Virus record (IMG/VR): IMGVR_UViG_3300027509_000013 | Span: 68,000-131,999 of that record | DNA length: 64,000 nucleotides | Direction: 5' to 3' (one strand) | Source: a virus | Taxonomy: Duplodnaviria; Caudoviricetes | Shown here: piece by piece, positions 1 to 64,000 of the stretch | Position numbering within the stretch: position 1 is the stretch's first letter | How the letters are laid out: each line of letters begins with the position of its first letter | Made by a program: the position numbers and the translations under genes | Notes under the pieces: model-generated | Seen by the model: the letters and a program-made list of their open reading frames with translations, nothing else | Told to the model about the DNA's origin: nothing | Database searches by the model: none

Positions 1-263
1 CTTCTCTGGAGTTGCACCCTTGTAACTGTAGGCATTTCAAATACTTTTGCCTTTACGGTTTTTTCTGCTCCTACTGACTCAATAATAAACCTTTGGAGTG
101 CTTCCAAGTCGGCACTATCAATAGTGATACTTTTACTCGTTTTCTTTCCAATTGATTCGGTTGATAAGATTACGGTTATACATTCTATTCCGTTCCTTTC
201 CTTCTTTAACTTCATAATAATTTTATTTTTTTGATTTTTAATAACTGGTTTGATCCTTGGATT

Positions 264-494
264 TTATCCAAAAATGAAATTTACTTTTCTAAGATTCTTC
301 ATTGAATTCTGTAGGAACATAAGACTCTGATATGTCTTTTGTAGTTCATCCTGAGAGACTTCTTCGTCTCTAATTATTGATTTTTGAGTCATCAATATAT
401 CTAGATACTTATCAAATGTCTTATCACAGTCATGCGTGTAAAAATCATTTAATAGCGTGTGAATTGCTCGTAGTACTTGGTCTTGTGTCTTCAT
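264..494 (-). CDS. hypothetical phage protein
   Basis: 76-aa ATG ORF in a tightly packed minus-strand run. Confidence 0.6.
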   Translation of the reverse strand: MKTQDQVLRAIHTLLNDFYTHDCDKTFDKYLDILMTQKSIIRDEEVSQDELQKTYQSLMFLQNSMKNLRKVNFIFG

Positions 495-497
495 GGT

Positions 498-722
498 TTA
501 AAAATGATTTTTGATTAAGAATTTATTTAATGCGCTTAACATTTGAACCCTCGCAGCTAGTGGCGAAAGTACATTATATGGGTCTACATCTTTGACAAAA
601 TAATTCCAAATCTCTTGGAAGTCTTCGCCTGAAGACTTAACATAGTTGTTCAATCTGTTTACACAACTTTTATTGTAGTCTGATAAGTTGTCAATGATGT
701 GCTGCAAGTGGTTATCTAACAT
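498..722 (-). CDS. hypothetical phage protein
   Basis: 74-aa ATG ORF, 3 nt from the next gene. Confidence 0.6.
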   Translation of the reverse strand: MLDNHLQHIIDNLSDYNKSCVNRLNNYVKSSGEDFQEIWNYFVKDVDPYNVLSPLAARVQMLSALNKFLIKNHF

Positions 723-793
723 GGTAATTTTTCATTTAATGGTGTGAAAATTGGCGAACGTCTTAGTCTGGTGAAGGTCGCCTAAATGATTAT

Positions 794-1111
794 CTACAAT
801 TCTTTAGCATAAGATAAAAACAACTCCATCTCATGCTCTTTATCTTCTTCAGATAGACTATTCCAGTCATTAATTGATTCGGCTAAAACTTCTGTTATAC
901 TTTCATCTCCATCATAAACAATAGGATAGCCTCCGCTATTTGTCACATTTATGTACGAAATAAAAACATTCGATGTAGACCAGTAATCTAATAGGTAAAC
1001 TTTTAATTGATTTCTTTTAGTCCTCAATTGAGAAACTGTAAAGTAAGTATTTTCTAAAATAGCTTCAATAAATTGTGCCGTCGTTGGTTTGTTTATTTGA
1101 TAAAAGTCCAT
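794..1111 (-). CDS. hypothetical phage protein
   Basis: 105-aa ATG ORF; TACCTTTG promoter-like motif upstream on the minus strand (~1155-1162). Confidence 0.65.
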   Translation of the reverse strand: MDFYQINKPTTAQFIEAILENTYFTVSQLRTKRNQLKVYLLDYWSTSNVFISYINVTNSGGYPIVYDGDESITEVLAESINDWNSLSEEDKEHEMELFLSYAKEL

Positions 1112-1235
1112 AACTTAAATTTTGATTTTGATATAAATGGTTAAACAATAATTCAAAGGTAATACAATTATTTGAATTATTCAAGTATTGGAATAAATAG
1201 GGATTAATATTTTTACTTATCACTATCAATTCATT

Positions 1236-1335
1236 ATCTCTTTCTTACTCTCTCCCTCTCTCTCGTACTCTCTCCTGACTCTCCTTCCATCTCCTGACTC
1301 TGGTACTCACTCTCTCTTCTTGCTCTCTCTCAGGA
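1236..1335. repeat. CT-rich low-complexity tract with short repeats (CTCCTGACTCT x2, TACTCTCTCC x2)
   Basis: Strong pyrimidine skew in a non-coding region, followed by a GC-rich stretch. Confidence 0.6.
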
Positions 1336-1682
1336 GGTCCTACTTCATCGGGTGGCTCTTGCCGTATGGTTACATTTACTAATACCCCGCGCGACGCCTG
1401 GCACTGACTTGACCGGGGGGTATTCGAAAGTCCGAGAGGACAACCCCCGATATATTATACATGACCCCCAGACCGAGCAATGTGGTTGTTAAAGCATGAA
1501 TGGTAAATAAGTATTATCTTAGTATAGATAATTACTTTTTTAAGATTTGGAAGTCTATGAGGTCGGTCCAGGAGGTACCGGCCTTTTTATTGATAAGAAT
1601 CAGGGTTTTATTGATCTCCAAGGGTTTCGTTGGATGCAATGGAATGAGGTTGGTATTAACTCATGTTGGTTGGGGCAGTCTT

Positions 1683-2357
1683 TTAGGTTAGACTGCCCCT
1701 TTTTATTTGGTTATTAGTGTTCATAAATCTTTTTATGTTAGAAAGGTCGTGTTGGAGACTTATTAATTTGGATTCCATAAGCATCACAATCATAGCGCAG
1801 ACATGGAGATCTTTATGTGTTTTAGCTAGTCCATTTAATTGATATCTAGTTCCCTCGACTGAGAGTATAAGAGGTTTGATAGACAATGTAATTTTTTTGC
1901 TAGAATCTGTAATATCTATTGAATGTTTGATCACCTCGTATATATCTAGATCATCTTCTATTCTTTGGCCTACTATTTTGTCTCCAGAGAAGTGTTTTAC
2001 TTCAGTTCTGAGTCCGACGTAAGCTTTGTAAGCAAGTATTAAGTCTTTGAACTCTTTATCGATGTCAATTTCGTCGATACCTTGTTCTTTTATTGATACA
2101 TTATCCATTTGGAAGCACATCTTCTCAAATTCTTTATTAGTGAGAACAGAGATCTCAAGATTAGCATCTTTAATGATCCAATCATTTTCATTTAATAGGT
2201 TCATAGTTTCATTCAATCCAATTATTCGAGGATCTTCAGCTAGAGTACATTTGAACCTATACTCTGTTCCTCTTAGGAAATTGTTTATTCTATCGAATTT
2301 AATAGCTGTTCTTTGCCACTGCATTGCTTCGATTTCTTCTTTTCTTGTGTATTTCAT
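1683..2357 (-). CDS. hypothetical protein (likely start MKYTRKEE at 2357)
   Basis: Long ORF; the internal ATG avoids overlap with the upstream gene. Confidence 0.65.
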   Translation of the reverse strand: MKYTRKEEIEAMQWQRTAIKFDRINNFLRGTEYRFKCTLAEDPRIIGLNETMNLLNENDWIIKDANLEISVLTNKEFEKMCFQMDNVSIKEQGIDEIDIDKEFKDLILAYKAYVGLRTEVKHFSGDKIVGQRIEDDLDIYEVIKHSIDITDSSKKITLSIKPLILSVEGTRYQLNGLAKTHKDLHVCAMIVMLMESKLISLQHDLSNIKRFMNTNNQIKRGSLT

Positions 2358-2370
2358 AGATCGTTGTGTT

Positions 2371-3405
2371 TTAGTATGAGAAATTAGGTGTGATATTGAT
2401 ATTGTAGTTGTGTTTAAAGAAAGCCTTAGTAGCTTTTTTGGAAGAGTAGTCTTTATCGGAGCAGACAATGCCATTTTCCATGTAAGAGCAGAATAGGCAT
2501 CCTAGGATCTTTTTATCTTGAATAAAGGTTCCGGCTAGAGGTTGTTCGGAAGCACATTGAGGGCAGAAGCCTTTGATTCTAGTAGGATCTGATATACGAC
2601 CACCTGCGTAGTAGTTTATAGTATCAGGACAGATAACAAAATGGTTTTCATCTGGGATGTTTGATACTTCCGAGAGATCGAGGTTAAAATAGATCATAGA
2701 ATCCCTCATAGGCATAGCAGGGAATAGATATCCTGGTGTTTTGAGTTCATGAGTACACTTTTGATCTTTCTTGTTGATATTTTGTGTGATTTGCTTGAAT
2801 CCATGGTCAAGCATGATTATTTTTAGTCTAGTGGCCATAGCATCGTTGTAGCCGTATATTTTATCGAAATAAATCTGTCTAGAGTCCTTATCTATCCAAG
2901 TAAGGCTTCTGGCAAGTAGCACTTCGCCGCGTTTCACCCTTTTAGAGATACAAGCAGCAGTGATCATCTGTCTATCGTACCAGTTAGCAGAATCTATTTT
3001 AGCCTGACTCTCTACCATGCAAGTCCATAATCCATTTTTATTATGCTGTCTGTATTTGTAGAAGTTTTGAGGTCTAAAGAGATAAGAAGGGCTATTAGTG
3101 TAGAAGTAATCGATATTAGTAAGCGAGCAAGCTTTGATTATGTCCAGAGCCTTGTTAGTAGTAAGAGAAGAGTATTTACCTACTCTGGCGATGAGTTTAC
3201 CCGGCTTTACCTTACGATTATGCTTATCTAGCAGCATAGGAGAGCCAGGAATAGACTTTAGCGGTTGTTTTCGCATAATCTTAGCCAAAGGAGCTGAAAG
3301 TCGCTTCACGGAGCTTAAATCGTGCATTCCAAGGGTCTCTTGGTACTTAGAAATAGGGGAATAGAAGATAGAATCTTGTATAGATCGTCGCTTAAATCGT
3401 TGCAT
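2371..3405 (-). CDS. hypothetical phage protein (possibly PcfJ-like; C-terminal CxxC...CxxC)
   Basis: 344-aa ORF with TCM, ARSLTW and YFDKIY motifs and a Zn-ribbon-like tail. Confidence 0.6.
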   Translation of the reverse strand: MQRFKRRSIQDSIFYSPISKYQETLGMHDLSSVKRLSAPLAKIMRKQPLKSIPGSPMLLDKHNRKVKPGKLIARVGKYSSLTTNKALDIIKACSLTNIDYFYTNSPSYLFRPQNFYKYRQHNKNGLWTCMVESQAKIDSANWYDRQMITAACISKRVKRGEVLLARSLTWIDKDSRQIYFDKIYGYNDAMATRLKIIMLDHGFKQITQNINKKDQKCTHELKTPGYLFPAMPMRDSMIYFNLDLSEVSNIPDENHFVICPDTINYYAGGRISDPTRIKGFCPQCASEQPLAGTFIQDKKILGCLFCSYMENGIVCSDKDYSSKKATKAFFKHNYNINITPNFSY

Positions 3406-3452
3406 AATGTAAAATTAAAGAAATTTATTATGTATTAGTTGAAAAATTGTCT

Positions 3453-3460
3453 TAGATTTG
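3453..3460 (+). promoter_or_regulatory. Bacteroidota-type -7 promoter element for tRNA operon 1
   Basis: TAGATTTG matches TAnnTTTG. Confidence 0.6.
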
Positions 3461-3498
3461 TTTCGAATTAAGAAGTTAGCAATAGACAATACATTAAA

Positions 3499-3567
3499 GT
3501 GAAAACAAAAATTCAACAAAGGCATCCTCGCAACTATCACACTCGTGATGGAGTAGACGCTATTTGA
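3499..3567 (+). CDS. putative attenuator leader peptide 1 (MKTKIQQRHPRNYHTRDGVDAI)
   Basis: GTG...TGA; the codon run CAA CAA AGG CAT CCT CGC matches downstream Pro/His/Arg/Arg/Gln tRNAs. Confidence 0.8.
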   Translation: MKTKIQQRHPRNYHTRDGVDAI

Positions 3568-3595
3568 CCTTTTGTAAAGAACTATTAGTGTAGAT

Positions 3596-3631
3596 GCCCC
3601 TCATGAGTGAAAGCTTATGAGGGGTTTTTTT
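3596..3631 (+). terminator. intrinsic terminator/attenuator before tRNA operon 1
   Basis: GCCCCTCATGAGT-GAAA-GCTTATGAGGGG followed by T7. Confidence 0.85.
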
Positions 3632-3645
3632 ATTTTGATCAATAT

Positions 3646-3721
3646 AGGGATGTAGCTTAGTGGCCAGAGCGCGTATTTTGGGAATACGAAGGCGAGTGTT
3701 CAAATCACTCCATCCCTACCA
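3646..3721 (+). tRNA. tRNA-Pro(TGG)
   Basis: Cloverleaf; anticodon arm CGTAT-TTTGGGA-ATACG; encoded CCA. Confidence 0.95.
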
Positions 3722-3726
3722 ATTAT

Positions 3727-3802
3727 GGTAGCCTTGTGCTGTTTTGCAATGCAGCCGGACTGTGGATCTGGTGCGACGGGTTGGATTCCCGAGGTTTACC
3801 CA
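3727..3802 (+). tRNA. tRNA-His(GTG), atypical D and T loops
   Basis: CCGGA-CTGTGGA-TCTGG; T loop TTGGATT; imperfect acceptor stem; ends CCA. Confidence 0.8.
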
Positions 3803-3807
3803 ATAAT

Positions 3808-3880
3808 AGCCATGTAGCTCAACTGGCAGAGCGCTTCCCTACGAAGGAAGGGGTTGGGAGTTCGACTCTCTCCATGGTTA
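3808..3880 (+). tRNA. tRNA-Arg(ACG)
   Basis: CTTCC-CTACGAA-GGAAG; canonical D and T arms. Confidence 0.95.
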
Positions 3881-3924
3881 CTAAAATTTTAAAAATCGAC
3901 GGCGCTTCGCGCCTAGATACACAT

Positions 3925-4004
3925 GGTCAGGTAGCCACCCTCCTCTTCTAAAGGAGTAAGTGTAATTGGAGCTGAAAATCGGGGTTCGAATCCCTGTCTG
4001 ATCA
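3925..4004 (+). tRNA. tRNA-Arg(TCT), D-armless with long variable region
   Basis: Acceptor GGTCAGG/TCTGATC; CTCCT-CTTCTAA-AGGAG; T arm CGGGG-TTCGAAT-CCCTG; only 8 nt between acceptor and anticodon arms. Confidence 0.8.
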
Positions 4005-4054
4005 CTATTAAATAATAAATTTATTATTGTATATTTGTAAAAAATATATTAATT

Positions 4055-4321
4055 ATGACAGCATCGGAATTGTTAAATAAAGTACTGACTAAAGTATTTG
4101 CACTTCAATCTTTATCTGGTAAAATCAGGATAAAGACTGAAGAAAATAAAATGCAAGAACTAAATCTGTTTATTGTCTACTCTAATCATCCTGTTCAGTA
4201 TAACAATAAAATAAGTATTCTGAATTCTGATGATCATGATCTTGAAGAAATTTGGGAACAATTCAAAGAAGATGTTGATACCAATATAAGAGCAATTGAT
4301 CATATCGTTAATATGCCTTAA
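4055..4321 (+). CDS. hypothetical protein
   Basis: 88-aa ATG ORF with TATATTTG at 4030-4037. Confidence 0.7.
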   Translation: MTASELLNKVLTKVFALQSLSGKIRIKTEENKMQELNLFIVYSNHPVQYNNKISILNSDDHDLEEIWEQFKEDVDTNIRAIDHIVNMP

Positions 4322-4330
4322 ATTACACAA

Positions 4331-4403
4331 TGATGGTTAGCATAACTGGTTAGTGCATCGGGTTTTGGTCCCGAGGGATGGAGTTCGAGTCTCCGACCGT
4401 CAT
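4331..4403 (+). tRNA. tRNA-Gln(TTG)
   Basis: TCGGG-TTTTGGT-CCCGA; T1-A72. Confidence 0.95.
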
Positions 4404-4418
4404 CTAAATTACTGTTTT

Positions 4419-4715
4419 ATGAATGATACAAACATACCTGGTCCTTCCTTTACGGACTTTCTATATGCTGATATACCTACATTTACATCAGGTGAAGGTG
4501 TAGATACTCTTGAATATTTCAAACCTATCATACCAGATCCTGGTCCTAGACAGTTTAATTTATTTGTAGGCACCGAAGGATTCTTTCTTATTAGTGACGG
4601 GTTTAAAGATGAAAGAGATCGATCAGAACGTAAACACTGGCTAGCTCAAAGAATAGCTTACAGGAACCTGATCGATGGTAGAGAATATTACTCACGATTT
4701 AATAGCCCAGTATGA
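4419..4715 (+). CDS. hypothetical protein (start MNDTNIP)
   Basis: ATG just after tRNA-Gln. Confidence 0.6.
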   Translation: MNDTNIPGPSFTDFLYADIPTFTSGEGVDTLEYFKPIIPDPGPRQFNLFVGTEGFFLISDGFKDERDRSERKHWLAQRIAYRNLIDGREYYSRFNSPV

Positions 4716-4997
4716 GAAGATTTATAGGTCAGGAGATAGATGTCGGATCATTCTATACTTTAAGATACAGGTGGGTTTACCTGCCAAATGAGGCCTACAT
4801 CGAAGTTCCGCGGCAAATCCGACCATCAGTGCACTCAAACAAACAAAACATCCTCTACAGCGGCCAAAAACTACTTATCCGATGAATAAATACTACAAAC
4901 AAGCTATTATTGAAAGATATCAAAGCCACAATGGATGCTTATCATGCTTTATATTTATTATCTGGATTTTAGTAATGCTTATTGCATTGATACTTTC

Positions 4998-5252
4998 TTA
5001 CTCATGAAAAAACAAGAAATAAATCCAAGCACCAATAAATAAAAGTACAGGTATAAAACCAAAAATGAAATAACGAAATTTTCTATAGTATATCATTTTC
5101 TTCTCCTTTATTATAAGCTGATCATAATAGTAGTTAATAGCTTTGGGAATAGAACTACTCCAATAACCAAATGATATAGAAGATTCCTCGTAGTGCTCGA
5201 GAGCTCTTTTCCTCAAATCTTCTAGTGGTGTTTGTGCTGCTTGATTATCCAT
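4998..5252 (-). CDS. small membrane protein
   Basis: C-terminal hydrophobic segment. Confidence 0.65.
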   Translation of the reverse strand: MDNQAAQTPLEDLRKRALEHYEESSISFGYWSSSIPKAINYYYDQLIIKEKKMIYYRKFRYFIFGFIPVLLFIGAWIYFLFFHE

Positions 5253-5691
5253 TGTCTAATTTTATTTTAGCATCTATTTCTAAACCAATTATATCATGCA
5301 ACTCTTTCCTCAGATTCTTAGCTGTCTTTTCTGCTTCCAGTATCCCAGATATCAATTTCTTATGTCTTAATTTAGGATCGTGAATCCTTTTATCTCTAGG
5401 CTTGCTAATTGCAACCGAAGCCAAATCAAAACCTAAATTAGCTATTGCAACATTCAAATCATCTAGATATAAATCTCTAGGAAAACCAAATGCATTTCCA
5501 TCAGTTAATTGCTTGAAAATAATCATTTGAGGAACTGGATTGATTTCATGCTGTTCGCAGATTATTTTAGCCTCTTCTAAGCTTTGCTTGCTGTATCCAA
5601 CATAAGTGCCTCCAGTCCTAGAAGCACATTTTAAAAGATGTATGGTTTTACCACTTCTTCTTGATTTATATAGTATTTGTACATTATTCAT
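5245..5691 (-). CDS. small P-loop NTPase-like protein
   Basis: RRSGKT Walker-A-like and LYLDD Walker-B-like motifs. Confidence 0.6.
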   Translation of the reverse strand: MNNVQILYKSRRSGKTIHLLKCASRTGGTYVGYSKQSLEEAKIICEQHEINPVPQMIIFKQLTDGNAFGFPRDLYLDDLNVAIANLGFDLASVAISKPRDKRIHDPKLRHKKLISGILEAEKTAKNLRKELHDIIGLEIDAKIKLDNG

Positions 5692-5872
5692 TTTTTGATT
5701 TTATTTGTTCTTTAAGCCATAAAAAAGCTATTTCTTTTGATTCAAAATCAGAGCTTGCATCTGATACATATACACCAACTCTTTGTTTAGTGCTTTTAGC
5801 TATAAATGATACATAATGCTCTGTTCCATTATGCTCTACCTCTGTTAATTCTATAAATCTATCTAAAGTCAT
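5684..5872 (-). CDS. hypothetical protein
   Basis: 62-aa ORF directly after a TATATTTG motif (5877-5884, minus). Confidence 0.65.
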   Translation of the reverse strand: MTLDRFIELTEVEHNGTEHYVSFIAKSTKQRVGVYVSDASSDFESKEIAFLWLKEQIKSKNE

Positions 5873-5902
5873 AAATCAAATATACAAAAAATTTTTATTT
5901 AG

Positions 5903-5977
5903 TACACCAGGTGGGCTACGATCCCACGATCCCTCGATTAAAAGTCGAGTACTTTAGTCCAACTAAGCTACTGGTGC
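5903..5977 (-). tRNA. tRNA-Lys(TTT)
   Basis: CTCGA-CTTTTAA-TCGAG; T loop ATCGTAG. Confidence 0.92.
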
Positions 5978-5979
5978 AT

Positions 5980-6055
5980 TGGAGAACGTAGACGGGCTCG
6001 AACCGTCGTATCCGGATTTGCAGTCCGGCGCCTATGCCATCTCAGCCATACGTTC
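5980..6055 (-). tRNA. tRNA-Cys(GCA)
   Basis: CCGGA-CTGCAAA-TCCGG; U73; encoded CCA. Confidence 0.95.
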
Positions 6056-6060
6056 ATTAG

Positions 6061-6128
6061 CACAGGATGAATGAGTCGAACACTCTCGTAAGGGTTTGGA
6101 ATCCTTTTAGCTCCACAGCCTATCCTGC
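6061..6128 (-). tRNA. tRNA-Trp(CCA), shortened D arm
   Basis: AAGGA-TTCCAAA-CCCTT; D arm GCT-GTGG-AGC; G73. Confidence 0.85.
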
Positions 6129-6133
6129 ATAAA

Positions 6134-6216
6134 TGATTGATCCTCGGATTCGAACCGACCTCTGCCATTGCCACTCACTTTTCAGCGCGGGAGGAATCGA
6201 ACCTCAAAATCAATCA
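6134..6216 (-). ncRNA. tRNA-like RNA with two T-arm hairpins
   Basis: Closing stem TGATTGAT/ATCAATCA encloses GAGG-TTCGATT-CCTC and TCGG-TTCGAAT-CCGA. Confidence 0.55.
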
Positions 6217-6219
6217 TAG

Positions 6220-6291
6220 CGACAATGGACAGATTCGAACTGCCGTCCTCGGAACTTCACCCCGATGCTAAGCCACCTCAGCTACATTGTC
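6220..6291 (-). tRNA. tRNA-Phe(GAA)
   Basis: TCGGG-GTGAAGT-TCCGA. Confidence 0.92.
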
Positions 6292-6295
6292 AAAT

Positions 6296-6331
6296 AAAAA
6301 AAGCCTCGCAAAATTAATTACGAGGCTTTTT
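6296..6331 (-). terminator. intrinsic terminator/attenuator before tRNA operon 2
   Basis: Minus strand AGCCTCGTAA-loop-TTGCGAGGCT followed by a T-tract. Confidence 0.85.
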
Positions 6332-6353
6332 CATATGATCTAATCACATAGGT

Positions 6354-6413
6354 TTAGCAATCTCGCAATTCATGCAAAGAGAAACAAAACCATTTTTTTG
6401 TAATTAAAATCAT
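6354..6413 (-). CDS. putative attenuator leader peptide 2 (MILITKKWFCFSLHELRDC)
   Basis: ATG...TAA; AAA AAA TGG TTT TGT TTC matches downstream Phe/Trp/Cys/Lys tRNAs. Confidence 0.85.
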   Translation of the reverse strand: MILITKKWFCFSLHELRDC

Positions 6414-6417
6414 AATG

Positions 6418-6437
6418 CAAATATAGTGTTATATTTG
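6418..6437. promoter_or_regulatory. divergent Bacteroidota-type promoters
   Basis: TATATTTG on minus (6418-6425) and on plus (6430-6437). Confidence 0.65.
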
Positions 6438-6449
6438 TTAAAAAATAAC

Positions 6450-6776
6450 ATGATATCAAAACTTTCTTCAGAAGTAATCGATTTCGTAGCTAAAGTAGAA
6501 GCCAAATATCTTGAATACATGCAGGAGAGATTCCCTAATAATCGTATTGAGGAATTTGAAGTAACTGAAAACAAAAAGTACGTTAAGGTTATTCAATCAG
6601 GTGCCTTCTGCTTTATCAATAGAGAAAATGGGGATATCTATATGGCTAAAACATTTAGTTCTCCATCATTAAAAAATCCTCGAGGTAATTTATTCTCTAA
6701 ACAACTGGGAATGGAAGCGATATCTGAAAGATCTGCAGGAGGTAGAATCCATCCCCATATTAGGTATCTAAGATAA
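6450..6776 (+). CDS. conserved-looking small phage protein
   Basis: KKYVKV...FINRENGDIYMA...PRGNL pattern resembles small phage proteins; own promoter motif. Confidence 0.7.
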   Translation: MISKLSSEVIDFVAKVEAKYLEYMQERFPNNRIEEFEVTENKKYVKVIQSGAFCFINRENGDIYMAKTFSSPSLKNPRGNLFSKQLGMEAISERSAGGRIHPHIRYLR

Positions 6777-6780
6777 AAAG

Positions 6781-6851
6781 CGGGCCATCCCGGGCTCGAA
6801 CCGAGGATAACGGAGAGACAGTCCGTCGTATTACCACTATACTAATGGCCC
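6781..6851 (-). tRNA. tRNA-Asp(GTC)
   Basis: ACGGA-CTGTCTC-TCCGT; G73. Confidence 0.92.
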
Positions 6852-6855
6852 ATTG

Positions 6856-6929
6856 AGCCTAAGCAGGGATTCGAACCCCGGACATCTTCATTACAAATGA
6901 AGCGCTCTGACCAGCTGAGCTACTTAGGC
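6856..6929 (-). tRNA. tRNA-Thr(TGT)
   Basis: CTTCA-TTTGTAA-TGAAG. Confidence 0.95.
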
Positions 6930-7366
6930 AAGTTTTTATTTAAATGAGACATTTTACCTCCACATCTTCGGCTACATGTAGGTGTTTTTCCCATTGATAG
7001 TTTATGATTTATATTTTTACAGTCTTTTGAAAATTCATTTTTACAAATTGGACAAATTAAGGTTATCATTGTTTTAGATTTCCCAATATGCTTATTGTGC
7101 TTCACTATATTCTCTTTTCTGGAAAGGATTTGAAGATTTGATATAGAATCATTCATTTTATTTTCATCTATATGATCTACATGCTCTTCTGGCCTTAAAT
7201 ACCTTCTTACATGACAACTCATTATATATCTAGCATATGAAGTCGAAGTTTTTGTCCCATCTCTCCGAACCAATGCGACAACTCTTCTTGGTTCTTTGTT
7301 TGTATTTACATATCCTGCGATGTAATCTTTATAATATGGCCATCTTAATACTATTTTTGTTGACAT
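6920..7366 (-). CDS. HNH homing endonuclease inside the tRNA array
   Basis: HVDHIDENKMNDSISNLQIL HNH motif and C-terminal CPIC...CSRRC; stop overlaps the tRNA-Thr 5' end. Confidence 0.9.
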   Translation of the reverse strand: MSTKIVLRWPYYKDYIAGYVNTNKEPRRVVALVRRDGTKTSTSYARYIMSCHVRRYLRPEEHVDHIDENKMNDSISNLQILSRKENIVKHNKHIGKSKTMITLICPICKNEFSKDCKNINHKLSMGKTPTCSRRCGGKMSHLNKNLPK

Positions 7367-7386
7367 ATAAATTTATTTACTTAATG

Positions 7387-7463
7387 TATCTGCGGAGAGA
7401 CTTGAACTCTCATGTGACCAATTACGCTTTCGACAAGATATAAGCTTGAGGCGATACGCAGAC
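7387..7463 (-). tRNA. tRNA-Ile(TAT), D-armless with long variable region
   Basis: GTCTGCG/CGCAGAT acceptor; CAAG-CTTATAT-CTTG; GAGAG-TTCAAGT-CTCTC. Confidence 0.8.
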
Positions 7464-7475
7464 AATATAACATTG

Positions 7476-7546
7476 TAGTTCTGGCAGGACTTGAACCTGC
7501 GTCCATGGTATGTAACACCACTGCTCGGCCACTGAGCTACAGAACT
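7476..7546 (-). tRNA. tRNA-Val(TAC)
   Basis: GTGGT-GTTACAT-ACCAT. Confidence 0.92.
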
Positions 7547-7619
7547 AGAGCCGCTTTCATTTATAACGCGCCAACGTCACCTTCTAAAAAGGCAGGTCAT
7601 TACAAGCGGGACCTGTTTG

Positions 7620-7693
7620 AGCACGAATTCGGGATCGAACCGAATCTATTCTAGCTTGGAAGGCTAGCGCACCACCATTTATGCGTCTCGTGC
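7620..7693 (-). tRNA. tRNA-Gly(TCC)
   Basis: CTAGC-CTTCCAA-GCTAG; U73. Confidence 0.92.
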
Positions 7694-7797
7694 TTATGTA
7701 CCTCAAGTTGATCTTAAAACTCTTCCTAGCTCCCTAAATGGGAGGGCTACAGAAATTCAAATCAAAATGGCTTGGGCCATCAGGTAATTTCAGTTAG

Positions 7798-7874
7798 TTG
7801 GCACAATAGGATTCGAACCTATGTTTTCAACCGCTATCTTAGTCATGCGTATCAGGCATGCCGATTATGTGCCA
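7798..7874 (-). tRNA. tRNA-Ile(GAT), D-armless with long variable region
   Basis: TGGCACA/TGTGCCA; CATGC-CTGATAC-GCATG; ATAGG-TTCGAAT-CCTAT. Confidence 0.8.
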
Positions 7875-7879
7875 ATATG

Positions 7880-7953
7880 CTGCTTTGCAAGGGATCGAAC
7901 CTTGGACCTACGGATTAACAGTCCGCCGCTCTAACCAACTGAGCTACAAAGCA
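7880..7953 (-). tRNA. tRNA-Asn(GTT)
   Basis: GCGGA-CTGTTAA-TCCGT; G73. Confidence 0.95.
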
Positions 7954-8012
7954 ATGTAAGGGTAATCGTAAGATCTCGACGGCCACTTCGGACACCCTAA
8001 AATCGATTATTG

Positions 8013-8085
8013 TGGAGAAGAAGGGCTTCGAACCCTCAACCTTCTGATTGCAAATCAGATGCACGTCCTCTTGTGCTTCAACCCC
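8013..8085 (-). tRNA. tRNA-Ala(TGC)
   Basis: TCTGA-TTTGCAA-TCAGA; G3-U70 present; two U-U mismatches in the acceptor stem. Confidence 0.9.
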
Positions 8086-8088
8086 AAA

Positions 8089-8162
8089 TGGCGGGAGAGG
8101 GAGTCGAACCCTCGTCTTGGGCTTATGAGACCCAGCTGGAACCACCTCCAGTCTACCCCGCA
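8089..8162 (-). tRNA. tRNA-Met(CAT), initiator-like
   Basis: TGGGT-CTCATAA-GCCCA; 1:72 mismatch and a GCGGGG acceptor as in tRNA-fMet. Confidence 0.85.
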
Positions 8163-8175
8163 ATATATTTTCCAT

Positions 8176-8213
8176 AAAAAAAGGGACCAGAAAATTAATC
8201 CTGATCCCTTTTT
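8176..8213 (-). terminator. intrinsic terminator/attenuator before tRNA operon 3
   Basis: Minus strand AGGGATCAGGA-loop-TTCTGGTCCCT followed by a T-tract. Confidence 0.85.
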
Positions 8214-8234
8214 GTATATTGTATGTTACTTACT

Positions 8235-8315
8235 TCAATACATAAAGAGACCAGGTGACGTATCATCGCCTCCGGCTACTATTGTAATATTGATATTGGT
8301 AATAATTTGTTTCAC
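8235..8315 (-). CDS. putative attenuator leader peptide 3 (MKQIITNINITIVAGGDDTSPGLFMY)
   Basis: GTG...TGA; 16 consecutive I/T/N/V/A/G/D codons match downstream tRNAs; promoter TACATTTG at 8335-8342. Confidence 0.85.
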   Translation of the reverse strand: MKQIITNINITIVAGGDDTSPGLFMY

Positions 8316-8372
8316 TTTACTTTTTATTGAATGACAAATGTACATTAAGTTTTATTACTAAGCAACAATTAA

Positions 8373-8807
8373 TCAATAATATCTTTTTGCTTGTAATGCT
8401 ATATCTATTTTAGCCCAGTTTACATAGTCTCTCCCTGTCGGGTTTTTGATCAATGGGCAACATATAGATGCATCATCGATATAAATGTGACAATAAGCTT
8501 TAGGACTTGTAGTCCATGTGTACTGTGTCGGATTTGTTTGGATCCCAAATAAATGAATTTCTCTGTCCTTAAACCAATTCACTGCTTGAGCTAGATAGTC
8601 TCCTGACTCAGTTATGATCTGAGGATCTTCTGATTCTGGATTGACTATATTTGATCTCATGGTAAATAAAATCAAATTATGTCCATTGGCTACTAACTTT
8701 TTAAGAGTCTTTACTGCTCCTGGAACGTCCGCTCCGACTTTAGGAAATTCATGTATCACACATGTTCCATCAAAATCTACCCCTACGTATCTATTTTCTT
8801 GCATCAT
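8373..8807 (-). CDS. HAD-superfamily phosphatase
   Basis: VDFDGT motif I, FTMR, K and YIDD motif IV. Confidence 0.85.
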   Translation of the reverse strand: MMQENRYVGVDFDGTCVIHEFPKVGADVPGAVKTLKKLVANGHNLILFTMRSNIVNPESEDPQIITESGDYLAQAVNWFKDREIHLFGIQTNPTQYTWTTSPKAYCHIYIDDASICCPLIKNPTGRDYVNWAKIDIALQAKRYY

Positions 8808-9531
8808 TGAATAAGCTATTTATTTTTAAATCATTATATCTCTTCTGTCCATCAGTGAAGTAATCTATATCTTTTTCACAAACTACTAAAGTTAGATTCA
8901 TATTATCGATTACATTAAGTTTATTGACAGCTAGAGCTAAACTCATGCTTCCTCCATGGGTGTCTAAGATCTTCTCTCCTGGCTTTGCATATTCCATTAG
9001 TAGCCATTCGTACAACTTAACTGGCTTTTGAGTAGGGTGTATTCTCTTTTCGTTGAGTTTCTTGTTCCCTTGCTGCTTTAGTGCCTTTACTCTATCTTTT
9101 CCACAGTATACTCCTTGCATCATTCCAGAGAACATGTAGTAAACGATGTCCATTCTGTTGCTAAAGCTTTGGTAGGCGATCTCACATCCATATTGGTCCG
9201 CGCCATTTGCTACTATCTTATCCCAGACTATTCTGCCGCCAACAAGATTAGGATAGTAGTTTGCACCCCAGATTATTTGATTCTTACTTACTCTAAATAA
9301 TTCGTCAAAGTACTCTGGTGGACTTCTCTGATCATCCCAATCTTTATGTTTGTATTTCGCTTGTTTTACTGGTCTATATGTTCCATTTGGTTGTTGAGCC
9401 CGACCTGATTTTGTAGAAGGCTTACTAGCACCTATTCCATATTCAAGATCTGGCATGGCTAAGTCGAAAAAGTTATCTCCGAGATCACGCATGAAATCCA
9501 TGTTGTCAGTATGTAGAAGAAGTATACTCAT
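8791..9531 (-). CDS. DNA amino-methyltransferase (N6A/N4C, beta class)
   Basis: HPTQKPVKLY and ILDTHGGSMS motifs; catalytic motif reads DLEY. Confidence 0.85.
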   Translation of the reverse strand: MSILLLHTDNMDFMRDLGDNFFDLAMPDLEYGIGASKPSTKSGRAQQPNGTYRPVKQAKYKHKDWDDQRSPPEYFDELFRVSKNQIIWGANYYPNLVGGRIVWDKIVANGADQYGCEIAYQSFSNRMDIVYYMFSGMMQGVYCGKDRVKALKQQGNKKLNEKRIHPTQKPVKLYEWLLMEYAKPGEKILDTHGGSMSLALAVNKLNVIDNMNLTLVVCEKDIDYFTDGQKRYNDLKINSLFNDARK

Positions 9532-9797
9532 TACAGCGCAGTACCAAGAAGTTGAGCCCCGGATTCAGAAGTATCCTTAGACATAACATATTGTTTTTCT
9601 CCTTCATCATCCCAAACACGATTAGAACAATCTGAACAGTATGTTTTCCCTTCTTCAGTAATAGACCATTCTCCTGCTTCTAAGATATCATCTTTTATTG
9701 CAGATTTCTCACTTAAAGCTACACATCCACTCCAAAGCTCATAGTTCTCTTTGCAGATATCACAAGATGCACACCACATTTTTACTTCTTCTATCAT
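9531..9797 (-). CDS. small Zn-binding hypothetical protein
   Basis: CDIC...CSDC. Confidence 0.65.
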   Translation of the reverse strand: MIEEVKMWCASCDICKENYELWSGCVALSEKSAIKDDILEAGEWSITEEGKTYCSDCSNRVWDDEGEKQYVMSKDTSESGAQLLGTAL

Positions 9798-9901
9798 AAT
9801 TTTTTTATTTTCGAATAACCATCCGCTATCGGACTCCCTACCGATACCTGCTCCTTGGTGATCACCTTACTTTGGACGAGCTACGGATGATTGTTCTTCT
9901 C

Positions 9902-10336
9902 TTAATTAAATCCTAAATCAACTACTCTAGTACTCGGCGCTATCTCTTTCCAATTTCCTAATAATACTTCTGCAGGAGGCAAATCTAGTAAGCTTGCTAA
10001 ATCTATATAGGTGTCATAACATGAAGTAACATATAAATCTTTGAAATAACCCATTATAGCCATATGGTCCTGCAGAGAGATGTTTCTTAGTCTTAGATTT
10101 AAAGAACTGTCATCAATGGTCGACATTAGAATCCAGTAGTCTCCATGGTAACTATCAGGTTGAATAACTACACTGGTTGACTTTCCTCTATACTCAAATG
10201 TATTTGGATTAGCATTGAGAAGGATCTTATGAGTATGAATGCCGACATCATCAGTATAATAGATCCAATGATTCTTGTATAAATCTGGAATAGGCTGATT
10301 ATGTCTGTATTCCCAATCTTTGATGTACTTAATCAT
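9902..10336 (-). CDS. hypothetical protein
   Basis: 144-aa ORF overlapping the upstream stop. Confidence 0.65.
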   Translation of the reverse strand: MIKYIKDWEYRHNQPIPDLYKNHWIYYTDDVGIHTHKILLNANPNTFEYRGKSTSVVIQPDSYHGDYWILMSTIDDSSLNLRLRNISLQDHMAIMGYFKDLYVTSCYDTYIDLASLLDLPPAEVLLGNWKEIAPSTRVVDLGFN

Positions 10337-10769
10337 TATTAAACCGTTTTAACTCTCCACAATTTTGTGCATATTTAATAACTCCTTCCAATACATCTTT
10401 AGTCATTGATTCAATGTCATCATCAGTCATGTCTACACCCAATATTGGACCTTGAACTTTAACTGAAATACTTTGAATTTGACCTATTTTTACGAATCCA
10501 CATTTGTGAGGACAGTTAAATACAGAAACTATGATGTTTTTGTCTTTACCTTCTAATGGCATTTTTACGTGTAAGTAACGTGGATCATTTGGTAATTGAT
10601 AAGGATTATATTTCTCTTTCAGTGCTTCAAGCACAGCATAATAAGCCTTTTTTCTGCCTGGCATTATGTTTCCTGATAAATCTAAAGATTCCTTTAGAAG
10701 AGTTATCTCCTTATCATTCAAATCATTCATGTTGTCGCATACATCCTTAATTGCTTCTCTTATTTCCAT
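10329..10769 (-). CDS. hypothetical protein (start MEIREAIK)
   Basis: ATG at 10769, downstream of the tRNA-like RNA. Confidence 0.65.
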   Translation of the reverse strand: MEIREAIKDVCDNMNDLNDKEITLLKESLDLSGNIMPGRKKAYYAVLEALKEKYNPYQLPNDPRYLHVKMPLEGKDKNIIVSVFNCPHKCGFVKIGQIQSISVKVQGPILGVDMTDDDIESMTKDVLEGVIKYAQNCGELKRFNND

Positions 10770-10782
10770 TATTGTGTATTTG

Positions 10783-10900
10783 AGGCCAGAGCAGGACTCG
10801 AACCTGCAACACATCTTATATCGCTAGAAAATAAAGGTGTCTTAAAAATAAGAAGGATACTCCTAAAAAGTACTGCGTCTACCAATTCCGCCACCTGGCC
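10783..10900 (-). ncRNA. Leu-type tRNA-like RNA with TTA anticodon-like loop and ~50-nt insertion
   Basis: GGCCAGG-TGGCGGAATTGGTAGACGC...GCAGG-TTCGAGT-CCTGC-TCTGGCC; arm GTACT-TTTTAGG-AGTAT. Confidence 0.7.
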
Positions 10901-10916
10901 TTAGATTTTAAAAATC

Positions 10917-10953
10917 GTCAGGGGACGATCAATATCCTTCAGAGTCCCCTGAC
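10917..10953. other. strong hairpin
   Basis: GTCAGGGGAC...GTCCCCTGAC perfect 10-bp inverted repeat. Confidence 0.6.
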
Positions 10954-10964
10954 TTTATATGGTA

Positions 10965-11195
10965 CTATGCTTTTACAAGTATTTATGCTGACAATATAAA
11001 GAATCGCTCTACCCCTAAGCTACCCGACCTTGATTGTTTTTTAGAGGTCGGGATGGGATTCGAACCCATGACCTATTCCTTTAGTTTACTTGTAGCCTTT
11101 CCCATGTATAATCCTGATGCTAAAGCTATTACCTCAACATTAAATCTAATATCTAGCATTTAATGAATCTGAACGTAATGCTTATGCTTCAGGTA
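10965..11195 (-). ncRNA. circularly permuted tRNA-like RNA (Y-RNA/YrlA-like topology) with a 5' hexamer-repeat tract
   Basis: Order is T arm (ATGGG-TTCGAAT-CCCAT), loop-closed acceptor (CCCGACCT/AGGTCGGG), D arm (TAGCTTAGGGGTAGAGC), with closing stem TACAAGTA/TACTTGTA. Confidence 0.75.
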
Positions 11196-11197
11196 AT

Positions 11198-11989
11198 TTA
11201 CTTTTTATGCAAATATGCAAACAAACTGTCAGCAGTAATGCTTGACTTTACACTTTCTACTTCATTAGCTTCTTTCAAAGCCTGAATAACAGCAACTCTA
11301 AGCTTAGATATTCTTGACAATACCTCTGCTTTTTCTCTTTGAGAAAAAGCTCCAGTAAATATTTGACGAGAACCCTCACCTAATGTAACAGTAGTTGTTT
11401 TTTGAGCAACTTTAGGAGTATAGCTAGCTCCATCAATCTTAGAAATATTTGGATCTTCTAAGATGTAATCGACTTTTTCAGTTGTTTTATTCTCAGTACG
11501 AACTAATGGGTTTTCATAGATGCCTTTTCTTCCTTCATAAGACTCTTCTACAGTAGGATTCCACTCAACAGCATCTGATCTAACTGGTATGCTTGAATAC
11601 ATACTCTTAAATTCAGGTGAGTCAATCAAAGATTTTAATCTAAGTAATTCTAAAGTAGACAAATCCTTCCACTTAATGTCATCAAAAATCAAATCAGCTT
11701 TAGCTGCGCCAGAAGCATTAGTAGCTTCTTGATCAAAAAGACTATCTATATAATCCTTAGAACTTAAAGAAAAGTAATCTAATTTTTCATCAACAGTAGT
11801 AACCACTAATTGATTGCTTCTAAGTTTTGGGTCATCTACAGTTTGATCTTTTGGCTCATAAGTTTTCTTTTCACCAAAAAAAGCACCTTGATTTTTAGTG
11901 AAAAACTTAATGTAATTTTGAAGTGCTCTTTTAAATTCCTGACCAAGAGCATCGGTCTTTGCTAATAATACATTTAATTTTACATTCAT
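11198..11989 (-). CDS. uncharacterised protein directly upstream of the permuted tRNA-like RNA
   Basis: 263-aa ORF with its own TACATTTG motif (12008-12015). Confidence 0.85.
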   Translation of the reverse strand: MNVKLNVLLAKTDALGQEFKRALQNYIKFFTKNQGAFFGEKKTYEPKDQTVDDPKLRSNQLVVTTVDEKLDYFSLSSKDYIDSLFDQEATNASGAAKADLIFDDIKWKDLSTLELLRLKSLIDSPEFKSMYSSIPVRSDAVEWNPTVEESYEGRKGIYENPLVRTENKTTEKVDYILEDPNISKIDGASYTPKVAQKTTTVTLGEGSRQIFTGAFSQREKAEVLSRISKLRVAVIQALKEANEVESVKSSITADSLFAYLHKK

Positions 11990-12061
11990 TATAATTCAAT
12001 TTTGAATCAAATGTAAACAAAATATTTTTTAATTAAGCAATAAATAAATATTTTTTTAAAA

Positions 12062-12094
12062 ATAGCTGACATCGGTATTAACGATATCAGCTAT
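12062..12094 (-). terminator. hairpin after tRNA operon 4
   Basis: ATAGCTGA...TCAGCTAT inverted repeat followed by Ts on the minus strand. Confidence 0.55.
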
Positions 12095-12098
12095 ATAG

Positions 12099-12186
12099 CG
12101 GTAAGTGAGAGGATCGAACTCTCAAGGCCTTTCAGCTCGCCATGTTTCAAATATGGTTCCGTCGCCTGCCATCGGATTGACCTACC
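12099..12186 (-). tRNA. tRNA-Ser(TGA)
   Basis: CCATA-TTTGAAA-CATGG; long variable arm; G73. Confidence 0.9.
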
Positions 12187-12192
12187 ATGTTG

Positions 12193-12281
12193 CAGAAGGA
12201 GAGGGATTCGAACCCTCGCTACCAATTAAAGTAGACCTCAGATTAGCAGTCTGGTACTATTACCAACTCAGTCACCCTTCT
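12193..12281 (-). tRNA. tRNA-Ser(GCT)
   Basis: CAGA-CTGCTAA-TCTG; long variable arm; G73. Confidence 0.92.
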
Positions 12282-12285
12282 ATAG

Positions 12286-12369
12286 TGGGAATAGATGGAG
12301 TCGAACCACCCGAGTCATTATAACAACAGATTTACAGTCTGTCCCGCTACCCCTACGGTATATACTCCC
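12286..12369 (-). tRNA. tRNA-Tyr(GTA)
   Basis: ACAGA-CTGTAAA-TCTGT; variable arm. Confidence 0.95.
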
Positions 12370-12373
12370 ATTG

Positions 12374-12447
12374 TACACACGATCGGACTTGAACCGATAA
12401 TCAACGCATTTTAAGTACGTCGGCGTTGCCATTTAGCCTACGTGTGC
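12374..12447 (-). tRNA. tRNA-Leu(TAA), short variable loop
   Basis: ACGTA-CTTAAAA-TGCGT; 5-nt variable loop. Confidence 0.88.
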
Positions 12448-12453
12448 TAAAAG

Positions 12454-12537
12454 TACCGAAGGTGGGACTCGAACCCACAAAGGTGTCACTTTCTAAAAGT
12501 GTGCAGTATGCCTAATTCCCACTTAACCCACTTCGGC
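12454..12537 (-). tRNA. tRNA-Leu(TAG), enlarged D region and short variable loop
   Basis: CACT-TTTAGAA-AGTG; GTGGG-TTCGAGT-CCCAC. Confidence 0.82.
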
Positions 12538-12541
12538 AAAT

Positions 12542-12580
12542 AAAAAAAGCCCATTGCGATATTTCACGCAATGGGCTTTT
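12542..12580 (-). terminator. intrinsic terminator/attenuator before tRNA operon 4
   Basis: Minus strand AGCCCATTGCG-loop-CGCAATGGGCT followed by a T-tract. Confidence 0.88.
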
Positions 12581-12603
12581 GTAGTTCTTAACTTATTTCT
12601 ACA

Positions 12604-12669
12604 TCAATACCGGTTGCGTTCGTCGTTAGACAAATAGAGCAGACTCGATAATGATGATGTATTTTTCAT
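12604..12669 (-). CDS. putative attenuator leader peptide 4 (MKNTSSLSSLLYLSNDERNRY)
   Basis: ATG...TGA; TCA TCA TTA TCG AGT CTG CTC TAT TTG TCT matches Leu/Leu/Tyr/Ser/Ser tRNAs. Confidence 0.85.
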   Translation of the reverse strand: MKNTSSLSSLLYLSNDERNRY

Positions 12670-12680
12670 TGTATTATTTG

Positions 12681-12752
12681 TAACCCGTGAGATAATCGAA
12701 ATCTCCGCTTCACCTTGAAAAGATGACGTCCTGACCACTAGACCAACGGGCC
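12681..12752 (-). tRNA. tRNA-Glu(TTC)
   Basis: TCATC-TTTTCAA-GGTGA. Confidence 0.92.
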
Positions 12753-12793
12753 TAGGTTCCTCAATTTCTATGTTAATATTGTTTCTCACAGTG

Positions 12794-12801
12794 CAAATGT
12801 A
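12794..12801 (-). promoter_or_regulatory. Bacteroidota-type -7 promoter element for tRNA-Glu and operon 4
   Basis: TACATTTG. Confidence 0.6.
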
Positions 12802-13431
12802 CTATAAAATATTGATTCGTTCCCAATCCCACTCAATTAATTCGTCACTGTTATCTCCTTCGATGTAAATTCCTCTATGTGTAACCTTCTTGGCTTCAAG
12901 CTCAGTGTCATCAAAAATAAACTTGTCTCCTGCTATCAGATCATAGATGTTATAGATGATTCTAGTACCATCCTTCATCTGTTTTCTAGCTGATTTCGCT
13001 TTTTCATCTGCTAATTCATTGCCCGGATTGCCATTATGTGATCTTACCCACTTGACATATAGCTTTTTATCTAGTATTCTGGCTAAGTTGATCATTCGTT
13101 CCCAAAGGTGCCTAGCAAAGACTCTCTCTCCATTGCTTTTCATCCATCGATTGTGCTCCCAGGTGTACATCCACCTAGCGACTCCTAATGCTACATACTT
13201 ATTGTCTGTGTAAATTACTGCCTTTCTAAATGACTTGGTATTCTCTACTAGATACTGCAAACTGGCTAATACTGCTCTGACTTCTAACTCAGCACTGTTG
13301 CCTTCTCCATTTCCAAGATTGATTTTTGGGTCATTTCCATCTTCATAGATTACTGAAGCCCATCCTCCAAGACCACCTTTGCCCAAACCTGAGCCATCGG
13401 TGTAAATTGTTGTGTCATAATTCATTCTCAA
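12802..13431 (-). CDS. rnhA: ribonuclease HI
   Basis: YTDGS, AELE, YTDNKY and WVRSHNGNPGNELAD motifs. Confidence 0.93.
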   Translation of the reverse strand: MRMNYDTTIYTDGSGLGKGGLGGWASVIYEDGNDPKINLGNGEGNSAELEVRAVLASLQYLVENTKSFRKAVIYTDNKYVALGVARWMYTWEHNRWMKSNGERVFARHLWERMINLARILDKKLYVKWVRSHNGNPGNELADEKAKSARKQMKDGTRIIYNIYDLIAGDKFIFDDTELEAKKVTHRGIYIEGDNSDELIEWDWERINIL

Positions 13432-13433
13432 AT

Positions 13434-13679
13434 CTACGAAAAAAATAAATTATTTTTATTAATAGTATCACTTTCTTCGTAGATGAGTTGAATTACTCCT
13501 TTTTTGATGTTTCTGATTTTGACTGAAAATTCGCTGATACTAATTCCTCGAGATGAGCAAAACTCTATCGCAGGATCTTCTACTTTGTGTCGGGGGATGC
13601 TTTGGTTGAAGTAATCAGACAATAGATCAAATTCTTCTGGATATAGTTCTTTTATAATTTTTTCTAAGGTCGTGGACAT
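13434..13679 (-). CDS. hypothetical protein
   Basis: Packed ORF. Confidence 0.65.
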   Translation of the reverse strand: MSTTLEKIIKELYPEEFDLLSDYFNQSIPRHKVEDPAIEFCSSRGISISEFSVKIRNIKKGVIQLIYEESDTINKNNLFFS

Positions 13680-13680
13680 T

Positions 13681-14046
13681 TTAGTAGAAGTCTCCGTTCA
13701 TTAATCTTCTTGGTGACCAGTGACTTAATCCCATTACTGTTAATGGCCTAATGATCCTTGATAGTCTGGCTATCAAAAAGTCTTCGTCTACATGAGTTTC
13801 TGCTTCTTTTCTATGCCATTCTTTGACTGTCACTCCTTTTGGAAATGGAGTGAGGTTTTTCATTTGATCAGTAACTAAAGGTGGCCATTCAGCGTAAGAC
13901 TTGACTTTAGCGGCACCAAAATACTTGTAGATTGGCTTTAGTTCTTCTGCGTTTTCTAATTCCCAGGCTTGAACAGCTTCCATAGCTGATGTTGTCAAGT
14001 AGCTATTGTTGTTTGTACAGAATGAGTAATATTTAACTTCTAACAT
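13681..14046 (-). CDS. hypothetical protein
   Basis: Packed ORF. Confidence 0.7.
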   Translation of the reverse strand: MLEVKYYSFCTNNNSYLTTSAMEAVQAWELENAEELKPIYKYFGAAKVKSYAEWPPLVTDQMKNLTPFPKGVTVKEWHRKEAETHVDEDFLIARLSRIIRPLTVMGLSHWSPRRLMNGDFY

Positions 14047-14047
14047 T

Positions 14048-14386
14048 TTAGTTCATTGTTGCTTTTATGAATATCATACCTATATCAACATTAAAGAACA
14101 GTTTTTTATTTGAGCACTGCTCTAAAACCTTATAATAGATTCCTTCCTGGTCTTTATACTGTTTTTCTGCTCTCTCGTTGATAACACCGTGTATTATGGC
14201 TACTTTGTCATACATATCTAAAGACTTACACACCCTACATAGCCTATGTAGTGCTTCCATTTTGTACTTAGAAACAAGACTAGCAAAGAACTCGTTTTTC
14301 AAATAAACAATCTCTACTTTCGGTAATTGACTGTATATCAATCTATCTTCTTCAGACTTAAACTTATCTTTTCTTTTATCAGACAT
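14048..14386 (-). CDS. hypothetical protein
   Basis: Packed ORF. Confidence 0.7.
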   Translation of the reverse strand: MSDKRKDKFKSEEDRLIYSQLPKVEIVYLKNEFFASLVSKYKMEALHRLCRVCKSLDMYDKVAIIHGVINERAEKQYKDQEGIYYKVLEQCSNKKLFFNVDIGMIFIKATMN

Positions 14387-15053
14387 GATCTGCTCTTAGT
14401 ATTTCCATCAACAAGGTACGGTTTATTCCATATTTATACTCAGAAATATTAGATAAATCTTTAATGCATCTTCTAAGTTTTTTGTCTACAGAGTTAAAAG
14501 AAAGTTCTGGAATCCCTGGATCGATACTACTCCAATGCTTTACATCTTGGTTCTGAGAAATCAATAAAGCATTTAATCCAATTGATAATGCTAGTAGTTT
14601 TCTATTGAATGCCAATTGGACAAATTCTGTCTTGTCTTCTTCTGTCGAAACACCAGGTATAGCTACTTGGCCATCAAATATTGGTTTTTTGATTTTAATA
14701 GCATACTTTAGGAATTCAAGTATTTTATTGAAGTAGATCTGAGAGATAAACATTTGCCTATGCTTTCTCATCTCGTAATAGCATGCATGCATATCATGTG
14801 CATACTGGGTATCGACAAAGAGAGATTGGACTGTGTTGATATCACCTATGCTTAGCATTTCATAGAAAGTATAAGTATTATGATTTATTGAATGCTCGTT
14901 GTTTGGATCATTTTGGAGCTCGCCGATATCCATCAGTATGATATCTTCTACTGGCTCTAGGTAGACTTTGATTCTAAGGTTACTCATGAGATCGTCGAAT
15001 CCCATTGGTTCTGTACCTGTAATTACATCAAATAGTAGTTTGTACTGTTCCAT
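14379..15053 (-). CDS. possible degenerate RlaP/YcgL-like nucleotidyltransferase
   Basis: The segment FYEML...DINTVQSLF...EMRKHRQMFIS resembles this family; the GS/DxD motif is not recognisable. Confidence 0.45.
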   Translation of the reverse strand: MEQYKLLFDVITGTEPMGFDDLMSNLRIKVYLEPVEDIILMDIGELQNDPNNEHSINHNTYTFYEMLSIGDINTVQSLFVDTQYAHDMHACYYEMRKHRQMFISQIYFNKILEFLKYAIKIKKPIFDGQVAIPGVSTEEDKTEFVQLAFNRKLLALSIGLNALLISQNQDVKHWSSIDPGIPELSFNSVDKKLRRCIKDLSNISEYKYGINRTLLMEILRADHV

Positions 15054-15097
15054 TAGTCGTCTGGTTTTTTACTTTGTGTTTACATTTGCCACACTGC

Positions 15098-15556
15098 TTA
15101 TGGCATATCGGCCTTCCTGTTTTCTGCTTCGCACAGTAGAATGTAGGAGTATTCTTTGATGAATGTTTCATAGTTTGTTTCTTTTTCAGAACATGAATCG
15201 ATTATGTTTTGAAACTCATGGAAAAAAGATAATCTCTTATATTCTCCTTTAACCATTCCGCTGATTGTCTTAGTCTTTATTTCTATAACAAATAAATCAG
15301 CAAGAGGCTTGTAAATGGCATATTGGATATTAGCAAAATCCATTTCAGTCCAATCGATTAATATCGAATTACTTATTTCAATTGGTTGATAATATTCTAA
15401 AACTTCTTTGTAGTCTTTCTTGTAGTTCTTTTCTCCATTTTCGAATAGATCAGTTAAGTACAATCCATCAGGTGCTACATAGTCTACTTTTACTAAGTCA
15501 GAACTATCTTTCTTTTTTATGAAGTTACCTCTTCTTAAATTATGTCTCCAGTCCAT
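15098..15556 (-). CDS. hypothetical phage protein
   Basis: 152-aa ORF. Confidence 0.7.
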   Translation of the reverse strand: MDWRHNLRRGNFIKKKDSSDLVKVDYVAPDGLYLTDLFENGEKNYKKDYKEVLEYYQPIEISNSILIDWTEMDFANIQYAIYKPLADLFVIEIKTKTISGMVKGEYKRLSFFHEFQNIIDSCSEKETNYETFIKEYSYILLCEAENRKADMP

Positions 15557-15658
15557 GTTTTATTTATTAAAATATTTTTTATATACGTATCTTATTACAA
15601 AGATTATATTTATCTTTGTTTCATGTCGCATTATGTGGACTATATAAAGGTTTGCCCT

Positions 15659-16576
15659 TTAGATAGAGACACTGGGAGGACAAGCAAGTAGAGAAGCAGT
15701 AGCTTTAGTATTTACCTCAATAGTACTACTCTCTTCCTCGACTAAAGAAGAGCACCCGCTCTTCTTTTTTTTATTCACTCTTTTAGAATCTAATGGTATG
15801 TTGTAAATAGACCATGCCTTTTGATACATACTAAAGTAGATATTGAAACCATTCTTGGTTTTATACTTACGATATTTGTATTCAAGACAAGGATTGGCCT
15901 TCATTACTTCATTTAGGTTACCACCAAATATTTCATTTACTTCTTTCGAATCACATTTGAACAAAAGTATCTTCTTAATCACTAAAGAAGGATGTAAGTA
16001 ATTCCACGAAGTTGATTTGCTTAGTTTGACACATTGCGATATCTTAGAGAGAGAGGCCCCAATGTCACAAGTCTTATAGACATGTTCTGTAACATCTAGT
16101 TTTTCAATACCGAACCTATTAAAGGTACTGGCATCATTCCTAACATATTTTTTATTCGCAAAAGCCCACCTATAGCGTCTCTGTACTATCGTGGCAGCCT
16201 GCTGTAGAATTTGAGTCATAAAAGCTTTGTAGCTCTTTATGTGCTTCTTATAAAGCCTCACTCTAGTCCTTCCAACGTGCTTGAAAATTTTATTTTTACC
16301 AAAGACTATAACATTGTCTTTAGAAATTTTAACTAATTGTAATTTCTCTAATTTGTCGATAGCTCTATAGCATTGTGATCTACTAAGATTTGTAGTCTTG
16401 CTAAACTCTCGAACTAATACACTTCTTTTTTCCCAACCTTTACCTGCTGTTAGGTAACTCAATACATTATAATACCAAAACTCCTTCGATAGATCTCTAC
16501 CGAAAAAGTGAACTGCAGTGCTCATATCTACTAGAGCTACATGCTGAATATTATTGTGTTGGTTATCTTGCTGCAA
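15659..16576 (-). CDS. basic HTH DNA-binding protein (possible replication initiator)
   Basis: Two HTH-like segments (FSKTTNLSRSQCYRAIDKL and LSKISQCVKLSKSTSW). Confidence 0.6.
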   Translation of the reverse strand: MQQDNQHNNIQHVALVDMSTAVHFFGRDLSKEFWYYNVLSYLTAGKGWEKRSVLVREFSKTTNLSRSQCYRAIDKLEKLQLVKISKDNVIVFGKNKIFKHVGRTRVRLYKKHIKSYKAFMTQILQQAATIVQRRYRWAFANKKYVRNDASTFNRFGIEKLDVTEHVYKTCDIGASLSKISQCVKLSKSTSWNYLHPSLVIKKILLFKCDSKEVNEIFGGNLNEVMKANPCLEYKYRKYKTKNGFNIYFSMYQKAWSIYNIPLDSKRVNKKKKSGCSSLVEEESSTIEVNTKATASLLACPPSVSI

Positions 16577-17456
16577 AGTGATTTATCATAAGTTTTGATT
16601 CTTTTAATCTGATTGGGAGCGGAAGGTACATCTTTTTATCTCTTTTCGGTTTCTTCAGCTTCATATTTTTGCTCGGAACATGGGAAATATACATCCCGAT
16701 TGTTTTTATACCATCGTCCAATAGGAAATTTGCATAGCAACTCATCTTCATTGAATAGTAGTTTGCCTTAGAGTCCGCAATGTAAGAAAAAGGTGCCGGC
16801 CATACCTGGCTCTTGTCGAAAGTACTGAAGCTTAGCTTAGCATCTGTCTTATAATCTCCAATAGTAGCTAAGAATTGGCTACCGGTCCAATACAACCATA
16901 AAATATCTGCCTGCCCTGCCAACCTATTAGCATGATCAACACACAAAGCTTCCAGAACTACTACATTTTCCCTGTAATTCTTCTTTATGAAGTCAATCAC
17001 ATACTTGTTGTCATACCCAGGTCCTGTAGGCCTGACTATCACTCTGTACCTACAATTGTCAAATGGATTAAAGACAAATTCATCCTTAGCAATGAAATCC
17101 TCACAAACAAAATGTATAGCGGTACCATCAGATGATGTAGATTCACCTCTTTGAGCCCATTCAACAACATAAGCAGCTCCTTTCTCTTCTATTTCCTTAA
17201 TCTCTTCAGCTGTATGCCTTTGCTCAGCTAACCTAATCATTATCTCTAGTATATCATCATTAGCCCAATGCCCAGATATCTTCTTAGCTTCTTGCCAAAG
17301 ATCTTCATTGAAATTACGATAAGCTTTCATTATAGCAGTATCAGGATTGAACTTCTTTTTGTACTTGTTAGTAATTCTACTCACAGAAGTTAATAAACCA
17401 ATATCATCTTGATAGATGTGTCCTTCGTCAGTAAATAATATTGGTCCTTTTGTCAT
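16563..17456 (-). CDS. PD-(D/E)xK (RecB/Cas4-like) exonuclease
   Basis: SVS...GTAIH...E...AGQAD...IGDYKT motifs. Confidence 0.85.
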   Translation of the reverse strand: MTKGPILFTDEGHIYQDDIGLLTSVSRITNKYKKKFNPDTAIMKAYRNFNEDLWQEAKKISGHWANDDILEIMIRLAEQRHTAEEIKEIEEKGAAYVVEWAQRGESTSSDGTAIHFVCEDFIAKDEFVFNPFDNCRYRVIVRPTGPGYDNKYVIDFIKKNYRENVVVLEALCVDHANRLAGQADILWLYWTGSQFLATIGDYKTDAKLSFSTFDKSQVWPAPFSYIADSKANYYSMKMSCYANFLLDDGIKTIGMYISHVPSKNMKLKKPKRDKKMYLPLPIRLKESKLMINHFAAR

Positions 17457-17472
17457 TGTGTTTGTTGTTATG

Positions 17473-17491
17473 CAAATTTATCATATATTTG
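17473..17491. promoter_or_regulatory. divergent promoters at the strand switch
   Basis: TAAATTTG (minus, 17473-17480) and TATATTTG (plus, 17484-17491). Confidence 0.65.
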
Positions 17492-17514
17492 CAATAATAA
17501 TAAAATTTTTTTTA

Positions 17515-17949
17515 ATGGAAAACGGCGAAGTTAAAAATATACCTATATCAACAAACTCTTTAGAAGAGTTTGTAAAGTGGGGTGTCGGTATCTATTCTTT
17601 GGTTCTAATTAATACAGAAAGATCATTTGTTAAATTAGAGAGAGAGATATTCGAGCACATGATCATCAATCAGCTTGAACACGGCATACCTAAAGATAAA
17701 ACTGAAATGGAAATTTTAGCGAATCGATTAGTTGTTAGTAAAGTCACGAAATCTAGTGCCAGTTTCTTTACAACTCTTACCACTATGTATAAAAAGGGAT
17801 TCATTCATAAATGTAAATCTGAAGGATATGCTAAAGTAGATCCAGAATTTCTGAAGGGATTACGGTCTGCTGATATTTTCTTTAACATTAAACTTGAAGG
17901 GAATGCCAAAAACATACTACAAGGAAACACTGTGGATCAAGGTGTTTAA
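17515..17949 (+). CDS. hypothetical protein (winged-helix-like)
   Basis: Start MENGEVK after the promoter motif. Confidence 0.65.
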   Translation: MENGEVKNIPISTNSLEEFVKWGVGIYSLVLINTERSFVKLEREIFEHMIINQLEHGIPKDKTEMEILANRLVVSKVTKSSASFFTTLTTMYKKGFIHKCKSEGYAKVDPEFLKGLRSADIFFNIKLEGNAKNILQGNTVDQGV

Positions 17950-18559
17950 TGAGGCCTATGAGATTCTTAAAGAAGATCCAAGGTTTAATCAAAAATGTAA
18001 TGCAGTTGATGTTAGAAAGTTTTATTCTTATTACTTTCGGTATTGTAGAACATGCATGAATACATTTCTGTTTCCAATAATTCACATTCCCGGATTAATG
18101 AAGATAGAACCAAGCGTGGCAAAGCTCAAAAAATTGCTGCGAAAAATATTCAAAGGTCAAAAAAGAATAGGGAATAAAACAGAAGAAGAGTACAACAAGC
18201 ATTTTTACCGAATATATGAAGCATATGTAAGAGGTAAATTTGGAACATATAACGAAAAATATTTATCTAAAAGATTTAAGTCAAATGAAAGAATCCGTTT
18301 TAAAGAAACTCAGTTTATTGGAAGAGGCAAGATTGCAAGCACTTCGAAGTTTTTTCGAAGAATATCCAAAACTTTCAGAGAGAGAGGAATCGATCTTGAA
18401 TACGCAGACTCTAAAATCAAACACAGCCGTCATAGAGATTTGCTATTACAAAGACCCAAGCATGGAGAAGATAATGAATCTTCAGGATTCTTTGCGAAAC
18501 AAGTTAGACGATCTGTACAAGATAATCCCTTACGGCTACGTCCATCACGCAGGACCTGA
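17903..18559 (+). CDS. basic protein, possibly HU/IHF-like N-terminus
   Basis: IHIPGLMKI resembles the HU beta-arm; Lys/Arg-rich. Confidence 0.55.
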   Translation: MPKTYYKETLWIKVFNEAYEILKEDPRFNQKCNAVDVRKFYSYYFRYCRTCMNTFLFPIIHIPGLMKIEPSVAKLKKLLRKIFKGQKRIGNKTEEEYNKHFYRIYEAYVRGKFGTYNEKYLSKRFKSNERIRFKETQFIGRGKIASTSKFFRRISKTFRERGIDLEYADSKIKHSRHRDLLLQRPKHGEDNESSGFFAKQVRRSVQDNPLRLRPSRRT

Positions 18560-18941
18560 TTTTGGTTATACAGTCAAGAACAATATTAGCTTAATTGGTG
18601 AAGGACCATATTCAACTGTTCTTCCTGAAGAACAGTTTATTTCAGTAAAATCAGGAACTTATGTTCAGTTCCAAGACTACTACATGAAGAGCATAAAGAA
18701 CCCTGGATTCGCTCACTTCATGAATAATTCTCACTCAGAGTCAAACATGACTAAAGTATCAGGTCAGCCAAACTTCTGGCACCATAAATACTTTGAATTC
18801 TTTGGAGACATGATTAAATTTATTGACCCAATTAAAAAGCCAGTAGCACACGATTTCTTTAAAATCGAAGTTACAACTGATTTAGTCTCATCTTTCATCG
18901 AAGATCTAGATGGATTTAAATTAGCGATAGGATGCAAATAG
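18285..18941 (+). CDS. hypothetical protein
   Basis: Start MKESVLKK; overlaps the previous ORF by 275 nt. Confidence 0.7.
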   Translation: MKESVLKKLSLLEEARLQALRSFFEEYPKLSEREESILNTQTLKSNTAVIEICYYKDPSMEKIMNLQDSLRNKLDDLYKIIPYGYVHHAGPDFGYTVKNNISLIGEGPYSTVLPEEQFISVKSGTYVQFQDYYMKSIKNPGFAHFMNNSHSESNMTKVSGQPNFWHHKYFEFFGDMIKFIDPIKKPVAHDFFKIEVTTDLVSSFIEDLDGFKLAIGCK

Positions 18942-19426
18942 CATTGATCATAGTGGTAGTACTTTATTCTATAGGAGCAGGATTAGCTGTTTCTAAGAAC
19001 TCTCAAATGAAAAGGAATGACTACAAAGGTATTCCTTGGATACAGTGCTTTAGTCCTATCAAAATGCTTAGCTTTTGCGTAGGCATGATGGCCGCCAAGT
19101 TCAAAGATGAATCGATCGATAACTTTTTTGCAAAAAAGAAAGTCTCTTTAATAACTGGTCGATTATTTTTGAATCCATTTAATCTATTTGTTCCTGACTT
19201 TATAATTGAACAATTCTGGAACAGATGGAACACTTTCCCTTGTAGATTTGAATGTGCTAAAACAACTGACTCTAAGTGTATTGAAAATACTAAATGCGCC
19301 TGCAGTGGTAGAGGATTATTATTTAGTCCATTTGAATCATGCCCAACCCAAAAATATGTTAAATTCTTTTGGAGAAAATCTAAATGGATAGAATATAAAA
19401 AATTAAATAATTTACAAAACTTATAA
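18932..19426 (+). CDS. membrane-anchored Cys-containing protein
   Basis: N-terminal hydrophobic helix and a C-terminal Cys cluster. Confidence 0.7.
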   Translation: MQIALIIVVVLYSIGAGLAVSKNSQMKRNDYKGIPWIQCFSPIKMLSFCVGMMAAKFKDESIDNFFAKKKVSLITGRLFLNPFNLFVPDFIIEQFWNRWNTFPCRFECAKTTDSKCIENTKCACSGRGLLFSPFESCPTQKYVKFFWRKSKWIEYKKLNNLQNL

Positions 19427-19440
19427 ATTTTAAATTTAAA

Positions 19441-19890
19441 ATGAGCAATTTTAATCGAGAAGTATTTAACAAGATTAGAGAAACAATTCCTCAGTATTTA
19501 GAGGTTGAAACAGAAGCAGGAGTTGACAAAGAAACAACTATTCGAATTCCATTTGATGTTGGTCAGCAAATCCAAACTGCCGTATTTCTTTGTGGATGCA
19601 CAGATGTAAGGTTTGAAGCTGCATTTGAGAACCCAGACAAGCCAAGGGAATGTACTGGATATTTACTCAAGTTTGTTTATAAGCCAAAGAAAGTTCAAGA
19701 TTGGGGGCAAGCTAAAAATACTCATCTAGGACAAGTTGTAGAAGCCTACATTCTTGGTGATGATGGACAACCTGCTAATCGAAACATAGGAAAAGGTGTG
19801 ACTGTTTCAATCGTAAACACAGTAAAAGCTCGTTATAACTTTAAGCTGTTAGCGATTACGTCAAACCCAGCACTATTGAATGAGACTTAG
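19441..19890 (+). CDS. hypothetical protein
   Basis: 149-aa ORF containing CGCT. Confidence 0.7.
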   Translation: MSNFNREVFNKIRETIPQYLEVETEAGVDKETTIRIPFDVGQQIQTAVFLCGCTDVRFEAAFENPDKPRECTGYLLKFVYKPKKVQDWGQAKNTHLGQVVEAYILGDDGQPANRNIGKGVTVSIVNTVKARYNFKLLAITSNPALLNET

Positions 19891-20149
19891 AACATTATCA
19901 GGAAAAGAAGTATTACACTGTTTTAGAGATTGCAAGGTGATGGATATCCAGAAGCCACCTTGCAATCTTTGTGTTTCAAAGATGGAGAAGTCACTTAGTA
20001 AAAGGAATATCTCTATAACCGAGACAAAACACGTCTTAGAACCACAAGAAGAGAGGATGAATATGACATTTGATCAACTCTGGTGGGCCAATGGTCCAAC
20101 ACCTTGCAGAATACCAGGTTATAAGCCCGTATTAAAAAGGCAAGAATAA
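19880..20149 (+). CDS. hypothetical protein
   Basis: 89-aa ORF. Confidence 0.6.
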   Translation: MRLRTLSGKEVLHCFRDCKVMDIQKPPCNLCVSKMEKSLSKRNISITETKHVLEPQEERMNMTFDQLWWANGPTPCRIPGYKPVLKRQE

Positions 20150-20204
20150 AGTCCTTTTTTTAATTAATATAGAAAAATATTTAAAAAAATAATAAAAGAA
20201 CTCA

Positions 20205-21362
20205 GTGAAGATAAATAAGTCATATAAATACAGAATTTATCCAAATGTAAAGCAAAAGATACTTATTGCTAAGACATTTGGCTGTGTGCGTATGTACTGG
20301 AATTTATCTGTTGCTGAGTTTAATAAGCATTCTATTGAGTATAATCCTAAATATTTAACAGCTAAGCAGTTTAGGGATGAATATGAATTTCCTAAAGAAG
20401 TAAGTCATGGAGCTATACAACAAAAAAAGAGAGATTTTGAAAAGGCAAAGGCTCAATATTTTAATAAAAAAAGAAAGAAGAGTTTAGGTAGAATGAAATT
20501 TAAGTCTAGGCATAAAAGTAAAGACTCTTTCAGGATGACTAATAATAAGTTTAAGTTTAAAAAAGGTAAATTAAAAATAGAAAAACTAGGATTGATTAAA
20601 TTTGACAATCATAGACCACTGCCGGAAGATTGTAAATTAATGTCTGTCACTGTATCGAAAGATAGATGTGGGGATTATTTTGCTTCAATAAACTTTGAAT
20701 TAGAGATACAAGCTAAGAAGAAAGTAATTAATGATAATGTAGGAATAGATTTAGGACTGAGTAGTATAGCTACACTTTCGAATGGGATGCAGTTTGGGAA
20801 TCCAAAAAGATTTAGAGAAAGCCAATCTAAATTAAAGAGAGCACAACAGCATTTAAGTAGGAAGAAAAAAGGTAGCGGTAGGTACTTGAAGCAGAAGCTA
20901 AAAGTAGCTAAGATTCATCGTAAGATATCAAGGCAGAGGGAGTGGCATTTGCATAACATTAGTCGATACATTGTTGACAACTTCAATGAAATCGGGATGG
21001 AAGATTTGAATGTTCAGGGAATGATGAAGAACAGGAAACTGGCTAAGTCATTAGCAGACTCTTCTATGTCGATGTTGAAAACGATGATTCAGTATAAGCA
21101 AAAAGAGTATGGCAAAGAAGTTGTTCAGATTGGTAGATTTGAGGCTTCAACGAAAGAGTGCCATGTTTGCAAGCACACGCAGGATATGAAGTTAAGCGAC
21201 CGAATTTTTGAGTGTGGGAATTGTGGATTAACTATGGATAGAGATGTCCAAGCTGCAAGAGTAATTAGAAACAAGTCCGTAGGAGTTAATGCGGACTATA
21301 ATCGAACGAGGAGCAATAGTAAGACTTTACATCCACTTGTGGTTGTAAAGCGAATTGCATAG
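20205..21362 (+). mobile_element. tnpB: TnpB RNA-guided endonuclease (IS200/IS605 family, TnpB-only element)
   Basis: YKYRIYP N-terminus; RuvC triad GIDLG / MEDL / DRDVQAA; CHVC-CGNC Zn finger. Confidence 0.95.
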
Positions 21363-21411
21363 ATCCGTTTAGAGTAAATTAGAAAAATATTTTTCTGAAA
21401 AATTTATAACT

Positions 21412-21828
21412 ATGATTTACGTTGGAATAGATCCAGATGTTGATAAGAATGGAGTAGCTTTTTGGAACAGCAAAACAAAAGAGCTAGAATTATCTTGTGA
21501 ATCATTTTTCTCATTGTTTGACTTGCTTCAATCTCGTCAAGTCGACAAAGTTATAATTGAAGCAGGGTGGCTAAATAAGTCTAATTTTCACTTAATTCCA
21601 GGAATGACTAAATCCTCTGCAGCAGAAACGGGTAGAAGAGTTGGTCGGAATCATGAAGCAGGAATGAAGATTGTTGAGATGTGTGAGTATTTAAAGTTAC
21701 CAAATCAAATCAAAAAACCTGAAAAGTCTAAAGTCAATCATAAAAAATTTGTATGGATGACAAAATACACTGGAGGACGTACTAATCAAGAAAAAAGAGA
21801 TGCAGCAATGTTAGTTTATGGATTATGA
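21412..21828 (+). CDS. RuvC-like Holliday junction resolvase
   Basis: YVGIDP, VIIEA and RDAA motifs. Confidence 0.85.
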   Translation: MIYVGIDPDVDKNGVAFWNSKTKELELSCESFFSLFDLLQSRQVDKVIIEAGWLNKSNFHLIPGMTKSSAAETGRRVGRNHEAGMKIVEMCEYLKLPNQIKKPEKSKVNHKKFVWMTKYTGGRTNQEKRDAAMLVYGL

Positions 21829-22364
21829 ATGAAGACTTTAAATCAGAAGAAATACTCCCAAGGTCTATAGTAGGCAATGTCCATACTGACGACTTTTTTG
21901 AAAAGAATCCAGAATTCTTATTGTTAGACTTTTGCATTATTCAAATCGATATGAAAGGTCGAGAGGAAGCCAGTAAGATGATGTGGACTCTCTTTTTGAT
22001 ATACGACCCTAGAACTTGGAACTACGAAAGAAAGACTCAGGCCGAAAGGATTAAGATTGTTACAGCTAACTATAATCCAGATTTTAAGTTAGAAGATGCA
22101 GAGATCTACAAAGAATTTTATAGAGATTATGTTCTAGTAGATGATGATGTTAAGTTGTATTCTATTTTGTATGAAGAATTCTATAACAATGTTGCAGTTA
22201 GAGGGAAAAATGGGAATTTGGATATTAAGAATAAAGCTGCTGATAAAAAAGCGTTAGATGAGTTAAAGAATATTGTAACTCACAAATTTAATAAGACTAG
22301 AAGAGTCGCGACACAAGGAGTCAAGCAAAGAGGTGGAGCTAAATCATTAAGAAGTAAGATTTAA
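21825..22364 (+). CDS. hypothetical protein, terminase small subunit candidate
   Basis: Immediately upstream of the large terminase. Confidence 0.55.
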   Translation: MNEDFKSEEILPRSIVGNVHTDDFFEKNPEFLLLDFCIIQIDMKGREEASKMMWTLFLIYDPRTWNYERKTQAERIKIVTANYNPDFKLEDAEIYKEFYRDYVLVDDDVKLYSILYEEFYNNVAVRGKNGNLDIKNKAADKKALDELKNIVTHKFNKTRRVATQGVKQRGGAKSLRSKI

Positions 22365-24700
22365 TGAGTATAACCAAAATAGAAAAGGTTAAACTCTATG
22401 ATATTGAAATTTGCAACTTAGACGATTTCATAAATCATACGCATCCAGAAATAAATGGATATTATGATGAAGAGAAATATATAGACTACTGGAAACCTGA
22501 ATTACGAAAGGTTTTAGAGGGAGTTTGGGGTCACGATTATAATGAGGAAAAAGATAGAGGGGGATATCGATTTATGACCGGTAGCCTCTATTTTTTTGCA
22601 AACTACTTTGGAATGGAGAGAGATCATCCAAACCCAAGTAGACCAAGATATACTGGACTTCCAAAACTAACAACAAAAGATTGGTACATTGATTACGCTT
22701 TAGCCGAAATGGATGGCTTTAGTGGTTTCGAAGGTGATAAGAATATCACTTGCCATAAAATGATTGAGAAATTAGAGTTAGGTATACCGTTGACTCATTT
22801 CGAGATCGGATACATGAAACAAATAGAGCATAACCTCAAAAAAGAGGATGGCACCTATAAGAAGTACATGAATCCCCAAGAGTACCTATGGCAGCACTTT
22901 GATAAGCCCATGGGAAAGGCTTTATATGAGTCAGAGAAGATGAACATACTTCTATTGACATCAAGAAGGATGGGTAAGTCGTATCACGTAATATCTCGAG
23001 CACTGAGAGGATTTGTTCTTCAAGGAGCAAGATCACTTGATGACTATAGAGAGGCTAATACAAAATTCACTTGTGTTTTCGGTGCATTCTCAGATACTCA
23101 CACAAAAGAGAATTACAGTAAATTCTTCGCAGCACATGATTTCTTAGATACAATAGGATCATACCAAGTTGATGAGTTTGATGACAAACCAGGAGATCTC
23201 GACGGAAGTGGCTTCTTTTGGGCTCCATACAGCGGAGAACAAAAGCAAGGTGGACTAATTACCGATTCTCTTAAAGAAATAGGAGGTAAGAAGACACTAG
23301 AAGGAAGGAGTAAGATGTCTAGGGTTTCTTACAACAAGAAAAGTACTGCAGCAGTAGGATTTGCTGCCAATCTATACATTGGTGAAGAGGTCGGTACCTG
23401 GGCAAGGTTCACTCCGATTCATAATGCAAATGAGAATGCAACAAAGGTAGATTTCAAGTTTGGTAGTAGTATCTATATCGGTACGGGTGGTGAGATAAAA
23501 TACTCTCAGAATGTTAGGAAAGCTTTCCATAACCCAGAATCTTTTGGAGGTGTTATCTTTAAGAATGTTTGGAAGACAGGTGGAAAGGGAACCAGTTGTT
23601 TTATTCCTACATACTATCACAAGCTAAGTTATTATGATGAGCTTGGTAATCATAAATTAGATGCAGCATTTGAAGATGCGATGTCTGAGAGAGAGAAGAA
23701 AGAGAAAATAGGAGGAAGTGAATTCACTGATCACATTGCTGATCACCCAATGATTTATGATGATATCTTCATGCAGTCAAGCAGAGGATATCTTCCAATT
23801 GCTCGTTCTTCTGCAAAGCTATCAACAATCGAAGCTGTTAATTTCTCAGAAAGAGGAATTCAAAAAGGTAGATTTATTTGGCCAGATACAAATAAAAAGA
23901 TTGTCCATTTTGAAAGAGATAATAAGCTTATTCCTTTTCTAAACAGAAAAGACATAGAAAATGCTAAAGATTCGGGAGATAAGTTTGGAGCTCACCTACT
24001 TTATTCGCCGCCAGAACCAGGAGACTTATGTGCGACAATATATGATCCAACAGACCATGATCAAGGAACATCGATGAATTGTGTTTTTACATTCAGATTT
24101 AATGCTACCTATTCTGATCTTAAAATGGGAATGCTTGCTGAATGGATTGGCAGGACCGGAAGTACTAAGAAAGATGATTTCGAGGCAATCAAGCAGACCT
24201 TATATTTCGAATCATTACTTTGTGGAGAGCTTAACAATCCTCACTTAGACAGCACATTAGAAGAAAAGGGTTTGTTTGACATAGCGCATCCAAGTCCTGA
24301 AGATGCTGTTAGAACTTTCCACCATGGATTTAAAAATAAGTACTGGCATGGCCTCCATAAGTTAGCGCATTTCAACATTAAAATGGAGAAATTAACAGGG
24401 GAATGGTTGAAAACAAAAATCGGTGAACGAAAAACTCATAGCGGAAAATATGTAGATATACAAATAATAGACGTTATAGAGAGTGAAATGTTTCATAATG
24501 ATATCGTGTATTATAATGATAACGATAACTTTGATATGGCAATGTGCATATTTATACTTGCAACAGTAGCAAAACAATATGAAATAGAAAGTCTGAGAAA
24601 TGACGATCCGATATCTAAAAATGAAGCTTGGGACCAAGTTGTAGATGCATATAATTCAGGTGAAGTTTACGATAACTTAAATGATCTTCTTTGGGTTTAG
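22364..24700 (+). CDS. terL: terminase large subunit (crAss-like)
   Basis: SRRMGKSY Walker A, GEEVG Walker B, GTGG, YDP nuclease motif and DNFD. Confidence 0.92.
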   Translation: MSITKIEKVKLYDIEICNLDDFINHTHPEINGYYDEEKYIDYWKPELRKVLEGVWGHDYNEEKDRGGYRFMTGSLYFFANYFGMERDHPNPSRPRYTGLPKLTTKDWYIDYALAEMDGFSGFEGDKNITCHKMIEKLELGIPLTHFEIGYMKQIEHNLKKEDGTYKKYMNPQEYLWQHFDKPMGKALYESEKMNILLLTSRRMGKSYHVISRALRGFVLQGARSLDDYREANTKFTCVFGAFSDTHTKENYSKFFAAHDFLDTIGSYQVDEFDDKPGDLDGSGFFWAPYSGEQKQGGLITDSLKEIGGKKTLEGRSKMSRVSYNKKSTAAVGFAANLYIGEEVGTWARFTPIHNANENATKVDFKFGSSIYIGTGGEIKYSQNVRKAFHNPESFGGVIFKNVWKTGGKGTSCFIPTYYHKLSYYDELGNHKLDAAFEDAMSEREKKEKIGGSEFTDHIADHPMIYDDIFMQSSRGYLPIARSSAKLSTIEAVNFSERGIQKGRFIWPDTNKKIVHFERDNKLIPFLNRKDIENAKDSGDKFGAHLLYSPPEPGDLCATIYDPTDHDQGTSMNCVFTFRFNATYSDLKMGMLAEWIGRTGSTKKDDFEAIKQTLYFESLLCGELNNPHLDSTLEEKGLFDIAHPSPEDAVRTFHHGFKNKYWHGLHKLAHFNIKMEKLTGEWLKTKIGERKTHSGKYVDIQIIDVIESEMFHNDIVYYNDNDNFDMAMCIFILATVAKQYEIESLRNDDPISKNEAWDQVVDAYNSGEVYDNLNDLLWV

Positions 24701-24712
24701 CCAAATAGCATA

Positions 24713-27250
24713 ATGAGTAAAGATTTTATAGACAGAAAAAAAGCGCAGGAAAAAGATGATGGCATGGAGCCAAATCTATGGAAAGCGGTTTATACAGAGA
24801 ATGAGAAGAAAAGAGGAAACTATGCTATTCCAAGAGCAATAGTAGATATGCTTCGTAATCTTCAAGTTGATAGCCAGACTTACGAGAGAGAAATGGAGAA
24901 CTTGGAGCTGTCTTATGGTCAATGGACCAGATTAAAGAAAGCTCAGACAGGAACAACAATCAAGACTCAAGATAAAGGGAATGTGCAATATGGTACCAAA
25001 AGAGTCAATCATTATGGTGGTATAGAGACAATTGTTAGCGGTAAAGCAAGTGATATTCTAAGTCAAGGGTTGAGATGGGATGTAAGAGATTGGAGTAGAG
25101 ATGCGATCGTATTTCATCAGGAACAGCAAATTGTCAATGTAAAAAGATTCCTAAGTGCTGTTCATGTAAAACCAAAACTTGATAAAGTAAGAGCTCAAGT
25201 AAATTCTGAACTAGGACTAAAGACTGGATTGGATAACGTTGACGAGGAAGTATTCAGAGAAAGAGAAAGAATGGTCAATCAAAGGATTGATGAGTTAATA
25301 GATCCTAGCATCAAAAAGGCATTAAACTCAAATAAGACTCCGACTCAGCGTCTTATGAAGAAGTTACTGGAAATATCATTAGATAGATTTGATTTCGAAT
25401 ATGAACTTCAGAAAAAAGCAATAGCTAGTATTGCAAACTACAAAATGTTCTTTAGAAGAAGATTCCTTCATAATAAAGTAGAATTTGAAGCTTTAGATGA
25501 AATAAATTCAGTCTATAGATTGAGTAATCGGAGCGAATTTATGGAGGACGGTTTGATGTTTAAAAACAGAAGATATCTTAGTCCAATAGAATTGATAGCA
25601 GAAAATGTAGGTTTACTTACAGCAGCGAACATAAAATCATGGGATGAATGTCTGGTCAAGATCCCTGACGGCATTCATCAAACCATGGTAGGAGGAATAG
25701 ATAGTAGTCATTTTGGGAATACTCCAGTAGAAATGATCAATCCGGATGTTACTTTTGATATTCCTAATAAAGAAGTTCAAGTCCATGGAGGTTACAAAAA
25801 TCAAGTAGGTGGAGTAACTTATGTTCCTAATTTAATGGAAAAACTGACAAATGCTTTTTATAATAATAAGAAAGCATATTGTATTGACTATTGTACGTGG
25901 AGATGGAGCACACCGGCATACCTGGTAGGTAGAGAGACTGAGAACGGTGAAATTCAAGAAGTGATACGAGGGGGACATTACAGAAAGAGTCCGGCTAATG
26001 GAGATATTTACACTAAAAAGATAGTATTACCAATGACTTGGGAGTGTGATGCTGATAGTGCAGGTAATTACTTAGGTCTTGGTCCAGTAGAAAATCAGTA
26101 CTTAGACCCATTTGATTATCAAAACCCAGTACTAGGAGTATTCGGAGCCGTTTTTAATTCCGATAATGGTAGAATTAAAAACATCAGTGAAGTAGAATTA
26201 GCCAAGGTCCATCAGCTGAGAAAAAATACAATCACAGAAAAAGTGCATGATAATATCGTAAAAGATAGAGGCCAGGTGTTATTTATTGATGATCGTATTA
26301 TTGAGAGCAAGTACAATGGAGGATTAGAGAATTTCTTGAACATGTTAATGAATCAAGAGATTATATTATACAGTAAAGATGCTACCAATCGTAAAGGATA
26401 TGATTATTCTGACGTAAGAGTTTTAGATCTTAGCAAGAGAGCAGATATCAATAGTGGATTGGCAGCGATCGCATTTTTTGATGATAACATAAGAAGGCAG
26501 CTAAGAACAACTGGTGCTCGAGAAGGTGAATTGAATTCATATACTGGGCAGGCAAGACTTCAAGTTGGCCTCGATAATGTAAATCGACAGAACTACAAAC
26601 TGTTTTGGTTCTGGAATAAAGTGAAAGAAAGAATGCTTAATGCTTTGATGCATGGAGCACTTCATAAATACAATGATCACGATGAAATATTAAAGGCATA
26701 TTTAGATGATGAGTTATATGCTCACATGAAAAACAACATGCCTTCAATTAAAGGAAGTGTTATAAAAGCTAAGATTATTGATACCTTAGCTGAACTGCAA
26801 GATCTCAAAGAACTTAAAAATTATTTAAAGAATTATGCAGCTACCGATGGAGATATTGCGTTCATATCTAAAGCCAATAAAGCTAAAACGACTACAGAGG
26901 TAGTAGAAATGGCTGAAGAACTTACTGAAAGAACAAGAGCAGACAGACAGAAAAATGCTCAAATAGAAGCAGAAGGTCGGAAGGCAGAAGCAGATAGAGT
27001 TGCAGAAGTTCAGAAGCGAGCTCAGGATATGGAGTATGGTTATAGGTATGATCAACTTGAAAATTCTAGGAAGAATACATTGATCAATTCAATGATAATG
27101 GCAAACGCTAGAGATAGTGATAGAGATGGTGTTCCTGATGATATCACTAAGAATAGAGAAACTTGGGCATTTAAAAACAAATTATTAGATAAAGAAATAG
27201 CAGGTAAAAGGCTAATGCAAGCAGAAAAATTAAATCACGACAAAAAATAA
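24713..27250 (+). CDS. portal protein
   Basis: 845 aa directly after TerL, with a C-terminal coiled coil and DRDGVPD; crAss-like synteny. Confidence 0.8.
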   Translation: MSKDFIDRKKAQEKDDGMEPNLWKAVYTENEKKRGNYAIPRAIVDMLRNLQVDSQTYEREMENLELSYGQWTRLKKAQTGTTIKTQDKGNVQYGTKRVNHYGGIETIVSGKASDILSQGLRWDVRDWSRDAIVFHQEQQIVNVKRFLSAVHVKPKLDKVRAQVNSELGLKTGLDNVDEEVFRERERMVNQRIDELIDPSIKKALNSNKTPTQRLMKKLLEISLDRFDFEYELQKKAIASIANYKMFFRRRFLHNKVEFEALDEINSVYRLSNRSEFMEDGLMFKNRRYLSPIELIAENVGLLTAANIKSWDECLVKIPDGIHQTMVGGIDSSHFGNTPVEMINPDVTFDIPNKEVQVHGGYKNQVGGVTYVPNLMEKLTNAFYNNKKAYCIDYCTWRWSTPAYLVGRETENGEIQEVIRGGHYRKSPANGDIYTKKIVLPMTWECDADSAGNYLGLGPVENQYLDPFDYQNPVLGVFGAVFNSDNGRIKNISEVELAKVHQLRKNTITEKVHDNIVKDRGQVLFIDDRIIESKYNGGLENFLNMLMNQEIILYSKDATNRKGYDYSDVRVLDLSKRADINSGLAAIAFFDDNIRRQLRTTGAREGELNSYTGQARLQVGLDNVNRQNYKLFWFWNKVKERMLNALMHGALHKYNDHDEILKAYLDDELYAHMKNNMPSIKGSVIKAKIIDTLAELQDLKELKNYLKNYAATDGDIAFISKANKAKTTTEVVEMAEELTERTRADRQKNAQIEAEGRKAEADRVAEVQKRAQDMEYGYRYDQLENSRKNTLINSMIMANARDSDRDGVPDDITKNRETWAFKNKLLDKEIAGKRLMQAEKLNHDKK

Positions 27251-27256
27251 ATAACG

Positions 27257-28507
27257 ATGTTCGGACAAAATGGAATTAAGCCAGTAGGCGAAATAACTAG
27301 AGTTGAAAATATAGATGAGATAGGCAGAGTACCTATTGTTGATGAATCTAAAGTCGGTCAAGTAGATATCGGCAATCAAGGAAACTTTAAGGTAGAAGAA
27401 ACAGGTAAGCCTGCGGAAGACCCAGATAAACCAGTTGAAAAGTCACAAGAAGAATTAGCTGCCCAAGCAGCTGAATCGTCAGCAGATAAAGCAAAAGAGA
27501 CTAAAGCAGAAGATGATCCGGATAAATTTGAAGTAGAAACCGATCAAAATACTAAGAATGTAGAATTAGAAGAAGCTTTTACTATAAGTCAATCTAGCTA
27601 CATCAATGAAGAAATGGGATATGAGATTGGTACCGAGTTCGAGAGTACGGAAGATATGCTTCGTAGTTTTGAGCAAGAAGTAATAGCTAAAAACTCAAAG
27701 GAAGGTGGGCCTCTCTATGATGTGATGTATAATAGAGTCAAAGAAGATTTGGGGGTTACAGATAGATTTGTGGAAGAAAGGCGACAATCTTTTATGGGAG
27801 TTGACCCACGAGAAATAGATAGTATAAGGCAGATTAAAAGATTAGTCAAAAATGCAGATATTAGCGATGAAGCTAATAGAAAGGAGATATTTAGAATTGG
27901 ACATGAGATAGCAGGATTAAGTCCAGAGAAAGCTGAATCTTATGCATCTAGAGATCTTGTTTCAGCTGACGCTGATAAATTACTAGAAACATCAATAGAT
28001 GTAATCAATGGTTATGTTGACACTGAAGAGAAAAACTTCATGAATACATATAATGCATCTAAGGAAAAGTATGAAACACACCAAGCATCTGAAAGGCAAA
28101 AGACAGATAAATTGCTTAGAAGTGGAAATATTGGTGATAAAAAATATACAAGAGAGGATATTCAGAGTTATATAGATGCGAAGATGAAAAAGACAGAAGA
28201 ATATGATGATCCTGTCTTTGGAACAAGAAAAGTTAGTCTATTAGATAAACTTTCTCTTGAAACTTCGTTAGAGAAGAGACTGGCTCAAGAAATAGATATG
28301 GTTCTTGCAGTCAAAAACCCTAAAAAGGGAGAAAAAAAGAAAGAGAAAGCCAAACGAGGCTCAATCATAGAAGGAGTGAGTAAACTTACTGGAACTAAAG
28401 TAAACCTTAAAAACATGGGTGGACCTCCTCAATCTACAAGTACATCAGCAGAAGCTAATCCGAGTGGAGCTGATTTTATAAGTACACCGAAAACAATAAA
28501 AGCATAG
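27257..28507 (+). CDS. acidic scaffold-like protein
   Basis: Acidic and helical; sits between portal and capsid. Confidence 0.6.
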   Translation: MFGQNGIKPVGEITRVENIDEIGRVPIVDESKVGQVDIGNQGNFKVEETGKPAEDPDKPVEKSQEELAAQAAESSADKAKETKAEDDPDKFEVETDQNTKNVELEEAFTISQSSYINEEMGYEIGTEFESTEDMLRSFEQEVIAKNSKEGGPLYDVMYNRVKEDLGVTDRFVEERRQSFMGVDPREIDSIRQIKRLVKNADISDEANRKEIFRIGHEIAGLSPEKAESYASRDLVSADADKLLETSIDVINGYVDTEEKNFMNTYNASKEKYETHQASERQKTDKLLRSGNIGDKKYTREDIQSYIDAKMKKTEEYDDPVFGTRKVSLLDKLSLETSLEKRLAQEIDMVLAVKNPKKGEKKKEKAKRGSIIEGVSKLTGTKVNLKNMGGPPQSTSTSAEANPSGADFISTPKTIKA

Positions 28508-28519
28508 ATATCTTTAGAT

Positions 28520-30145
28520 ATGAATTTGAATCCAAGTATTGCCCAGAAGGGACTAGCAAATTATTATTTAGGAAAGGTTAAGAATCCATCAGCATCAAAC
28601 TTGTCGTATGGAGCCTACCTAGATTCTCAGGCCTTTTACGAGATTTACCCAAATGCAATGAACTACGAGAAGTTGCAAGAGGTAAGTAACGAAATTGACG
28701 CTGATGACCGAATGTTTATTGGAGAAGATCGAGCTTCTATGCTTGAAATTTGGAACACAAGGTTTAGAAGAGAGACAACGACTAAGCAGTCAATTAAAGT
28801 TTATCAGCCTCTTAAAAGTACTGAGACTAACTTTAGAATCGTCAAGGTTCATTGTAAAAAAGATGTTAAAAAAGTTGGTTTGGGTCAATCAAAGTGGGAG
28901 ATGACCATTAACACAAGAGCTGCAAACCATAAAAACTGGTTCACTCTTAAAGATCATCCACACATCCGATTTGCTCCGACCCTTCAGCAGGGAACTCCAG
29001 ATGGAGCAGGAAACATGAGATTTGAATTCATGATTCCACAAGGACAACTCAAAGATTTCATTTATATTGAAAAACTTCAAGATGCTGAATTTGAATACAG
29101 TATTGCTCCTTTAGAGGAAGCTGCAGTTCAAAGAGGTCTCTTAATGCCAAATAATCCGTATGCGAAAGCTTCGGTAATGTACCAATACCCAGGTACTAGG
29201 GCAGGTTGGGAGCACCAAATAACAGATATCTTCTGGCTTAATGCTGAGTACTACCAGATGGTAGAAAGTGATTGTGATGAAGGAGAAACACCTAATAGGG
29301 TTACTCTTTCTCAAATTGAAATGGAATTCCATAATAAGTGTGAGAATGTGATGGACCGATACCTTACGGTAGGTGCAGGTTATTCTCCATTGAATGGATT
29401 GCCAGTAGATCCTTATAACAGAAGAAACTATCAGATTGGACCATCATGGTTTGACTTCATGTTAGCGATGGGTGCTAAAACTTATTCATTCGATAACTTC
29501 AATATTCTCGGAGAGATTGATAGATTTAAGAGAAACATCGGGAAAAACAAGAATGCATCAGCAAGAGATATGGTTTACCATATTATCACTGGTACAGTCG
29601 GTTACAATCATGTAGTTAAGCCTGAGCTTCAGAGACTTGATGTCTTTAATAACCAAGATCCTAAGTATGCATACAAAGACGTAGCAAGTATGTCTGGAAA
29701 GCAGCAAGGGGTTATGTTGGCTCCAAAACAAATCATGGGTGGATATATCGATCCATATGGTTGTTATGAAGTTCATATCGCAGACATCTTAGATAAAGGT
29801 GTTCTTTGTGGAAGACACAAGTTCAAAGGTTATCCTCAGAGTTCTGCTTGGATTATCATCATGGCAGCGAAAAGAGATGCAGATGACAGAGATAAGATGA
29901 GTAACTTTATCTTATATGAGCTTTCTGCAGCAGAAAGAAAAGATTACGTATGTGGTCAATTGACACCAATTGGATTTACTGATAAGATCTCGAACAAAGG
30001 AAGGTTCACTCAGGATGGAACATTAGGAGATAGCTATAAAGTAATTAGTGATTTCTGGAAGTTCATGTACGTATCGAATATGAAAGAAAACTGTGTTTAC
30101 TTCCCAGATGTTAAGATGGAGAAGAAGCGTAGGTTTGCCGCATAA
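28520..30145 (+). CDS. major capsid protein
   Basis: 541 aa; size and position match the crAss-like capsid module. Confidence 0.75.
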   Translation: MNLNPSIAQKGLANYYLGKVKNPSASNLSYGAYLDSQAFYEIYPNAMNYEKLQEVSNEIDADDRMFIGEDRASMLEIWNTRFRRETTTKQSIKVYQPLKSTETNFRIVKVHCKKDVKKVGLGQSKWEMTINTRAANHKNWFTLKDHPHIRFAPTLQQGTPDGAGNMRFEFMIPQGQLKDFIYIEKLQDAEFEYSIAPLEEAAVQRGLLMPNNPYAKASVMYQYPGTRAGWEHQITDIFWLNAEYYQMVESDCDEGETPNRVTLSQIEMEFHNKCENVMDRYLTVGAGYSPLNGLPVDPYNRRNYQIGPSWFDFMLAMGAKTYSFDNFNILGEIDRFKRNIGKNKNASARDMVYHIITGTVGYNHVVKPELQRLDVFNNQDPKYAYKDVASMSGKQQGVMLAPKQIMGGYIDPYGCYEVHIADILDKGVLCGRHKFKGYPQSSAWIIIMAAKRDADDRDKMSNFILYELSAAERKDYVCGQLTPIGFTDKISNKGRFTQDGTLGDSYKVISDFWKFMYVSNMKENCVYFPDVKMEKKRRFAA

Positions 30146-30162
30146 ACTTAAAAACGACGACA

Positions 30163-31083
30163 ATGCAAAGAAGTGGAAAAGTTAGAGCAGTTTATTTGCC
30201 GACTAACGAAATGTTTGAAAATGCCAAAGTAGTTACCCCTAACGAGGAAGGTGCGCTAGAGCCAGTTGAGGATTTTCAGGGGAGTTACGTTCCTGAAGGT
30301 TTTGAATTAATTAGACCCGAAAAGTATAAGGGTAAGATTGATATCGATATTAAACAAGAAGATCTCGATGAGTTTGTGCAGTCGATAGCACTGCAATCAA
30401 AGGACGGGCTTGTTTTTACTAAGATTACTAAGAATGTTGATAATGAAACTAAAGATTTTTGGTCACATGAAGAACTTTCGATAGAAGTCCCAACTAAAGG
30501 CAAAGTGTTTGATCTTTCAGACCCAATAGATTATTTCTGGTATGAAGTGATGAGTTCATATAATGCCTGTTGGGATCAAACTGCTCATGAAAGACCGGAA
30601 AACTTAGTTGGTATCAGATGGACTATAGTGAAGGAAGGTGATAGATCTCAAGATAAAGAAGTGAAAACAGAAATTTCATTCTTGAGGTTAATTGACAGAA
30701 GTACGGCACCTAGGATTAAATTAATTATGGACCAAATGTCTATAGGATTTGATCCAGGTACTAAGAAAGATGATCTTGTAGTAGCTCTTTTAGACGATTA
30801 CGCTATTGATAACACTAGAAGATCTTCACTGGGAGATTCATATAGAGACTGTATTATTAGGATAACTGAGGGTAATGATATGCAAGTTGAGATTAGCGGA
30901 TTAGTTGAAGAGAGTAAGCATATTGGAATCTTGAAAAAGCAGAATAAACAAATACTCTTTAAAGGAAGATTCTTAGGAGATACCTTTATGGATGTAGTAG
31001 CATACTTGAACACAGAAGAAGGAGAAGAAGATTTAGAGAAGATTAAAGAAGCTGTAGCAGAGTATAAGAATAAGGAAGATTAA
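30163..31083 (+). CDS. conserved capsid-module protein
   Basis: FDLSDPID motif; follows the major capsid gene as in crAss-like phages. Confidence 0.65.
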   Translation: MQRSGKVRAVYLPTNEMFENAKVVTPNEEGALEPVEDFQGSYVPEGFELIRPEKYKGKIDIDIKQEDLDEFVQSIALQSKDGLVFTKITKNVDNETKDFWSHEELSIEVPTKGKVFDLSDPIDYFWYEVMSSYNACWDQTAHERPENLVGIRWTIVKEGDRSQDKEVKTEISFLRLIDRSTAPRIKLIMDQMSIGFDPGTKKDDLVVALLDDYAIDNTRRSSLGDSYRDCIIRITEGNDMQVEISGLVEESKHIGILKKQNKQILFKGRFLGDTFMDVVAYLNTEEGEEDLEKIKEAVAEYKNKED

Positions 31084-31805
31084 TGAAAGCACAAGAGGTT
31101 TATTATCATGTAAACAATGGATTAAAACATCTTAGTGAAGAAGACGCAGGGAAAATAACGTTTGTAGCAAAAGTAGCCGCAATCAACCGTGCAAAAAATA
31201 AATTTGAAGACTGGATATCTACAAAGACTAACCGAAATTCAACCGTAGATGGTTGGTTGAGGCCTTTAAAAAGGACACCTGAAAGCAAGGAGTCTGATAT
31301 CTGGAAACTACTAGATAATCACTCAGATTATAATCTGTACCATTGCGATGACTGTGTTAAAAAGATAGAGTCAGTAATGGCGATTGCACAGAAAGGTAAA
31401 TGTGAGAATCGATTACACGTTGAGGTAGGTCATACTAGAAGTATCCCTTCTGGATTGATTACAAAGTTTAATAAGCCTGATTTTCAGTTGAATTGGACTT
31501 ACCGAGATGTAGTTGCTGAAGGGCTTAGAGTTTTTCATGGAGGTGACTTCGGTATAAAAGAAATCGAAGTTCACTGGATAGAAAAACATCCAGACCTTCA
31601 CTTTGCAAGTGAGGCTAGTGGTAACAACAATAATTACGAGTATTTCGGTGAGATAATTGGACATAACCAGGATTGGTTGTATGAAGACGGATCAGCGAAT
31701 GTACTTATAGATATGGCGTTAACATGCTTGCTGTCATCGACAGAAGATATGAACGTTGTTTTAAATAGAGCATTAGCAAAAGAAAAAATAGTGAATAATG
31801 GCTAA
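31083..31805 (+). CDS. putative tail ring/adaptor protein
   Basis: 240 aa; assigned by synteny. Confidence 0.55.
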   Translation: MKAQEVYYHVNNGLKHLSEEDAGKITFVAKVAAINRAKNKFEDWISTKTNRNSTVDGWLRPLKRTPESKESDIWKLLDNHSDYNLYHCDDCVKKIESVMAIAQKGKCENRLHVEVGHTRSIPSGLITKFNKPDFQLNWTYRDVVAEGLRVFHGGDFGIKEIEVHWIEKHPDLHFASEASGNNNNYEYFGEIIGHNQDWLYEDGSANVLIDMALTCLLSSTEDMNVVLNRALAKEKIVNNG

Positions 31806-33495
31806 AGATGTATTTTCAAGATTAAATGTGATTGCCCTTTGTGGTGACCAGAAAATAGTACCTAGAAATCAGGTTGCTTACGATGATGTTACAGATAGAC
31901 TCAACGTAAAAGGTGGTCAAATCATGTTTTATGATAAGTCGACAAACTTGACTATTGATAAAACTGATGTTGCTACAGCAACTGAGATAACAGCAATAGT
32001 AGGTATCGGAAAAACTGGATCTACGCCTCACTGTTGGTTCGAGCTTACAGCTGGCGACATTGATTTGTGTCGTGATCAATTTGATATCAAATTCCAAGGT
32101 CCAAACTGCTCAACTGATAGTGAATTAGCTATTGAAGTAGGTTGTATTCAATGTGATAGCAGTTATCCTCTCGAGATTACTGTTTCAGATCCTAGAAGTA
32201 GAGAATTCTACGGTCATGAATTCAACACATTCTATCTAAGAGGAACAACTAGGTGTAAGCCTGGATGTGATCCAACGTGTAGTTGTTCTAAGAAATTTAC
32301 TTGCTATGACTTAGCTTGTAAATACTATGAGGACGTTAAGAGTTGGTCAACTAATATTACAGTATGTAATGTTGAGTTCGATAACCAAAATCTAAGACAC
32401 GTACCATTCGTATTAATTCCTCTTCAAGCAGGAGACTTAATATATAGAGCATGTCTTCCACAGTTAGATGACGAATGTTGTGCTAAGTGTGCAGGAATCG
32501 CTCCACTTGGAGAATTGACAATTACTCCTAAAGGAGAAGGTCAAGATCCGTTGGTAATCAACTTCGATGGATTTGGTGATGGAAAAATCATCATGAAAGA
32601 TGAATTAGATGCTCTTCAGGAGTATTTAGATAAGAAATTAGAGTGCATTAAAGGTGGAGCAGTAATCACTGGTGGACATGGATGTTGTCCAGTAGAGATT
32701 AAGTTCGCAGGATGTATTGATTCAGTTGAATGGGCGGGAATTGAGCTTTGCGAAGAAGATCCGTTCAGACCACAAGCTGTTGAAGCTGTATGTGGATTGT
32801 GTGGACCAAAAGAAGATGAAACTCATGTACCAGGATGTTTAATCCTAGTATGGATGAAGGGAGACAGAGGATTCTGTGCATGTAACTTCCCTGCAGATGT
32901 AAATCTAGATGAAAACAGAAGATCTTATATCCATGATGTAAACTTCATTGGTGAAGATTGGACTTATGGTTACCAAGCTTGGTACCATACAAGAAAGTAC
33001 GATACTCAGCAAGGTACTGGATATGATTGGATCATGGCAGCAATGCAAGGATATAGTCACTCTGGAGGAAGAGGTAATTTCAAGAGATATGGAGGTCACC
33101 TGATTGGTAAGTTCAAGAACAGAACATTAGAAGGTCAGGAGCTTTACAAAGCATTGACAAACCTTAAATGTGATGTTGATTACTGCGAGACGTCAATCGT
33201 TATGCAGAGAGCTGAGTTAAATCATAGAGCTGCAAATGGAGTGACTACGAACAATAAGATAGCAATCCAGTTATTGAATCCAATCGGAGACAAAGACACT
33301 GCTATTGAAGTTCAAGAAATGTGGGAAGAAATCCACAAGAGAAACAGTGCTTGTAGATGCTTTGGGAAAGGATGTTATGAAGATTGCGATGGTGAAGAGA
33401 TTGACTATACAGCAGTACCTACATGCGATGATAAGTTAGCGGCAGGTGAATTAGAGCCTGAAGCTGATCCAAAAGCAAAGAAGAAGAAGAAGTAA
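31798..33495 (+). CDS. Cys-rich putative auxiliary capsid protein
   Basis: 565 aa, many Cys; assigned by synteny. Confidence 0.6.
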   Translation: MAKDVFSRLNVIALCGDQKIVPRNQVAYDDVTDRLNVKGGQIMFYDKSTNLTIDKTDVATATEITAIVGIGKTGSTPHCWFELTAGDIDLCRDQFDIKFQGPNCSTDSELAIEVGCIQCDSSYPLEITVSDPRSREFYGHEFNTFYLRGTTRCKPGCDPTCSCSKKFTCYDLACKYYEDVKSWSTNITVCNVEFDNQNLRHVPFVLIPLQAGDLIYRACLPQLDDECCAKCAGIAPLGELTITPKGEGQDPLVINFDGFGDGKIIMKDELDALQEYLDKKLECIKGGAVITGGHGCCPVEIKFAGCIDSVEWAGIELCEEDPFRPQAVEAVCGLCGPKEDETHVPGCLILVWMKGDRGFCACNFPADVNLDENRRSYIHDVNFIGEDWTYGYQAWYHTRKYDTQQGTGYDWIMAAMQGYSHSGGRGNFKRYGGHLIGKFKNRTLEGQELYKALTNLKCDVDYCETSIVMQRAELNHRAANGVTTNNKIAIQLLNPIGDKDTAIEVQEMWEEIHKRNSACRCFGKGCYEDCDGEEIDYTAVPTCDDKLAAGELEPEADPKAKKKKK

Positions 33496-33505
33496 AAGTG
33501 AAAAG

Positions 33506-33530
33506 CGACCTAGTTTGATTACTAGGTCGC
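33506..33530 (+). terminator. hairpin after the capsid module
   Basis: GCGACCTAGT...ACTAGGTCGC. Confidence 0.55.
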
Positions 33531-33558
33531 AATTCAAAAATTCAAATAAGAGATAAGA

Positions 33559-33894
33559 ATGAACAAATTAGATCCAAGAAATATGAAGGCAGGAGGTATT
33601 TATATCTCTGGTAACCTAATGAGTAAGTTTGGAGCACTTAAAGCAAACGATCTTATTGGAGCCATGGAAGAGATGGAGCATGCGCCTCATTGTGCTTGTA
33701 TTGGTTTGTCTTGTTGTCCAATTCCTCATATTTATATGAGGAATAAAGATTGCACTGTAAAACTCAATGCTTGGGTTAATGCAGCAGGAGATGGTTTTGA
33801 ATTTGGAGATGATGAAGCGATGCAGGATTTTTGCGATACTCAACTAGCAGGAGGTAAAGAGAAAAAAGCTGAGGAAGTTACTGAAAAGAAATAA
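33559..33894 (+). CDS. Cys-rich small protein
   Basis: 111-aa ORF. Confidence 0.7.
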   Translation: MNKLDPRNMKAGGIYISGNLMSKFGALKANDLIGAMEEMEHAPHCACIGLSCCPIPHIYMRNKDCTVKLNAWVNAAGDGFEFGDDEAMQDFCDTQLAGGKEKKAEEVTEKK

Positions 33895-34427
33895 TGAAAG
33901 ATACATCTATACAGTTAGCTGATTCAAATGAGCTTTTGTGTGGATTATGCATAAAAAAGTTTAAGCTTGAATTTTGTTATGTAAGTAAAGACTACATACA
34001 AATATTTGATAAGTCGATATTTTATGGAGAGCCAGGTACTCCGGTTACTGGACAGTATGAAATTTTTGTAGGTTACGAGACTACGAACCCAACAAAATCT
34101 ATTTTTATAAATGCAGGAGGCTGTACAATGATCGATCTCAGATCAGTTGATTTTAATTGCCTTCGAGATGGAGCTTATTGTGTTCGGACCATATCATGCG
34201 GAAGACCAATTAGTATCGAGGTTCCATATTTCCCGACGTTAGAATGCACTGTTGATAATTTACTATTGAAAGATCCTGAAAATGATGATTTTCAATCAAT
34301 GGCAGATGATATCGATATGGCTAAAAAAGCTGTAAAATATCAGATGTTTGATCAAGCAATAATACTTTATCAAAGTATTGAAAAAAGAGTTAAAAAATGT
34401 AATGGCAAAATGTGTCAAATGTATTGA
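33894..34427 (+). CDS. putative tail hub/structural protein
   Basis: 177 aa; beta-rich N-terminus and helical C-terminus. Confidence 0.6.
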   Translation: MKDTSIQLADSNELLCGLCIKKFKLEFCYVSKDYIQIFDKSIFYGEPGTPVTGQYEIFVGYETTNPTKSIFINAGGCTMIDLRSVDFNCLRDGAYCVRTISCGRPISIEVPYFPTLECTVDNLLLKDPENDDFQSMADDIDMAKKAVKYQMFDQAIILYQSIEKRVKKCNGKMCQMY

Positions 34428-35133
34428 TCAGAAAAAGTTAACTCTTGATGATTTATGTAATCTTCAAGAGTCTCTTTGTCAATACATCATTTGCCAAGCA
34501 GACCTAAGAGCTCGCTATATCAAAGGATATACCGACAATAAAGTTGACATACCTGAATTGAAATTGGCCAAAAGATATTTGACTCTCATCGAGAAGATGA
34601 TAAAGCAAGTGTCTTTAACTGGTGAGTTGGATCAATGTTATTGCAATATTGATTATTCGAAGTTACAATCTTCGGTAATTGAATTAACATTGAACTCAGA
34701 TACCGGATTAGAGTCTCAGGAAGTAGATACATCTGCAATACAGCAATGGATCTATGATAACCCGAGATGTTTACCAATTGATAAGTGGGAGCAGTATTGC
34801 TATGAAATACCGTTAGTCCTTGATTTGAAAATCGAAGAACTTACATCAGAAGAAATTAAATTCTTGTATCATGTTAAAAGCATGAAATTAGAAGAAGATG
34901 AATTCTTGTTTGATGTTAAATCAGAAGTTTCTAAGGAAGAAAAGTTAACTTTTCGTGTAAATGAACAGACAAAAGTAAAAAGTTCCGTTTCATATAAAGT
35001 GAAGAGTGATGGAACACATCGAGATTATAGTTTTAAAGTGAAAGACGAAACATTGAATTCGTTGAGTTTTAAAGCCAAAGTGAGAGAAGAGAAGATCGGA
35101 CTATTAAAAAAAATGACAAGAACAAATGGATAA
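34402..35133 (+). CDS. putative structural protein (start MAKCVKC)
   Basis: Packed ORF with C-terminal FxVK repeats. Confidence 0.6.
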   Translation: MAKCVKCIDQKKLTLDDLCNLQESLCQYIICQADLRARYIKGYTDNKVDIPELKLAKRYLTLIEKMIKQVSLTGELDQCYCNIDYSKLQSSVIELTLNSDTGLESQEVDTSAIQQWIYDNPRCLPIDKWEQYCYEIPLVLDLKIEELTSEEIKFLYHVKSMKLEEDEFLFDVKSEVSKEEKLTFRVNEQTKVKSSVSYKVKSDGTHRDYSFKVKDETLNSLSFKAKVREEKIGLLKKMTRTNG

Positions 35134-38100
35134 GCGTCGTTTCAAAATATCATTAGACAAGCTAGCGTCATACATTGATTCTAGCTGTAGCAATATTGTT
35201 GTCAAGTGGGATACTCCTGAATGTGGAGATATCAATTGCTTTAAAAATGAAGCCAAAACTCATTTAATTGTTGAAGTCCCAGATTATTGTAATGACACCT
35301 GTTTTTATGGTGTCGTTAGTTGTGAGCACCCATGCGAAGGTGTAAAATCTAAACAAATAAAAGTTTGTCCATGTACTACTGATACTGATTGTAAAGCTTG
35401 TGAAGAGTGTGATCAAAAGTTAGGGTATTGTGTTGATGTTTGTCCAGAAGAACTTTTCTGTTCAGACAATGGATGTGTTGAGTGTGACGACTTAAACCCT
35501 TGCCCAGATGGTAAGGTATGTAATAACGGTTCTTGTGATTGCCCAGCTGATAGGCCTTATGATGTAGATGGTGTTTGTATGCCATGTACGCCTGACACAT
35601 GCCCACCAGGGTATATGTGTACGTCTGAAGGATGTGTGATTATAGAATGTTCTGATGGCTTTGTAGTTCACCCAGATACCAATGAATGTGTTGAGTGTGT
35701 AACTGATTTCCACTGTACAGGAGGAAAGATTTGTACAGACAACGGTTGTGTTTGTCCAGATGGATTCTTTGATTATGGAGATGGAATCTGTGTCCCAATT
35801 GGGTGTACTAGCGATGATGAATGTGGAAAATGTGAAACTTGCGATACTGTTAATGGGCAATGTCTTCCTAAAGCTTGTCCAGATGGGTATTTCTGTCATC
35901 CAGTAACAGGAGAATGTGTAGAAGAGTGTGATTGCTCTAATCCAACTTGTGGCACCAATTCAGCATGTATTCCTGCCGGTAACGGAAAATGTTACTGCAG
36001 TCCATGTAGTGGATCTTGTTTAGATGGAGATTGCGGAGAGGGATGTTATTGTGATCAAGAAAACCAATGTCAAGTAAATACATGTACTGGATCATGTGAA
36101 AATGGTACAGACTGTGGAGATGGTTGCGGATGTAATCAAGATACAAAACAATGTGAGCCTTGTGATAGCGCTACATGTACTGAATGTGGAACACTTTTAG
36201 GGTGTGAATGCGTCGGTAATACTTGTGGTGACTGTGCAGATGGAGAATACGTAACAAGCGTTTCAGACTGTCCACCAGGATATGGATTATATATGGGGCA
36301 GTGTGTATGCTGTAGTAATTTCCCATGTGATCAGTGTGCAGGAGTAATTGGTTGTGAATGTGCAGATGGTGTTAATTGTGGTGGTGGAGATAATTCATGT
36401 GCTGATAAATTTGAAGGAGTAGTATTAGACTGTCCAGATGAAGAGTATTCATGTGCATTAGAAGCATCTTTAGAGCTTAAAGAACAATGTCCATGTCCAG
36501 TAATTACAGCAAGTAGTGTATTTGACAATATAGTTTTCAATCAGTCAGAATATACTTCGGACATCAAAGTAGAGCTTTGGAAAGGATTTGGAGATGCATT
36601 AACTTATCAATCATTAGATAGGTTAGATGATACATCTAGTCCTAATATTGCAGATAATGAAATGCTTGATGATGGAGCAATTAAATTATGTGTAGATGTT
36701 TATTATGACATCTTCGATGCTAATAATAATTATTTGGATTCTAAGATGCAGAGATCATATGAGTCTCCGATTGTATCGATGGCTGATATTGCAGAATATA
36801 CATTCCAAGGAGTACCAGTTAATAGTGTTGGTTCAGTTTATCAATCTGGAATAGTTACTCGAGTTCAGGTATTAATTAAGAAAGTTGATAAGTGGAGATT
36901 CCCGAATACTTGTGAGTATGATGAGGTAAGAACACTTATCACATATGGATTTAGAAATAACACTATGCTAGATGCTAATCTAGGAAGTGGTACTGATAAG
37001 ATCCCAATGGCAGCCAATGTAACAACAGATGATACTAGATATCCATTGTTTACTTGGTATAGGTCTATTGATAATGTATATGATCAAACAGAAATAATTT
37101 ATCAATCTTATATTGGACCAGTAGATGCAGATGGAAAGTATGTGTCTAGACTTTATGGACCAAACAATTGGCCTGCGAATCAGGCGCATCCTTTAAGTGA
37201 TGCGAATCATGAAGGGCTATTAATTCCTAATCGATTCTATTATGTTCAAAATGATTGTGGATGTGAATCAGAAAAAGCATTTGACTTCGGTAAAGTCATT
37301 TTCTGTAATCCATGTGAGGTTAATGGAGAGTTACAGCAATGTGGTAGAACATTGAAAATAAATACTCCATTTGAGCCGTGTAGTGTTAATCAAGATCTGA
37401 CTCAGTTTACTGATATTACTGGAAGTAACTATCCGGTGGCAATAGATGCTCAAACTAAGTGGACTCTATGGATTAATGGAGCAGAGATAACAACATTCGT
37501 TCATAATGGAACATTAGATACAATGGTTGTCGATGGTACTACTAACTCTATGTTTAGCGAGTATACGGCATTAAATCCAAATGAAATAATTACTGAAGCT
37601 TATCTCGAGCAGAATCATGGAGAAGATGGTCAGTGTAGAATACAGTTTGAATTAGAAAGCATAGATTTAGGTGAAGTAGAGAGCACTACTGATTGTAGTG
37701 CAGGTGGAGCAAATAAATATCAATTGACAGTACCTCAAAATCAGCAAGACGGTCAGATTGTAAATGTAAGTCCTTCAGGTCTTGGATCACTTCAATCTGG
37801 AAACTGGATTATTGACTTAAATAAAGGTGAAACTACAACACTTATATTCACTTATGATACTGGATGTACTATAGAGCAATCTTTCTATGAAGAATGCTGT
37901 AGTGATGTTAGTGTTAGTGTAACTTCAAGTGGAGGATGTGGATCTAATGTTCAATTTTCAGCAACAGCTTCTGGAGGAACACCTTCTTATGATATAGTTT
38001 GGTTTGAAAATGGAACAGAAGTAGCTACTGGAAATAATTATTCGCCTGGTGATTCAAGTCAACACACAGTAGAAGCTCAAGTAACTGATGCAACAGGGTG

Positions 38101-40456
38101 TACAGCAAAACAAACACATACAAATCAGGCTACAGATCAACCAGATGTTGAATTCCAAGTTACTGATTTAGATTGTAATAACTCTAATGGAGCTATTACT
38201 GTAACAATTATAGGATATGATCAGTCTGTAGTAACTACATTGAGTTATACTTCATCTACTGTTTCAGGAGGTCAAGGGCCAAGTGGAGTGTTAACAAATT
38301 GGACTAGTGGTGGAGTTAATACAAACATTGGCAATATCAATGAAAAGTCAACTTATACATTCCAGACATTAGTAGTAGGTGATTGTACTTATCAAATAAA
38401 TGAAACAGTTACAGTAAATCCTTCATCTACCGGATCTTTCGGATTGAGTTTAAATGATGGACCTACTTATTGTACAGGAGATACAGTTAATTATGAGATC
38501 ACTGGTCCTGCGGGAGCATCGTTCATAGTAAGCACTCCAGGAGGTTCAGGAAATACATCAGGAACAATTCCAATTAGTGGAACGTCTGGAGGTAATTCTT
38601 TCTCAGGAAGCTTTATAGCTTCTACTGGAGGAAATATAACTGTAAGTGAGAATGGAAGTAATTCAGATTGCCCAATAAATAGCGACACAGAAGTTATTAC
38701 TGTAGAGAGTGGAATTCAAATAACAGTAACGGCAGAGTGTATTGGAGGAATCCAAACACTTACATTTAGTGATTCTGTAGCAAGTGTTCAAGTCACAGCA
38801 GGAAGTGGAACACCTTCTGGAAGCGGAACATCTTGGCAGATAGTTGGTGGTCAAGCAACTGAGATAGCATTTACTCCATTAGTTTTATCTAATTGTAATG
38901 GAAACAATACAGTAGATTTAATGGCATGTGGATGTGCAGCATTTGATATTGATTTAAGTTATACAATAAATGGAGGAACATCTACAGTTTATGATGCAAG
39001 TACGCCAATACCTGCGGCTGATGGAGATACAGTAGTTGTTACTGTAACTAATCCATTAAATTGTACAGATTATACTTGGGATAACTTTACTGGTGGTGGA
39101 GGTGGATTGTCAAATTCATTTACTTATACCTTTAATCCAATAGATGATAATAGAAGTGTGATTGTAACGTGTAATGTAAATGGATCTCCATGTACGACTA
39201 CACTACCTATATTATTTACTGATATTACTGATAGTTGTACACCGCCAAGTAATAGTGATGTAGTCTTAAATGTTGGAGAGTTTAATACTTATGCAGCAGG
39301 GCTGAACATAAATACAAGTGATATTCCTGGTTTCTGTGATAGTGTAGGTAATGATGGATTTGGAACAGCAGGATTCATATTGAATGTAGCAGGAGGTGGA
39401 TCAGAGGCTTATCTGACTCTTGGAACTCAAGGAATGAATGTTCCTGCAGCAGTAGCAAATGGAGTGTTCTTTGAAGCTACATGGGATGCAGGAAGTGGAT
39501 TGCCTACTACATTTAGTGTATCAATTTGTTCTACATTATACCAATGGCCAATTGTATGGAACTGTCCACAGCAGATTAATCTAGAGTTTGCTTCTTCAAG
39601 TCCTGTATCTTGTCAAAGTCAAAATAGTAGTAATGGATCAATAACTGTATCAACACCAACAGGAGGCGATGGAGCACCATATACATATAATTGGGTATTC
39701 CCAGATTTAACTCCTGTTCAAACAAATGGACCAACTATAACAGGTCTTAATCAGTCTGGAACTTATACAGTTTATGCGGAGGATGCTAGTGGAAATATAA
39801 GTCAAACAGTTACTATTAATTTATCTGATCTGAATAATTGCAATTGCGTAGAAGTAGACCTTGGAGTTGATGGAACATTTGATAATTGCGCAACAACAGT
39901 AGCCAACACTGGAAGTGCCTGTAGCCTTGGAAATAACGGAACACCTTGTTTAGATACTTGTGATAATTGGTCTAATGTTGGAGGTACTGCTGATATATTA
40001 GGTCCTGAAAACAATGTACATGGCCCTGCAAATGTAAATGAGCTTGCTCCAGGATTTGTACATAATTCTAATTTTGCAGGAGCTTTAGCAACGGAATTTG
40101 GAACTAGAGAAGGGTTTAGTACAGAAATAACTGTAATAGCAGGAAAGTGTTATCAAGTATGTTTTGATATGGGAAGTCTTTCTGCAATAACTAATGGAGG
40201 TTTAATAAGAACATCTAGCGGAGGATGGGAGGTTTCTTTAAATGGAAACACACTTCAAACATCGCCTGTAACATTTGATGGTGTAGGTTCTCAATCATTC
40301 AGTAATGCTTGTCTTAATTTTACTGCCGCAGTTTCAGGTACTGTAGATTTAATATTTACTGCATACACTGTGGCAAATATTGATTCAAGTGGTTCTTATA
40401 TGGGTATTGACAATATCGTTGTTACTCAAAAAGATAATTGTACAGATAATTGTTAA
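35126..40456 (+). CDS. giant fibre/adhesin with Cys-rich EGF-like repeats and PKD/SprB-like domains
   Basis: N-terminal ~430 aa of CxxxxxC repeats; GGTPSY and GGDGAPYTYNW motifs; carbohydrate-binding-like C-terminus. Confidence 0.85.
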   Translation: MDKRRFKISLDKLASYIDSSCSNIVVKWDTPECGDINCFKNEAKTHLIVEVPDYCNDTCFYGVVSCEHPCEGVKSKQIKVCPCTTDTDCKACEECDQKLGYCVDVCPEELFCSDNGCVECDDLNPCPDGKVCNNGSCDCPADRPYDVDGVCMPCTPDTCPPGYMCTSEGCVIIECSDGFVVHPDTNECVECVTDFHCTGGKICTDNGCVCPDGFFDYGDGICVPIGCTSDDECGKCETCDTVNGQCLPKACPDGYFCHPVTGECVEECDCSNPTCGTNSACIPAGNGKCYCSPCSGSCLDGDCGEGCYCDQENQCQVNTCTGSCENGTDCGDGCGCNQDTKQCEPCDSATCTECGTLLGCECVGNTCGDCADGEYVTSVSDCPPGYGLYMGQCVCCSNFPCDQCAGVIGCECADGVNCGGGDNSCADKFEGVVLDCPDEEYSCALEASLELKEQCPCPVITASSVFDNIVFNQSEYTSDIKVELWKGFGDALTYQSLDRLDDTSSPNIADNEMLDDGAIKLCVDVYYDIFDANNNYLDSKMQRSYESPIVSMADIAEYTFQGVPVNSVGSVYQSGIVTRVQVLIKKVDKWRFPNTCEYDEVRTLITYGFRNNTMLDANLGSGTDKIPMAANVTTDDTRYPLFTWYRSIDNVYDQTEIIYQSYIGPVDADGKYVSRLYGPNNWPANQAHPLSDANHEGLLIPNRFYYVQNDCGCESEKAFDFGKVIFCNPCEVNGELQQCGRTLKINTPFEPCSVNQDLTQFTDITGSNYPVAIDAQTKWTLWINGAEITTFVHNGTLDTMVVDGTTNSMFSEYTALNPNEIITEAYLEQNHGEDGQCRIQFELESIDLGEVESTTDCSAGGANKYQLTVPQNQQDGQIVNVSPSGLGSLQSGNWIIDLNKGETTTLIFTYDTGCTIEQSFYEECCSDVSVSVTSSGGCGSNVQFSATASGGTPSYDIVWFENGTEVATGNNYSPGDSSQHTVEAQVTDATGCTAKQTHTNQATDQPDVEFQVTDLDCNNSNGAITVTIIGYDQSVVTTLSYTSSTVSGGQGPSGVLTNWTSGGVNTNIGNINEKSTYTFQTLVVGDCTYQINETVTVNPSSTGSFGLSLNDGPTYCTGDTVNYEITGPAGASFIVSTPGGSGNTSGTIPISGTSGGNSFSGSFIASTGGNITVSENGSNSDCPINSDTEVITVESGIQITVTAECIGGIQTLTFSDSVASVQVTAGSGTPSGSGTSWQIVGGQATEIAFTPLVLSNCNGNNTVDLMACGCAAFDIDLSYTINGGTSTVYDASTPIPAADGDTVVVTVTNPLNCTDYTWDNFTGGGGGLSNSFTYTFNPIDDNRSVIVTCNVNGSPCTTTLPILFTDITDSCTPPSNSDVVLNVGEFNTYAAGLNINTSDIPGFCDSVGNDGFGTAGFILNVAGGGSEAYLTLGTQGMNVPAAVANGVFFEATWDAGSGLPTTFSVSICSTLYQWPIVWNCPQQINLEFASSSPVSCQSQNSSNGSITVSTPTGGDGAPYTYNWVFPDLTPVQTNGPTITGLNQSGTYTVYAEDASGNISQTVTINLSDLNNCNCVEVDLGVDGTFDNCATTVANTGSACSLGNNGTPCLDTCDNWSNVGGTADILGPENNVHGPANVNELAPGFVHNSNFAGALATEFGTREGFSTEITVIAGKCYQVCFDMGSLSAITNGGLIRTSSGGWEVSLNGNTLQTSPVTFDGVGSQSFSNACLNFTAAVSGTVDLIFTAYTVANIDSSGSYMGIDNIVVTQKDNCTDNC

Positions 40457-40459
40457 AAC

Positions 40460-40816
40460 ATGAATTATACAGAAGATATAATAAACGTAATAGGACCTGA
40501 TTACAGACCTAATCAGGATACACCGAGTCCCTTTATATTCAACTTCACATGGAGTACTACCATTGATGTTAATCACGAAGAAGATCCTATCGGTTTTGAG
40601 GATGAGTATTACAGAGCATTTATTGATAAGATAAATGAGAAGAGAGATAAGTTTAAAACTGGAAGAATAATACAGAGACAGGTATTCTTTAATAGAACAG
40701 CGCATGTTTATGAAGGATATCACTATCAGTTAGTAGCGACGAAAAACCAAGACGGTTCGACCGCAATAACATTTTTTGCAGCAATAGAGGTTCCATTTGG
40801 TGACCTCCCAAAATAA
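40460..40816 (+). CDS. hypothetical protein
   Basis: 118-aa ORF. Confidence 0.7.
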   Translation: MNYTEDIINVIGPDYRPNQDTPSPFIFNFTWSTTIDVNHEEDPIGFEDEYYRAFIDKINEKRDKFKTGRIIQRQVFFNRTAHVYEGYHYQLVATKNQDGSTAITFFAAIEVPFGDLPK

Positions 40817-40825
40817 GGTTAGAAT

Positions 40826-42568
40826 ATGTGTAGACCATGTGGATATAGTTATGTGACAAATAGTAAGCCAGTATGCGACAATTGCATATGGGCTCCAAGT
40901 TTGATGTGGAACTGCGATGATGGGCCAAACCCTGGACAACCATGGGATTTGTTTAACATCTTAACAGAGTCAGGATATGAATTGCCTGAAGGCAATTGGG
41001 AGTTTAAACTTATTAGTTTTGATCACCAAGGATTTTCAAGTGTTAGCATCGATGCAGCATCTGGAGATGTTGATGTCGTAATGACAAATACTTACATTAA
41101 GAGAAAGTATTATAAGATCAACTATAAAATAGTAGAGATTGATGGGACTAGATCAAGTAGTGGATGTATTGAAATATGTACTAAGAATCAGTGTTTAGAT
41201 TGCGAAGGAGAGTGTGATCCACTTACAGCAGATTGTCTTGTCGGCCACGATGTTTATATCGATGCTGAATGCAACTATACAAATACAGTTGATGTCTCAT
41301 CATGGGATTATGACAATTGGGTTATAAATAGCTCGAATGGTTGTGTAGCCAATGTTTTACTTTCAGCGAATGTATTGACTTTTGATACAGTAGGATGTCA
41401 ACCAGGTGCTAATTCATTTGAGTTATCACTGTACAGAGGCTGTTTAGTTAAGAATGTAACTATTAATTTCGAGATAAAAGATAAGTGTATTCATGTTCCG
41501 CAGGGTTATGTATGTGACTCATGTAGTGGAGCAATGATTAAAACAGAAGGGGGAGATTATGATGCTCCAGGATCTCACCCAGTATACACAGAAGTAATTG
41601 GATGTGATGATGCAGAAGTTTATACTGTATTGACTGCTGATGAAACATTAGTGTCGAATGTAGTAGTTACATCAAGTGGAATCACATACGATATCGTTTG
41701 TAGTGATCAGCTTCCAACTACTACAAAAGTAGTATATGAAGTTTCAGCTTGTGGAGCTTCGACTACTGGATTCTACAATCTGAATTTAGACTTATGTGCT
41801 AATTCTAATTGTGGTCCAAATGAAGTATGTAATCCATGTACTGGTTTATGTGAAGAAGTTTGTCCAGTAGTTACAGTAGGAGTAAAGCCTGTTATTTCAA
41901 GTGGTGTATTAAATGACACATTTCAGGGAGTAACAAATACGGCAGATTGTCCTACAAAGATGCCGCCAGTAGTAATAACGCCACCAAATCCAATTTCACC
42001 AGTAACAATAGGTGTAAGCGAAGAGGTATGTAATACAGAAGGAGGACTTAATCCATGTGACAATGTAGTACTTCCAGATGATTGCCCATGTTGGGAGTGT
42101 AAAGTAGAGAATGGTAAGCCAGTTCTCTATAAGGCAGAAGAAGTATGGGATGATAGTATTCTTGATGAAGTTTGTGAAGGAGATCTGTTTACGATATTTG
42201 GAACATGTGGAACACCGAAACAAGGGTTTGGCCGAAGAGCTGAAGTATGGGACGAGTCTTGTCTTGATGACATTTGCTGTGAAGATACGGTAACACTTAT
42301 TGGAACTTGTAATACTTCTAAAGTATACAAAGGAAGGAAAACAGAAGTTTGGGATACGGGTGACTTATCTAAAGTCTGTGGAGCTAAAGAGTACACAAGT
42401 AATTGTGGAAACATAAAGATATTCAATGGAACAATGGTCGAAGTTTGGGATACGAGTAATATTGATTTAACTAAGCTTTGTGATAATGATACAGTTTGTG
42501 TTTTTGGAAGTTGTGGTACTCCAAAAGAGTTTAGGGGAGAAAAACCATGCTTTACCGCTGAAATTTAA
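40826..42568 (+). CDS. Cys-rich structural protein with four C-terminal EVWD repeats
   Basis: Four tandem ~33-aa EVWD...C...CG repeats. Confidence 0.8.
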   Translation: MCRPCGYSYVTNSKPVCDNCIWAPSLMWNCDDGPNPGQPWDLFNILTESGYELPEGNWEFKLISFDHQGFSSVSIDAASGDVDVVMTNTYIKRKYYKINYKIVEIDGTRSSSGCIEICTKNQCLDCEGECDPLTADCLVGHDVYIDAECNYTNTVDVSSWDYDNWVINSSNGCVANVLLSANVLTFDTVGCQPGANSFELSLYRGCLVKNVTINFEIKDKCIHVPQGYVCDSCSGAMIKTEGGDYDAPGSHPVYTEVIGCDDAEVYTVLTADETLVSNVVVTSSGITYDIVCSDQLPTTTKVVYEVSACGASTTGFYNLNLDLCANSNCGPNEVCNPCTGLCEEVCPVVTVGVKPVISSGVLNDTFQGVTNTADCPTKMPPVVITPPNPISPVTIGVSEEVCNTEGGLNPCDNVVLPDDCPCWECKVENGKPVLYKAEEVWDDSILDEVCEGDLFTIFGTCGTPKQGFGRRAEVWDESCLDDICCEDTVTLIGTCNTSKVYKGRKTEVWDTGDLSKVCGAKEYTSNCGNIKIFNGTMVEVWDTSNIDLTKLCDNDTVCVFGSCGTPKEFRGEKPCFTAEI

Positions 42569-42631
42569 TCGAGTTTGACGACTATTGCGATTAAAAACGT
42601 TAGATAATAATAGGACAAATAAATAGATACA

Positions 42632-45600
42632 ATGGCAAATTTAGTAAGTAACGGAAATAAATGGTGCAGAAAAGTACCAATTCAGTTAGATCAGATAGCA
42701 GGAGCTACATCTACTGTTTTCAATAACTTCTCTGTAGATATTCCAAATCTTAATGGACTTGAAATATCAAGTAACAGTCTTACAGATGCTTCAGGAAATG
42801 TTATTAATGGAACCATCAATGGCGAATCAATAGAGTTTGGAGATTTGCCATATGGCTGCTACGAATTGAGTTACTGCTTAACGGTAGTTGATGCTACAGT
42901 TATTGAGTGTCCAATAGTTAGAGCCGTTGTAGTGAATTACGACAACTGTCCAGATGGCGAGAATAAGAGTGCAGGAACATTCTATCAAGACTGTAATGAT
43001 TGCTCATCTGCAGCAGATTGTTTGGCGGCTCAGTTTACTGACGGATCGCCAGTACCTGGTTCAGGTACTCTTAATGATCCATGGGTCTTCCCATTACCAA
43101 GCGGACCTATTGTAATTGAGGGAGGTAATAATGTAGACGTAGTATATGATAATGATACATTAACATGGACAGTAAACGGTTGCTGTACAACATTTAACGC
43201 TGCTACAGGAGAGTTAACAAATAACTTCGCCGATGGAACATCAACAACTAATGTAATAACAACAAATATTACAGCAGGAAATAACATAACTATTACTGGA
43301 ACAGGGACACCTTCTGATCCAATTGTAGTTAATGGTTGTTGTGTAAGTTATGACCCTTTAACAGGAGACTTAACAATAACAGATGCTCAAGGAAACGATA
43401 CAGTTGTAAGCCTTGTAGTAAATGTAACTTCAACAGGAGATACAGTAGTTGTAACAAACCCCACTCCAGGAACTTTCAATGTGGAAGTTAGGACAGACCT
43501 AGAGTTAACTAACAACAATAATGGTACAACAACATATGTATTTACACATCCAGATGGAACTACCACAACAGCTTGTTATAAAAACTGTGATGTAGGAACA
43601 GCAGATGCTGTAGATGGATCTCATAACATAACTTGTGGACCAAACTTTATTGATGTAAAACCAACAGGACCAGATATTCCATGTACATTTGGTGTAACAA
43701 CTTATGAACTTGTAAGTAATACACCAGGTATTACAGCAATTGATATAGGAAACGGAGTTTTTGTTGTAGAGCCAGAAGATTGTTCTGACCCTTTTGCAGG
43801 AACAGAGAATTTAGTTTACAATATACTATGTGATGGAAATGTTGTAGATACGGCAACAGAATTTTTCTCACAGGATGTACAAGGAGATCTCAAAGTAGCA
43901 AAAGATTTCTCGGTAGACTATGCTGAAACAGGAGACACTATTCAGATAGTACTTATAGCAGAGAATGTTGGTCCTGGACCGATTACACTAGTACAATTAA
44001 CGGATGCTTTAGCACCCAACTTTACTTACTCATCAGATGATGGTGGGTCTCAAGGAACAACAAGTAATCCTGGACCATTCACATGGGACGTAGGAAATTT
44101 AGCAGTTGGACAAGTAGAGACATTAGTTATTAATGTTATAGTTGCAGCAGCCGCAGGATTTGGTAACTTACCAAACACAGTGATTGGAACATCTCCAGAT
44201 GATCCTAATGATGCTTATGGTAGCGATGTAATAATTGAAACACCGGAAGTATTAACAGACTTAGCAATAACTAAAACAGCAGATGTAACAGAAACAATAC
44301 CAGGAGGTACTGTGACATTTACAATAACTGTTGTGAATAATGGCCCAGCTACATCAACAGGATTTACAGTAGAAGACGTATTTGATGCTAATTATACAAA
44401 CTTAGCTTCGGCATCACCAGGAGTTACATTCTCTGGAAATACTCTAACTTGGAATAACAATATTCCACTTCCTGCGACACAAACATTAAGTATAACAGTA
44501 ACAGCAGAAATAGCAGATACAGCAGCAGGAACAATACCTAACGTATCTACCATTACAGACAGTAATGAAAATGATCCAGTATCATCAAATGATACAGATA
44601 ACCAAGATGTAAGGGTGTTAGAGAGTGATATGAGTATCACTAAGACATTTATTGCACCACCTGAAAGCAGGGTGACAACAGGAGAGCCTAATGATGATGG
44701 TGAGGTTACATTAACTTTTTCTCAAACTAAGGCGGGATCAGCAATAACAACTTGTGAGTGTACAAGAGTGGAGTTTGAATTATTTCAAGCTGGAATACCT
44801 GTTTATGCAGAAATACAAGGAGATTTATGCACACCAGTTGAAAATTGGACATCTGTTACTGGATTTGATATAACTCCTTATGTGAGTGGTTCTGCAAGTG
44901 ACGGAGGTGTAGTTGTTTTTGCGAAAGAACAGTGGGCTCTAGATAGTGGCTACAACGAATTAGATGGAGCTAATCAATTCCAAAATATAATTGTACACAC
45001 CTATGTTGGTGGTAACGGTTGTGGAACAATCAATGACTGTCCGATTGAATCAAGTAATGTAGATAATTCTGACAGGATATGTAGAACACTAATAACGGGG
45101 TCAGATAACCAAGCGTTTTTAGTAGCAAGTGATGATGGCATAACTAAAACATTTAGTAATTATTCTCAGCCATATTCATCACCAACAAATCCAAATTCTG
45201 GAATATTGGGTAGTATTATTCAATCTCCAAGTAGTAATAGTGTGATTAGATTGACTAACACTAATGGACCAGCTGGAAACTGCCCTAGTGGTGGATACTG
45301 GGATGTTATACATTTAGCTTCAGATGTAATTACGTTAGTAGAAGTTGGTTTAACGGGTTCTGCGGACATTACATCATCAGTAGTTTTAACAAATATAGGA
45401 CCAGGTGTATGGAATTATCCAAATGAGATAGGTCCAGCGGTAGTCTCATTGCTTCCTTCATTAAAGCCTTTACCCACTCTTGTAGGGTCTATTAATAATC
45501 CGGCAAACTTAGTTTGTGACGGTCAGGTAGTTAATTGGATGAAGTTCGCAAATTGCTTTGACGTAGGTGAAACTTTGGTTTACCCTAATGACTTGCATTT

Positions 45601-45664
45601 TACTCATAGTGAGGGTGGAAATACTGAAATAATTCTTAATGTAAACTTCCTCTACGGTTACTAA
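42632..45664 (+). CDS. fibre protein with DUF11 (Ig-like) domains
   Basis: DLKVAKD and DLAITKTAD...FTITVVNNGP repeats. Confidence 0.85.
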   Translation: MANLVSNGNKWCRKVPIQLDQIAGATSTVFNNFSVDIPNLNGLEISSNSLTDASGNVINGTINGESIEFGDLPYGCYELSYCLTVVDATVIECPIVRAVVVNYDNCPDGENKSAGTFYQDCNDCSSAADCLAAQFTDGSPVPGSGTLNDPWVFPLPSGPIVIEGGNNVDVVYDNDTLTWTVNGCCTTFNAATGELTNNFADGTSTTNVITTNITAGNNITITGTGTPSDPIVVNGCCVSYDPLTGDLTITDAQGNDTVVSLVVNVTSTGDTVVVTNPTPGTFNVEVRTDLELTNNNNGTTTYVFTHPDGTTTTACYKNCDVGTADAVDGSHNITCGPNFIDVKPTGPDIPCTFGVTTYELVSNTPGITAIDIGNGVFVVEPEDCSDPFAGTENLVYNILCDGNVVDTATEFFSQDVQGDLKVAKDFSVDYAETGDTIQIVLIAENVGPGPITLVQLTDALAPNFTYSSDDGGSQGTTSNPGPFTWDVGNLAVGQVETLVINVIVAAAAGFGNLPNTVIGTSPDDPNDAYGSDVIIETPEVLTDLAITKTADVTETIPGGTVTFTITVVNNGPATSTGFTVEDVFDANYTNLASASPGVTFSGNTLTWNNNIPLPATQTLSITVTAEIADTAAGTIPNVSTITDSNENDPVSSNDTDNQDVRVLESDMSITKTFIAPPESRVTTGEPNDDGEVTLTFSQTKAGSAITTCECTRVEFELFQAGIPVYAEIQGDLCTPVENWTSVTGFDITPYVSGSASDGGVVVFAKEQWALDSGYNELDGANQFQNIIVHTYVGGNGCGTINDCPIESSNVDNSDRICRTLITGSDNQAFLVASDDGITKTFSNYSQPYSSPTNPNSGILGSIIQSPSSNSVIRLTNTNGPAGNCPSGGYWDVIHLASDVITLVEVGLTGSADITSSVVLTNIGPGVWNYPNEIGPAVVSLLPSLKPLPTLVGSINNPANLVCDGQVVNWMKFANCFDVGETLVYPNDLHFTHSEGGNTEIILNVNFLYGY

Positions 45665-45683
45665 TAAATAATAAAAGACAAAA

Positions 45684-46667
45684 ATGAATTATATAAATAA
45701 TACAGTCTGCTGGGAAATAGCAGTAACAAATAATGGACCAGATGACAACACAAATGTAGTTGTAACAGAGTCTTTACCTACAGAGTTAACCTTTGTATCA
45801 GCCACTATTAGTGGTACAGCTACAGCAGTGCCTTATGATACAGGAACAGGAGTTCTTACAGTAGGTAATGTAGCAGATGGAGCTACAGTAAACATCACAT
45901 TTTGTGCAGAGATTACAGGAGGAGCAGGAACAACAGTAACTAACTCAGCATCCGTAAGTGGAGATAACGCTGATACAGTGACTACTGATAACTCAGATGA
46001 TGATGAATTAGTAATTGAGGCAGTAGTTACAGGAAACGATGCTTGTAACTGCGTAGGGAGTCTTGAAACACAAGGAATGTCGGAAGGTTCACTTGCAGTA
46101 AATGGGGCTTTATGGGGAGGGCAGCCCCCTGCAGTTTCAGGTATAGCAGTGAGTTCATATACTTTCCCTATTACTGTTACATATACAATAAATGGAGGGA
46201 ATGTTATCACTCAAACGTATACTATGCCAGGACCATTTACAGACCCTAACATAGGAGTAGGCGATTTGGTAGAGTATGTAGTGACTAATAGTACAGGAAC
46301 TTTATATACAGGTGTCTACACTGAGTCAGCATCTGGGTCAGGGGGATATTTAAAAGGTCAAGGTATAACGCCAACTAATCTAATAAATAATTGTGCAACA
46401 GGAGGGGGTATAGATTTAGAAGTTAGATTTTATACAAACGTAGATTCTTCTGTAGGAGATAATGGAGAGACTGTTGAAGTCAGTTATGATGGAGGTACAA
46501 CATACATCCCTTATACACCAAGTGGAGGTGGAGGAACAGGTTTTGATGTCCATACTTTTACATCAATTACTTTACCATTTGTAGGAGCTATTTATACAAG
46601 AGTGTTAGATTCAAGCGGAAACTTGCTTCAAGAGCAGGGTCAATACGCAAACATAGCTGACTGTTAG
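45684..46667 (+). CDS. DUF11-domain protein lacking the first beta-strand
   Basis: Begins WEIAVTNNGPDDNTNVVVTESLP. Confidence 0.8.
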   Translation: MNYINNTVCWEIAVTNNGPDDNTNVVVTESLPTELTFVSATISGTATAVPYDTGTGVLTVGNVADGATVNITFCAEITGGAGTTVTNSASVSGDNADTVTTDNSDDDELVIEAVVTGNDACNCVGSLETQGMSEGSLAVNGALWGGQPPAVSGIAVSSYTFPITVTYTINGGNVITQTYTMPGPFTDPNIGVGDLVEYVVTNSTGTLYTGVYTESASGSGGYLKGQGITPTNLINNCATGGGIDLEVRFYTNVDSSVGDNGETVEVSYDGGTTYIPYTPSGGGGTGFDVHTFTSITLPFVGAIYTRVLDSSGNLLQEQGQYANIADC

Positions 46668-46734
46668 AAACATAATAATAACAAATGAAGTGTAATAGTT
46701 GCGGATGCCCAGTTGTAAAGTAGTATAGATTAAA

Positions 46735-47820
46735 ATGAATGCATTTAAAGATTTTTCAAAAAAGCAATCTGGAAGAAGGATTGAGTATCAAGGTAAGACG
46801 ATTACTGTTGATGGGGAGATTTTATTGCAGAAAGGAGACTGCTACGATGATCTTATTTGTAAGTTAGGAGAAACAATCTCAGCTTTATCAGATGAAGAAT
46901 ACGAAGTAGCATGTCTTAATAGTAATTGTAAGCCAAGTGACTCTACGAAAGTGCAGGGTCCAGAAGCAATAAAGAGCATAATCACCAAGCTATGCAATCT
47001 ACAAAGTGAAGATGTTTGCTATGATGGAGAGTTTTATGCTTTAGGAACTGGGATAAGCGAAAGCGCTACTCCTTTACTTGGTAAAGAATTCAATTGGGAA
47101 TTAGCAACTTCCGGTACCAAAAGCATATTGACATATAGTTCGACTGACGGAATCGGTGGCTTACCGTCAGGATATTCAGTCGGATCAGTTGATCTTAAAG
47201 TAAAGGGATCTGGTTCAAATGGAGTAATGGAGCTCATTAGAGATTCAAGACTAGCAGATGGAACAGTAGATATTCCAATAGATAGGTTTCCTGCGATCGT
47301 AAATATGGACACAAGGGTGATAGGCCCAGAGGGGCAATACTCATTAAGGGCAGTAGCTTATTTGGCTTCTCCTGGCAGTTATGGAGATTGTCCAATATTT
47401 GAGGTACATGATTACACAGCAGGGAAGAAAAAGAAGAAGACAACTCTGACAGAAATATTCGATAAGATTCTAAGCACCTTAGCAGGCGTTCAGAATTACA
47501 TTAATAGCTTAAAGAACTTTGGAGTATCTGGAACAGATTTTTGTAATGGTTTGGGAATAAAAGCATTGTTAGGTCAGTGTATTGCTCAGGCTCAGAGGAA
47601 TCAGGAAAGCATTACTGGATTGAATACAGTGAATATTGATGGTGTAGCAGGATGTGATTTATCTCAGGAGTATACTTTGCAAGAAGCTTTTACAGCAATG
47701 GCTAACAATCTTAATGAGTTAAATCAAAGTCAGCAACAGCAGAATGAAGATATTGACAATGTAGAAGGATTGGCAGGAGAAATAGCTAGTCAAAGTAATA
47801 ATGAAGATAACAGCGTATAA
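46735..47820 (+). CDS. putative fibre protein with coiled coil
   Basis: Repeated helical segments. Confidence 0.7.
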   Translation: MNAFKDFSKKQSGRRIEYQGKTITVDGEILLQKGDCYDDLICKLGETISALSDEEYEVACLNSNCKPSDSTKVQGPEAIKSIITKLCNLQSEDVCYDGEFYALGTGISESATPLLGKEFNWELATSGTKSILTYSSTDGIGGLPSGYSVGSVDLKVKGSGSNGVMELIRDSRLADGTVDIPIDRFPAIVNMDTRVIGPEGQYSLRAVAYLASPGSYGDCPIFEVHDYTAGKKKKKTTLTEIFDKILSTLAGVQNYINSLKNFGVSGTDFCNGLGIKALLGQCIAQAQRNQESITGLNTVNIDGVAGCDLSQEYTLQEAFTAMANNLNELNQSQQQQNEDIDNVEGLAGEIASQSNNEDNSV

Positions 47821-47892
47821 CAAGATGCATTAGATCGTCGTGACTTTCGGGGGCCGTTAAACGCTCTCGGGAGTTTTTTTAAAGAAAGGTAA

Positions 47893-48528
47893 ATGACACA
47901 TAAGTTAATTAAGGATGCAGTAGCGGCAGGAATGAAGGGTAACTTTTCCGAAATGGTTAGGTTACTTTGTTGCATTAAGGATGGCATTGACACCTTAACT
48001 GAAGCTGTTGAGGGAACAAAGCAGTGTGTTGTTCCTCCACCTGTTATTTCATCAACTACAGTAAAGTGTTGTACTCCTACTTGTGAAGCAGTATTTGTAA
48101 CAACAAAGCTGACCACTACCTATGTAATGGTCACAGAAGATCCATGTGTCTTAGATATTGCAGGAACAGTAGAAGAAGTTACAAGGAAAAATGCAGACGG
48201 ATCAGATTTTACAGGTGAAGTAGCAACTTTAAGTAATAATTGTGATTTTGGAAGGGTAGAAATAGAGCCATTACCGGGAACAATTTGTGCTATAGTCGAT
48301 GAGAAGTGTATTACTGGAATAGTAAAATATATCAGAAAGACTTATGAGTGTGGTGGTGGTGCTCCTGTTATAACTGTAGAAGGATTTATGGTGCCAGGAG
48401 CAACTGATTTGGTTGCTGATATAGAAGAAACAGCTTGTCCAACTTATGTTAAGTTAGATAGTCCTTTGTGTTTCCCTGCGCTTCCAGATGATGTTGAGTA
48501 TTTAGAAATTAAAGAATGCCCTAAGTAG
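47893..48528 (+). CDS. Cys-rich structural protein
   Basis: 211-aa ORF. Confidence 0.7.
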   Translation: MTHKLIKDAVAAGMKGNFSEMVRLLCCIKDGIDTLTEAVEGTKQCVVPPPVISSTTVKCCTPTCEAVFVTTKLTTTYVMVTEDPCVLDIAGTVEEVTRKNADGSDFTGEVATLSNNCDFGRVEIEPLPGTICAIVDEKCITGIVKYIRKTYECGGGAPVITVEGFMVPGATDLVADIEETACPTYVKLDSPLCFPALPDDVEYLEIKECPK

Positions 48529-48545
48529 GGTTAAAATAATAAAGT

Positions 48546-51500
48546 ATGTATTGTACTAAATATGCAGAAGTAATAAAAGGCATTCCTACTGGGAATGTTA
48601 TTTGTATTGATTCAGATCCTGCTAGTCCGACATTTGGAGAGAAGGTTGAATGTACAGAGTGTACTGATTGTCCTACAGCTCCAGTCATTGTCCATGACGT
48701 TGAAATGGTATGCAATGAGTATACTGATGTGTATGATGCATATTGCTATGTAATTACAGATGGGGTTAAAGCGGAACCAGTTATAGTACCTACAGAAACT
48801 CCATGTGATCAAAACCCACCAGAAGCAACTTCTAATAGAGTTTGTATTAATGGAGTAATTAATATAGTTACATATCTAATTGCGGAAGGAGAAGAACCAG
48901 TAGAGCTTAGTTCTATTCCTACTGAAGAATTATGTGCTGAGGTAGATGCTGATATCATTATCGATTGTAAGGGTGGAACTGAGACAGTAAAGGTTGATCA
49001 GCGTGTTTCTATTGTTGGTGCTGAGAATATTATTCCAGTTAGAGTAGTAGAAGATTGCGAGCCTACAGTAACAGTAGAAGTAGATTACAAATGTGATACA
49101 GCTCAGGGAATTCAAATAAGATGTGAAAATACTTATACAGATGGAGTTTTAACTTCAACTGTTGAGACGCCTACGACTATCCCATGTGATGATAAGAGTA
49201 TTGATTTTGAGAAAGTAAGAATTTGTGATTTAGTTACAAAGACTATTCATTTACAGATTTGTTCATTTGATCAAGATGGAGTAAAGACATTAGTTGAAGA
49301 TGTAGACACAGGAGAGCCATGTGCTTTAGATAGTGTTGCAGTCGATTATGAATTGATTTGTAATACAGATACCAATGTTTATGATCTTCATACATTCACT
49401 ACTGTAAATGGAGTGGCAGGATTACCTGTTATTACTCCGACGACGACTCCATGTGATGAGCCAAAGCCTGATTTTGAAAAGATTAGATTGTGTGATTCAG
49501 GAACAGGAACTTACCATGTTCAAATTTGCTCTATTGCAGAAGATGGAACTAAGACGATATTAGAAGATATTGATACAGGTCAGTCTTGTGATGGTAGTAC
49601 GCCTCAATTGATTAGAGAATGTATTGGTGGATTCATCAATATCGTTTCTTATGTTTTAGATGAAGCAGGTGGTAGAACGTTAGTCGAAGCTGTTCCTACT
49701 CTCGAGGTATGTGATTTGGGAGAGCCAATAGTAGAAACTGATATAGAATACATTTGTAATACAGACACAAATGTTTACGATCAGCATTTAATAGTTACTA
49801 CTGATGGAGTAGCTGCGGCACCTATCATCACGCCGACTACTACGCCTTGTGATGAAGAAAAGCCAGACTTTGAAACAGTAGAATATTGTGACTTAGGAAC
49901 AGGAACAATACATTCTATTACTTATCAAATATTAGATGGAGTTCAAACTGTATTTTCAGATATTGATACTGGATCTGTATGTTTGGTTGATGATGTTGAA
50001 ATAGATAATGAGTTTGTTTGTAACGAGGATACTAATGTCTATGACATGCATACCATTACAACAGTTAATGGTGTAGCTGGACCGATTGTCATTACGCCTA
50101 CAACAACATCGTGTGATGATCAAACTCCAACGCCTTTAGTGGTAAGAGAATGTAGGGATGATGTTATCAACATAGTTTGTTATTCGGTGGCAGAAGATGG
50201 TACTAAGACGGAAGTGTTAGCCAAACCTACAGATGAATATTGCGAGAAATGTAAAGGAGAACCTAAAGTTTATAAAGGAAAGAAGTATAGATTTGCTTTT
50301 GAAAATTCAAAAACAAGATTTACTAATTCATATAAAGTTGAATTCACTTTAAATAACGGAACAATAAGAGTTGTTGATCTTCCTACTGCGACCAATTGGG
50401 GTACTCAAATGGATGATGTTACTGGTTGGGGTAAAGTTCTTACGGATGCATTCCCTGAGTTATGTGAGGTAACAAGACACTGGGCTGATTGGAAGCAAAG
50501 CCAATTACCTCAAAGTGGTGCGGGATCTATACCTCAGACAGATATGTTAGGATTAAATGAGGTGGATACCTTAGTTGGTCAATATATTCAGTTTGAAGCA
50601 TGTCCAGATCAATTAGACTACTTACCTGTTGGAGCTAGATTTCTTGAAAGGAATGGTTCTCCATGGGAAACTACAGCTATCTATTTACTAAAAGAGGGTG
50701 CAACAGAATATAAGACATTCTGTATTAGTTGTGATGAAGATTGTGCTGAAATTGTAGATAAATGCTTTATTCCTGCAGAAGATTCATTCCCAGTAACTCC
50801 TGAGCCACAATGTACATTCAATACATTCCAAGTATGTGAGTGGGCACCCGACATGGCTGATCCAAACGATCCAAATGTAATAATACCAGGTTCAGTTGTT
50901 ACTCAAAATATATTTTTAAGGTTTGCTTATTGTGGAGCTGAATCTGAGTCAGAAGCTTTTACGTTAGATGCTGATGGTAATGAAACAGAATTTATTCCTG
51001 TTGCTCCAAATTATTTGGCACCATGCGATAGCGGATCTCCAATAATGCCAGATGTAGATTGTCCCTCAGATTGTAATTGGACAAGAAATGATGGAGTAAT
51101 ACATGCAGCTGCTTTAGATAACAATAATTGGACAGGAGCAGGAAATAATTGGGGACTAATAAGACCTCAGTGGGATGCTACTATGGAAATTGAGTTAGCA
51201 GATAGTACAACATTTGTTTTAACTCAGACAGCTAGTTCAAATGCATATGATCAATTAGCACAATGGGAAGCAGCATTTTTAGCTCAAGGGCATTACTGCA
51301 AGGTAGGATTGTATTGTGATAATTGGCGTGGATGTGCTAAGAGTCCTAATCCTAATGCTCCTTCTGGGTTAGATTGGCCAGTAGAGGTTGCTTTTGGTAA
51401 TTATCTATATGTTGAAAGTTGTGATGCAACTAAACTTCCAGTGAAAGCTACGATATTAAAGGCTAGCGGACCTTCTGGTGCCGCTAATGCAGTTGGAGCA

Positions 51501-52121
51501 GTAAATGACAATACTGGTGCTAAGACGATCCCATTCTTGTATTATGAGTGTGTGAGTTGTGATGGAAATTACTATAAAGATTGTGATGGTAATTTAATCG
51601 ATAAGCCATGTTGTGCTTGTGTTGGAGTTTTGCCAGCTAAAGATTTATCTCAAGATATTTTAGATAAACTGTGTGAAATAGCAGAACTACTTACAGTTAA
51701 ACCTGGTTGTGATGAAGTCTGTGAATCTGCTCCTTTCTGTGTGAGAGGTTTTGATTACCAAGATCTTGACACATGGGAAAAAGGTTCTATGGAATGGGAA
51801 ACTCCAACAGGAGTATCTGTAGATCAGCCTATTTCTCAAGATGATGGCGGTAAAGCCTCTTGGTACGCTAATCTTATAGCTAATGTAAATAGTAATGCAG
51901 GTTGGACCATGAGTGTAGTTACAGATGTAAATTCTACAGATCAGGGGCCTAAGCCGGTGTTCCAATTTGTTGGACCTTGTGATTCAGAATTAGTTATTGT
52001 AAGAAATGGCGGAGACACCTTAACACTTACTGTAGATGCTGATGGAGTAATGACGGGTACATTTGAAGATGGCGGTAATAACATTGCTTCTGAGACATTT
52101 GTAAATTGTGGAGGAAAGTAA
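48546..52121 (+). CDS. Cys-rich repeat fibre protein
   Basis: Multiple ~38-aa repeats (ICNTDTNVYD...TPTTTPCD; RICD...DTGEPC). Confidence 0.85.
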   Translation: MYCTKYAEVIKGIPTGNVICIDSDPASPTFGEKVECTECTDCPTAPVIVHDVEMVCNEYTDVYDAYCYVITDGVKAEPVIVPTETPCDQNPPEATSNRVCINGVINIVTYLIAEGEEPVELSSIPTEELCAEVDADIIIDCKGGTETVKVDQRVSIVGAENIIPVRVVEDCEPTVTVEVDYKCDTAQGIQIRCENTYTDGVLTSTVETPTTIPCDDKSIDFEKVRICDLVTKTIHLQICSFDQDGVKTLVEDVDTGEPCALDSVAVDYELICNTDTNVYDLHTFTTVNGVAGLPVITPTTTPCDEPKPDFEKIRLCDSGTGTYHVQICSIAEDGTKTILEDIDTGQSCDGSTPQLIRECIGGFINIVSYVLDEAGGRTLVEAVPTLEVCDLGEPIVETDIEYICNTDTNVYDQHLIVTTDGVAAAPIITPTTTPCDEEKPDFETVEYCDLGTGTIHSITYQILDGVQTVFSDIDTGSVCLVDDVEIDNEFVCNEDTNVYDMHTITTVNGVAGPIVITPTTTSCDDQTPTPLVVRECRDDVINIVCYSVAEDGTKTEVLAKPTDEYCEKCKGEPKVYKGKKYRFAFENSKTRFTNSYKVEFTLNNGTIRVVDLPTATNWGTQMDDVTGWGKVLTDAFPELCEVTRHWADWKQSQLPQSGAGSIPQTDMLGLNEVDTLVGQYIQFEACPDQLDYLPVGARFLERNGSPWETTAIYLLKEGATEYKTFCISCDEDCAEIVDKCFIPAEDSFPVTPEPQCTFNTFQVCEWAPDMADPNDPNVIIPGSVVTQNIFLRFAYCGAESESEAFTLDADGNETEFIPVAPNYLAPCDSGSPIMPDVDCPSDCNWTRNDGVIHAAALDNNNWTGAGNNWGLIRPQWDATMEIELADSTTFVLTQTASSNAYDQLAQWEAAFLAQGHYCKVGLYCDNWRGCAKSPNPNAPSGLDWPVEVAFGNYLYVESCDATKLPVKATILKASGPSGAANAVGAVNDNTGAKTIPFLYYECVSCDGNYYKDCDGNLIDKPCCACVGVLPAKDLSQDILDKLCEIAELLTVKPGCDEVCESAPFCVRGFDYQDLDTWEKGSMEWETPTGVSVDQPISQDDGGKASWYANLIANVNSNAGWTMSVVTDVNSTDQGPKPVFQFVGPCDSELVIVRNGGDTLTLTVDADGVMTGTFEDGGNNIASETFVNCGGK

Positions 52122-52411
52122 TGAGTAGAAAATCTAAAATAACCAATAGTAAAAAAGCTGCTAAAGCTTATATAGAATATCTCTTAACATTGAGTTTTGT
52201 AGATGATGTTTATATAGGCGGCAGTAGAAGTACTGAAACCAAAAAAGAGCCTACTAAAGACTCTGATTGGGATATACAAGTAATTTGTAAAAACAAACCA
52301 AAGAGAATCTTTTATACAAGTCCTAGAAATCTAGGTGTACTTCATGCTGATGTACATTGGAGAACTAAGCAAAGTGCAGAAGCTGTTCATTGGTCTAAAA
52401 TAATAAAATAA
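52121..52411 (+). CDS. minimal nucleotidyltransferase-domain protein
   Basis: YIGGSRS...DSDWDI pol-beta motif. Confidence 0.75.
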   Translation: MSRKSKITNSKKAAKAYIEYLLTLSFVDDVYIGGSRSTETKKEPTKDSDWDIQVICKNKPKRIFYTSPRNLGVLHADVHWRTKQSAEAVHWSKIIK

Positions 52412-53760
52412 TGGCTGGAAGTCAAGCAATATACGATTTACTCTGTAAGCTGTGCGGTAACGATAAAGAGTTACTAGAAAAACTATGTGATGTTTATGAA
52501 ATAGTTAGCGAACTTCCTACAGAGATTCCTCCGTGCCCTCCTTGTCCAGATGCCCCTAAATGTGCATCTAGTACTGTTTGCTATAATGTTCAAGAAAAGA
52601 TATTAGTTAATATAGGTTCTGGAGATTGTGATCCTGCAGATTTAGAATTAGGTGATACTATATGCTCTAATGTCTTTTTAGATGCTAACGGTAATGGTGG
52701 TAGTTTTTCTCTTCCACCAAGTTATAAAGGTGTCACGTATGATGGCAGTCAATTTTGTTGGATACTAGACGCTACTAATTCTGGTGGTAGTGTAATGTAT
52801 CCAGTCACTTATATAGATGTAAATGGGAAACACCATACAACTGAATTATTAGTTTGTTCAGGAGGCACTGATCAATTAACTATACTCTTAGATAATATTA
52901 CAGAGTATAAATGCATGATATGTGATGATGGAGAAGGTCCATCTTTCTTTGATATTGCAACAGGAAAAAAATTAGAAGAGTCTCCTCAAGGAGAATTAAC
53001 TTCTTGCTTTAATCAGATCAATATTCCACCTTGTCCTCAATGTACCGAAGTTATATTCCCAGATCACATACAACTAGAGAGAGTTGAGGGATGTGTAAGC
53101 GGTGTGTCAGCATACAGAGAAGACACAATAACTAATGGAGTAAGAGTAGAAGGTCCAGTAGTTACACAGACTCCTATTACTGGAGATTTTTCACCTTATC
53201 CTTGTTCTTATGTCCCTTGCGATACTGTTACATGTGATATAGAAACTGCTAATTGCTGTTGTTTCAATGATATGAATGTAGATATAACTCAACTTAGTGG
53301 AGGTTATGTTAATCAGTTATTACCTTGTGATTGTGGTAAGTCTGGAGATTTCTCTTTCAAATTTAAGATGTGTAACTTTGTAAATGATGCCTTATTCAGA
53401 ATAGGTGTTACAGATAATTGCGGTTCAACATCTATTTCTGATTTAGATCATGGTTTTTATATTCTGACAAGGGCAAATATATCAATTCCATATTCTTATA
53501 CGTATATAGTAGAGGGTAGCGGAATTGCTTCAGGAACTACTTGGGTGAACTACGAAAGAGTTGGTATTCCTAAGTGTGTGGAATATGAAATAAGAAGAGT
53601 TGGAGCTAACATAGAATACTATGTAGAAGGTGTATTAAAGTACACAAGACCTGACTTAACAGGAGGAGCTACCTTATTCCCATATGCTAATATACATGGT
53701 ACGTGGGCAGTAGATGGTTCTTTTGATTTAACCAATATTAACTTTTGTGAAATAGTATAA
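52411..53760 (+). CDS. Cys-rich fibre/adhesin with a lectin-like C-terminus
   Basis: Concanavalin-like C-terminal strands (YEIRRVG...YYVEG). Confidence 0.7.
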   Translation: MAGSQAIYDLLCKLCGNDKELLEKLCDVYEIVSELPTEIPPCPPCPDAPKCASSTVCYNVQEKILVNIGSGDCDPADLELGDTICSNVFLDANGNGGSFSLPPSYKGVTYDGSQFCWILDATNSGGSVMYPVTYIDVNGKHHTTELLVCSGGTDQLTILLDNITEYKCMICDDGEGPSFFDIATGKKLEESPQGELTSCFNQINIPPCPQCTEVIFPDHIQLERVEGCVSGVSAYREDTITNGVRVEGPVVTQTPITGDFSPYPCSYVPCDTVTCDIETANCCCFNDMNVDITQLSGGYVNQLLPCDCGKSGDFSFKFKMCNFVNDALFRIGVTDNCGSTSISDLDHGFYILTRANISIPYSYTYIVEGSGIASGTTWVNYERVGIPKCVEYEIRRVGANIEYYVEGVLKYTRPDLTGGATLFPYANIHGTWAVDGSFDLTNINFCEIV

Positions 53761-53762
53761 TT

Positions 53763-54026
53763 ATGTGTACAGAATTAGAAATAATAAAATCTCAAGGAGG
53801 ACTTGAAGGATTGTCTAATGAAGACATCAAAACATTAGCTGAAGGATTTATTTTGTCATCTGAGATTGGTGGAGATTCAGATGTAAGAGAAAGATTTGAG
53901 AAAATAAAAAAGGAATATACTGTCAAGCAATTAAAAGCAATAATCAAAGAAGCAGGAATAACTGGTTACAGTCGACTTAGAGAAGATGATTTAATTCAAA
54001 TTGTAATCGACAATAATCTATTGTAG
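53763..54026 (+). CDS. Rho N-terminal/SAP-like domain protein
   Basis: TVKQLKAIIKEAGITGYSRLREDDLI. Confidence 0.75.
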   Translation: MCTELEIIKSQGGLEGLSNEDIKTLAEGFILSSEIGGDSDVRERFEKIKKEYTVKQLKAIIKEAGITGYSRLREDDLIQIVIDNNLL

Positions 54027-54104
54027 CAATTGTAATTTGTATCGTTAATAGATAACCCAAAACGATTAAAACTCGTTATTTAGGTATACATACAATAATA
54101 AACA

Positions 54105-55139
54105 ATGGCTCAAGTAAAAGATATATTCTTCAATAAAGGTGTTCCTAAAGGTACTACCTATCCTTTGACGCAACGTCAAATCGATTCTTGGCCAAAGGGA
54201 ACTCAAGCCGTTTCACCTTATGCAATGACTCACAAGTGGGTACACTTGCAGGCTAAAGATATGCCTTTTGAGCCATTTACAACAAGTCAAGAAGAGTTCT
54301 GGACACAGTTGATAGAAGTAGCTGAAGGAGTTCAGATGGCGAGATCTAGGAGATGGAAGCCATTTGTGAATGTTCCATACATGGAAGACACTCCAACTTC
54401 TGGATGTATAATCAAAGATTATAAAGTTCACCGACCAGATCAGGCAGCCGAGTTAGTGCATGCTGATTGGCCAGATGAAATAGTAAATCATTTGTGTGAA
54501 TTTCTAATTGGCAAAGAAGCTAAGTGGAGAAACATTACAAATGAAGGAAACTATGGCAACTTCACTAATGGACCGGTATTTATAAATCGAGTTATTGGAT
54601 GGGCAATACATCATGTAAGTCCTACTTGTTTTGCTCACAAGTGGTATTATGGAGTACCTAGACCAGAAGAAGTTATAGGTGCTTTTGTTCGTGGAGAGAT
54701 CCATTCTCCAAACGAAGAGCAAAATAAAAAATTAAGAAAAATCATTAAAGGTTCTTGGACAAGAGACATATTGAGAGATCAAAGACTCTTCACTATGTAT
54801 AAGGGGAACACCCCAGGTTCTATAGGATCACCTAAGCATCCAAGTTTCGGAGCGATGCATAGTGCTATGGCAGCTGTTACCCTCATTCTTCCAGTATTTT
54901 TTGACTTGACACCTGAAGAGCTTTATGAAGTTCGTCAGACAACGGTAAACACATCATGGTATAGATTACTTGCAGGAGTCCATTATAGAATGGACAACAT
55001 GTATGGAATCGAACTAGGAGAGAGAGTAGTAGAAAAAGTTCTACCATCTTACTTAGCTAAGTATGGTGCTGATAAGAGAAAAGTACAAAGAATCATTTCA
55101 TCACATAGAAATGTAAACTGGTTACAGTATGCATCTTAA
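54105..55139 (+). CDS. vanadium-dependent haloperoxidase / PAP2-superfamily enzyme
   Basis: KWYYGVPRP, HPSFGAMHS and RLLAGVHYRMD vanadate/phosphate-binding motifs. Confidence 0.85.
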   Translation: MAQVKDIFFNKGVPKGTTYPLTQRQIDSWPKGTQAVSPYAMTHKWVHLQAKDMPFEPFTTSQEEFWTQLIEVAEGVQMARSRRWKPFVNVPYMEDTPTSGCIIKDYKVHRPDQAAELVHADWPDEIVNHLCEFLIGKEAKWRNITNEGNYGNFTNGPVFINRVIGWAIHHVSPTCFAHKWYYGVPRPEEVIGAFVRGEIHSPNEEQNKKLRKIIKGSWTRDILRDQRLFTMYKGNTPGSIGSPKHPSFGAMHSAMAAVTLILPVFFDLTPEELYEVRQTTVNTSWYRLLAGVHYRMDNMYGIELGERVVEKVLPSYLAKYGADKRKVQRIISSHRNVNWLQYAS

Positions 55140-56037
55140 ATTATTTGTTAAAATGAGAATACTTTTTGTATTTATTCTTTTCTTTATTTCTTTACAATCT
55201 TGTAGTAATCCAAGTGGGGAGTCTGGTAAAGAAACAGAAACAGTTATTGATAGCTCTTTTGTACCTCACAGTGGAACGGCTTATATGGATTGTGGGATGA
55301 GCCCATATTTATTATTGGGAGATCAGATGTTTACAGATGCAGATACATATTATGAGTGTTCTGTTCGGTTTATAAAAATTGCAAACGAAAAAGAGCCAGA
55401 AGTAGTAAATGCAAGCTTAATAAATAAAGCAATTGAAAATGCGAACATTCATTTTGAATCTTCTAGAATAAGATTTAAAGTAGAAGAGATCGTTGTTGTT
55501 GAAGATCCAAATGCATTTAGGGAAGGGATATCTATGTATCAAAAGCATGGCAGAACGTATAGTGAAAGAGGATATTTGAATGTCTTCATTTATCCAAGTA
55601 CTATAGGAACATACAGTGCGGCAGCAGGAGGAATTCCAAGTAGGTTTTTTGCTATAAAGGAATATTACTTGGCCACGAGTACTTTTGCTCATGAAGCTGC
55701 GCATTGCTTCGGACTTTATCATATCTTTACAAAAGATGATAGTGGATCTAAAAGTACATTTGCAACAGGTGATCTTATTTGTGATACTCCTTATGCTGAT
55801 TTTTATTCGCAAGGTAATTCCCTCGGATACACAGGTAGAGTTACTGACAATTGCGAATATGTAGGTCCATTAGGGGGATTGACACAAGAAGAGCATAATA
55901 TAAATATTAGGAATATTACTGGATATTCTTTACTAGAATGTAGAAAAGAATTTACAAAAGATCAAATAGATCGAGTTCATTGGATTATAAATAATTCTCA
56001 GGATTTAAAAGAAATGCTTAAAATGGTAGATATATGA
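55129..56037 (+). CDS. M43 (pappalysin/ulilysin-like) zinc metalloprotease, lipoprotein
   Basis: HEAAHCFGLYH and GDLICDTP; lipobox LQSC (true start may be 55153). Confidence 0.85.
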   Translation: MHLKLFVKMRILFVFILFFISLQSCSNPSGESGKETETVIDSSFVPHSGTAYMDCGMSPYLLLGDQMFTDADTYYECSVRFIKIANEKEPEVVNASLINKAIENANIHFESSRIRFKVEEIVVVEDPNAFREGISMYQKHGRTYSERGYLNVFIYPSTIGTYSAAAGGIPSRFFAIKEYYLATSTFAHEAAHCFGLYHIFTKDDSGSKSTFATGDLICDTPYADFYSQGNSLGYTGRVTDNCEYVGPLGGLTQEEHNINIRNITGYSLLECRKEFTKDQIDRVHWIINNSQDLKEMLKMVDI

Positions 56038-56375
56038 AAAATTTAATTGTTTTGTTTTTTGTTTTACTTAATTCAGTTTGCTTTGGGCAAAGTGATTTGT
56101 TTTCAGTCGACGTAACTCCTGAGAACTATCTATACACTGAGTTGAATTCATTGAGTAATGATGCTGAATTAATTATAGACTGTGTAGACTATGATTATAG
56201 AAGTGCTGAGTTTTATGATGGACGAGGGATTCCTCTTGTTTACATTCATGAGTCAGGAGTATTGATTTTCTTAAAGTCAGATAATCCAGATAACTTGCAC
56301 ATCATATATTCAGATATAAACGATCGAGTTTTGACAAAGTTAGATCAATTAAAATACATTTATTATCATGAATAA
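56034..56375 (+). CDS. secreted hypothetical protein
   Basis: Signal-peptide-like N-terminus. Confidence 0.65.
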   Translation: MKNLIVLFFVLLNSVCFGQSDLFSVDVTPENYLYTELNSLSNDAELIIDCVDYDYRSAEFYDGRGIPLVYIHESGVLIFLKSDNPDNLHIIYSDINDRVLTKLDQLKYIYYHE

Positions 56376-57015
56376 GATAATAGCAATACTAATATCAGTA
56401 CTTCTTTTGACATGTTGTCGACACAAGTACGATATTCCTGTTTGTTCTGTTACTGAGGATAGAGTAGCTTTTCAAGATGGATTCGAAGAGTCAGATTCGG
56501 TTATTCTTTCTGGACTTGCAGATGCTTATGGTGCAGATCAGATTTATCTTGTATTTCATACTGATGCCACATACAAAGGCAGAGAGTTTGAGGGTCCAGA
56601 TGAAATAAATCAATTTTTTAAAAATCATTATGGATGGAGAAGTCCTGGTTATATTGAATGGTTAGATCGAGATTGTGAATGGCACCAGTTAAAATCATTT
56701 AATATCGATTGTGTTATTGAGCCATGGGAGATATCTAATGGAGCAAGAGGTTATAATACAATAGCTGTACATTTAGCTTATAGCTCTTCATTAAGAATGT
56801 GGAATACTGGGGATGACACTCGGACGGATTGCATGAAGGATGCTATTGCAGATAGGGTAAAATTATATAAATCGATTTGTCCAAATGTAAAAGTCATAGG
56901 ACATAGGGATTTGTCACCTGATTTAAACGGAGATGGAATAATAACCAGTAATGAGTTTACAAAGACCTGTCCAAATTTTGATGTAGCTAAAGAATATAAA
57001 CACTTGCTTGAATGA
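56368..57015 (+). CDS. N-acetylmuramoyl-L-alanine amidase (endolysin) with a signal/lipoprotein N-terminus
   Basis: VFHT, GARGYN, GHRD and KTCPNF motifs. Confidence 0.88.
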   Translation: MNKIIAILISVLLLTCCRHKYDIPVCSVTEDRVAFQDGFEESDSVILSGLADAYGADQIYLVFHTDATYKGREFEGPDEINQFFKNHYGWRSPGYIEWLDRDCEWHQLKSFNIDCVIEPWEISNGARGYNTIAVHLAYSSSLRMWNTGDDTRTDCMKDAIADRVKLYKSICPNVKVIGHRDLSPDLNGDGIITSNEFTKTCPNFDVAKEYKHLLE

Positions 57016-57740
57016 ACACAGTAGGACATTACATAGAAGCAGTAAGAAATTATGCTGAAGACCCTAGTGGGAAACCACAAGTGACATACGCCATTCCTCC
57101 AAGGATGGCTTATTTCTATTTAATGGTACAGGTAAATTCTTTGAAGTTTCAGTTTGAGCAAAACACTAAAAGAGACTTAGACAAGACTAATCCAACTGTT
57201 TATATCGAGTGTCAAGACATTTGTGAAGTTCCTATTAGTGATTGTCCAAACGGGCCGACAGACTGCACATGGTACATGTTAGAGAAGCCATTACCTAAGT
57301 TCCATGGAGTAATGCTAGATCATGTGTATATTTCGTATTCAGGTGGATGGAATGAGATTAATTACCGAAATCTAAAAGAATTTGGAAATAGAGAGAAGTC
57401 ATTTAGAAAATGGATATCAAATGCATCTGGATATACTATCAAGAACAAAGGTTCTGAGAGTTATTTAATGCTTCAGTTTGAAGATGATCGAATGCCGGAT
57501 AAGATCTCTTTTGGAGGTAAGTGGCCAGATCCGATAGAATTAACTGAATGGTTAGATGAGTCAGAAGAGATATGTGATTTAACGGAGCTGCCATGGGATA
57601 TAAGTCCAGAATATGAGGCGTTAGCTATTCAGAGAACTTATGATATGATCACATCGTTAATGAGAAGAATGGGAGAAGGAGATAATATTGCAGATGACGT
57701 AGATGGAAGTCATAAGCCAAGAGAACAATTAACGACGTGA
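57012..57740 (+). CDS. putative tail ring protein
   Basis: Size and synteny in crAss-like tail modules. Confidence 0.55.
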   Translation: MNTVGHYIEAVRNYAEDPSGKPQVTYAIPPRMAYFYLMVQVNSLKFQFEQNTKRDLDKTNPTVYIECQDICEVPISDCPNGPTDCTWYMLEKPLPKFHGVMLDHVYISYSGGWNEINYRNLKEFGNREKSFRKWISNASGYTIKNKGSESYLMLQFEDDRMPDKISFGGKWPDPIELTEWLDESEEICDLTELPWDISPEYEALAIQRTYDMITSLMRRMGEGDNIADDVDGSHKPREQLTT

Positions 57741-58315
57741 TAAATAAGGAAGAAGCATTTGATGTAATATTTGACAACTATGATCAGAATGGTCGACGAG
57801 AGTTGAGAGCTAGCACAGTTTTAAAAGACTATGTAGAAAATTATGAAGGAGAGAAAATAGGAACAAGTATCTTATTTTTATTTTTTGCGATGAATACTAT
57901 CGCTCGAATAATGCTTAGAATTATGCTTTACGATCGGGGAGTGTTTACGTTACCTGAAGGATTGGGAAGTATTTTTTTGTATAGGAAAGAGAGAAAATTT
58001 GTTCAGAAAGAGTATAAGAAATTTGAATACAGAGAGTCTCAAAGTGGAGGATTGGATTACAAGAAGAAATATTATCCAGTATCTGGTGTTTATAAGGTTT
58101 TGATCAGATTGTTTAATAAGAATGCAATAGTAACGAATATGACGATACTCAGTTACTATAAAGGTCCAACTACTCCATGGGTGCAGATGTATCGAGAGTA
58201 TAACGACTTACAAAGAAACCCAAGGGCACAAACTCCAAACGTAAGAGATTACGTTAGATATATACCAAGACACAGAAGGGAAAAGAATGATAAATCAAAG
58301 ATTGATCTCATATGA
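57737..58315 (+). CDS. HU/IHF-like protein
   Basis: FTLPEGLGSI motif; crAss-like tail-module position. Confidence 0.55.
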   Translation: MINKEEAFDVIFDNYDQNGRRELRASTVLKDYVENYEGEKIGTSILFLFFAMNTIARIMLRIMLYDRGVFTLPEGLGSIFLYRKERKFVQKEYKKFEYRESQSGGLDYKKKYYPVSGVYKVLIRLFNKNAIVTNMTILSYYKGPTTPWVQMYREYNDLQRNPRAQTPNVRDYVRYIPRHRREKNDKSKIDLI

Positions 58316-59318
58316 TGAAATAGCAGCAGAATCAGTAGCAATGATTCCGAAAGCTCATTTGGAAGCAGTTCCAAATTCAGATTTGATATTAAGGAAGGCA
58401 TATATGGGCTATGTTGAAAAAGTACTTCCCCCAGATCGACTTACTTATTTCTTTGATGTAATCCCAGTAAAAAACAAAAGAGCTAAAATTCCTAAAGGTG
58501 CTAAGAACCTTATAGGAGTATTTGGATGTGCTGATACTGATGCCAGTAGAGAGAAGTGCTGTGGCTTTAAAAAAGAAGTCGTAGCATATATGACTAAGAC
58601 TCATGATGACTGTGCATTTACAGTAATGAGAGATTGTGATGGTTGTGTAAAGAATGACTGTAACTCAGAGATAGTTATAGCAGCACAGAAATTCGAGCAG
58701 CAACTTGGGCCACATGATGAGAAGATGCTTTATCGAATGACTTGGGGAGCTCTCAAGGATGATAAGGGAGTATTTAGAAATACCTATTCTCCTAGATTCT
58801 GTGTGTTAAGACCTCGATCATCTAAGTTCTTTGATCTCAGCGCAAACGATTCTCATTTCAATTCATTAAATTTCAGATTACCATATCATACTAATGATGA
58901 GTTTGAATATGAGATTCAAAATGGAGAGTTTATCACTGGGTACAATGAAGGATATATTCTTTTAGCATATAGAGGCAATGTGTTTGATGAAATGGACATG
59001 GTTAAATTTCCGTACTTTGAAAGCTTAATTGAAGCTATTGAAGCAAGAATGTCTATGTTTATGTATCGAGCATTAAGAAGAATATTTTTGCACGACGGCG
59101 CATATAGAAATGAATACAGAGAAAGTAAACAAGAATTTAGGGAAGCTGATATGGATGCTCGAAGAGATTTGAGAGCAATATCGTATCAGAAAATCGTAGA
59201 CATAATTCAACGTCATGAATCGCGCAGATTTCACCCGGACACATTTTTGGATCATATTACTGCTAATTATCCTGATAGGATCTTGCAGTTCGAAGAAAGA
59301 ATACTTAGACATGAATAA
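58287..59318 (+). CDS. putative tail tubular/ring protein
   Basis: V.N.RA.IP and LAYRG...DE..M..FP pattern; synteny. Confidence 0.6.
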   Translation: MINQRLISYDEIAAESVAMIPKAHLEAVPNSDLILRKAYMGYVEKVLPPDRLTYFFDVIPVKNKRAKIPKGAKNLIGVFGCADTDASREKCCGFKKEVVAYMTKTHDDCAFTVMRDCDGCVKNDCNSEIVIAAQKFEQQLGPHDEKMLYRMTWGALKDDKGVFRNTYSPRFCVLRPRSSKFFDLSANDSHFNSLNFRLPYHTNDEFEYEIQNGEFITGYNEGYILLAYRGNVFDEMDMVKFPYFESLIEAIEARMSMFMYRALRRIFLHDGAYRNEYRESKQEFREADMDARRDLRAISYQKIVDIIQRHESRRFHPDTFLDHITANYPDRILQFEERILRHE

Positions 59319-62163
59319 TCCATTACTAGCAGCATTTAGAAAGTATGTAGGATCATCTTCATCTGACGATGTTGCTACTGCATCTATTGAAAATCCTGAC
59401 GCAACTACAACTGCCGTTAGAACGTCACCTATAAAAGATAAGTTTTACGAATTATCTAATGTAGACCCTGTATCCTTTGAGAAGTATAGAAGTGCTGTAA
59501 TCAATCACGAAACAGGAAATGCAGAAGATCCATATAGTACAGTTCAGAAAGTAAATAGAGATGGAGGTGTTGTTGCTGATGGACCAGGTAAGGGAGCATA
59601 CCAGTTTGAGGGGCCAAGTCTAATTACTGCAGCTAAGAAAGCATATGGAATAAGTAAAGACCCGATCTATAAAGATATCATTGATGGCAATATAACTGAT
59701 GCGACTCAATTGAGTCCAGATGTTCAAGATGATCTCTTTTTTGCTCATAATATGAAAAGAAGATACAATCAGGATTCGGGTGAATTCACTTATTATACTC
59801 CTGATAGTTTTTCTAATGTAGATTACGATGATGTAGATCAAGTAAGTGAACTCTGGCACAAAGAACATAATAAGTCTGGGAGATCAGATGTGTTGAAGAA
59901 CATGAAAAGAGATACAGCTAGATTGTATAATGATTTTGGTTCAGAAGATGCTGTAATTCCTAAGTATAGATTAGGAGGATTTGCTAGAGCAGCAGTAATG
60001 AGTGAGTATCGTAGATTAAGGTCTATGGATGAGTTTAATGATATGTCAGATGATGTGTTAATGAGCATGGCAGAAAATAACGCTTCTGCATCGATTAACC
60101 CAGGAGCTGTCAGAAGTGCATCAGGAGTTGTAGGTGGAGTATCAAATCTAGCTTTAAATACTCTTGGAGAAGAAGAAATAAGCAGTGAAGGAGCAGGTCT
60201 TCTAGGAGGTCTTGGAGCCGCAGGGCAAGCATTTAGTTCAGGAGCAGGTCCATTAGCGAGCCTAGGGTTAGGTTTGGGAGCAGGAGTATTGAATTACTTT
60301 AAGGACAAGCAAGCTGAAGAACAAAGGCTATTCAGTGATGAACTAACGGCACGACTTGATGGGTATAACATTGATGTTACTAATGATGGTATTGGCTTAG
60401 CAAGTGAGGGAGGAACTCCAGAGGATATTGAAAATAGATCAGATGCAAATACTTCTAGCTTAGCTCAATTAGAACAAGGAGAGGTGATTACCGATGCTTC
60501 TTCAAGAATATTCAAAGCAAAAGCAAACAAGCCTCATAAAGAAATGGGGAAAGATGAAGCAACTGATCGATTGAATGGAGACTTTTACATTCATCCAATA
60601 AAGGTTAAAACTCGAAAGAAAGATGCAGATTTAGTAGTAGGTTATAGTCCTGCTATCTATAATGAAGATGGGAAAAACTACAAGTTTCATCAAGTGTTAC
60701 TTGGAGATGAAGTAGGAGAAGATCCGGAACCAATTGCAGATAAAGTGAAGAGGTTGAAGACAAGGTATAAAGTGAGTAAAGATGCTTCTAGAATTGGATA
60801 TCTAATGGAGTTGACTAATTCAGAGAACATTGCTCATAGAACACCATTCATTAATAAGCTTAAAGCAATTAATGAAGAAAAGTTAGGAAATATCGATGAA
60901 GTTGATAATCCGAACTTTAAAATCCCTCAGTACGAGAAAGGTGGTAAGGCTCAGATACCTCAATTTAGCGAGGGTGGTGATGCAATAAAAGAAAGATATC
61001 GTCAGAAATATGGAGAGTCATATGATTTAGAGATGATTGAGGAAGGAGGCTTTGTAATTGTTTATGGTAAATTCAAGAACCAAGCTGGTGCAATGAAAGA
61101 GATTGCTAGAGAGCAAGTTCGAAAGCCAACGGCAGAAGCAAGTTCGATAGATTCTATTAATCCTGGTTTATCTTCTGAGTCCCGAAATCCAGTTTTAGAT
61201 GCAGAGTTAGCTACTACAACGCCAAGAACATCAGCTAACAGAGGATATCTAAACAGAAGAAAAAGAGTTAATAGAAGATTTGATGACAGAACAGATGAAG
61301 CTGTATTGGATATTGATAGACAGATTACTAGAGATTCAGAAGATTTAAGATTAGACTTGTTAGGTAATTTTGATCAATCAGATGCATTGATAACTGATTC
61401 AATGGACCAATTAGAGAATAGAGAAATAGAGCAAACTAATCTTAGAGACAATGATTTGGAATCTTTAGATTATTTAAGGGATCTTCAACAAAGAAGATTG
61501 GCCGCAACGGGAGTAGTTCGAGGTTTGGGGATTGCACTTCAGGATGAGAGAGAACTACCTAAAGTGATCAAGCCATTTAGACAAGAAGGAATATCTCCTA
61601 GAGAGATAAAAGCCCAGTCCGATGAATTAGTTAGTAGTAGTTTGAGAGTAGCAAAAGAGCTTCAAGATAATCCTAATGTAAATTCAGATAGATTAGAAGC
61701 AGCATTAGTTTCTAGAGTCATAGATGCAGCAGGAGATGTTAGATCGAAAGGTCAAATTTATAATACTGAGGTAAATGCAAAGAATGATGAAAGAGTAAAT
61801 ATCGCAGCTAATTCTAATGCAGCAAGTATTGTTGCAGCAGAAAACATAGAATCTACAAGAAAAAACCAGAAGATAGACGCAGCAGCTAACTTATTTACTA
61901 ATGTAGCATCTACGGCAAACAGAATTGATGTTACTACTGAAATGCAAAAGAACGCAACTAACAAAACTTTTGTTGAAAATATCAATGAATTAACTGCTCA
62001 AAGAAACGAGTTATCTTTACTTTTAGCTGAGAATCAAATTTCGAGAGCTGAATTTAAGCGGGAGTATGAAGCTTTGACTGAGCAGATCAAGCAAGAAGAG
62101 ATTAATAACGAACGAGCTAAATTGCAGGCTAAAAGAGAAAGAGCCTTAGAAAATGTAAACTAA
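59311..62163 (+). CDS. putative ejected virion protein with an N-terminal lysozyme-like domain
   Basis: HET...GKGAYQF...QD motif; Gly/Ala hydrophobic stretch; coiled coil. Confidence 0.7.
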   Translation: MNNPLLAAFRKYVGSSSSDDVATASIENPDATTTAVRTSPIKDKFYELSNVDPVSFEKYRSAVINHETGNAEDPYSTVQKVNRDGGVVADGPGKGAYQFEGPSLITAAKKAYGISKDPIYKDIIDGNITDATQLSPDVQDDLFFAHNMKRRYNQDSGEFTYYTPDSFSNVDYDDVDQVSELWHKEHNKSGRSDVLKNMKRDTARLYNDFGSEDAVIPKYRLGGFARAAVMSEYRRLRSMDEFNDMSDDVLMSMAENNASASINPGAVRSASGVVGGVSNLALNTLGEEEISSEGAGLLGGLGAAGQAFSSGAGPLASLGLGLGAGVLNYFKDKQAEEQRLFSDELTARLDGYNIDVTNDGIGLASEGGTPEDIENRSDANTSSLAQLEQGEVITDASSRIFKAKANKPHKEMGKDEATDRLNGDFYIHPIKVKTRKKDADLVVGYSPAIYNEDGKNYKFHQVLLGDEVGEDPEPIADKVKRLKTRYKVSKDASRIGYLMELTNSENIAHRTPFINKLKAINEEKLGNIDEVDNPNFKIPQYEKGGKAQIPQFSEGGDAIKERYRQKYGESYDLEMIEEGGFVIVYGKFKNQAGAMKEIAREQVRKPTAEASSIDSINPGLSSESRNPVLDAELATTTPRTSANRGYLNRRKRVNRRFDDRTDEAVLDIDRQITRDSEDLRLDLLGNFDQSDALITDSMDQLENREIEQTNLRDNDLESLDYLRDLQQRRLAATGVVRGLGIALQDERELPKVIKPFRQEGISPREIKAQSDELVSSSLRVAKELQDNPNVNSDRLEAALVSRVIDAAGDVRSKGQIYNTEVNAKNDERVNIAANSNAASIVAAENIESTRKNQKIDAAANLFTNVASTANRIDVTTEMQKNATNKTFVENINELTAQRNELSLLLAENQISRAEFKREYEALTEQIKQEEINNERAKLQAKRERALENVN

Positions 62164-62164
62164 G

Positions 62165-64000
62165 ATGGGTCAAGTATTTAATAGTAAGGAAAGTTTTAAG
62201 TCGGTTGATGCAAGATTCAATCCTGCAAAGAATGTAAGTACTATCCCTATTGATTCTCTAAGAAATTTAGCTGAAGCAGGGCAGGATAGAGCATTCGAGT
62301 CAATAGAAGAAATCGAGTCAAATTACGATACATACTCTAGAACAAGAGATGAATTACTTGCTATTGATACTGACAATGGAGCTCAAAGACAAGAGGTAGA
62401 TAGTCTTAAAACTAAATACGGACTTACAGATGAGTTTTTTGATTTCGATTTAAACAATATGCTCAATTCGTCTAAAGTAACTCACCTAGATGATTCTACT
62501 GATCGATTAATGGCAGATAGGAAGTTTAAGAGAATATTAAAAGAGCAGGCCTTAGCTGATCAATTCTTAGAAGGAGTCAGTTTAATCGAGACATCAAATC
62601 CTGCGTTGGCGGCCAAAGCTAGAGGTGACTTCATGCAGCAGTATGTAAATAAAGAGAGTAGGAATGCAAATGAGTTTGGATTCCCATTGGATATAGGAGC
62701 CTATGCAACGATAGATGTAGATGCTCAATTTCGGGCAAAGCTAGATGAGAAGTTCCAAAGTGAACCATTTATAGAAACTAAAATTGATGATAGTGGTCAA
62801 TTGATCATTGTCAATACTCGTACTGGCAAGCAGATAACAGATGAAGACTATGTTCAGATAATGGATGAAGTAGTTGGTGACCTGAGTGTTAATCAAGCAT
62901 TCAAAAACAACTGGGATGCGTATGTAGCTACAAATTCTGAAAGAGGTGGATTCACTGATGATGAAGCTAAAGCAAAGATCTATTCAGATTGGAAGTTGAG
63001 ATATGTAGATCCTAAGACAGTAGATGTAGCTGTAAGGGATAATAAAGCGAGGACTGCAGCAGCAGGCGGTGGCGCTGATGGTTTAACAGCTGATCAGAAA
63101 AATGCAAATAGTGCTTTACAAGCATTGAGGGCATTGAATGAGGGTTATCATGTTCCAGATAGTTTTGCATTTTTAGCTCCTATTATTCTTAGTGGTAAAG
63201 CAAGTATAAATACTCCTATAGATGATGGGAATAAGAGAAGTATTACATATAATGATGTAGCATCAGGAAACACAAATACTATTGTGATTTACAAAGATGG
63301 ATCTCCTGAAGCATTAAATCAACAAGCAGCATCTCAGGGTAATTCAGGTCAAACAGCATTGGCACCAACAATCCAAGGAGGAATACAGGAGGTGCCTGGA
63401 ACGGTTTTGACTCCTGAGAATACATCTGACATTGATGGGAACCCACTTGGAGGAAAGAAAACTGTTACTCCTACAACATTTGCTGAACTGGATATAGAAT
63501 CTCAATTGGAATTAGTTGACGCTGATTCTGTTTCAACTAATAATCCATTACTGGTTGACATTGGTGATTTTGATAATCTTGGTGCCGAAACACTACTTGG
63601 AGTTGATGAAGATGGATTCCCAGTAGTATCATTAGAGCAACAAGCAAATTTACCTGAGCAAGAAGAAGAGTTAGAAGAAGAGGTTGTCGAGGAATCTCCG
63701 ATTGATGAATTAAGTGACGTTGAACAATTTATAGAAAGTAATGATCTGAAAGGTGATATACTTCAGAGCGGAGAAGTAATTACTGAGGTGAACATGGAAA
63801 ACGGTGTTGTTCGAATTGATACATTAAATCCTGAAACACAAGCTACAGACACTAGAGAATTAGATGTTAATACAAATAGAGGTAGAGAGGCATTTGAAAC
63901 ATTGACTAAGAATTTAGAAAATACTGATGATTTTATTCCTGAAGAAAGAGAAGTTAGTGTTGATGAGTTCTTCCAGAATTTTAGTGAAGATGATTTAATC
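62165..64000 (+). CDS. large putative internal virion protein (runs off the window)
   Basis: ATG GGT CAA... starts 1 nt after the previous stop; first ~45 codons read by hand and open; presumed to continue to the window end. Confidence 0.75.
   Translation, partial: MGQVFNSKESFKSVDARFNPAKNVSTIPIDSLRNLAEAGQDRAFESIEEIESNYDTYSRTRDELLAIDTDNGAQRQEVDSLKTKYGLTDEFFDFDLNNMLNSSKVTHLDDSTDRLMADRKFKRILKEQALADQFLEGVSLIETSNPALAAKARGDFMQQYVNKESRNANEFGFPLDIGAYATIDVDAQFRAKLDEKFQSEPFIETKIDDSGQLIIVNTRTGKQITDEDYVQIMDEVVGDLSVNQAFKNNWDAYVATNSERGGFTDDEAKAKIYSDWKLRYVDPKTVDVAVRDNKARTAAAGGGADGLTADQKNANSALQALRALNEGYHVPDSFAFLAPIILSGKASINTPIDDGNKRSITYNDVASGNTNTIVIYKDGSPEALNQQAASQGNSGQTALAPTIQGGIQEVPGTVLTPENTSDIDGNPLGGKKTVTPTTFAELDIESQLELVDADSVSTNNPLLVDIGDFDNLGAETLLGVDEDGFPVVSLEQQANLPEQEEELEEEVVEESPIDELSDVEQFIESNDLKGDILQSGEVITEVNMENGVVRIDTLNPETQATDTRELDVNTNRGREAFETLTKNLENTDDFIPEEREVSVDEFFQNFSEDDLI

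Follow-up and report, generated by a model that had tools for sequence, protein, structure and literature searches.

We found that each of four groups of tRNA genes in a Caudoviricetes phage is preceded by a very short leader ORF and an intrinsic terminator, and that each leader is written in the codons that its own group of tRNAs reads, so that the phage probably makes a tRNA group only when ribosomes run short of it. We found no description of such control for tRNA genes in the literature, in agreement with the original prediction, which knew of no attenuation described for phage tRNA arrays. The leaders have the anatomy of trp/his-type ribosome-mediated attenuators, and in related phages that carry different tRNA sets the leader composition follows the set.

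Results

Four tRNA units with codon-matched leaders

We analyzed a window of 64,000 nucleotides (positions 68,000 to 131,999 of IMG/VR record IMGVR_UViG_3300027509_000013). ARAGORN at default settings found 18 tRNAs in the window, Rfam gave 19 tRNA matches at gathering score, and ARAGORN at a relaxed threshold found 25 genes in bases 1-16000. The observation under test was that four separate tRNA clusters share the order TAnnTTTG promoter, leader ORF of 19-26 codons, terminator and tRNAs, with leader codons matched to each cluster. It was confirmed at the expected place, and the codon match is far beyond chance. We refer to the four units as C1 to C4.

Unit C1 lies on the plus strand. A Bacteroidota-type -7 promoter motif (TAnnTTTG, 3453-3460) lies 46 nt before the start of a 22-codon leader (3499-3567, GTG start, TGA stop). 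Its control run of six codons (3514-3531) specifies Gln twice, Arg twice (one AGG, one CGC), His and Pro, such that each of the five tRNAs of the unit has a cognate codon; five of the six codons are decodable by strict wobble and six of six if U34 reads four ways. The terminator has a 13-bp stem (3596-3625) with a T-run to 3631, and ends 14 nt before tRNA-Pro. The tRNAs (3646-4404) are Pro(tgg), His(gtg), Arg(acg) and Arg(tct), followed by an ORF (4055-4321) and then Gln(ttg). Since a second TAnnTTTG motif (4030-4037) belongs to this ORF and also lies upstream of tRNA-Gln, the gating of tRNA-Gln may be partial.

Unit C2 lies on the minus strand, as do C3 and C4. Its promoter motif (6418-6425) lies 12 nt before the ATG, which implies a leaderless or nearly leaderless mRNA. 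The 19-codon leader (6413-6354, TAA stop) contains a run of six codons (6381-6398) for Lys twice, Trp, Phe twice and Cys, all six decodable by strict wobble and covering four of four tRNAs. The terminator (6328-6301, T-run to 6296) lies 4 nt before tRNA-Phe, and the tRNAs (5902-6291) are Phe(gaa), an unassigned 89-nt spacer (6130-6218), Trp(cca), Cys(gca) and Lys(ttt). In both C1 and C2 the upstream protein genes are divergent, so the hairpins end no gene but the leader.

In C3 the promoter motif (8335-8342) lies 27 nt before the GTG of a 26-codon leader (8315-8235, TGA stop). Its run of 16 codons (8259-8306) specifies Ile five times (ATT, ATC and ATA all used), Thr three times, Asn, Gly and Asp twice each, Val and Ala. 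Twelve of 16 codons are decodable by strict wobble and 15 of 16 with four-way U34, where the ATA codon is read by Ile(tat), a tRNA called only by ARAGORN at the relaxed threshold. The terminator (8210-8181, T-run to 8176) lies 12 nt before tRNA-Met, and the tRNAs (6780-8163) are Met, Ala, Asn, Ile(gat), Gly, Val and Ile(tat), followed by an HNH endonuclease ORF (7366-6920) and then Thr and Asp.

Unit C4 has a 21-codon leader (12669-12604, ATG start, TGA stop) whose run of ten codons (12628-12657) specifies Ser five times (four TCN, one AGT), Leu four times (two UUR, two CUN) and Tyr, addressing both Ser and both Leu isoacceptors. Eight of ten codons are decodable strictly and ten of ten with four-way U34, covering five of five tRNAs. 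The terminator (12578-12547, T-run to 12542) lies 4 nt before the first tRNA. The tRNAs (12098-12537) are one with anticodon UAG by Infernal alignment (Leu by anticodon), Leu(taa), Tyr(gta), Ser(gct) and Ser(tga).

Three details of the original prediction required correction. First, C4 has no promoter motif of its own, the motif (12801-12794) lying instead upstream of tRNA-Glu (12752-12680), which precedes the C4 leader on the same strand and has no terminator before it. TAnnTTTG occurs 93 times in the window against 72.6 +/- 8.2 expected. Second, the claim that all 20 amino acids are covered once tRNA-Glu is included rests partly on a weak call, since tRNA-His (3728-3801) was found only by relaxed ARAGORN and not by Rfam. 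Third, the claimed complementarity between leader 3' end and terminator 5' arm is not individually significant in two of the four units, as described below.

To estimate how often such runs would arise by chance, we measured background amino-acid frequencies from the genome and obtained probabilities of 7.2e-5, 1.3e-4, 3.0e-5 and 3.8e-7 for the runs of 6, 6, 16 and 10 codons in C1 to C4, respectively. Small ORFs abound in this AT-rich DNA, but among the 2999 ORFs of 15-35 codons in the 132-kb genome only 2, 3, 1 and 1 reach these runs, the leaders included. When each leader was scored against each cluster, the 4x4 matrix was diagonal, with values of 4.2, 3.7, 4.6 and 6.0 on the diagonal and at most 1.0 off it. 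In the window 5/5, 4/4, 7/8 and 5/5 tRNAs have a cognate codon in the run.

Leader composition follows tRNA content in related phages

If the leaders are attenuators, then their codons must follow tRNA content when that content changes. This strong prediction holds, and the comparison across phages is the decisive evidence. A search of related phages for such co-variation, and a shuffle test of leader composition against cluster identity, had been put forward in advance as checks on this reading. We found 41 distinct terminator-preceded tRNA units in 142 sources, and 13 of these units had leader runs with P <= 2e-4. All 13 matched their own cluster better than any of the other 40. The true pairing summed to 80.9, while permuted pairings gave a mean of 17.3 and a maximum of 42.7, and 0 of 50,000 reached the true value (0 of 20,000 in an earlier version). 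Homologous units were treated as independent in these permutations, and background frequencies in the comparative analysis were rounded values set by hand. In the 13 strong units, 105 of 127 run codons are decodable by a tRNA of the same unit under strict wobble, and 122 of 127 if U34 reads four ways.

The related phages in which the same architecture recurs with different tRNA sets include a 518-kb megaphage record and the published Prevotella phage Lak-A1, and individual records show how the leaders follow their tRNAs. In related-phage record G009, seven consecutive Gln codons precede four tRNA-Gln genes, and five Lys codons precede five tRNA-Lys genes. In record G018, tRNA-Gly and tRNA-Thr sit in the Cys/Phe/Trp/Lys unit, whose leader run holds Gly and Thr codons, while the run of the Met/Ala/Ile/Val/Asn/Asp leader holds none. 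Glu and Leu codons appear in the Pro/His/Gln/Arg-type leader in the three records where tRNA-Glu sits in that unit (G003, G006 and G018), and Leu codons in the two where tRNA-Leu does (G003 and G006); the window's run has neither. In Lak-A1, 21 of 41 leader residues fall in a six-amino-acid set with a background of 0.19 (binomial P 3e-6). Peptide sequences are not conserved, while composition follows the tRNA content. Given this, together with a product of the four window probabilities of about 1e-19, it is very unlikely that the match is chance or that the ORFs encode functional micropeptides unrelated to the tRNAs.

Homologous arrays without matching leaders had been named beforehand as evidence that would count against the reading, and the architecture is indeed absent from most related phages with tRNA arrays. 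Under the strict finder, 0 of the 33 tRNAs called in the three loci of related phage G001 have a terminator directly upstream, 21 of the 41 terminator-preceded units have no matching ORF, and a metagenome scan added no strong unit. In the window itself, a terminator directly precedes the UUA-anticodon tRNA at 10900. Such cases, and the fact that some attenuators fold as antiterminated when untranslated, would be compatible with an unspecific signal, in which leader and terminator report global translation capacity or transcription-translation coupling, as in pyrBI-type control or a simple dampening insulator, and set tRNA output by infection stage rather than by the supply of particular tRNAs. 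We consider this unlikely, since an unspecific sensor has no need for codons that follow the downstream tRNA set, and the match and its co-variation would be left unexplained.

Predicted pairing between leader ends and terminators

The four terminators have stems of 11-13 bp, hairpin dG of -17 to -24 kcal/mol and T-runs of 7, and are placed 4-14 nt before the first tRNA. In all four leaders the best pairing partner of the terminator 5' arm lies in the last 5-6 codons. For C1 this strand (3540-3556, codons 14-20) pairs with dG -15.1 kcal/mol and a mononucleotide-shuffle fraction of 0.014, and for C3 (8243-8256, codons 20-25) 12 consecutive pairs give dG -17.8, with 0 of 2000 shuffles as good. 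The candidate strands of C2 (6355-6369, codons 15-20, dG -9.8, fraction 0.054) and C4 (12608-12619, codons 17-21, dG -9.5, fraction 0.12) are not significant alone, and with automatically defined arms they gave 0.43 and 0.095. Whether a mutually exclusive antiterminator forms is therefore left undecided by this test. Across relatives, 9 of 16 units with matching leaders beat shuffles at 0.05 (median 0.0275), as compared to 3 of 20 units without a matching leader (median 0.50).

We next folded the leaders with a masked ribosome footprint. In the Gln attenuator all 12 nt of the 5' arm are sequestered while the A site is on any codon up to the last Gln, between 0 and 4 nt are sequestered from two codons later until the last sense codon, and 6 at the stop codon. 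C3 and C4 of the window behave the same way. The model is not clean for C1 and C2, where the 5' arm is again partly paired when the ribosome is near the stop codon, and without a ribosome C1, C3 and the Gln unit fold into the antiterminated form. The behavior of C1 and C2 could be taken to favor a reversed logic, in which efficient translation promotes read-through as positive feedback and stalling causes termination, and no direct data fix the direction. However, the stop codon lies 17-23 nt before the terminator 5' arm, so that a terminating ribosome cannot reach the hairpin, and the strand complementary to the 5' arm lies under a ribosome that has reached the end of the ORF. This is the classical geometry for termination when translation is smooth, and we regard the reversed logic as improbable.

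Direct sensing between RNA and tRNA, as in a T-box riboswitch, was also considered, because each run displays cognate codons for the tRNAs of its unit. Rfam searches gave no T-box match at gathering score, or at E <= 1 over 3400-12900, and no T-box-like conserved bulge was seen. The runs always lie in frame within an ORF that has a start and a stop at fixed distances from the terminator, and six to sixteen adjacent specifier codons have no precedent. This reading is therefore very doubtful. T-boxes likewise read tRNA status and choose between terminator and antiterminator, but they bind uncharged tRNA directly, without a ribosome or ORF, and control synthetase and amino-acid genes.

Discussion

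We propose that each tRNA operon of this phage is gated by a ribosome-mediated transcription attenuator, and we assign this reading a probability of roughly 0.8. In this model host RNA polymerase starts at a Bacteroidota-type promoter and transcribes the leader, which a ribosome translates while the polymerase moves on. Different codons of the central run address different isoacceptors. If all these aminoacyl-tRNAs are plentiful, the ribosome runs to the stop codon and covers the last leader codons, the terminator hairpin forms, and transcription ends before the first tRNA gene. If any of them is scarce, the ribosome stalls in the run, the last leader codons stay free and pair with the terminator 5' arm to form the antiterminator, and the polymerase reads into the tRNA genes. 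The new tRNAs relieve the stall, making each module a closed negative-feedback loop on the supply of its own tRNA species.

The analysis supports the interpretation given in the original prediction, namely that the phage senses which charged host tRNAs are scarce and transcribes only the matching module. Our computations establish the parts and their order, the codon/tRNA match, its co-variation across phages and the position of the strand that would serve as antiterminator, whereas translation of the leaders, coupling of ribosome and polymerase, and stalling-dependent read-through are inferred, there being no expression, ribosome-occupancy or 3'-end data for this or any related phage. Two of the leaders start with GTG, and no ribosome-binding signal can be checked in Bacteroidota. 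The trigger, whether starvation, anticodon nucleases, host shut-off or demand, is likewise inference; under amino-acid starvation extra tRNA would not help, so it is uncertain for which signal the circuit evolved. More tentatively, the phage could replace host tRNAs selectively, and only when they are destroyed or outrun by anticodon-nuclease defences, by phage-induced host shut-off or by late-gene codon demand. In this view, which the evidence does not rule out but which we consider less likely than not, the circuit is a counter-defence and homeostasis system shared by a lineage of Bacteroidota phages that includes the Lak megaphages, and its attenuator scaffolds are duplicated and re-coded whenever tRNA genes move between modules.

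This would be the first case known to us in which tRNA genes themselves are regulated by leader-peptide attenuation, with a product that directly relieves the signal, giving a minimal tRNA homeostat. It offers a testable answer to the open question of how and when large phages deploy their tRNA arrays, and links that question to tRNA-targeting host defences. The composite leaders would be natural multi-input (OR-gate) translational sensors, and they show modular evolution, in that the same terminator scaffold is re-coded for new tRNA sets. The system occurs in published Lak megaphage genomes of the human and animal gut, and is thus not a curiosity of a single contig. It also gives a practical annotation rule, because leader composition predicts which tRNAs belong to one transcription unit.

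Phage tRNA arrays have been viewed as compensation for host tRNA loss or anticodon-nuclease defence. The arrays encode a full tRNA set, which suggests independence from host tRNAs, but such accounts treat them as simply expressed, and conditional, module-wise control by codon-matched leaders is not part of them. Polycysteine short-ORF attenuators on leaderless mRNAs of mycobacteria (bioRxiv 10.1101/834739) also tune downstream operons through control codons, but they respond to cysteine supply, control cysteine-related protein genes, are not in phages and do not control tRNAs. The pheST (pheM) attenuator of E. coli phenylalanyl-tRNA synthetase governs a component of the translation apparatus in response to the supply of one charged tRNA, although it is a bacterial chromosomal element that controls a synthetase gene and is specific to a single amino acid.

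The leaders of amino-acid biosynthetic operons (trpL, hisL, pheL, leuL, thrL and the ilv leaders) share with the phage units a promoter-proximal short ORF with a run of control codons. In those operons the end of the ORF overlaps a strand that competes with the 5' arm of an intrinsic terminator, as the last leader codons of the phage units would do in the proposed model. The seven Gln codons of G009 parallel the seven His codons of hisL. In the phage, however, the regulated genes are tRNAs and not enzymes, most leaders are composite and address up to 12 tRNA species at once, and the elements are phage-encoded behind Bacteroidota-type promoters, some apparently on leaderless mRNAs. None of the Rfam leader families (His_leader, Phe_leader, Thr_leader, Trp_leader, Leu_leader) reached its gathering score. 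Weak sub-threshold matches were found for C2 over 6294-6406, scoring 28.5 against a threshold of 55 (Phe), 26.2 against 49 (His) and 22 against 55 (Thr), with the alignment carried mostly by the terminator.

Four tRNA units behind short ORFs and intrinsic terminators

All tRNAs of the 131,999-bp IMG/VR virus record lie in its second half, the window examined here. ARAGORN at default settings found 18 tRNAs, and Rfam found 19 at gathering score. ARAGORN at a relaxed threshold found 25 in bases 1-16000, adding His(gtg), Arg(tct), Ile(gat), Ile(tat), Ser(tga), a tRNA at 12453-12537 whose anticodon was aligned by Infernal as UAG, and an intron-bearing tRNA with anticodon UUA. The tRNAs form four units, each directly behind a strong hairpin with a run of seven T, plus a solitary tRNA-Glu. 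Each hairpin is preceded by a short ORF. In unit C1 (+) the leader at 3499-3567 has 22 codons and the terminator lies at 3596-3625, with the T-run reaching 3631. In C2 (-) the leader at 6413-6354 has 19 codons and the terminator lies at 6328-6301, with the T-run to 6296. In C3 (-) the leader at 8315-8235 has 26 codons and the terminator lies at 8210-8181, with the T-run to 8176. In C4 (-) the leader at 12669-12604 has 21 codons and the terminator lies at 12578-12547, with the T-run to 12542. The Bacteroidota -7 motif TAnnTTTG lies 46, 12 and 27 nt before the starts of leaders C1, C2 and C3, respectively, and also before tRNA-Glu, which precedes the C4 leader, although the motif is only mildly enriched in the window as a whole (93 matches against 72.6 +/- 8.2 expected). 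In C1 and C2 the neighbouring protein genes are divergent, so these terminators end nothing but the leaders. The observation on which the original prediction rested, of tRNA clusters behind codon-matched leaders and terminators, was confirmed.

The modules group tRNAs by kind. C4 holds only Leu, Ser and Tyr, the class with a long variable arm, while C1 holds Pro, His, Gln and Arg, which are mostly CNN codons, and the same groupings recur in the related phage record G018. Protein ORFs sit inside two of the units: an HNH endonuclease at 6920-7366 (-) lies between Ile(tat) and Thr in C3, and an 88-aa ORF without family match at 4055-4321 (+), with its own TAnnTTTG at 4030-4037, lies between Arg(tct) and Gln in C1. 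Both leaders still contain codons for the tRNAs beyond these ORFs. Spacers of 70-100 nt between tRNAs, at 6130-6218, 7547-7618 and 7694-7797 (-), carry T-arm-like pieces but are called as tRNA by neither tool, and the nature of these spacers is unexplained. Between the promoter motif and tRNA-Glu, at 12753-12789 (-), a reading frame holds three Glu codons among its last six codons before the tRNA. There is no terminator between them, and a 61-codon ORF runs through the tRNA into the C4 leader frame, an arrangement that may be due to chance.

Leader codons match the tRNAs of their own unit

The centre of each leader is a run of codons whose amino acids are those of the unit's tRNAs. The C1 run has six codons for Gln x2, Arg x2, His and Pro; the C2 run has six codons for Lys x2, Trp, Phe x2 and Cys; the C3 run has sixteen codons for Ile x5, Thr x3, Asn x2, Gly x2, Asp x2, Val and Ala; and the C4 run has ten codons for Ser x5, Leu x4 and Tyr. 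With amino-acid frequencies measured from the phage's own ORFs, runs this long have probabilities of 7.2e-5, 1.3e-4, 3.0e-5 and 3.8e-7, respectively, and of 2999 small ORFs in the genome only 2, 3, 1 and 1 reach them. The leader-by-cluster score matrix is diagonal. The match extends to isoacceptors, since the two Arg codons are AGG and CGC, for the tct and acg tRNAs, the Ser codons include TCN and AGT, the Leu codons include UUR and CUN, and the Ile codons include ATA, for the tat tRNA. The tRNA without a codon in its run is Met(cat) of C3, although an ATG does lie later in that leader.

Attenuator-like anatomy of the leaders

We next examined whether the leaders could compete with the terminators. 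The stop codons lie 17-23 nt before the terminator 5' arms, and in all four leaders the most stable partner of the terminator 5' arm lies in the last 5-6 codons. The pairing energies for C1 to C4 are -15.1, -9.8, -17.8 and -9.5 kcal/mol, and the fractions of 2000 mononucleotide shuffles that do as well are 0.014, 0.054, 0 and 0.12. In minimum-energy folds this strand is itself partly paired with the control-codon region or the codons just after it, which gives the four-segment layout of trp-type attenuators. We also folded the nascent RNA with 30 nt masked around the A site to represent the ribosome. For C3 the terminator 5' arm is sequestered while the ribosome sits on codons up to the 16th and is free beyond the 18th, and for C4 it is sequestered up to the 13th codon and free just after. 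C1 and C2 are less clean, in that the arm is partly paired again when the ribosome nears the stop codon.

Searches against known RNA families gave no alternative identity for these elements. No Rfam family other than tRNA reaches its gathering score, and no match to a T-box appears even at E <= 1 over 3400-12900. The C2 region gives sub-threshold matches to the Phe, His and Thr leader families (28.5, 26.2 and 22 bits, against thresholds of 55, 49 and 55), but these rest mainly on the terminator and we do not count them as membership.

Relatives of the phage

A near-identity search of 3400-12850 against GenBank phages found 174 records, none covering 80% of the query, and only single tRNAs matched; no close relative exists in that collection. 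The large terminase is nearest (26% identity) to that of Cellulophaga phage phi14:2, a member of Crassvirales, the first 50 kb of which carry no annotated tRNA; this phage was not pursued further. Several proteins were tried as handles to relatives without success: the methyltransferase gave 3 loci with no tRNAs, RNase H gave none, and the large terminase gave none in IMG/VR. A TnpB/IS605 OrfB-type gene at 20205-21362 (+), with Pfam OrfB_IS605, Cas12f1-like TNB and HTH domains, gave no close relative in the bacterial genome collection by exact-word scan. No host genome handle was therefore obtained, and whether Bacteroidota chromosomes use such leaders was not tested. A DUF7873 protein encoded between C3 and C4 did serve as a handle. 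An alignment of 37 homologues retrieved 40 IMG/VR loci and 80 metagenome loci, and tRNA maps of 29 records guided 18 further regions. The protein is 42% identical to one of the Prevotella Lak megaphages, and the tRNA regions of phage Lak-A1 were included as well.

Leader composition follows tRNA content across phages

Co-variation of leader and tRNA content in related phages, and comparison with shuffled pairings, had been named in advance as a test of the attenuator reading. To carry it out, a script looked for a hairpin plus T-run within 160 nt upstream of a tRNA, listed the small ORFs that end near it, and scored their longest run within the downstream tRNA set. It found 41 distinct units in 142 sources, of which 13 score P <= 2e-4, 7 are weak and 21 show nothing. 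The 13 strong units lie in six records, namely the window (4), and the related records G018 (3), G009 (3), G003, G006 and G021. All 13 match their own cluster better than any other of the 41. The summed score of the true pairing is 80.9, whereas permuted pairings give 17.3 +/- 4.5 with a maximum of 42.7, and 0 of 50,000 reach the true value. An earlier version of this test had left out the G003 Ala/Lys/Ile/Gly unit and one artefact unit whose hairpin was the T-arm of the preceding tRNA; the values given here are from the test repeated on all 41 units. We note that background frequencies in these scripts were rounded values set by us, that homologous units are not independent, and that tRNA calls at relaxed thresholds include some doubtful ones. 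The interpretation put forward in the original prediction, that these leaders act as ribosome-mediated attenuators, is supported both by internal replication within the window and by this cross-phage co-variation.

Individual cases show how the leaders change with their units. G009, a 518-kb record, has seven Gln codons (six CAA, one CAG) before three tRNA-Gln(ttg) and one tRNA-Gln(ctg), and five Lys codons (three AAA, two AAG) before four tRNA-Lys(ttt) and one tRNA-Lys(ctt). In G018, tRNA-Gly, tRNA-Thr and tRNA-Arg(tct) sit with Cys, Phe, Trp and Lys, and the 11-codon run of that leader contains Gly, Thr and Arg codons besides Cys, Phe, Trp and Lys, while the leader of the Met/Ala/Ile/Val/Asn/Asp unit has a 13-codon run with no Gly or Thr. 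In G003 and G006 the Pro/Gln/His/Arg unit also holds Glu and two Leu tRNAs, and the runs contain Glu and Leu codons. In G018 this unit holds Glu, and the leader has Glu codons. The C1 unit of the window has neither, and neither does its run. In G021 a 16-codon run addresses all 12 tRNAs of its unit. In Lak-A1 a 42-codon leader and terminator precede the tRNAs His, Pro, Arg, Arg, Gly, Cys and Met, and 21 of its 41 residues fall in that six-amino-acid set (background 0.19, binomial P 3e-6).

The existence of homologous arrays without matching leaders had been named beforehand as evidence that would count against the reading, and many relatives with tRNA arrays do lack the architecture altogether. 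G001, a related record with 49% identity in the DUF7873 protein, has 32 Rfam tRNA matches but no leader/terminator architecture. In its locus L004, for example at 9300-9376, 11230-11301 and 12690-12765, several tRNAs are preceded instead by long hairpins that share a conserved 10-nt motif in the 5' part of the loop, which may be a different processing or control element. The scan of the 80 metagenome loci gave no new strong unit, and one weak unit (L112) appeared in the final set.

The antiterminator pairing was also examined in the relatives. Among 16 units with a matching leader, the pairing between the leader and the terminator 5' arm beats 400 shuffles at 0.05 in 9 (median 0.0275), while among 20 units without a matching leader it does so in 3 (median 0.50). 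In the significant cases the partner lies 2-33 nt before the stop codon. In the Gln attenuator of G009 the masked-ribosome model is clean: all 12 nt of the arm are sequestered for every A-site position up to the last Gln codon, between 0 and 4 nt are sequestered from two codons later to the last sense codon, and 6 at the stop codon. Several attenuators within G009 and G021 share a terminator scaffold and antiterminator core but carry different control runs, which suggests duplication followed by re-coding. In these two records the Lys leaders share a conserved C-terminal stretch after the Lys run. Most leaders in the window and in the related loci L047, L048, L053, L056 and L062 begin with Met followed by Lys, Thr or Asn codons, whatever the tRNA set. 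This may reflect A-rich start regions for initiation without a Shine-Dalgarno sequence in Bacteroidota.

A model for the control of phage tRNA operons

The simplest account is classical ribosome-mediated attenuation applied to tRNA operons. In this view, smooth translation of the leader buries the antiterminator strand, and transcription stops before the tRNAs, whereas a stall on any control codon frees that strand, and the module is transcribed. Because the products are the very tRNAs whose shortage would cause the stall, each module would be a negative-feedback loop, and composite leaders would act as OR gates over the module's species. The arrangement of the parts, the codon match and its co-variation were read directly from the sequences, while the regulatory behaviour is inferred from them; function has not yet been shown experimentally, no RNA dataset containing this sequence was found, and the only public run holding it is a marine metagenome DNA run that may be its source. 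The candidate causes of a tRNA shortage in nature are tRNA-cleaving defences, host shut-off and late-gene codon demand, none of which is addressed by any result here. Amino-acid starvation would also trigger the circuit, but would not be relieved by it. Full-text literature searches found no description of leader-peptide control of tRNA genes, and the main text of the Lak megaphage paper (PMC6784885), examined in passages and without its supplements, which may bear on this, has 31 hits for 'tRNA' and 0 for 'attenuat', 'leader' or 'terminator'. The class of mechanism is textbook, while its target, the composite leaders and the phage setting are new to us.

Other RNA elements in the window and in related loci

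The tRNA with anticodon UUA (ochre-suppressor type) lies at 10782-10900 (-) and has a predicted 39-nt intron. It sits directly behind a hairpin plus T-run at about 10955-10910, where no codon-matched leader was found. One leader (C2) ends in TAA. At 10985-11105 (-) an element reads like a circularly permuted tRNA, with a T-arm and 3' acceptor strand followed by the 5' acceptor strand and D-arm. It gives a full-length but sub-threshold Rfam match to YrlA (Y RNA-like), with 34 bits against a gathering score of 69, and YrlA did not reach gathering score in 7 related loci. The same arrangement sits just downstream of the DUF7873 gene in the related loci L009, L017 and L046. Finally, one relative carries a tmRNA gene (L007, 1339-1646) and another carries two type-P3 twister ribozymes (L017, 837-920 and 7619-7701), all above Rfam gathering scores.

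What the first reader, a model, noticed from the sequence alone, without database searches (positions are those of the whole stretch)
3499..3631. Attenuator 1: QQRHPR leader upstream of Pro/His/Arg/Arg/Gln tRNAs
Leader codons CAA CAA AGG CAT CCT CGC ... CAC ... CGT cover both Arg families (AGR and CGN), matching tRNA-Arg(TCT) and tRNA-Arg(ACG). CACTCGTGA (3540-3548) can pair 9 bp with TCATGAGTG (3601-3609) in the terminator arm. GGCATC (3521) can also pair with GATGCC (3593). Caveat: a TATATTTG motif at 4030 may give tRNA-Gln its own promoter.
Basis: partly seen in the sequence, partly recalled or inferred. Interest (0 to 1): 0.85.

Follow-up and report, generated by a model that had tools for sequence, protein, structure and literature searches.

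The report
Leader-peptide attenuator gating phage tRNA genes
A phage places a tiny translated "test" gene and a transcription stop signal in front of each block of its tRNA genes, and the test gene is written in exactly the codons those tRNAs read, so the phage probably makes more tRNA only when decoding of those codons slows down.

Summary
At 3499-3567 (+) lies a 22-codon ORF. Its run CAA CAA AGG CAT CCT CGC uses only the amino acids of the five tRNA genes downstream (Pro, His, Arg-ACG, Arg-UCU, Gln). A strong intrinsic terminator (3596-3636) sits 10 nt before tRNA-Pro. Segment 3540-3555, in the ORF's 3' part, pairs with the terminator's 5' arm (-14.0 kcal/mol, 4 of 2000 shuffles as good).

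The element is not alone. The other three tRNA blocks of this 132-kb crAss-like phage carry the same module, with cognate runs of 16, 6 and 10 codons. Distant relatives (TerL about 25% identical) carry it too, and their leader composition follows their tRNA content. Simulated ribosome footprints give the classical logic: a stall in the run lets the antiterminator form, and a ribosome further on masks it.

I read this as ribosome-mediated attenuation that senses decoding capacity and feeds back on tRNA gene transcription. Eight full-text searches found no report of it. Nothing is shown experimentally: no RNA data were available and the host is unknown. The tRNA-His call is weak. crAss001 and a Lak-C1 tRNA region lack the module.

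The parts
3453..3460 (+). TAGATTTG, a match to the Bacteroidota -7 promoter motif TAnnTTTG, 38 nt before the leader start. Its role as promoter of the leader-tRNA unit is inferred.
   Evidence: the motif occurs 93 times in the window against 72.6 +/- 8.2 in shuffles, so it is only mildly enriched. The consensus itself is recalled from the literature, not taken from a call.
3499..3567 (+). Leader ORF E1: GTG start, 22 codons (VKTKIQQRHPRNYHTRDGVDAI), TGA stop.
   Evidence: The start context AAAGTGAAA is shared with sister leader E2, and AAA is the second codon in 6 of 7 leaders.
3514..3531 (+). Cognate codon run CAA CAA AGG CAT CCT CGC (Q Q R H P R). Every downstream tRNA is represented at least once.
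   Evidence: 22 of 20,000 shuffles; 5 of 6 codons are read by strict wobble, and 6 of 6 with four-way U34 reading.
3540..3555 (+). Antiterminator 5' strand (region 2), inside codons 14-19 of the leader. It pairs with 3596-3608.
   Evidence: -14.0 kcal/mol against a shuffle mean of -6.2 +/- 1.95, equalled in 4 of 2000 shuffles; this pairing is the predicted fold of the nascent transcript.
3596..3636 (+). Intrinsic terminator: stem 3596-3608/3613-3625, loop GAAA, then a U tract. It ends 10 nt before tRNA-Pro.
   Evidence: -21.8 kcal/mol; one of 11 hairpin+T-run sites at or below -17 kcal/mol in the whole genome.
3646..3721 (+). tRNA-Pro (TGG), with encoded CCA.
   Evidence: 66.8 bits.
3728..3801 (+). 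tRNA-His (GTG), non-canonical, weak call.
   Evidence: ARAGORN relaxed only. Rfam 13 bits, E = 2, with anticodon loop CUGUGGA; a G lies at -1 (3727) and ARAGORN places C at the discriminator position.
3808..3881 (+). tRNA-Arg (ACG).
   Evidence: 61.6 bits.
3925..4004 (+). tRNA-Arg (TCT), with a truncated D arm and a 20-nt variable insertion.
   Evidence: 30.5 bits, cut-off 29, focused search only. ARAGORN relaxed gives other borders, 3911-4005.
4030..4404 (+). Promoter-like TATATTTG (4030-4037), ORF of 88 aa (4055-4321, no family match) and tRNA-Gln (TTG, 4331-4404). No terminator-like site lies between tRNA-Arg(TCT) and tRNA-Gln.
8176..8342 (-). Sister element E2. It has TACATTTG at 8342-8335, a leader ORF at 8315-8235 (VKQIITNINITIVAGGDDTSPGLFMY), a 16-codon run at 8306-8259, an antiterminator at 8256-8243 and a terminator at 8211-8176. 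Downstream lie tRNAs CAT, Ala, Asn, Ile, Gly, Val, (Ile-TAT), Thr and Asp.
   Evidence: -17.5 kcal/mol, 0 of 2000 shuffles..
6298..6425 (-). Sister element E3. It has TATATTTG 4 nt before ATG, a leader at 6413-6354 (MILITKKWFCFSLHELRDC), a run KKWFCF at 6398-6381, an antiterminator at 6369-6355 and a terminator at 6331-6298. The U tract abuts tRNA-Phe; Trp, Cys and Lys follow.
   Evidence: -9.8 kcal/mol, 0.0065..
12545..12669 (-). Sister element E4, which follows tRNA-Glu. It has a leader at 12669-12604 (MKNTSSLSSLLYLSNDERNRY), a run SSLSSLLYLS at 12657-12628, an antiterminator at 12619-12608 and a terminator at 12580-12545. The U tract abuts the next tRNA; Leu, Tyr, Ser and Ser follow.
   Evidence: -9.5 kcal/mol, 0.015..

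Best explanation
E1 is a ribosome-mediated (leader-peptide) transcription attenuator that gates a phage tRNA operon.

Proposed steps:
1. Host RNA polymerase starts near 3467 (inferred from a -7-like motif) and transcribes a 22-codon leader.
2. A ribosome translates the leader while the polymerase moves on.
3. If decoding of Gln, Arg (AGG and CGC), His or Pro codons is slow because the matching charged tRNAs are scarce, the ribosome stalls within 3514-3531.
4. Segment 3540-3555 then stays free and pairs with 3596-3608 as soon as that arm is made. The terminator stem cannot form, and the polymerase reads on into tRNA-Pro, His, Arg, Arg and onward to Gln.
5. If decoding is fast, the ribosome moves onto codons 12-22 and covers 3540-3555. 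The terminator hairpin forms and transcription stops 10 nt before tRNA-Pro.

The result is a negative feedback loop: supply of exactly these tRNAs shuts off their own synthesis. Three sister modules do the same for the phage's other three tRNA blocks.

What is shown and what is inferred:
- Shown from sequence and computation: the ORF, the cognate run, the terminator, the competing pairing and its position, the replication in the same genome and in relatives.
- Inferred: the promoter, translation from GTG, coupling of ribosome and polymerase, termination efficiency, and the direction of regulation.
For: 1. Codon match in this genome.
- Cognate-amino-acid runs of 6, 16, 6 and 10 codons lie upstream of the four tRNA blocks.
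- Off-diagonal leader x cluster runs are 4 or fewer, except for the large 8-residue set (6, 4, 9).
- Genome-wide, in six frames, runs at least that long number 10, 2, 5 and 1. That gives 0.008, 0.0017, 0.004 and 0.0005 expected per upstream region.
- Dinucleotide shuffles reach the observed run in 22, 0, 261 and 0 of 20,000.
- An automated scan with sets taken from relaxed ARAGORN calls (which for the 8163 block merges in the Phe/Trp/Cys/Lys tRNAs) recovers the same four sites, p 0.0015, 0.005, 0.011 and 0.

2. Codon level.
- 52 of 65 run codons in seven leaders are read by a downstream tRNA under strict wobble, and 64 of 65 with four-way U34 reading.
- Every downstream tRNA is represented in its leader.

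3. Terminator placement.
- 11 hairpin+T-run sites at or below -17 kcal/mol exist in 132 kb.
- 5 of them lie 30 nt or less upstream of a tRNA on the same strand.
- In E3 and E4 the U tract abuts the tRNA 5' end, which leaves no room for a separate promoter.

4. Antiterminator.
- In all four elements the best partner of the terminator 5' arm lies in the last codons of the ORF, ending 10, 6, -1 and 2 nt before the stop.
- Energies are -14.0, -17.5, -9.8 and -9.5 kcal/mol.
- Shuffle fractions are 0.002, 0, 0.0065 and 0.015 of 2000; Fisher combined 2e-7.

5. Ribosome-mask folds.
- The mean probability that the 5' arm is sequestered is 0.71-0.89 with the A site on most codons of the run; in E2 it falls to 0.61 and 0.42 at the run's last two codons.
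- It drops to 0.14-0.36 a few codons after the run, in all four elements.

6. Independent relatives.
- L057: tRNAs Pro, Thr, Asn, Phe, Gln; leader run FNTQPNNTFN, 0 of 10,000 shuffles.
- L088/L089: the cluster also has tRNA-His, and the leader gains CAT.
- L032: leader run PQPFQF, 39 of 10,000 shuffles.
- These loci show the same geometry and the same mask profile.

7. A sub-threshold hit of Rfam His_leader spans 3513-3632 (24.6 bits, cut-off 49, E = 0.15). This shows attenuator-like shape, not membership.
Against: - No experimental data. No RNA run was available, the host is unknown, and no transcript ends are known.
- E1 starts with GTG and has no tested initiation signal.
- E1's 6-codon run depends on a weak tRNA-His call (Rfam 13 bits).
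- Without a ribosome mask, the truncated-transcript folds show terminator-arm pairing only for E1 (fraction of shuffles as good 0.10) and E2 (0.013). E3 (0.88) and E4 (1.0) do not show it.
- For E1 and E2 the antiterminator is also predicted with no ribosome at all (0.88, 0.82). There is therefore no trp-like 1:2 'anti-antiterminator' state.
- With the ribosome on the stop codon, part of the 5' arm is again predicted paired: E1 0.59, E3 0.79.
- The footprint used (-18 to +11 nt around the A site) is an assumption.
- In two relatives the duplex is not better than shuffles (L088 0.12, L032 0.17).
- L088's run is significant only if a Ser tRNA, found after seeing the leader, is counted (3475 against 5 of 10,000).
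- The first tRNA of L032 is called Tyr-GTA by ARAGORN at low threshold. I read it by eye as Pro-TGG.
- TTATTTTG at 3630-3637 is one mismatch from the promoter motif, so a weak promoter inside E1's U tract cannot be excluded.
- The module is absent from crAss001's 23-tRNA array, from a Lak-C1 tRNA region, and from a loose group of three tRNAs in G024.
Confidence: 0.75

Rival explanations
1. The leader is a translated sensor of the same tRNAs, but it acts by another route than terminator/antiterminator choice. Possible routes are Rho-type polarity after ribosome stalling, translation-dependent processing or stability of the pre-tRNA, or the opposite polarity (a stall giving less tRNA).
For: The codon match only requires translation-based sensing. 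The antiterminator evidence is thermodynamic prediction, weak in L088 and L032 and absent without a mask in E3 and E4. A read-through transcript would carry the hairpin and U tract as the 5' leader of the first pre-tRNA.
Against: All seven elements have a canonical G+C-rich hairpin followed by a U tract. In all seven, a partner of the 5' arm lies in the same place in the ORF's 3' end (Fisher 2e-7 for the four in this genome). The mask profiles switch at the end of the run.
Confidence: 0.12
2. An independent small gene (micro-protein or small RNA) with its own terminator happens to lie before the tRNA genes. The tRNAs have their own promoter, or rely on leaky read-through, and the codon match is coincidence.
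For: A near-match to the promoter motif (TTATTTTG, 3630-3637) overlaps E1's U tract. E1 alone loses significance if tRNA-His is dropped. Short ORFs are frequent in A+T-rich DNA.
Against: All four blocks in this genome, and three distinct leaders in relatives, show cluster-specific runs. The expected numbers per region are 0.0005-0.008. In E3 and E4 the tRNA starts at the last base of the U tract, so no downstream promoter fits. Peptide sequences are not conserved between related loci, whereas composition tracks tRNA content.
Confidence: 0.03
3. A T-box-like RNA that binds tRNA anticodons directly through the codon run, without translation, and switches the terminator.
For: tRNA-sensing terminator/antiterminator switches exist (T-box). 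The run offers several anticodon-complementary triplets.
Against: No T-box hit appears at Rfam gathering score in the window, nor at E <= 1 in 3400-4500. The runs are always in frame between a start and a stop codon. AAA is the second codon in 6 of 7 leaders. The leaders carry up to 16 different 'specifiers' for 8-9 tRNAs, which a single T-box-like fold could not read.
Confidence: 0.04

Closest known systems
Leader-peptide transcription attenuators of amino-acid operons (trp, his, leu, pheA, and the multi-amino-acid thr and ilvGMEDA leaders of enterobacteria; Rfam His_leader RF00514 and similar)
   Same: A short ORF with a run of regulatory codons. An intrinsic terminator before the regulated genes. 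An alternative helix that uses the terminator's 5' arm and is masked by a ribosome that reaches the end of the ORF. Several amino acids sensed by one leader, as in thr and ilv (that comparison is recalled, not from a call).
   Different: The regulated genes are tRNA genes, not biosynthetic enzymes. The run samples every tRNA of the operon, up to 8-9 species in E2. The setting is a phage of a (probable) Bacteroidota host, with no Shine-Dalgarno sequence and with GTG or possibly leaderless starts. No trp-like 1:2 state is predicted for E1 and E2. There is no sequence homology: His_leader scores 24.6 bits against a cut-off of 49.
pheST leader attenuator of E. coli (phenylalanyl-tRNA synthetase operon; recalled, no call)
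   Same: A component of the decoding apparatus is regulated by a leader peptide that senses the cognate charged tRNA.
   Different: It controls a synthetase, for one amino acid. Here the tRNA genes themselves are controlled, which closes a direct loop from tRNA supply to tRNA synthesis.
T-box riboswitches
   Same: They sense tRNA status and choose between terminator and antiterminator upstream of translation-related genes.
   Different: A T-box binds one uncharged tRNA directly and needs no ribosome. No T-box hit was found here, and the sensor here is an ORF.
tRNA arrays of other phages (Bacteroides phage crAss001; Prevotella phage Lak-C1)
   Same: Large tRNA gene arrays interspersed with small ORFs and HNH endonuclease genes.
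   Different: No leader-plus-terminator module with a cognate run was seen before any block of crAss001's 23 tRNAs or in a 30-kb Lak-C1 tRNA region.

Membership tests
Ribosome-mediated (leader-peptide) transcription attenuator | Short ORF with start and stop codon between the promoter and the regulated genes | tested here: met
   3499-3567, 22 codons. Sister leaders have 26, 19 and 21 codons. Relatives have 23, 23 and 22 codons.
Ribosome-mediated (leader-peptide) transcription attenuator | Regulatory codons enriched beyond chance and related to the regulated genes | tested here: met
   Runs of 6, 16, 6 and 10 codons, reached in 22, 0, 261 and 0 of 20,000 shuffles. They are cluster-specific. 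For E1 this depends on the weak tRNA-His call.
Ribosome-mediated (leader-peptide) transcription attenuator | Intrinsic terminator between the leader ORF and the first regulated gene | tested here: met
   3596-3636, 13-bp stem, -21.8 kcal/mol, U tract, 10 nt before tRNA-Pro.
Ribosome-mediated (leader-peptide) transcription attenuator | Mutually exclusive antiterminator helix that is free when the ribosome stalls in the run and masked when the ribosome reaches the ORF's end | tested here: met
   Prediction only. Duplex 3540-3555 x 3596-3608, -14.0 kcal/mol, 4 of 2000 shuffles. Mask profile 0.88-0.89 in the run against 0.23-0.27 at codons 13-16, but 0.59 at the stop.
Ribosome-mediated (leader-peptide) transcription attenuator | Anti-antiterminator (1:2) pairing that gives termination when the leader is not translated | tested here: not met
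   For E1 and E2 the antiterminator is predicted without any ribosome (0.88, 0.82). E3, E4, L057, L088 and L032 do show low values without a ribosome (0.20, 0.49, 0.02, 0.32, 0.21). This feature is typical of trp, but I do not treat it as defining for the class.
Ribosome-mediated (leader-peptide) transcription attenuator | Demonstrated change of read-through with charged-tRNA supply | not testable with these tools
   No RNA run was listed; the host is unknown.
Rfam His_leader (RF00514) or other curated leader families | Covariance-model score at or above the gathering cut-off | tested here: not met
   24.6 bits against 49, E = 0.15. No leader family was found at gathering score in the window.
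T-box riboswitch (RF00230) | Stem I/specifier loop and conserved T-box sequence, detected by the covariance model | tested here: not met
   No hit at gathering score in 64 kb, nor at E <= 1 in 3400-4500.
Ordinary gene-end intrinsic terminator | A co-directional gene ends shortly upstream | tested here: not met
   The upstream gene (2371-3405) is on the minus strand and diverges from the element. Only the 22-codon leader precedes the terminator on the plus strand.

The most novel reading that the evidence does not exclude
The phage carries tRNAs for all 20 amino acids, close to a minimal decoding set, split into four modules. Each module is gated by a composite leader that reads out, codon by codon, the availability of exactly the tRNAs behind it. 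Several of the codons used are rare in the phage's long ORFs or are read only by wobble. This would be a codon-resolved homeostat that lets the phage replace the host tRNA pool on demand. Examples of such demand are host tRNAs being degraded during infection, or being cut by anticodon-nuclease defences. It would be a so far undescribed regulatory link from decoding capacity to tRNA gene transcription, present in a lineage of crAss-like phages.
Probability: 0.35. Interest if true: 0.95.

Novelty: new variant of a known kind. Interest (0 to 1): 0.88.

Why it matters
tRNA genes are usually thought of as constitutively or growth-rate controlled. Leader-peptide attenuation is known for amino-acid biosynthesis and a few synthetase or transport genes.

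Here the same device appears to be wired to tRNA genes themselves. The leaders are tailored to each operon's tRNA content and co-vary with that content between related phages. If this is confirmed, it would do the following:
- Give a direct feedback mechanism for tRNA supply.
- Help explain how phages with large tRNA arrays decide when to express them. This is an open question in work on phage tRNAs, codon usage and tRNA-targeting defences.
- Show that ribosome-polymerase coupling is used for regulation in Bacteroidota-type hosts.
- Supply natural, compact, codon-specific sensors of decoding speed for synthetic biology.
- Predict tRNA genes from leaders. In L088 the leader's Ser codons pointed to two non-canonical Ser tRNA candidates, one of them found by ARAGORN only at low stringency.

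Tried and rejected
Near relatives for nucleotide-level covariation of E1: none found.
- blastn of 3300-4500 against phages hit 19 records, each covering only 5-6% of the query; the 15 listed with annotation were tRNA-Arg genes or un-annotated stretches.
- The neighbouring 344-aa protein found no relative in viral contigs or in metagenome contigs.
- TerL as a single query found none in viral contigs.

Expression: no RNA holder was listed for 3300-8400, and read laying was therefore not used.

More examples:
- A 38-nt conserved pattern downstream of the L057/L032 clusters matched only those two contigs.
- 80 metagenome loci related to L057's TerL (928,863 nt) added no new multi-tRNA cluster. L142 is the same contig as L032.

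Places where the module was looked for and not seen:
- crAss001 (23 tRNAs).
- A Lak-C1 30-kb region.
- Single or paired tRNAs in L112, L094, L115 and L053.
- G014, G023 and a loose trio in G024.
- G043 and G041.
- Cellulophaga phage phi14:2 and Flavobacterium phage FpV4 have no tRNA hit at all.
- L008's cluster is cut by the contig end.

Analysis notes:
- Unmasked truncated-transcript folding gave no antiterminator for E3 and E4. The duplex and mask analyses replaced it.
- My first automatic parsing of terminators picked weak outer pairs, so I set the arms by hand from the printed folds.
- The GGCATC/GATGCC pairing is rejected as a functional claim. It is 6 bp, lies under the stalled ribosome and is absent from the folds.

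Literature: eight full-text searches returned 0 to 64 papers. Judged from listings, titles and abstract starts only, none describes leader peptides or attenuators before tRNA genes. No paper was opened. Supplements were closed and were not needed.
Full report
**What the window is**

The window is bases 68000-131999 of a 131,999-bp virus record that is rated 100% complete. The genome has 35.9% G+C.
- The standard genetic code already gives long frames, up to 5036 codons stop-to-stop (a 5027-aa ORF from its first ATG).
- The large terminase matches phrog_6681 (3.1e-38) and the portal matches phrog_6547.
- By tblastn the best named relative is Cellulophaga phage phi14:2, a Crassvirales phage (taxonomy as in its record), at 26% identity over 96% of the protein. 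Other crAss-like phages and Flavobacterium phages follow.
- In the 5.8-billion protein collection the nearest non-identical terminase is 40% identical.

So this is a deep-branching crAss-like phage. Its host is probably in the Bacteroidota. That is inferred from its relatives and from TAnnTTTG promoter-like motifs, and it is not shown.

**The observation**

- Leader ORF: GTG at 3499 opens a 22-codon frame, VKTKIQQRHPRNYHTRDGVDAI, that ends at TGA 3565-3567.
- Terminator: a 13-bp hairpin with a GAAA loop (3596-3625, -21.8 kcal/mol) followed by TTTTTTTATTTT. It ends 10 nt before tRNA-Pro at 3646.
- Fold: the 161-nt stretch 3480-3640 folds at -46.3 kcal/mol, z = -4.87, and 0 of 200 shuffles fold as well.
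- Position: the gene upstream (2371-3405) is on the other strand. The terminator therefore ends nothing but the 22-codon ORF. That is an odd place for a terminator unless it is conditional.

**The downstream tRNAs**

- Pro-TGG, Arg-ACG and Gln-TTG are solid calls.
- Arg-TCT (3925-4004) passes the Rfam cut-off only in a focused search (30.5 bits). It has a truncated D arm and a 20-nt variable insertion.
- His-GTG (3728-3801) is weak. It appears only with relaxed ARAGORN, and Rfam gives 13 bits, E = 2. Its anticodon arm is regular, and a G precedes the 5' end.

**The key result: the element is one of a family**

Reading the minus strand showed the same module before each of the phage's other tRNA blocks.

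| Element | Leader ORF (strand) | Peptide | tRNAs behind it |
|---|---|---|---|
| E2 | 8315-8235 (-) | VKQIITNINITIVAGGDDTSPGLFMY | CAT, Ala, Asn, Ile, Gly, Val, (Ile-TAT), Thr, Asp |
| E3 | 6413-6354 (-) | MILITKKWFCFSLHELRDC | Phe, Trp, Cys, Lys |
| E4 | 12669-12604 (-) | MKNTSSLSSLLYLSNDERNRY | (presumed Leu-TAG), Leu-TAA, Tyr, Ser-GCT, Ser-TGA |

Each is followed by a strong hairpin and a U tract directly before the first tRNA.

Statistics on the cognate-amino-acid runs:
- The longest runs are 6, 16, 6 and 10 codons.
- Leaders scored against the wrong cluster give at most 4, except with the large eight-residue set, which gives 6, 4 and 9.
- In all six frames of the whole genome, runs at least that long number 10, 2, 5 and 1, the elements themselves included. 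The number expected in each upstream region is therefore 0.008, 0.0017, 0.004 and 0.0005.
- Dinucleotide shuffles of each region reach the observed run in 22, 0, 261 and 0 of 20,000.
- A scan that took tRNA sets automatically from ARAGORN recovered the same four sites (p 0.0015, 0.005, 0.011, 0; for the 8163 block the automatic set merged in the Phe/Trp/Cys/Lys tRNAs). No other tRNA start in 1-15000 was significant.

At codon level, 52 of 65 run codons in seven leaders are read by a downstream anticodon under strict wobble. With four-way reading by U34 in family boxes the count is 64 of 65. Every tRNA of a block has at least one codon in its leader.

Several run codons are rare in the phage's long ORFs. 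CGC is 1% of Arg codons. ACC, GCC, GGC, ACG, TCG, CTG and CTC are each 5-8% of their amino acid's codons. This fits a sensor tuned to be slow, but that reading is an inference.

**Terminators**

A crude genome-wide search found 36 hairpin+T-run sites, 11 of them at or below -17 kcal/mol. Five of those 11 lie within 30 nt upstream of a tRNA gene on the same strand: E1-E4 and one before the tRNA at 10900.

In E3 and E4 the tRNA begins at the base after the U tract. Those tRNAs can therefore only be transcribed by reading through the terminator.

**Antiterminator**

For each element I asked which part of the RNA between the end of the run and the terminator pairs best with the terminator's 5' arm.

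| Element | Partner segment | Energy (kcal/mol) | Fraction of 2000 shuffles as good | Partner ends before the stop (nt) |
|---|---|---|---|---|
| E1 | 3540-3555 | -14.0 | 0.002 | 10 |
| E2 | 8256-8243 | -17.5 | 0 | 6 |
| E3 | 6369-6355 | -9.8 | 0.0065 | -1 |
| E4 | 12619-12608 | -9.5 | 0.015 | 2 |

- The Fisher combined value is 2e-7.
- The partner always lies in the ORF's last codons. That is the geometry of classical attenuators.

**Simulated ribosome footprints**

I folded the nascent transcript, cut before the 3' arm, with a 30-nt footprint placed on each codon in turn.
- With the A site on most codons of the run, the 5' arm is sequestered with mean probability 0.88-0.89 (E1), 0.79-0.82 (E2, falling to 0.61 and 0.42 at the last two run codons), 0.71 (E3) and 0.72 (E4).
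- A few codons after the run it falls to 0.23-0.27, 0.20-0.27, 0.18-0.31 and 0.14-0.36.

Results that count against a neat picture:
- The unmasked folds show arm pairing only for E1 and E2.
- E1 and E2 are predicted to antiterminate even without any ribosome.
- With the ribosome on the stop codon the values rise again in E1 (0.59) and E3 (0.79).
- The footprint size is assumed, and all of this is equilibrium prediction.

**Relatives**

An alignment of four terminases found 80 distant loci in IMG/VR, at 24-31% TerL identity. A second search, with L057's terminase, found closer relatives of that locus.

Groups of three or more tRNAs whose upstream sequence could be evaluated numbered nine:
- four in this genome;
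- L057, L088, L089 (near-identical to L088) and L032;
- a loose trio in G024.

Eight of the nine carry the module. The G024 trio does not. L008 is cut by its contig end.

| Locus | tRNAs | Leader (cognate run in brackets) | Run against shuffles |
|---|---|---|---|
| L057 | Pro, Thr, Asn, Phe, Gln | MK[FNTQPNNTFN]YSIKAIGTIVR | 0 of 10,000 |
| L088/L089 | the L057 set plus His | MKNITHTSQFSNQFPKGSEDSIV | 3475 of 10,000 with confident tRNAs only |
| L032 | (first tRNA uncertain), Phe, Gln | MKTLIANNL[PQPFQF]TNWRDLL | 39 of 10,000 |

- L088/L089: the leader gains a His codon, matching the extra tRNA-His. Its run is interrupted by Ser codons. With two Ser tRNA candidates in the 181-nt gap after tRNA-Pro, the count drops to 5 of 10,000. 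ARAGORN finds Ser-GCT there only at its lowest stringency. I read Ser-TGA by eye, with an Rfam tRNA-Sec-like hit at E = 0.74. I looked for both only after seeing the leader.
- L032: the first tRNA scores 33.1 bits in Rfam. I read it as Pro-TGG by eye and by its position. ARAGORN at low threshold calls it Tyr-GTA. If ARAGORN is right, the run shrinks to FQF (p = 0.35).

The relatives show the same geometry. The antiterminator partner ends 12, 5 and 7 nt before the stop, with duplex shuffle fractions of 0.0085, 0.12 and 0.17. The mask profiles are:

| Locus | No ribosome | A site in the run | After the run |
|---|---|---|---|
| L057 | 0.02 | 0.57-0.59 | 0.01-0.26 |
| L088 | 0.32 | 0.58-0.73 | 0.30-0.55 |
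| L032 | 0.21 | 0.56-0.63 (0.22 at the run's last codon) | 0.11-0.21 |

The peptide sequences are not conserved between these loci, whereas their composition follows tRNA content. That is what selection on codon identity would give.

**Where the module is absent**

- Single or paired tRNAs in related contigs.
- The 23-tRNA array of Bacteroides phage crAss001.
- A 30-kb tRNA-bearing region of Prevotella phage Lak-C1.

It is therefore a trait of a lineage, not of all phages with Bacteroidota hosts.

**Mechanism proposed**

This is classical ribosome-mediated attenuation, with the read-out turned back on the tRNA genes.
- Scarcity of the cognate charged tRNAs stalls the ribosome in the run. The antiterminator forms and the tRNA operon is transcribed.
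- Sufficiency lets the ribosome cover the antiterminator, and the terminator stops transcription.

Shown: the anatomy, the statistics and the replication. Inferred: promoter use, translation (the GTG start in E1 and E2; ATG directly 4 nt after the -7-like motif in E3, L057 and L088, which suggests leaderless mRNAs), coupling, and the sign of the response.

**Comparison with what is known**

- It works like the trp, his, thr and ilv leaders, and like the pheST leader in that the target is a decoding component. Those comparisons are recalled, not taken from a call.
- It is not a member of any curated leader family. Rfam His_leader gives only 24.6 bits against a cut-off of 49.
- It is not a T-box.
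- Eight full-text searches gave no paper that describes leader peptides or attenuators in front of tRNA genes. I judged this from listings and abstract starts only.

**Verdict**

I rate it a new variant of a known kind, of high interest. Confidence in the attenuation mechanism is 0.75. Confidence that these leaders are translation-based sensors of the downstream tRNAs is higher.

Noticed in passing
window 3646-12752 (all tRNA genes of the genome lie here): The phage encodes tRNAs for all 20 amino acids, 24 at relaxed ARAGORN stringency. There is one U34 tRNA per family box (Pro-TGG, Thr-TGT, Ala-TGC, Gly-TCC, Val-TAC, Ser-TGA, presumed Leu-TAG) plus Arg-ACG, which is close to a minimal complete decoding set. 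Only one CAT tRNA was found.
   Followed up: partly
window 10782-10953 (-): A 119-nt tRNA that ARAGORN reads as anticodon TTA (it would read the stop codon TAA) with a 39-nt insertion; Rfam tRNA 42.5 bits. It is preceded by a strong hairpin+T-run (10953-10917, -18.5 kcal/mol), but I saw no cognate leader. The genome gives long frames under the standard code.
   Followed up: partly
window about 10985-11075 (-): By eye, a tRNA 3' half (T arm plus acceptor 3' strand) is followed after about 14 nt by a matching acceptor 5' strand and D arm. This could be a permuted or broken tRNA gene. Not tested.
   Followed up: no
window 3925-4004 (+), 3728-3801 (+), 7799-7881 (-), 12453-12537 (-), 7386-7480 (-): Several tRNA genes are non-canonical and escape default detection. 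Arg-TCT lacks a normal D arm and has a 20-nt variable insertion. His has mismatched stems. The tRNA at 12453-12537 is typed differently in each ARAGORN run (Ser with intron, Gln), while by eye its loop TTTAGAA gives anticodon TAG.
   Followed up: partly
window 6129-6218 (-): Between tRNA-Phe and tRNA-Trp lie two T-arm-like hairpins without a full cloverleaf. They may be tRNA remnants or mini-helices.
   Followed up: no
window 6920-7366 (-) and 12802-13431 (-): An HNH_3 endonuclease gene (26.8 bits, cut-off 24.8) sits inside tRNA block 2, between Val/Ile and Thr. An RNase H gene (6.7e-27) lies just upstream of the promoter-like motif of tRNA-Glu/E4.
   Followed up: partly
window 3646-12752: The four tRNA blocks roughly follow the rows of the codon table. 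Block 1 reads mostly C-initial codons (Pro, His, Gln, Arg). Block 2 reads A- and G-initial codons. Blocks 3 and 4 read mostly U-initial codons (Phe, Trp, Cys, Tyr, Ser, Leu).
   Followed up: no
window 12680-12801 (-): tRNA-Glu lies between the promoter-like motif TACATTTG (12801-12794) and leader E4. It is therefore upstream of the attenuator and would be made regardless of E4's state.
   Followed up: no
L057 about 880-925 and L032 2468-2505: A conserved element of about 40 nt follows the tRNA clusters of both relatives. The exact pattern occurs in only these two contigs of IMG/VR. Its function is unknown.
   Followed up: partly
G000 927-16010 (outside the window): A 5027-aa ORF. By analogy with crAss-like phages it might be the giant virion RNA polymerase protein. 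That analogy is recalled and not tested here.
   Followed up: no

What the first reader, a model, noticed from the sequence alone, without database searches (positions are those of the whole stretch)
3925..7874. Three D-armless tRNAs sharing a rearranged architecture
tRNA-Arg(TCT) 3925-4004, tRNA-Ile(TAT) 7387-7463 and tRNA-Ile(GAT) 7798-7874 each have only 7-8 nt between the acceptor and anticodon arms. Each has a ~20-23-nt segment after the anticodon arm carrying a D-loop-like GG motif (TAATTGG, TAATTGG, TAGCGG). Acceptor, anticodon and T arms are intact, and their codons (AGG, ATA, ATT/ATC) appear in the leaders, arguing for function. Inference: D-loop elbow contacts have moved into the variable region, possibly evading tRNA-recognising defences.
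Basis: partly seen in the sequence, partly recalled or inferred. Interest (0 to 1): 0.75.

Follow-up and report, generated by a model that had tools for sequence, protein, structure and literature searches.

The report
Phage tRNAs with a rewired D-arm
Three unannotated genes in this marine phage belong to a large, overlooked family of phage arginine and isoleucine tRNAs in which the D-arm parts sit on the far side of the anticodon arm, which suggests that bacterial translation may use tRNAs that are not cloverleaves.

Summary
The three genes (Arg-UCU, Ile-UAU, Ile-GAU) are not isolated oddities. A covariance model built from relatives scores them 88.9, 37.2 and 41.5 bits, against at most 26.7 for canonical tRNAs in the window.

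I collected 114 distinct relatives from 106 loci, mostly IMG/VR phage contigs. They also occur unannotated in cultured Pseudomonas, Vibrio and crAss-like phages. All carry Arg or Ile anticodons, apart from one CAU.

They are not truly armless. The 7-8-nt connector pairs with the segment after the anticodon arm, and this helix covaries. A D-loop-like U-A-R-N-N-G-G motif follows it.

- The third base of that motif covaries perfectly with the last base before the T stem: A/U in 107 and G/C in 7 of 114, like the 15-48 Levitt pair.
- The base after GG is A in 94 of 94 Arg members and U in 18 of 19 Ile members.

In this phage they are the only genes found carrying the anticodons for AGA/AGG (81% of Arg codons) and for all Ile codons. 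Expression and charging are untested. Evasion of host defences is unsupported. I found no published description.

The parts
3925..4004 (+). c1: rewired tRNA-Arg(UCU), 80 nt, 8-nt-connector class
   Evidence: R1 88.9 bits, E 1.3e-22. Rfam tRNA 30.5 bits. No ARAGORN call.
3933..3938 (+). c1 connector strand A9-C14. AGC pairs with GCU at 3971-3973 (top helix). CAC pairs with GUG at 3960-3962 (D-stem-like helix).
   Evidence: Pair 13-38 is paired in 33/33 with 4 Watson-Crick types. Top-helix pairs 10-48 (52/52) and 11-47 (51/52) show compensatory changes.
3940..3956 (+). c1 anticodon arm, anticodon TCT at 3947-3949
   Evidence: Sequence. All 5 stem pairs covary in A1.
3963..3970 (+). c1 D-loop-like bulge UAAUUGGA (A14-, R15-, G18G19- and A20-like positions)
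   Evidence: U, A and the first G invariant in 118/118 aligned relatives and the second G in at least 90%. A follows GG in 94/94 Arg members.
3974..3979 (+). c1 linker GAAAAU. The last U is the partner of the R15-like A (Levitt-like pair).
   Evidence: A/U in 107 and G/C in 7 of 114, no exception.
3980..4004 (+). c1 T arm (T loop UUCGAAU), acceptor 3' strand, discriminator A. CCA is not encoded.
7387..7463 (-). c2: rewired tRNA-Ile(UAU), 77 nt, 7-nt-connector class with a 6-nt linker. Anticodon at 7440-7442. D-stem-like helix CGC (7451-7453) with GCG (7425-7427). D-loop-like UAAUUGG at 7418-7424.
   Evidence: R1 37.2 bits. Member of A3. The closest relatives, L076:152-228 and L090:4019-4095, have the same anticodon stem, with CCC/GGG or CUC/GAG in the helix.
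7798..7874 (-). c3: rewired tRNA-Ile(GAU), 77 nt. Anticodon at 7851-7853. Helix U11-A38 and C12-G37 (7863-7864 with 7837-7838). D-loop-like UAGCGG at 7831-7836. Linker UUGAAAAC at 7823-7830, whose last C matches the G of UAG.
   Evidence: R1 41.5 bits. Rfam tRNA 39.7 bits with the D arm deleted. Relatives L113:11632-11708 and L076:69-145.

Best explanation
c1, c2 and c3 are functional elongator tRNAs of a phage-borne family in which the D domain is permuted.

**Gene order.** A canonical tRNA runs acceptor, D stem 5' strand, D loop, D stem 3' strand, anticodon arm, variable loop, T arm. These genes run:
1. acceptor
2. U8-A9 plus 1-2 nt
3. one strand of a D-stem-like helix
4. anticodon arm
5. 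2-5 nt
6. the other strand of that helix
7. a D-loop-like U-A-R-N-N-G-G-N
8. a linker ending in a pyrimidine
9. T arm

**Shown here.**
- The acceptor, anticodon and T stems covary.
- The 3-bp connector/post-anticodon helix covaries.
- In the 8-nt-connector class (c1) a further 3-bp helix, A9-N11 with the three bases after GG-A, covaries.
- The R15-like and Y48-like bases covary.
- Arg-specific and Ile-specific bases sit at the 20-like and 73 positions.

**Inferred.**
- The long coaxial stack (anticodon stem plus these helices) replaces the anticodon/D stack.
- The bulged GG reaches the canonical T loop.
- The RNA therefore still forms an L shape that RNase P, the host CCA enzyme, ArgRS or IleRS, EF-Tu and the ribosome accept.

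**Role in this phage.** They would read AGA/AGG, AUA and AUU/AUC. No other tRNA gene with those anticodons was found in the genome.

**Possible origin (inference).** A tandem duplication of the D arm plus anticodon arm, followed by loss of the first D 5' strand and loop and of the second D 3' strand and anticodon arm.
For: **Family size.**
- 114 distinct sequences from 106 loci.
- R1 hits all 38 of the 38 IMG/VR records searched whole.

**Covariation.**
- A1 (33 sequences): 97.0% of cells paired; covariation score 0.836 against 0.204 in shuffles, 0/500 reaching it.
- A3 (64 sequences, including c2 and c3): 95.6% paired; 0.918 against 0.227, 0/500; slid controls at most 0.188.
- Connector helix plus Levitt-like pair alone: 90.2% paired against 65.4%; 0.560 against 0.131, 0/500; slid controls at most 0.104.
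- Pair 12-41: CG 31, GC 19, UA 12, AU 1 of 64.
- Top helix, 52 sequences: pair 10-48 GC 46, AU 5, CG 1; pair 11-47 CG 45, UA 2, AU 2, UG 2, UU 1.
- Levitt-like pair: A/U 107 and G/C 7 of 114. The 7 G/C cases were not fetched by a pattern that fixed either base.

**Identity features.**
- Anticodons: Arg 94, Ile 19, CAU 1. Only 1 of 115 parses was anything else, and that was a false parse of a canonical tRNA.
- Base after GG: A in 94/94 Arg; U in 18/19 Ile.
- In canonical tRNAs of the same loci GG-A occurs in 41/50 Arg and 70/790 other isotypes.
- Discriminator A in 19/19 Ile. CCA is encoded in 70/114.
- U8, A9 and the U-A of the motif are invariant in 64/64.

**Demand in this phage.**
- Exactly three members in the 132-kb genome.
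- No canonical tRNA for Ile or with anticodon UCU among 18 ARAGORN calls and 20 Rfam hits.
- AGA 65% and AGG 16% of 1408 Arg codons. ATA 38%, ATT 42% and ATC 20% of 2351 Ile codons.

**Complementary distribution.** A canonical tRNA with the same anticodon lies in the same held stretch for only 10 of 131 members.

**Energetics.** The proposed folds lie 1.8-2.7 kcal/mol above the MFE.
Against: - There are no expression, processing or aminoacylation data. The window's DNA is held only by one marine metagenome DNA run.
- RNAalifold run freely on A3 predicts only the acceptor, anticodon and T stems, not the 3-bp connector helix.
- The third pair of that helix is paired in only 40 of 64 and 22 of 33. 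In c3 only two of its three pairs form.
- c2 is missed by Rfam's tRNA model and has G1.U72 and U27.U43.
- The cultured crAss-like copy has two U.U pairs in its acceptor stem.
- Single-sequence folding z-scores are unremarkable.
- Most members were fetched with sequence patterns, so family-wide conservation of the pattern bases is partly forced.
- The L-shape and the GG to T-loop contact are inferred by analogy, not modelled.
- The ArgRS (A20) and IleRS (A73) identity rules are recalled, not checked here.
Confidence: 0.78

Rival explanations
1. They are tRNA-like RNAs that are not used in translation. For example, they could be decoys that soak up a host tRNA-directed nuclease or modification enzyme, primers, or regulators.
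For: - They deviate from the cloverleaf that all translation factors are known to accept.
- No expression or charging data exist.
- The same window holds other odd tRNA-like elements, including a YrlA-like hit at 34 bits, below its gathering score of 69.
Against: - Anticodon loops are canonical: U33 is invariant, and position 37 is a purine in all members (a parser requirement) and A in 110 of 114.
- Anticodons are limited to two amino acids, with matching 20-like and discriminator bases.
- CCA is encoded in 70/114.
- They are the only Ile-reading and AGR-reading tRNA genes found in a phage that otherwise carries 18 other tRNA genes.
- They rarely coexist with a canonical tRNA of the same anticodon: 10 of 131.
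Confidence: 0.1
2. They are mitochondria-style D-armless tRNAs. The D arm is simply deleted, the long post-anticodon segment is a floppy variable region, and there is no D-like helix or elbow contact.
For: - Rfam's tRNA model aligns c3 in just this way, with the D arm deleted and an insert in the variable region.
- RNAalifold does not predict the connector helix.
Against: - The connector and the post-anticodon segment covary, as does the second helix.
- U-A-R..GG is invariant or near-invariant, and its R covaries with the base before the T stem in 114/114.
- T loops are canonical UUCRANY, unlike the degenerate T loops of armless mitochondrial tRNAs (review PMC7609411, passages read).
Confidence: 0.08
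3. They are decaying tRNA pseudogenes.
For: - ARAGORN does not call them, and Rfam scores are low (30-40 bits) or absent.
Against: - 114 distinct sequences keep every stem through compensatory changes. In A3, 20 of 21 pairs have changes on both sides.
- The same layout recurs in unrelated phages of Pseudomonas, Vibrio and Bacteroides.
Confidence: 0.02

Closest known systems
D-armless mitochondrial tRNAs (for example mammalian or nematode mt-tRNA-Ser)
   Same: There is no D hairpin between the acceptor and anticodon stems, only a short connector. General tRNA finders miss them (tRNAscan-SE 2.0 paper PMC8450103, passage read).
   Different: The mitochondrial ones are short, flexible and lose the D-loop/T-loop lock. 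They work with co-evolved organellar factors (review PMC7609411, passages read). The phage RNAs are 74-91 nt and keep a canonical T loop and a GG motif. They build a D-stem-like helix from the connector and the post-anticodon segment, and they must work with ordinary bacterial machinery.
Class II tRNAs (Leu, Ser, Tyr) with a long variable arm
   Same: There are 20 or more nucleotides between the anticodon arm and the T arm.
   Different: A class II variable arm is a self-contained hairpin, and the D arm is present. Here the segment has no conserved self-pairing. It pairs with the 5' connector, and the isotypes are Arg and Ile.
Circularly permuted tRNA genes of the red alga Cyanidioschyzon merolae (recalled, not looked up here)
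   Same: The order of tRNA segments in the gene departs from the canonical order.
   Different: In the alga the 3' half precedes the 5' half, and processing restores a normal cloverleaf. Here both acceptor strands are in the normal order. The permutation is internal (D strands and loop relative to the anticodon arm) and should persist in the mature RNA.
Phage tRNAs that escape host anticodon nucleases through anticodon-loop or stem changes (T5 and T4-like phages; recalled, not looked up here)
   Same: They are phage-encoded tRNAs that differ from the host's versions and sit in tRNA clusters.
   Different: Those are ordinary cloverleaves with point differences. No nuclease is known or shown to be avoided by the rewired D domain.
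Engineered D-arm-lacking tRNA used by laboratory-evolved E. coli (PMC11551756, abstract and one passage read)
   Same: A non-cloverleaf tRNA serves bacterial translation.
   Different: That one is artificial and needed host adaptation. [quoted passage not shown] The family here is natural and widespread in phages.

Membership tests
tRNA (Rfam RF00005, canonical cloverleaf) | 7-bp acceptor stem with a discriminator base | tested here: met
   All three genes. All 7 pairs covary in A1 and A3.
tRNA (Rfam RF00005, canonical cloverleaf) | Anticodon arm: 5-bp stem, 7-nt loop, U33 and purine 37 | tested here: met
   Loops CUUCUAA, CUUAUAU and CUGAUAC. Position 37 is A in 110/114.
tRNA (Rfam RF00005, canonical cloverleaf) | T arm with a UUCRANY loop | tested here: met
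   UUCGAAU, UUCAAGU, UUCGAAU.
tRNA (Rfam RF00005, canonical cloverleaf) | D hairpin (positions 10-25) between the acceptor and anticodon stems | tested here: not met
   Only 7-8 nt lie there. Rfam aligns c3 with 15 D-arm positions replaced by 4 nt.
tRNA (Rfam RF00005, canonical cloverleaf) | Score at or above Rfam's gathering score (29 bits) | tested here: inconclusive
   c3 39.7 and c1 30.5 bits pass; c2 has no hit. Of 25 relatives in 19 loci, 8 pass, all at 30-39 bits.
tRNA as a functional class (adaptor in translation) | Expressed, CCA-ended, aminoacylated, decodes on the ribosome | not testable with these tools
   No RNA run is listed for this DNA.
Mitochondria-type D-armless tRNA | Connector unpaired, D-loop/T-loop contact lost, short variable region | tested here: not met
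   The connector pairs with the post-anticodon segment. The GG motif and Levitt-like pair are kept in 114/114. The segment is 21-23 nt.
Class II tRNA | Self-paired variable arm plus a normal D arm; Leu, Ser or Tyr | tested here: not met
   No D arm. Only Arg and Ile anticodons. No conserved self-pairing is seen in the alignments.
Rewired-D-domain phage tRNA family (model R1, defined here) | R1 score clearly above that of canonical tRNAs | tested here: met
   88.9, 41.5 and 37.2 bits against at most 26.7 for the window's canonical tRNAs.
Rewired-D-domain phage tRNA family (model R1, defined here) | U8-A9, connector helix, U-A-R-N-N-G-G motif, R matched to the last linker base | tested here: met
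   c1 has UAA with ...U, c2 has UAA with ...U, c3 has UAG with ...C.

The most novel reading that the evidence does not exclude
Phages of many bacterial phyla carry a lineage of translating tRNAs whose D domain is topologically permuted. These would be the first natural non-cloverleaf tRNAs working with bacterial ribosomes. The rewiring would be kept because it makes phage tRNA-Arg and tRNA-Ile poor substrates for host tRNA-directed nucleases or other tRNA-recognising defences, while ArgRS, IleRS and the ribosome still accept them.
Probability: 0.2. Interest if true: 0.95.

Novelty: new variant of a known kind. Interest (0 to 1): 0.85.

Why it matters
- **Textbook rule.** If these RNAs are charged and decode, the rule that all tRNAs used by bacterial translation are cloverleaves has a natural and common exception. 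A 2024 paper (PMC11551756) still opens with that rule. The L shape could then be built from a different strand order.
- **Annotation blind spot.** ARAGORN overlaps only 13 of 131 copies and names the right anticodon in 4. Rfam's tRNA model catches 8 of 25. The copies in cultured Pseudomonas, Vibrio and crAss-like phages carry no tRNA annotation. Phage tRNA-Arg and tRNA-Ile counts, and codon-usage or host inferences built on them, would therefore be biased.
- **Experimental use.** The family offers natural scaffolds for orthogonal tRNA engineering. It makes it directly testable which tRNA-binding proteins read the backbone path and which read the shape.

Tried and rejected
- **Relatives through proteins.**
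  - The DNA methylase beside the cluster gave 3 loci without any tRNA.
  - The large terminase gave none in IMG/VR.
  - The terminase's nearest cultured relatives are Cellulophaga phage phi14:2 (26% identity) and crAss-like phages.
- **Recalled lead.** The Ile/Arg tRNA trio of phage 933W might have been of this kind. The three genes are canonical, and R1 scores at most 18.2 bits.
- **E. coli genomes.** No blastn match to c1.
- **Expression.** No RNA holder is listed. The only holder is one marine metagenome DNA run, which may be the source sample.
- **Free RNAalifold run on A3.** It did not predict the connector helix.
- **MAFFT alignment A2 of all 118 sequences.** It put the two connector-length classes out of register by one column. 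I used it only for column invariance, not for pair counts.
- **A self-paired variable arm.** Considered and dropped. The segment pairs with the connector instead.
- **The motif GGAGCUGAAAAU.** It also occurs in 9 canonical tRNA-Arg(CCG/GCG) genes among the 20 genome-contig hits, as anticodon-loop end plus stem plus variable loop. I note this as a caveat on pattern hits and a possible hint of origin, no more.
- **Context of the copy in an Ochrobactrum/Brucella haematophila isolate contig (L059).** PHROGs gave nothing clear, so a prophage location is not settled.
- **Genes near the cluster.** HNH endonuclease, DNA methylase, RNase H and DUFs; no tRNA enzyme. The genome has no CCA-adding enzyme.
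- **Literature.**
  - Eight full-text searches found no description of D-armless or permuted tRNAs in phages or bacteria.
  - The review PMC7609411 has no occurrence of 'phage' or 'virus'.
  - PMC10690425 reports tRNA-like candidate RNAs in IMG/VR (passages read). Its supplements were not requested, so some of its candidates may overlap this family.

Full report
**What is in the window**

The window is the second half of a 132-kb IMG/VR virus record, rated complete by CheckV. Its DNA is held by a single marine metagenome run.

Its large terminase is distantly related to that of Cellulophaga phage phi14:2 (26% identity over 96% of the query) and to crAss-like phages. A marine Bacteroidota host is therefore likely (inference).

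Positions 3600-8200 and 10700-12800 hold a tRNA cluster.
- ARAGORN finds 18 canonical tRNAs for 18 amino acids, none for Ile or His, and none with anticodon UCU.

**The observation**

It is correct in every detail that can be read from the sequence.

| Gene | Coordinates | Connector | Anticodon | Segment before the T arm | Motif in segment |
|---|---|---|---|---|---|
| c1 | 3925-4004 (+) | 8 nt | UCU | 23 nt | UAAUUGG |
| c2 | 7387-7463 (-) | 7 nt | UAU | 21 nt | UAAUUGG |
| c3 | 7798-7874 (-) | 7 nt | GAU | 21 nt | UAGCGG |

The acceptor, anticodon and T arms are regular. The exceptions are a G1.U72 pair and a U.U first anticodon-stem pair in c2.

Rfam's general tRNA model behaves as follows.
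- It sees c3 at 39.7 bits. The D arm is deleted and 18 nt are inserted before the T arm.
- It sees c1 at 30.5 bits, just over its 29-bit gathering score.
- It does not see c2.

Folding each sequence alone is not informative (z = -1.0 to -1.75).

**They belong to a large family**

*First relatives*
- blastn of c1 against cultured phage genomes matched positions 20-70 at 84% identity in Pseudomonas phage PA11 and its relatives. It also matched about 280 Vibrio phage records.
- The matching loci in phage TC6 and Vibrio phage D419 have the same layout, with Arg anticodons UCU and ACG. They carry no tRNA annotation.
- In D419 the tRNA locus tags jump from _0009 to _0011 exactly there.

*Collecting the family*
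- A 19-base pattern from the shared 3' part found 48 stretches in IMG/VR.
- These gave 33 distinct 79-81-nt sequences, all with Arg anticodons.
- I built covariance model R1 from them.

*What R1 finds*
- In the window R1 scores c1, c3 and c2 at 88.9, 41.5 and 37.2 bits. The best canonical tRNA reaches 26.7.
- There are exactly three such hits in the whole genome.
- In the fetched loci, and in the 38 whole IMG/VR records that could be searched (38 of 38 hit), R1 found further members with other anticodons. These include Ile-UAU and Ile-GAU.
- c2 has a relative in the cultured crAss-like phage Kehishuvirus 'tikkala'. It sits in an unannotated gap between tRNA-Trp and tRNA-Met.

*Anticodon-blind search*
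- 47 of those hold at least one member.
- The remainder are canonical tRNAs whose anticodon loop or class II variable arm fits the pattern, or non-tRNA matches.

*Bacterial genomes*
- The 19-base pattern found 20 stretches in one genome for each of 185,579 prokaryote species.
- 7 are members. Most lie in tRNA clusters on small MAG contigs, and two lie in Ochrobactrum/Brucella haematophila isolates.
- 9 are canonical tRNA-Arg(CCG/GCG).
- 4 are not tRNAs.

**Anatomy of the family**

An anticodon-agnostic parser was run over all held loci and the genome. It required the following features:
- a 7-bp acceptor stem, with U at position 8;
- a short connector;
- a 5-bp stem with a 7-nt loop;
- at least 14 nt before the T arm;
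- a T arm.

After a filter for the U-A-R..GG motif it gave 115 distinct sequences.
- 114 carry Arg anticodons (UCU 49, ACG 29, UCG 9, CCU 5, GCG 2), Ile anticodons (UAU 10, GAU 9) or CAU (1).
- The remaining one is a mis-parsed canonical tRNA.
- The filter dropped a few known members whose segment begins UAAGGG, such as the PA11 copy. I added these back to the alignments.

There are two length classes.
- 52 have an 8-nt connector. All are Arg; c1 is one.
- 62 have a 7-nt connector. These are Arg, all the Ile members and the CAU member; c2 and c3 are among them.

**Secondary structure**

In both classes the acceptor, anticodon and T stems covary strongly.

| Alignment | Sequences | Cells paired | Covariation score | Shuffled score | Shuffles reaching it |
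|---|---|---|---|---|---|
| A1 | 33 | 97.0% | 0.836 | 0.204 | 0/500 |
| A3 | 64 | 95.6% | 0.918 | 0.227 | 0/500 |

Slid controls on A3 reach at most 0.188.

The new point is that the connector is not single-stranded. Three of its bases pair with the three bases just before the U-A-R motif.
- In A1, pair 13-38 is GC 23, AU 6, CG 2, UA 2, so 33 of 33 are paired.
- In A3, pair 11-42 is paired in 64 of 64.
- In A3, pair 12-41 is paired in 63 of 64 (CG 31, GC 19, UA 12, AU 1).
- In A3, pair 13-40 is paired in only 40 of 64.

Taken alone with the tertiary pair below, these columns give 90.2% pairing against 65.4% in shuffles. The covariation score is 0.560 against 0.131 (0/500), and at most 0.104 when slid.

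In the 8-nt class a second 3-bp helix joins A9-N10-N11 to the three bases after GG-A (52 sequences).
- Pair 10-48: GC 46, AU 5, CG 1.
- Pair 11-47: CG 45, UA 2, AU 2, UG 2, UU 1.
- Pair 9-49: AU 52.

Against this, RNAalifold run freely on A3 predicts only the three classical stems. In c3 only two of the three connector pairs form.

The proposed folds cost 1.8-2.7 kcal/mol more than the MFE folds. That is ordinary for tRNAs, whose tertiary contacts the energy model ignores.

**Signs of a canonical core**

- U8, A9 and the U-A of the motif are invariant in 64 of 64 sequences of A3. They are also invariant in 118 of 118 in A2.
- The third motif base and the last base before the T stem are A and U in 107 sequences and G and C in 7. 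No mixed case occurs among 114. In A3 the counts are AU 59 and GC 5.
- This is the behaviour of the R15-Y48 Levitt pair of canonical tRNAs (established knowledge).
- The search patterns fixed one of the two bases at most. The seven G/C cases, including c3, were found without fixing either.
- The base after GG is A in 94 of 94 Arg members. It is U in 18 of 19 Ile members and in the CAU member.
- In canonical tRNAs of the same loci, the base after the D-loop GG is A in 41 of 50 tRNA-Arg, A in only 70 of 790 tRNAs of other isotypes, and U in 26 of 42 tRNA-Ile.
- A20 is the main D-loop identity element for bacterial ArgRS, and A73 is an identity element for IleRS. Both points are recalled and were not checked here.
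- The discriminator is A in 19 of 19 Ile members.

**Reading**

The bulge after the connector helix is the D loop. The helix is the D stem, but with swapped connectivity.
- The strand that leads into the anticodon stem comes straight from the acceptor stem.
- The strand that leads into the D loop comes from the 3' side of the anticodon stem.

The anticodon stem (5 bp), one interposed layer and the helices (3, or 3 + 3 bp) would stack into an arm. Its length would be about that of the canonical anticodon/D stack plus its 8-14 and 15-48 layers. The GG could still lock onto the unchanged T loop.

This three-dimensional picture is inference. I had no RNA modelling tool.

A simple route to the gene order is a tandem duplication of the D arm plus anticodon arm, followed by loss of complementary parts. 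This too is inference.

**Function in this phage**

- In 89 long ORFs (33,924 codons), AGA and AGG are 65% and 16% of 1408 Arg codons.
- ATA, ATT and ATC are 38%, 42% and 20% of 2351 Ile codons.
- Together, the codons read by the three genes are about a tenth of all codons.
- No other tRNA gene found in the genome carries anticodons for them.
- Across all loci, a canonical tRNA with the same anticodon lies in the same held stretch for only 10 of 131 members. Many loci are fragments, so this is a lower bound.
- None of the three genes encodes CCA, and the phage has no CCA-adding enzyme. The host enzyme would have to accept them.
- Neighbouring genes are an HNH endonuclease, a DNA methylase, an RNase H and proteins of unknown function. 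Nothing points to a dedicated synthetase or modifier.

**What is not shown**

- Expression, processing and charging are untested, because no RNA data set holds this DNA.
- The restriction to Arg and Ile may reflect descent from one rewired tRNA-Arg with an anticodon switch, since UCU to UAU is one change. It may instead reflect what ArgRS and IleRS tolerate. Both are speculation.

**Comparison with known systems**

- The family fails the cloverleaf definition, because it has no D hairpin.
- It fails the features of mitochondrial armless tRNAs, because its connector is paired, the elbow motifs are kept and the T loop is canonical.
- It fails the features of class II tRNAs, because it has no self-paired variable arm and no D arm.
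- It differs from the permuted tRNA genes of red algae (recalled), where processing restores a normal cloverleaf.
- Rfam 15 has no family for it. Only the general tRNA model responds, and weakly: 8 of 25 members at 30-39 bits.
- ARAGORN overlaps 13 of 131 copies and gives the right anticodon for 4.

**Literature**

- Eight full-text searches found nothing on such tRNAs in phages or bacteria.
- The 2020 review of non-canonical tRNAs never mentions phages or viruses.
- A 2024 paper states that all known bacterial tRNAs are cloverleaves.
- A 2023 survey of structured RNAs in IMG/VR lists tRNA-like candidates. I did not see its supplements, so overlap cannot be excluded.

**Verdict**

The finding is real, and it is much larger than three genes. 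I rate it a new variant of a known kind, with high interest. The probability that these are working tRNAs with the described rewired D domain is 0.78.

Noticed in passing
window 10783-10900 (-): 118-nt Rfam tRNA hit (42.5 bits) that ARAGORN does not call. It has a Leu-like D arm. By my reading the anticodon loop is UUUUAGG (anticodon UUA, which would read the stop codon UAA), with an insert of about 45 nt before the T arm. This reading is not verified. The window's long ORFs read normally under code 11.
   Followed up: partly
window 10985-11105 (-): Y RNA-like (YrlA) match at 34 bits, below its gathering score of 69. It contains a T-arm-like module at 11053-11070.
   Followed up: no
window 12454-12537 (-): Rfam tRNA hit at 33.5 bits that ARAGORN does not call. 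blastn finds 83% identity over 58 nt to an annotated tRNA-Leu of Acinetobacter phage Acibel004. It may carry anticodon UAG, with an unusually long region before the anticodon arm.
   Followed up: partly
window 12095-12191 (-): The MFE fold is cloverleaf-like: 7-bp acceptor stem, D arm, T arm with loop UUCGAUC, but a 9-nt anticodon-like loop. Neither ARAGORN nor Rfam found it.
   Followed up: partly
window 6129-6218 (-): 90-nt element with a long terminal helix and two T-arm-like motifs (GGUUCGAUUCC and GGUUCGAAUCC). Folding z-score is -2.6. It lies between tRNA-Trp and tRNA-Phe.
   Followed up: partly
window 6060-6128 (-): ARAGORN calls a 69-nt tRNA-Trp(CCA) with a very small D arm. Rfam's tRNA model does not report it at E<=10. 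No tRNA-His was found anywhere in the genome.
   Followed up: no
L019:918-1008 and L031:1952-2042: 91-nt rewired tRNA-Arg(ACG) variants with an extra hairpin in the linker (GGGUA-GAAA-UACCU against GGGCA-GCAA-UGCCU). The hairpin itself covaries.
   Followed up: partly
L113:11632-11885: Three rewired genes in a row with anticodons GAU, UAU (89 nt, with an extra linker insert) and CAU. The CAU gene has the Ile-type U after GG and discriminator A, so it may be a lysidine-dependent tRNA-Ile2.
   Followed up: partly
L017:2203-2281: A sequence with the family's 3' half (GGAGCUGAAAAU plus T arm and CCA) but no recognisable anticodon arm or nearby 5' acceptor strand.
   Followed up: no
L005 (Vibrio phage D419, record 65,929-66,008): The record's tRNA locus tags skip number 0010 exactly where the unannotated rewired tRNA-Arg(ACG) lies. 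An annotation pipeline may have predicted it and then dropped it.
   Followed up: no
L059:6519-6598 and L069:7152-7231: Rewired tRNA-Arg(UCU) copies in large contigs of Ochrobactrum/Brucella haematophila isolates. Whether they lie in prophages was not resolved.
   Followed up: partly
L077:69-153 (G011:206368-206452): 85-nt tRNA-like gene in a 353-kb phage contig. It has a normal D arm, an extra 13-nt stretch, and a 5-bp stem closing a 6-nt loop where the anticodon arm should be.
   Followed up: no
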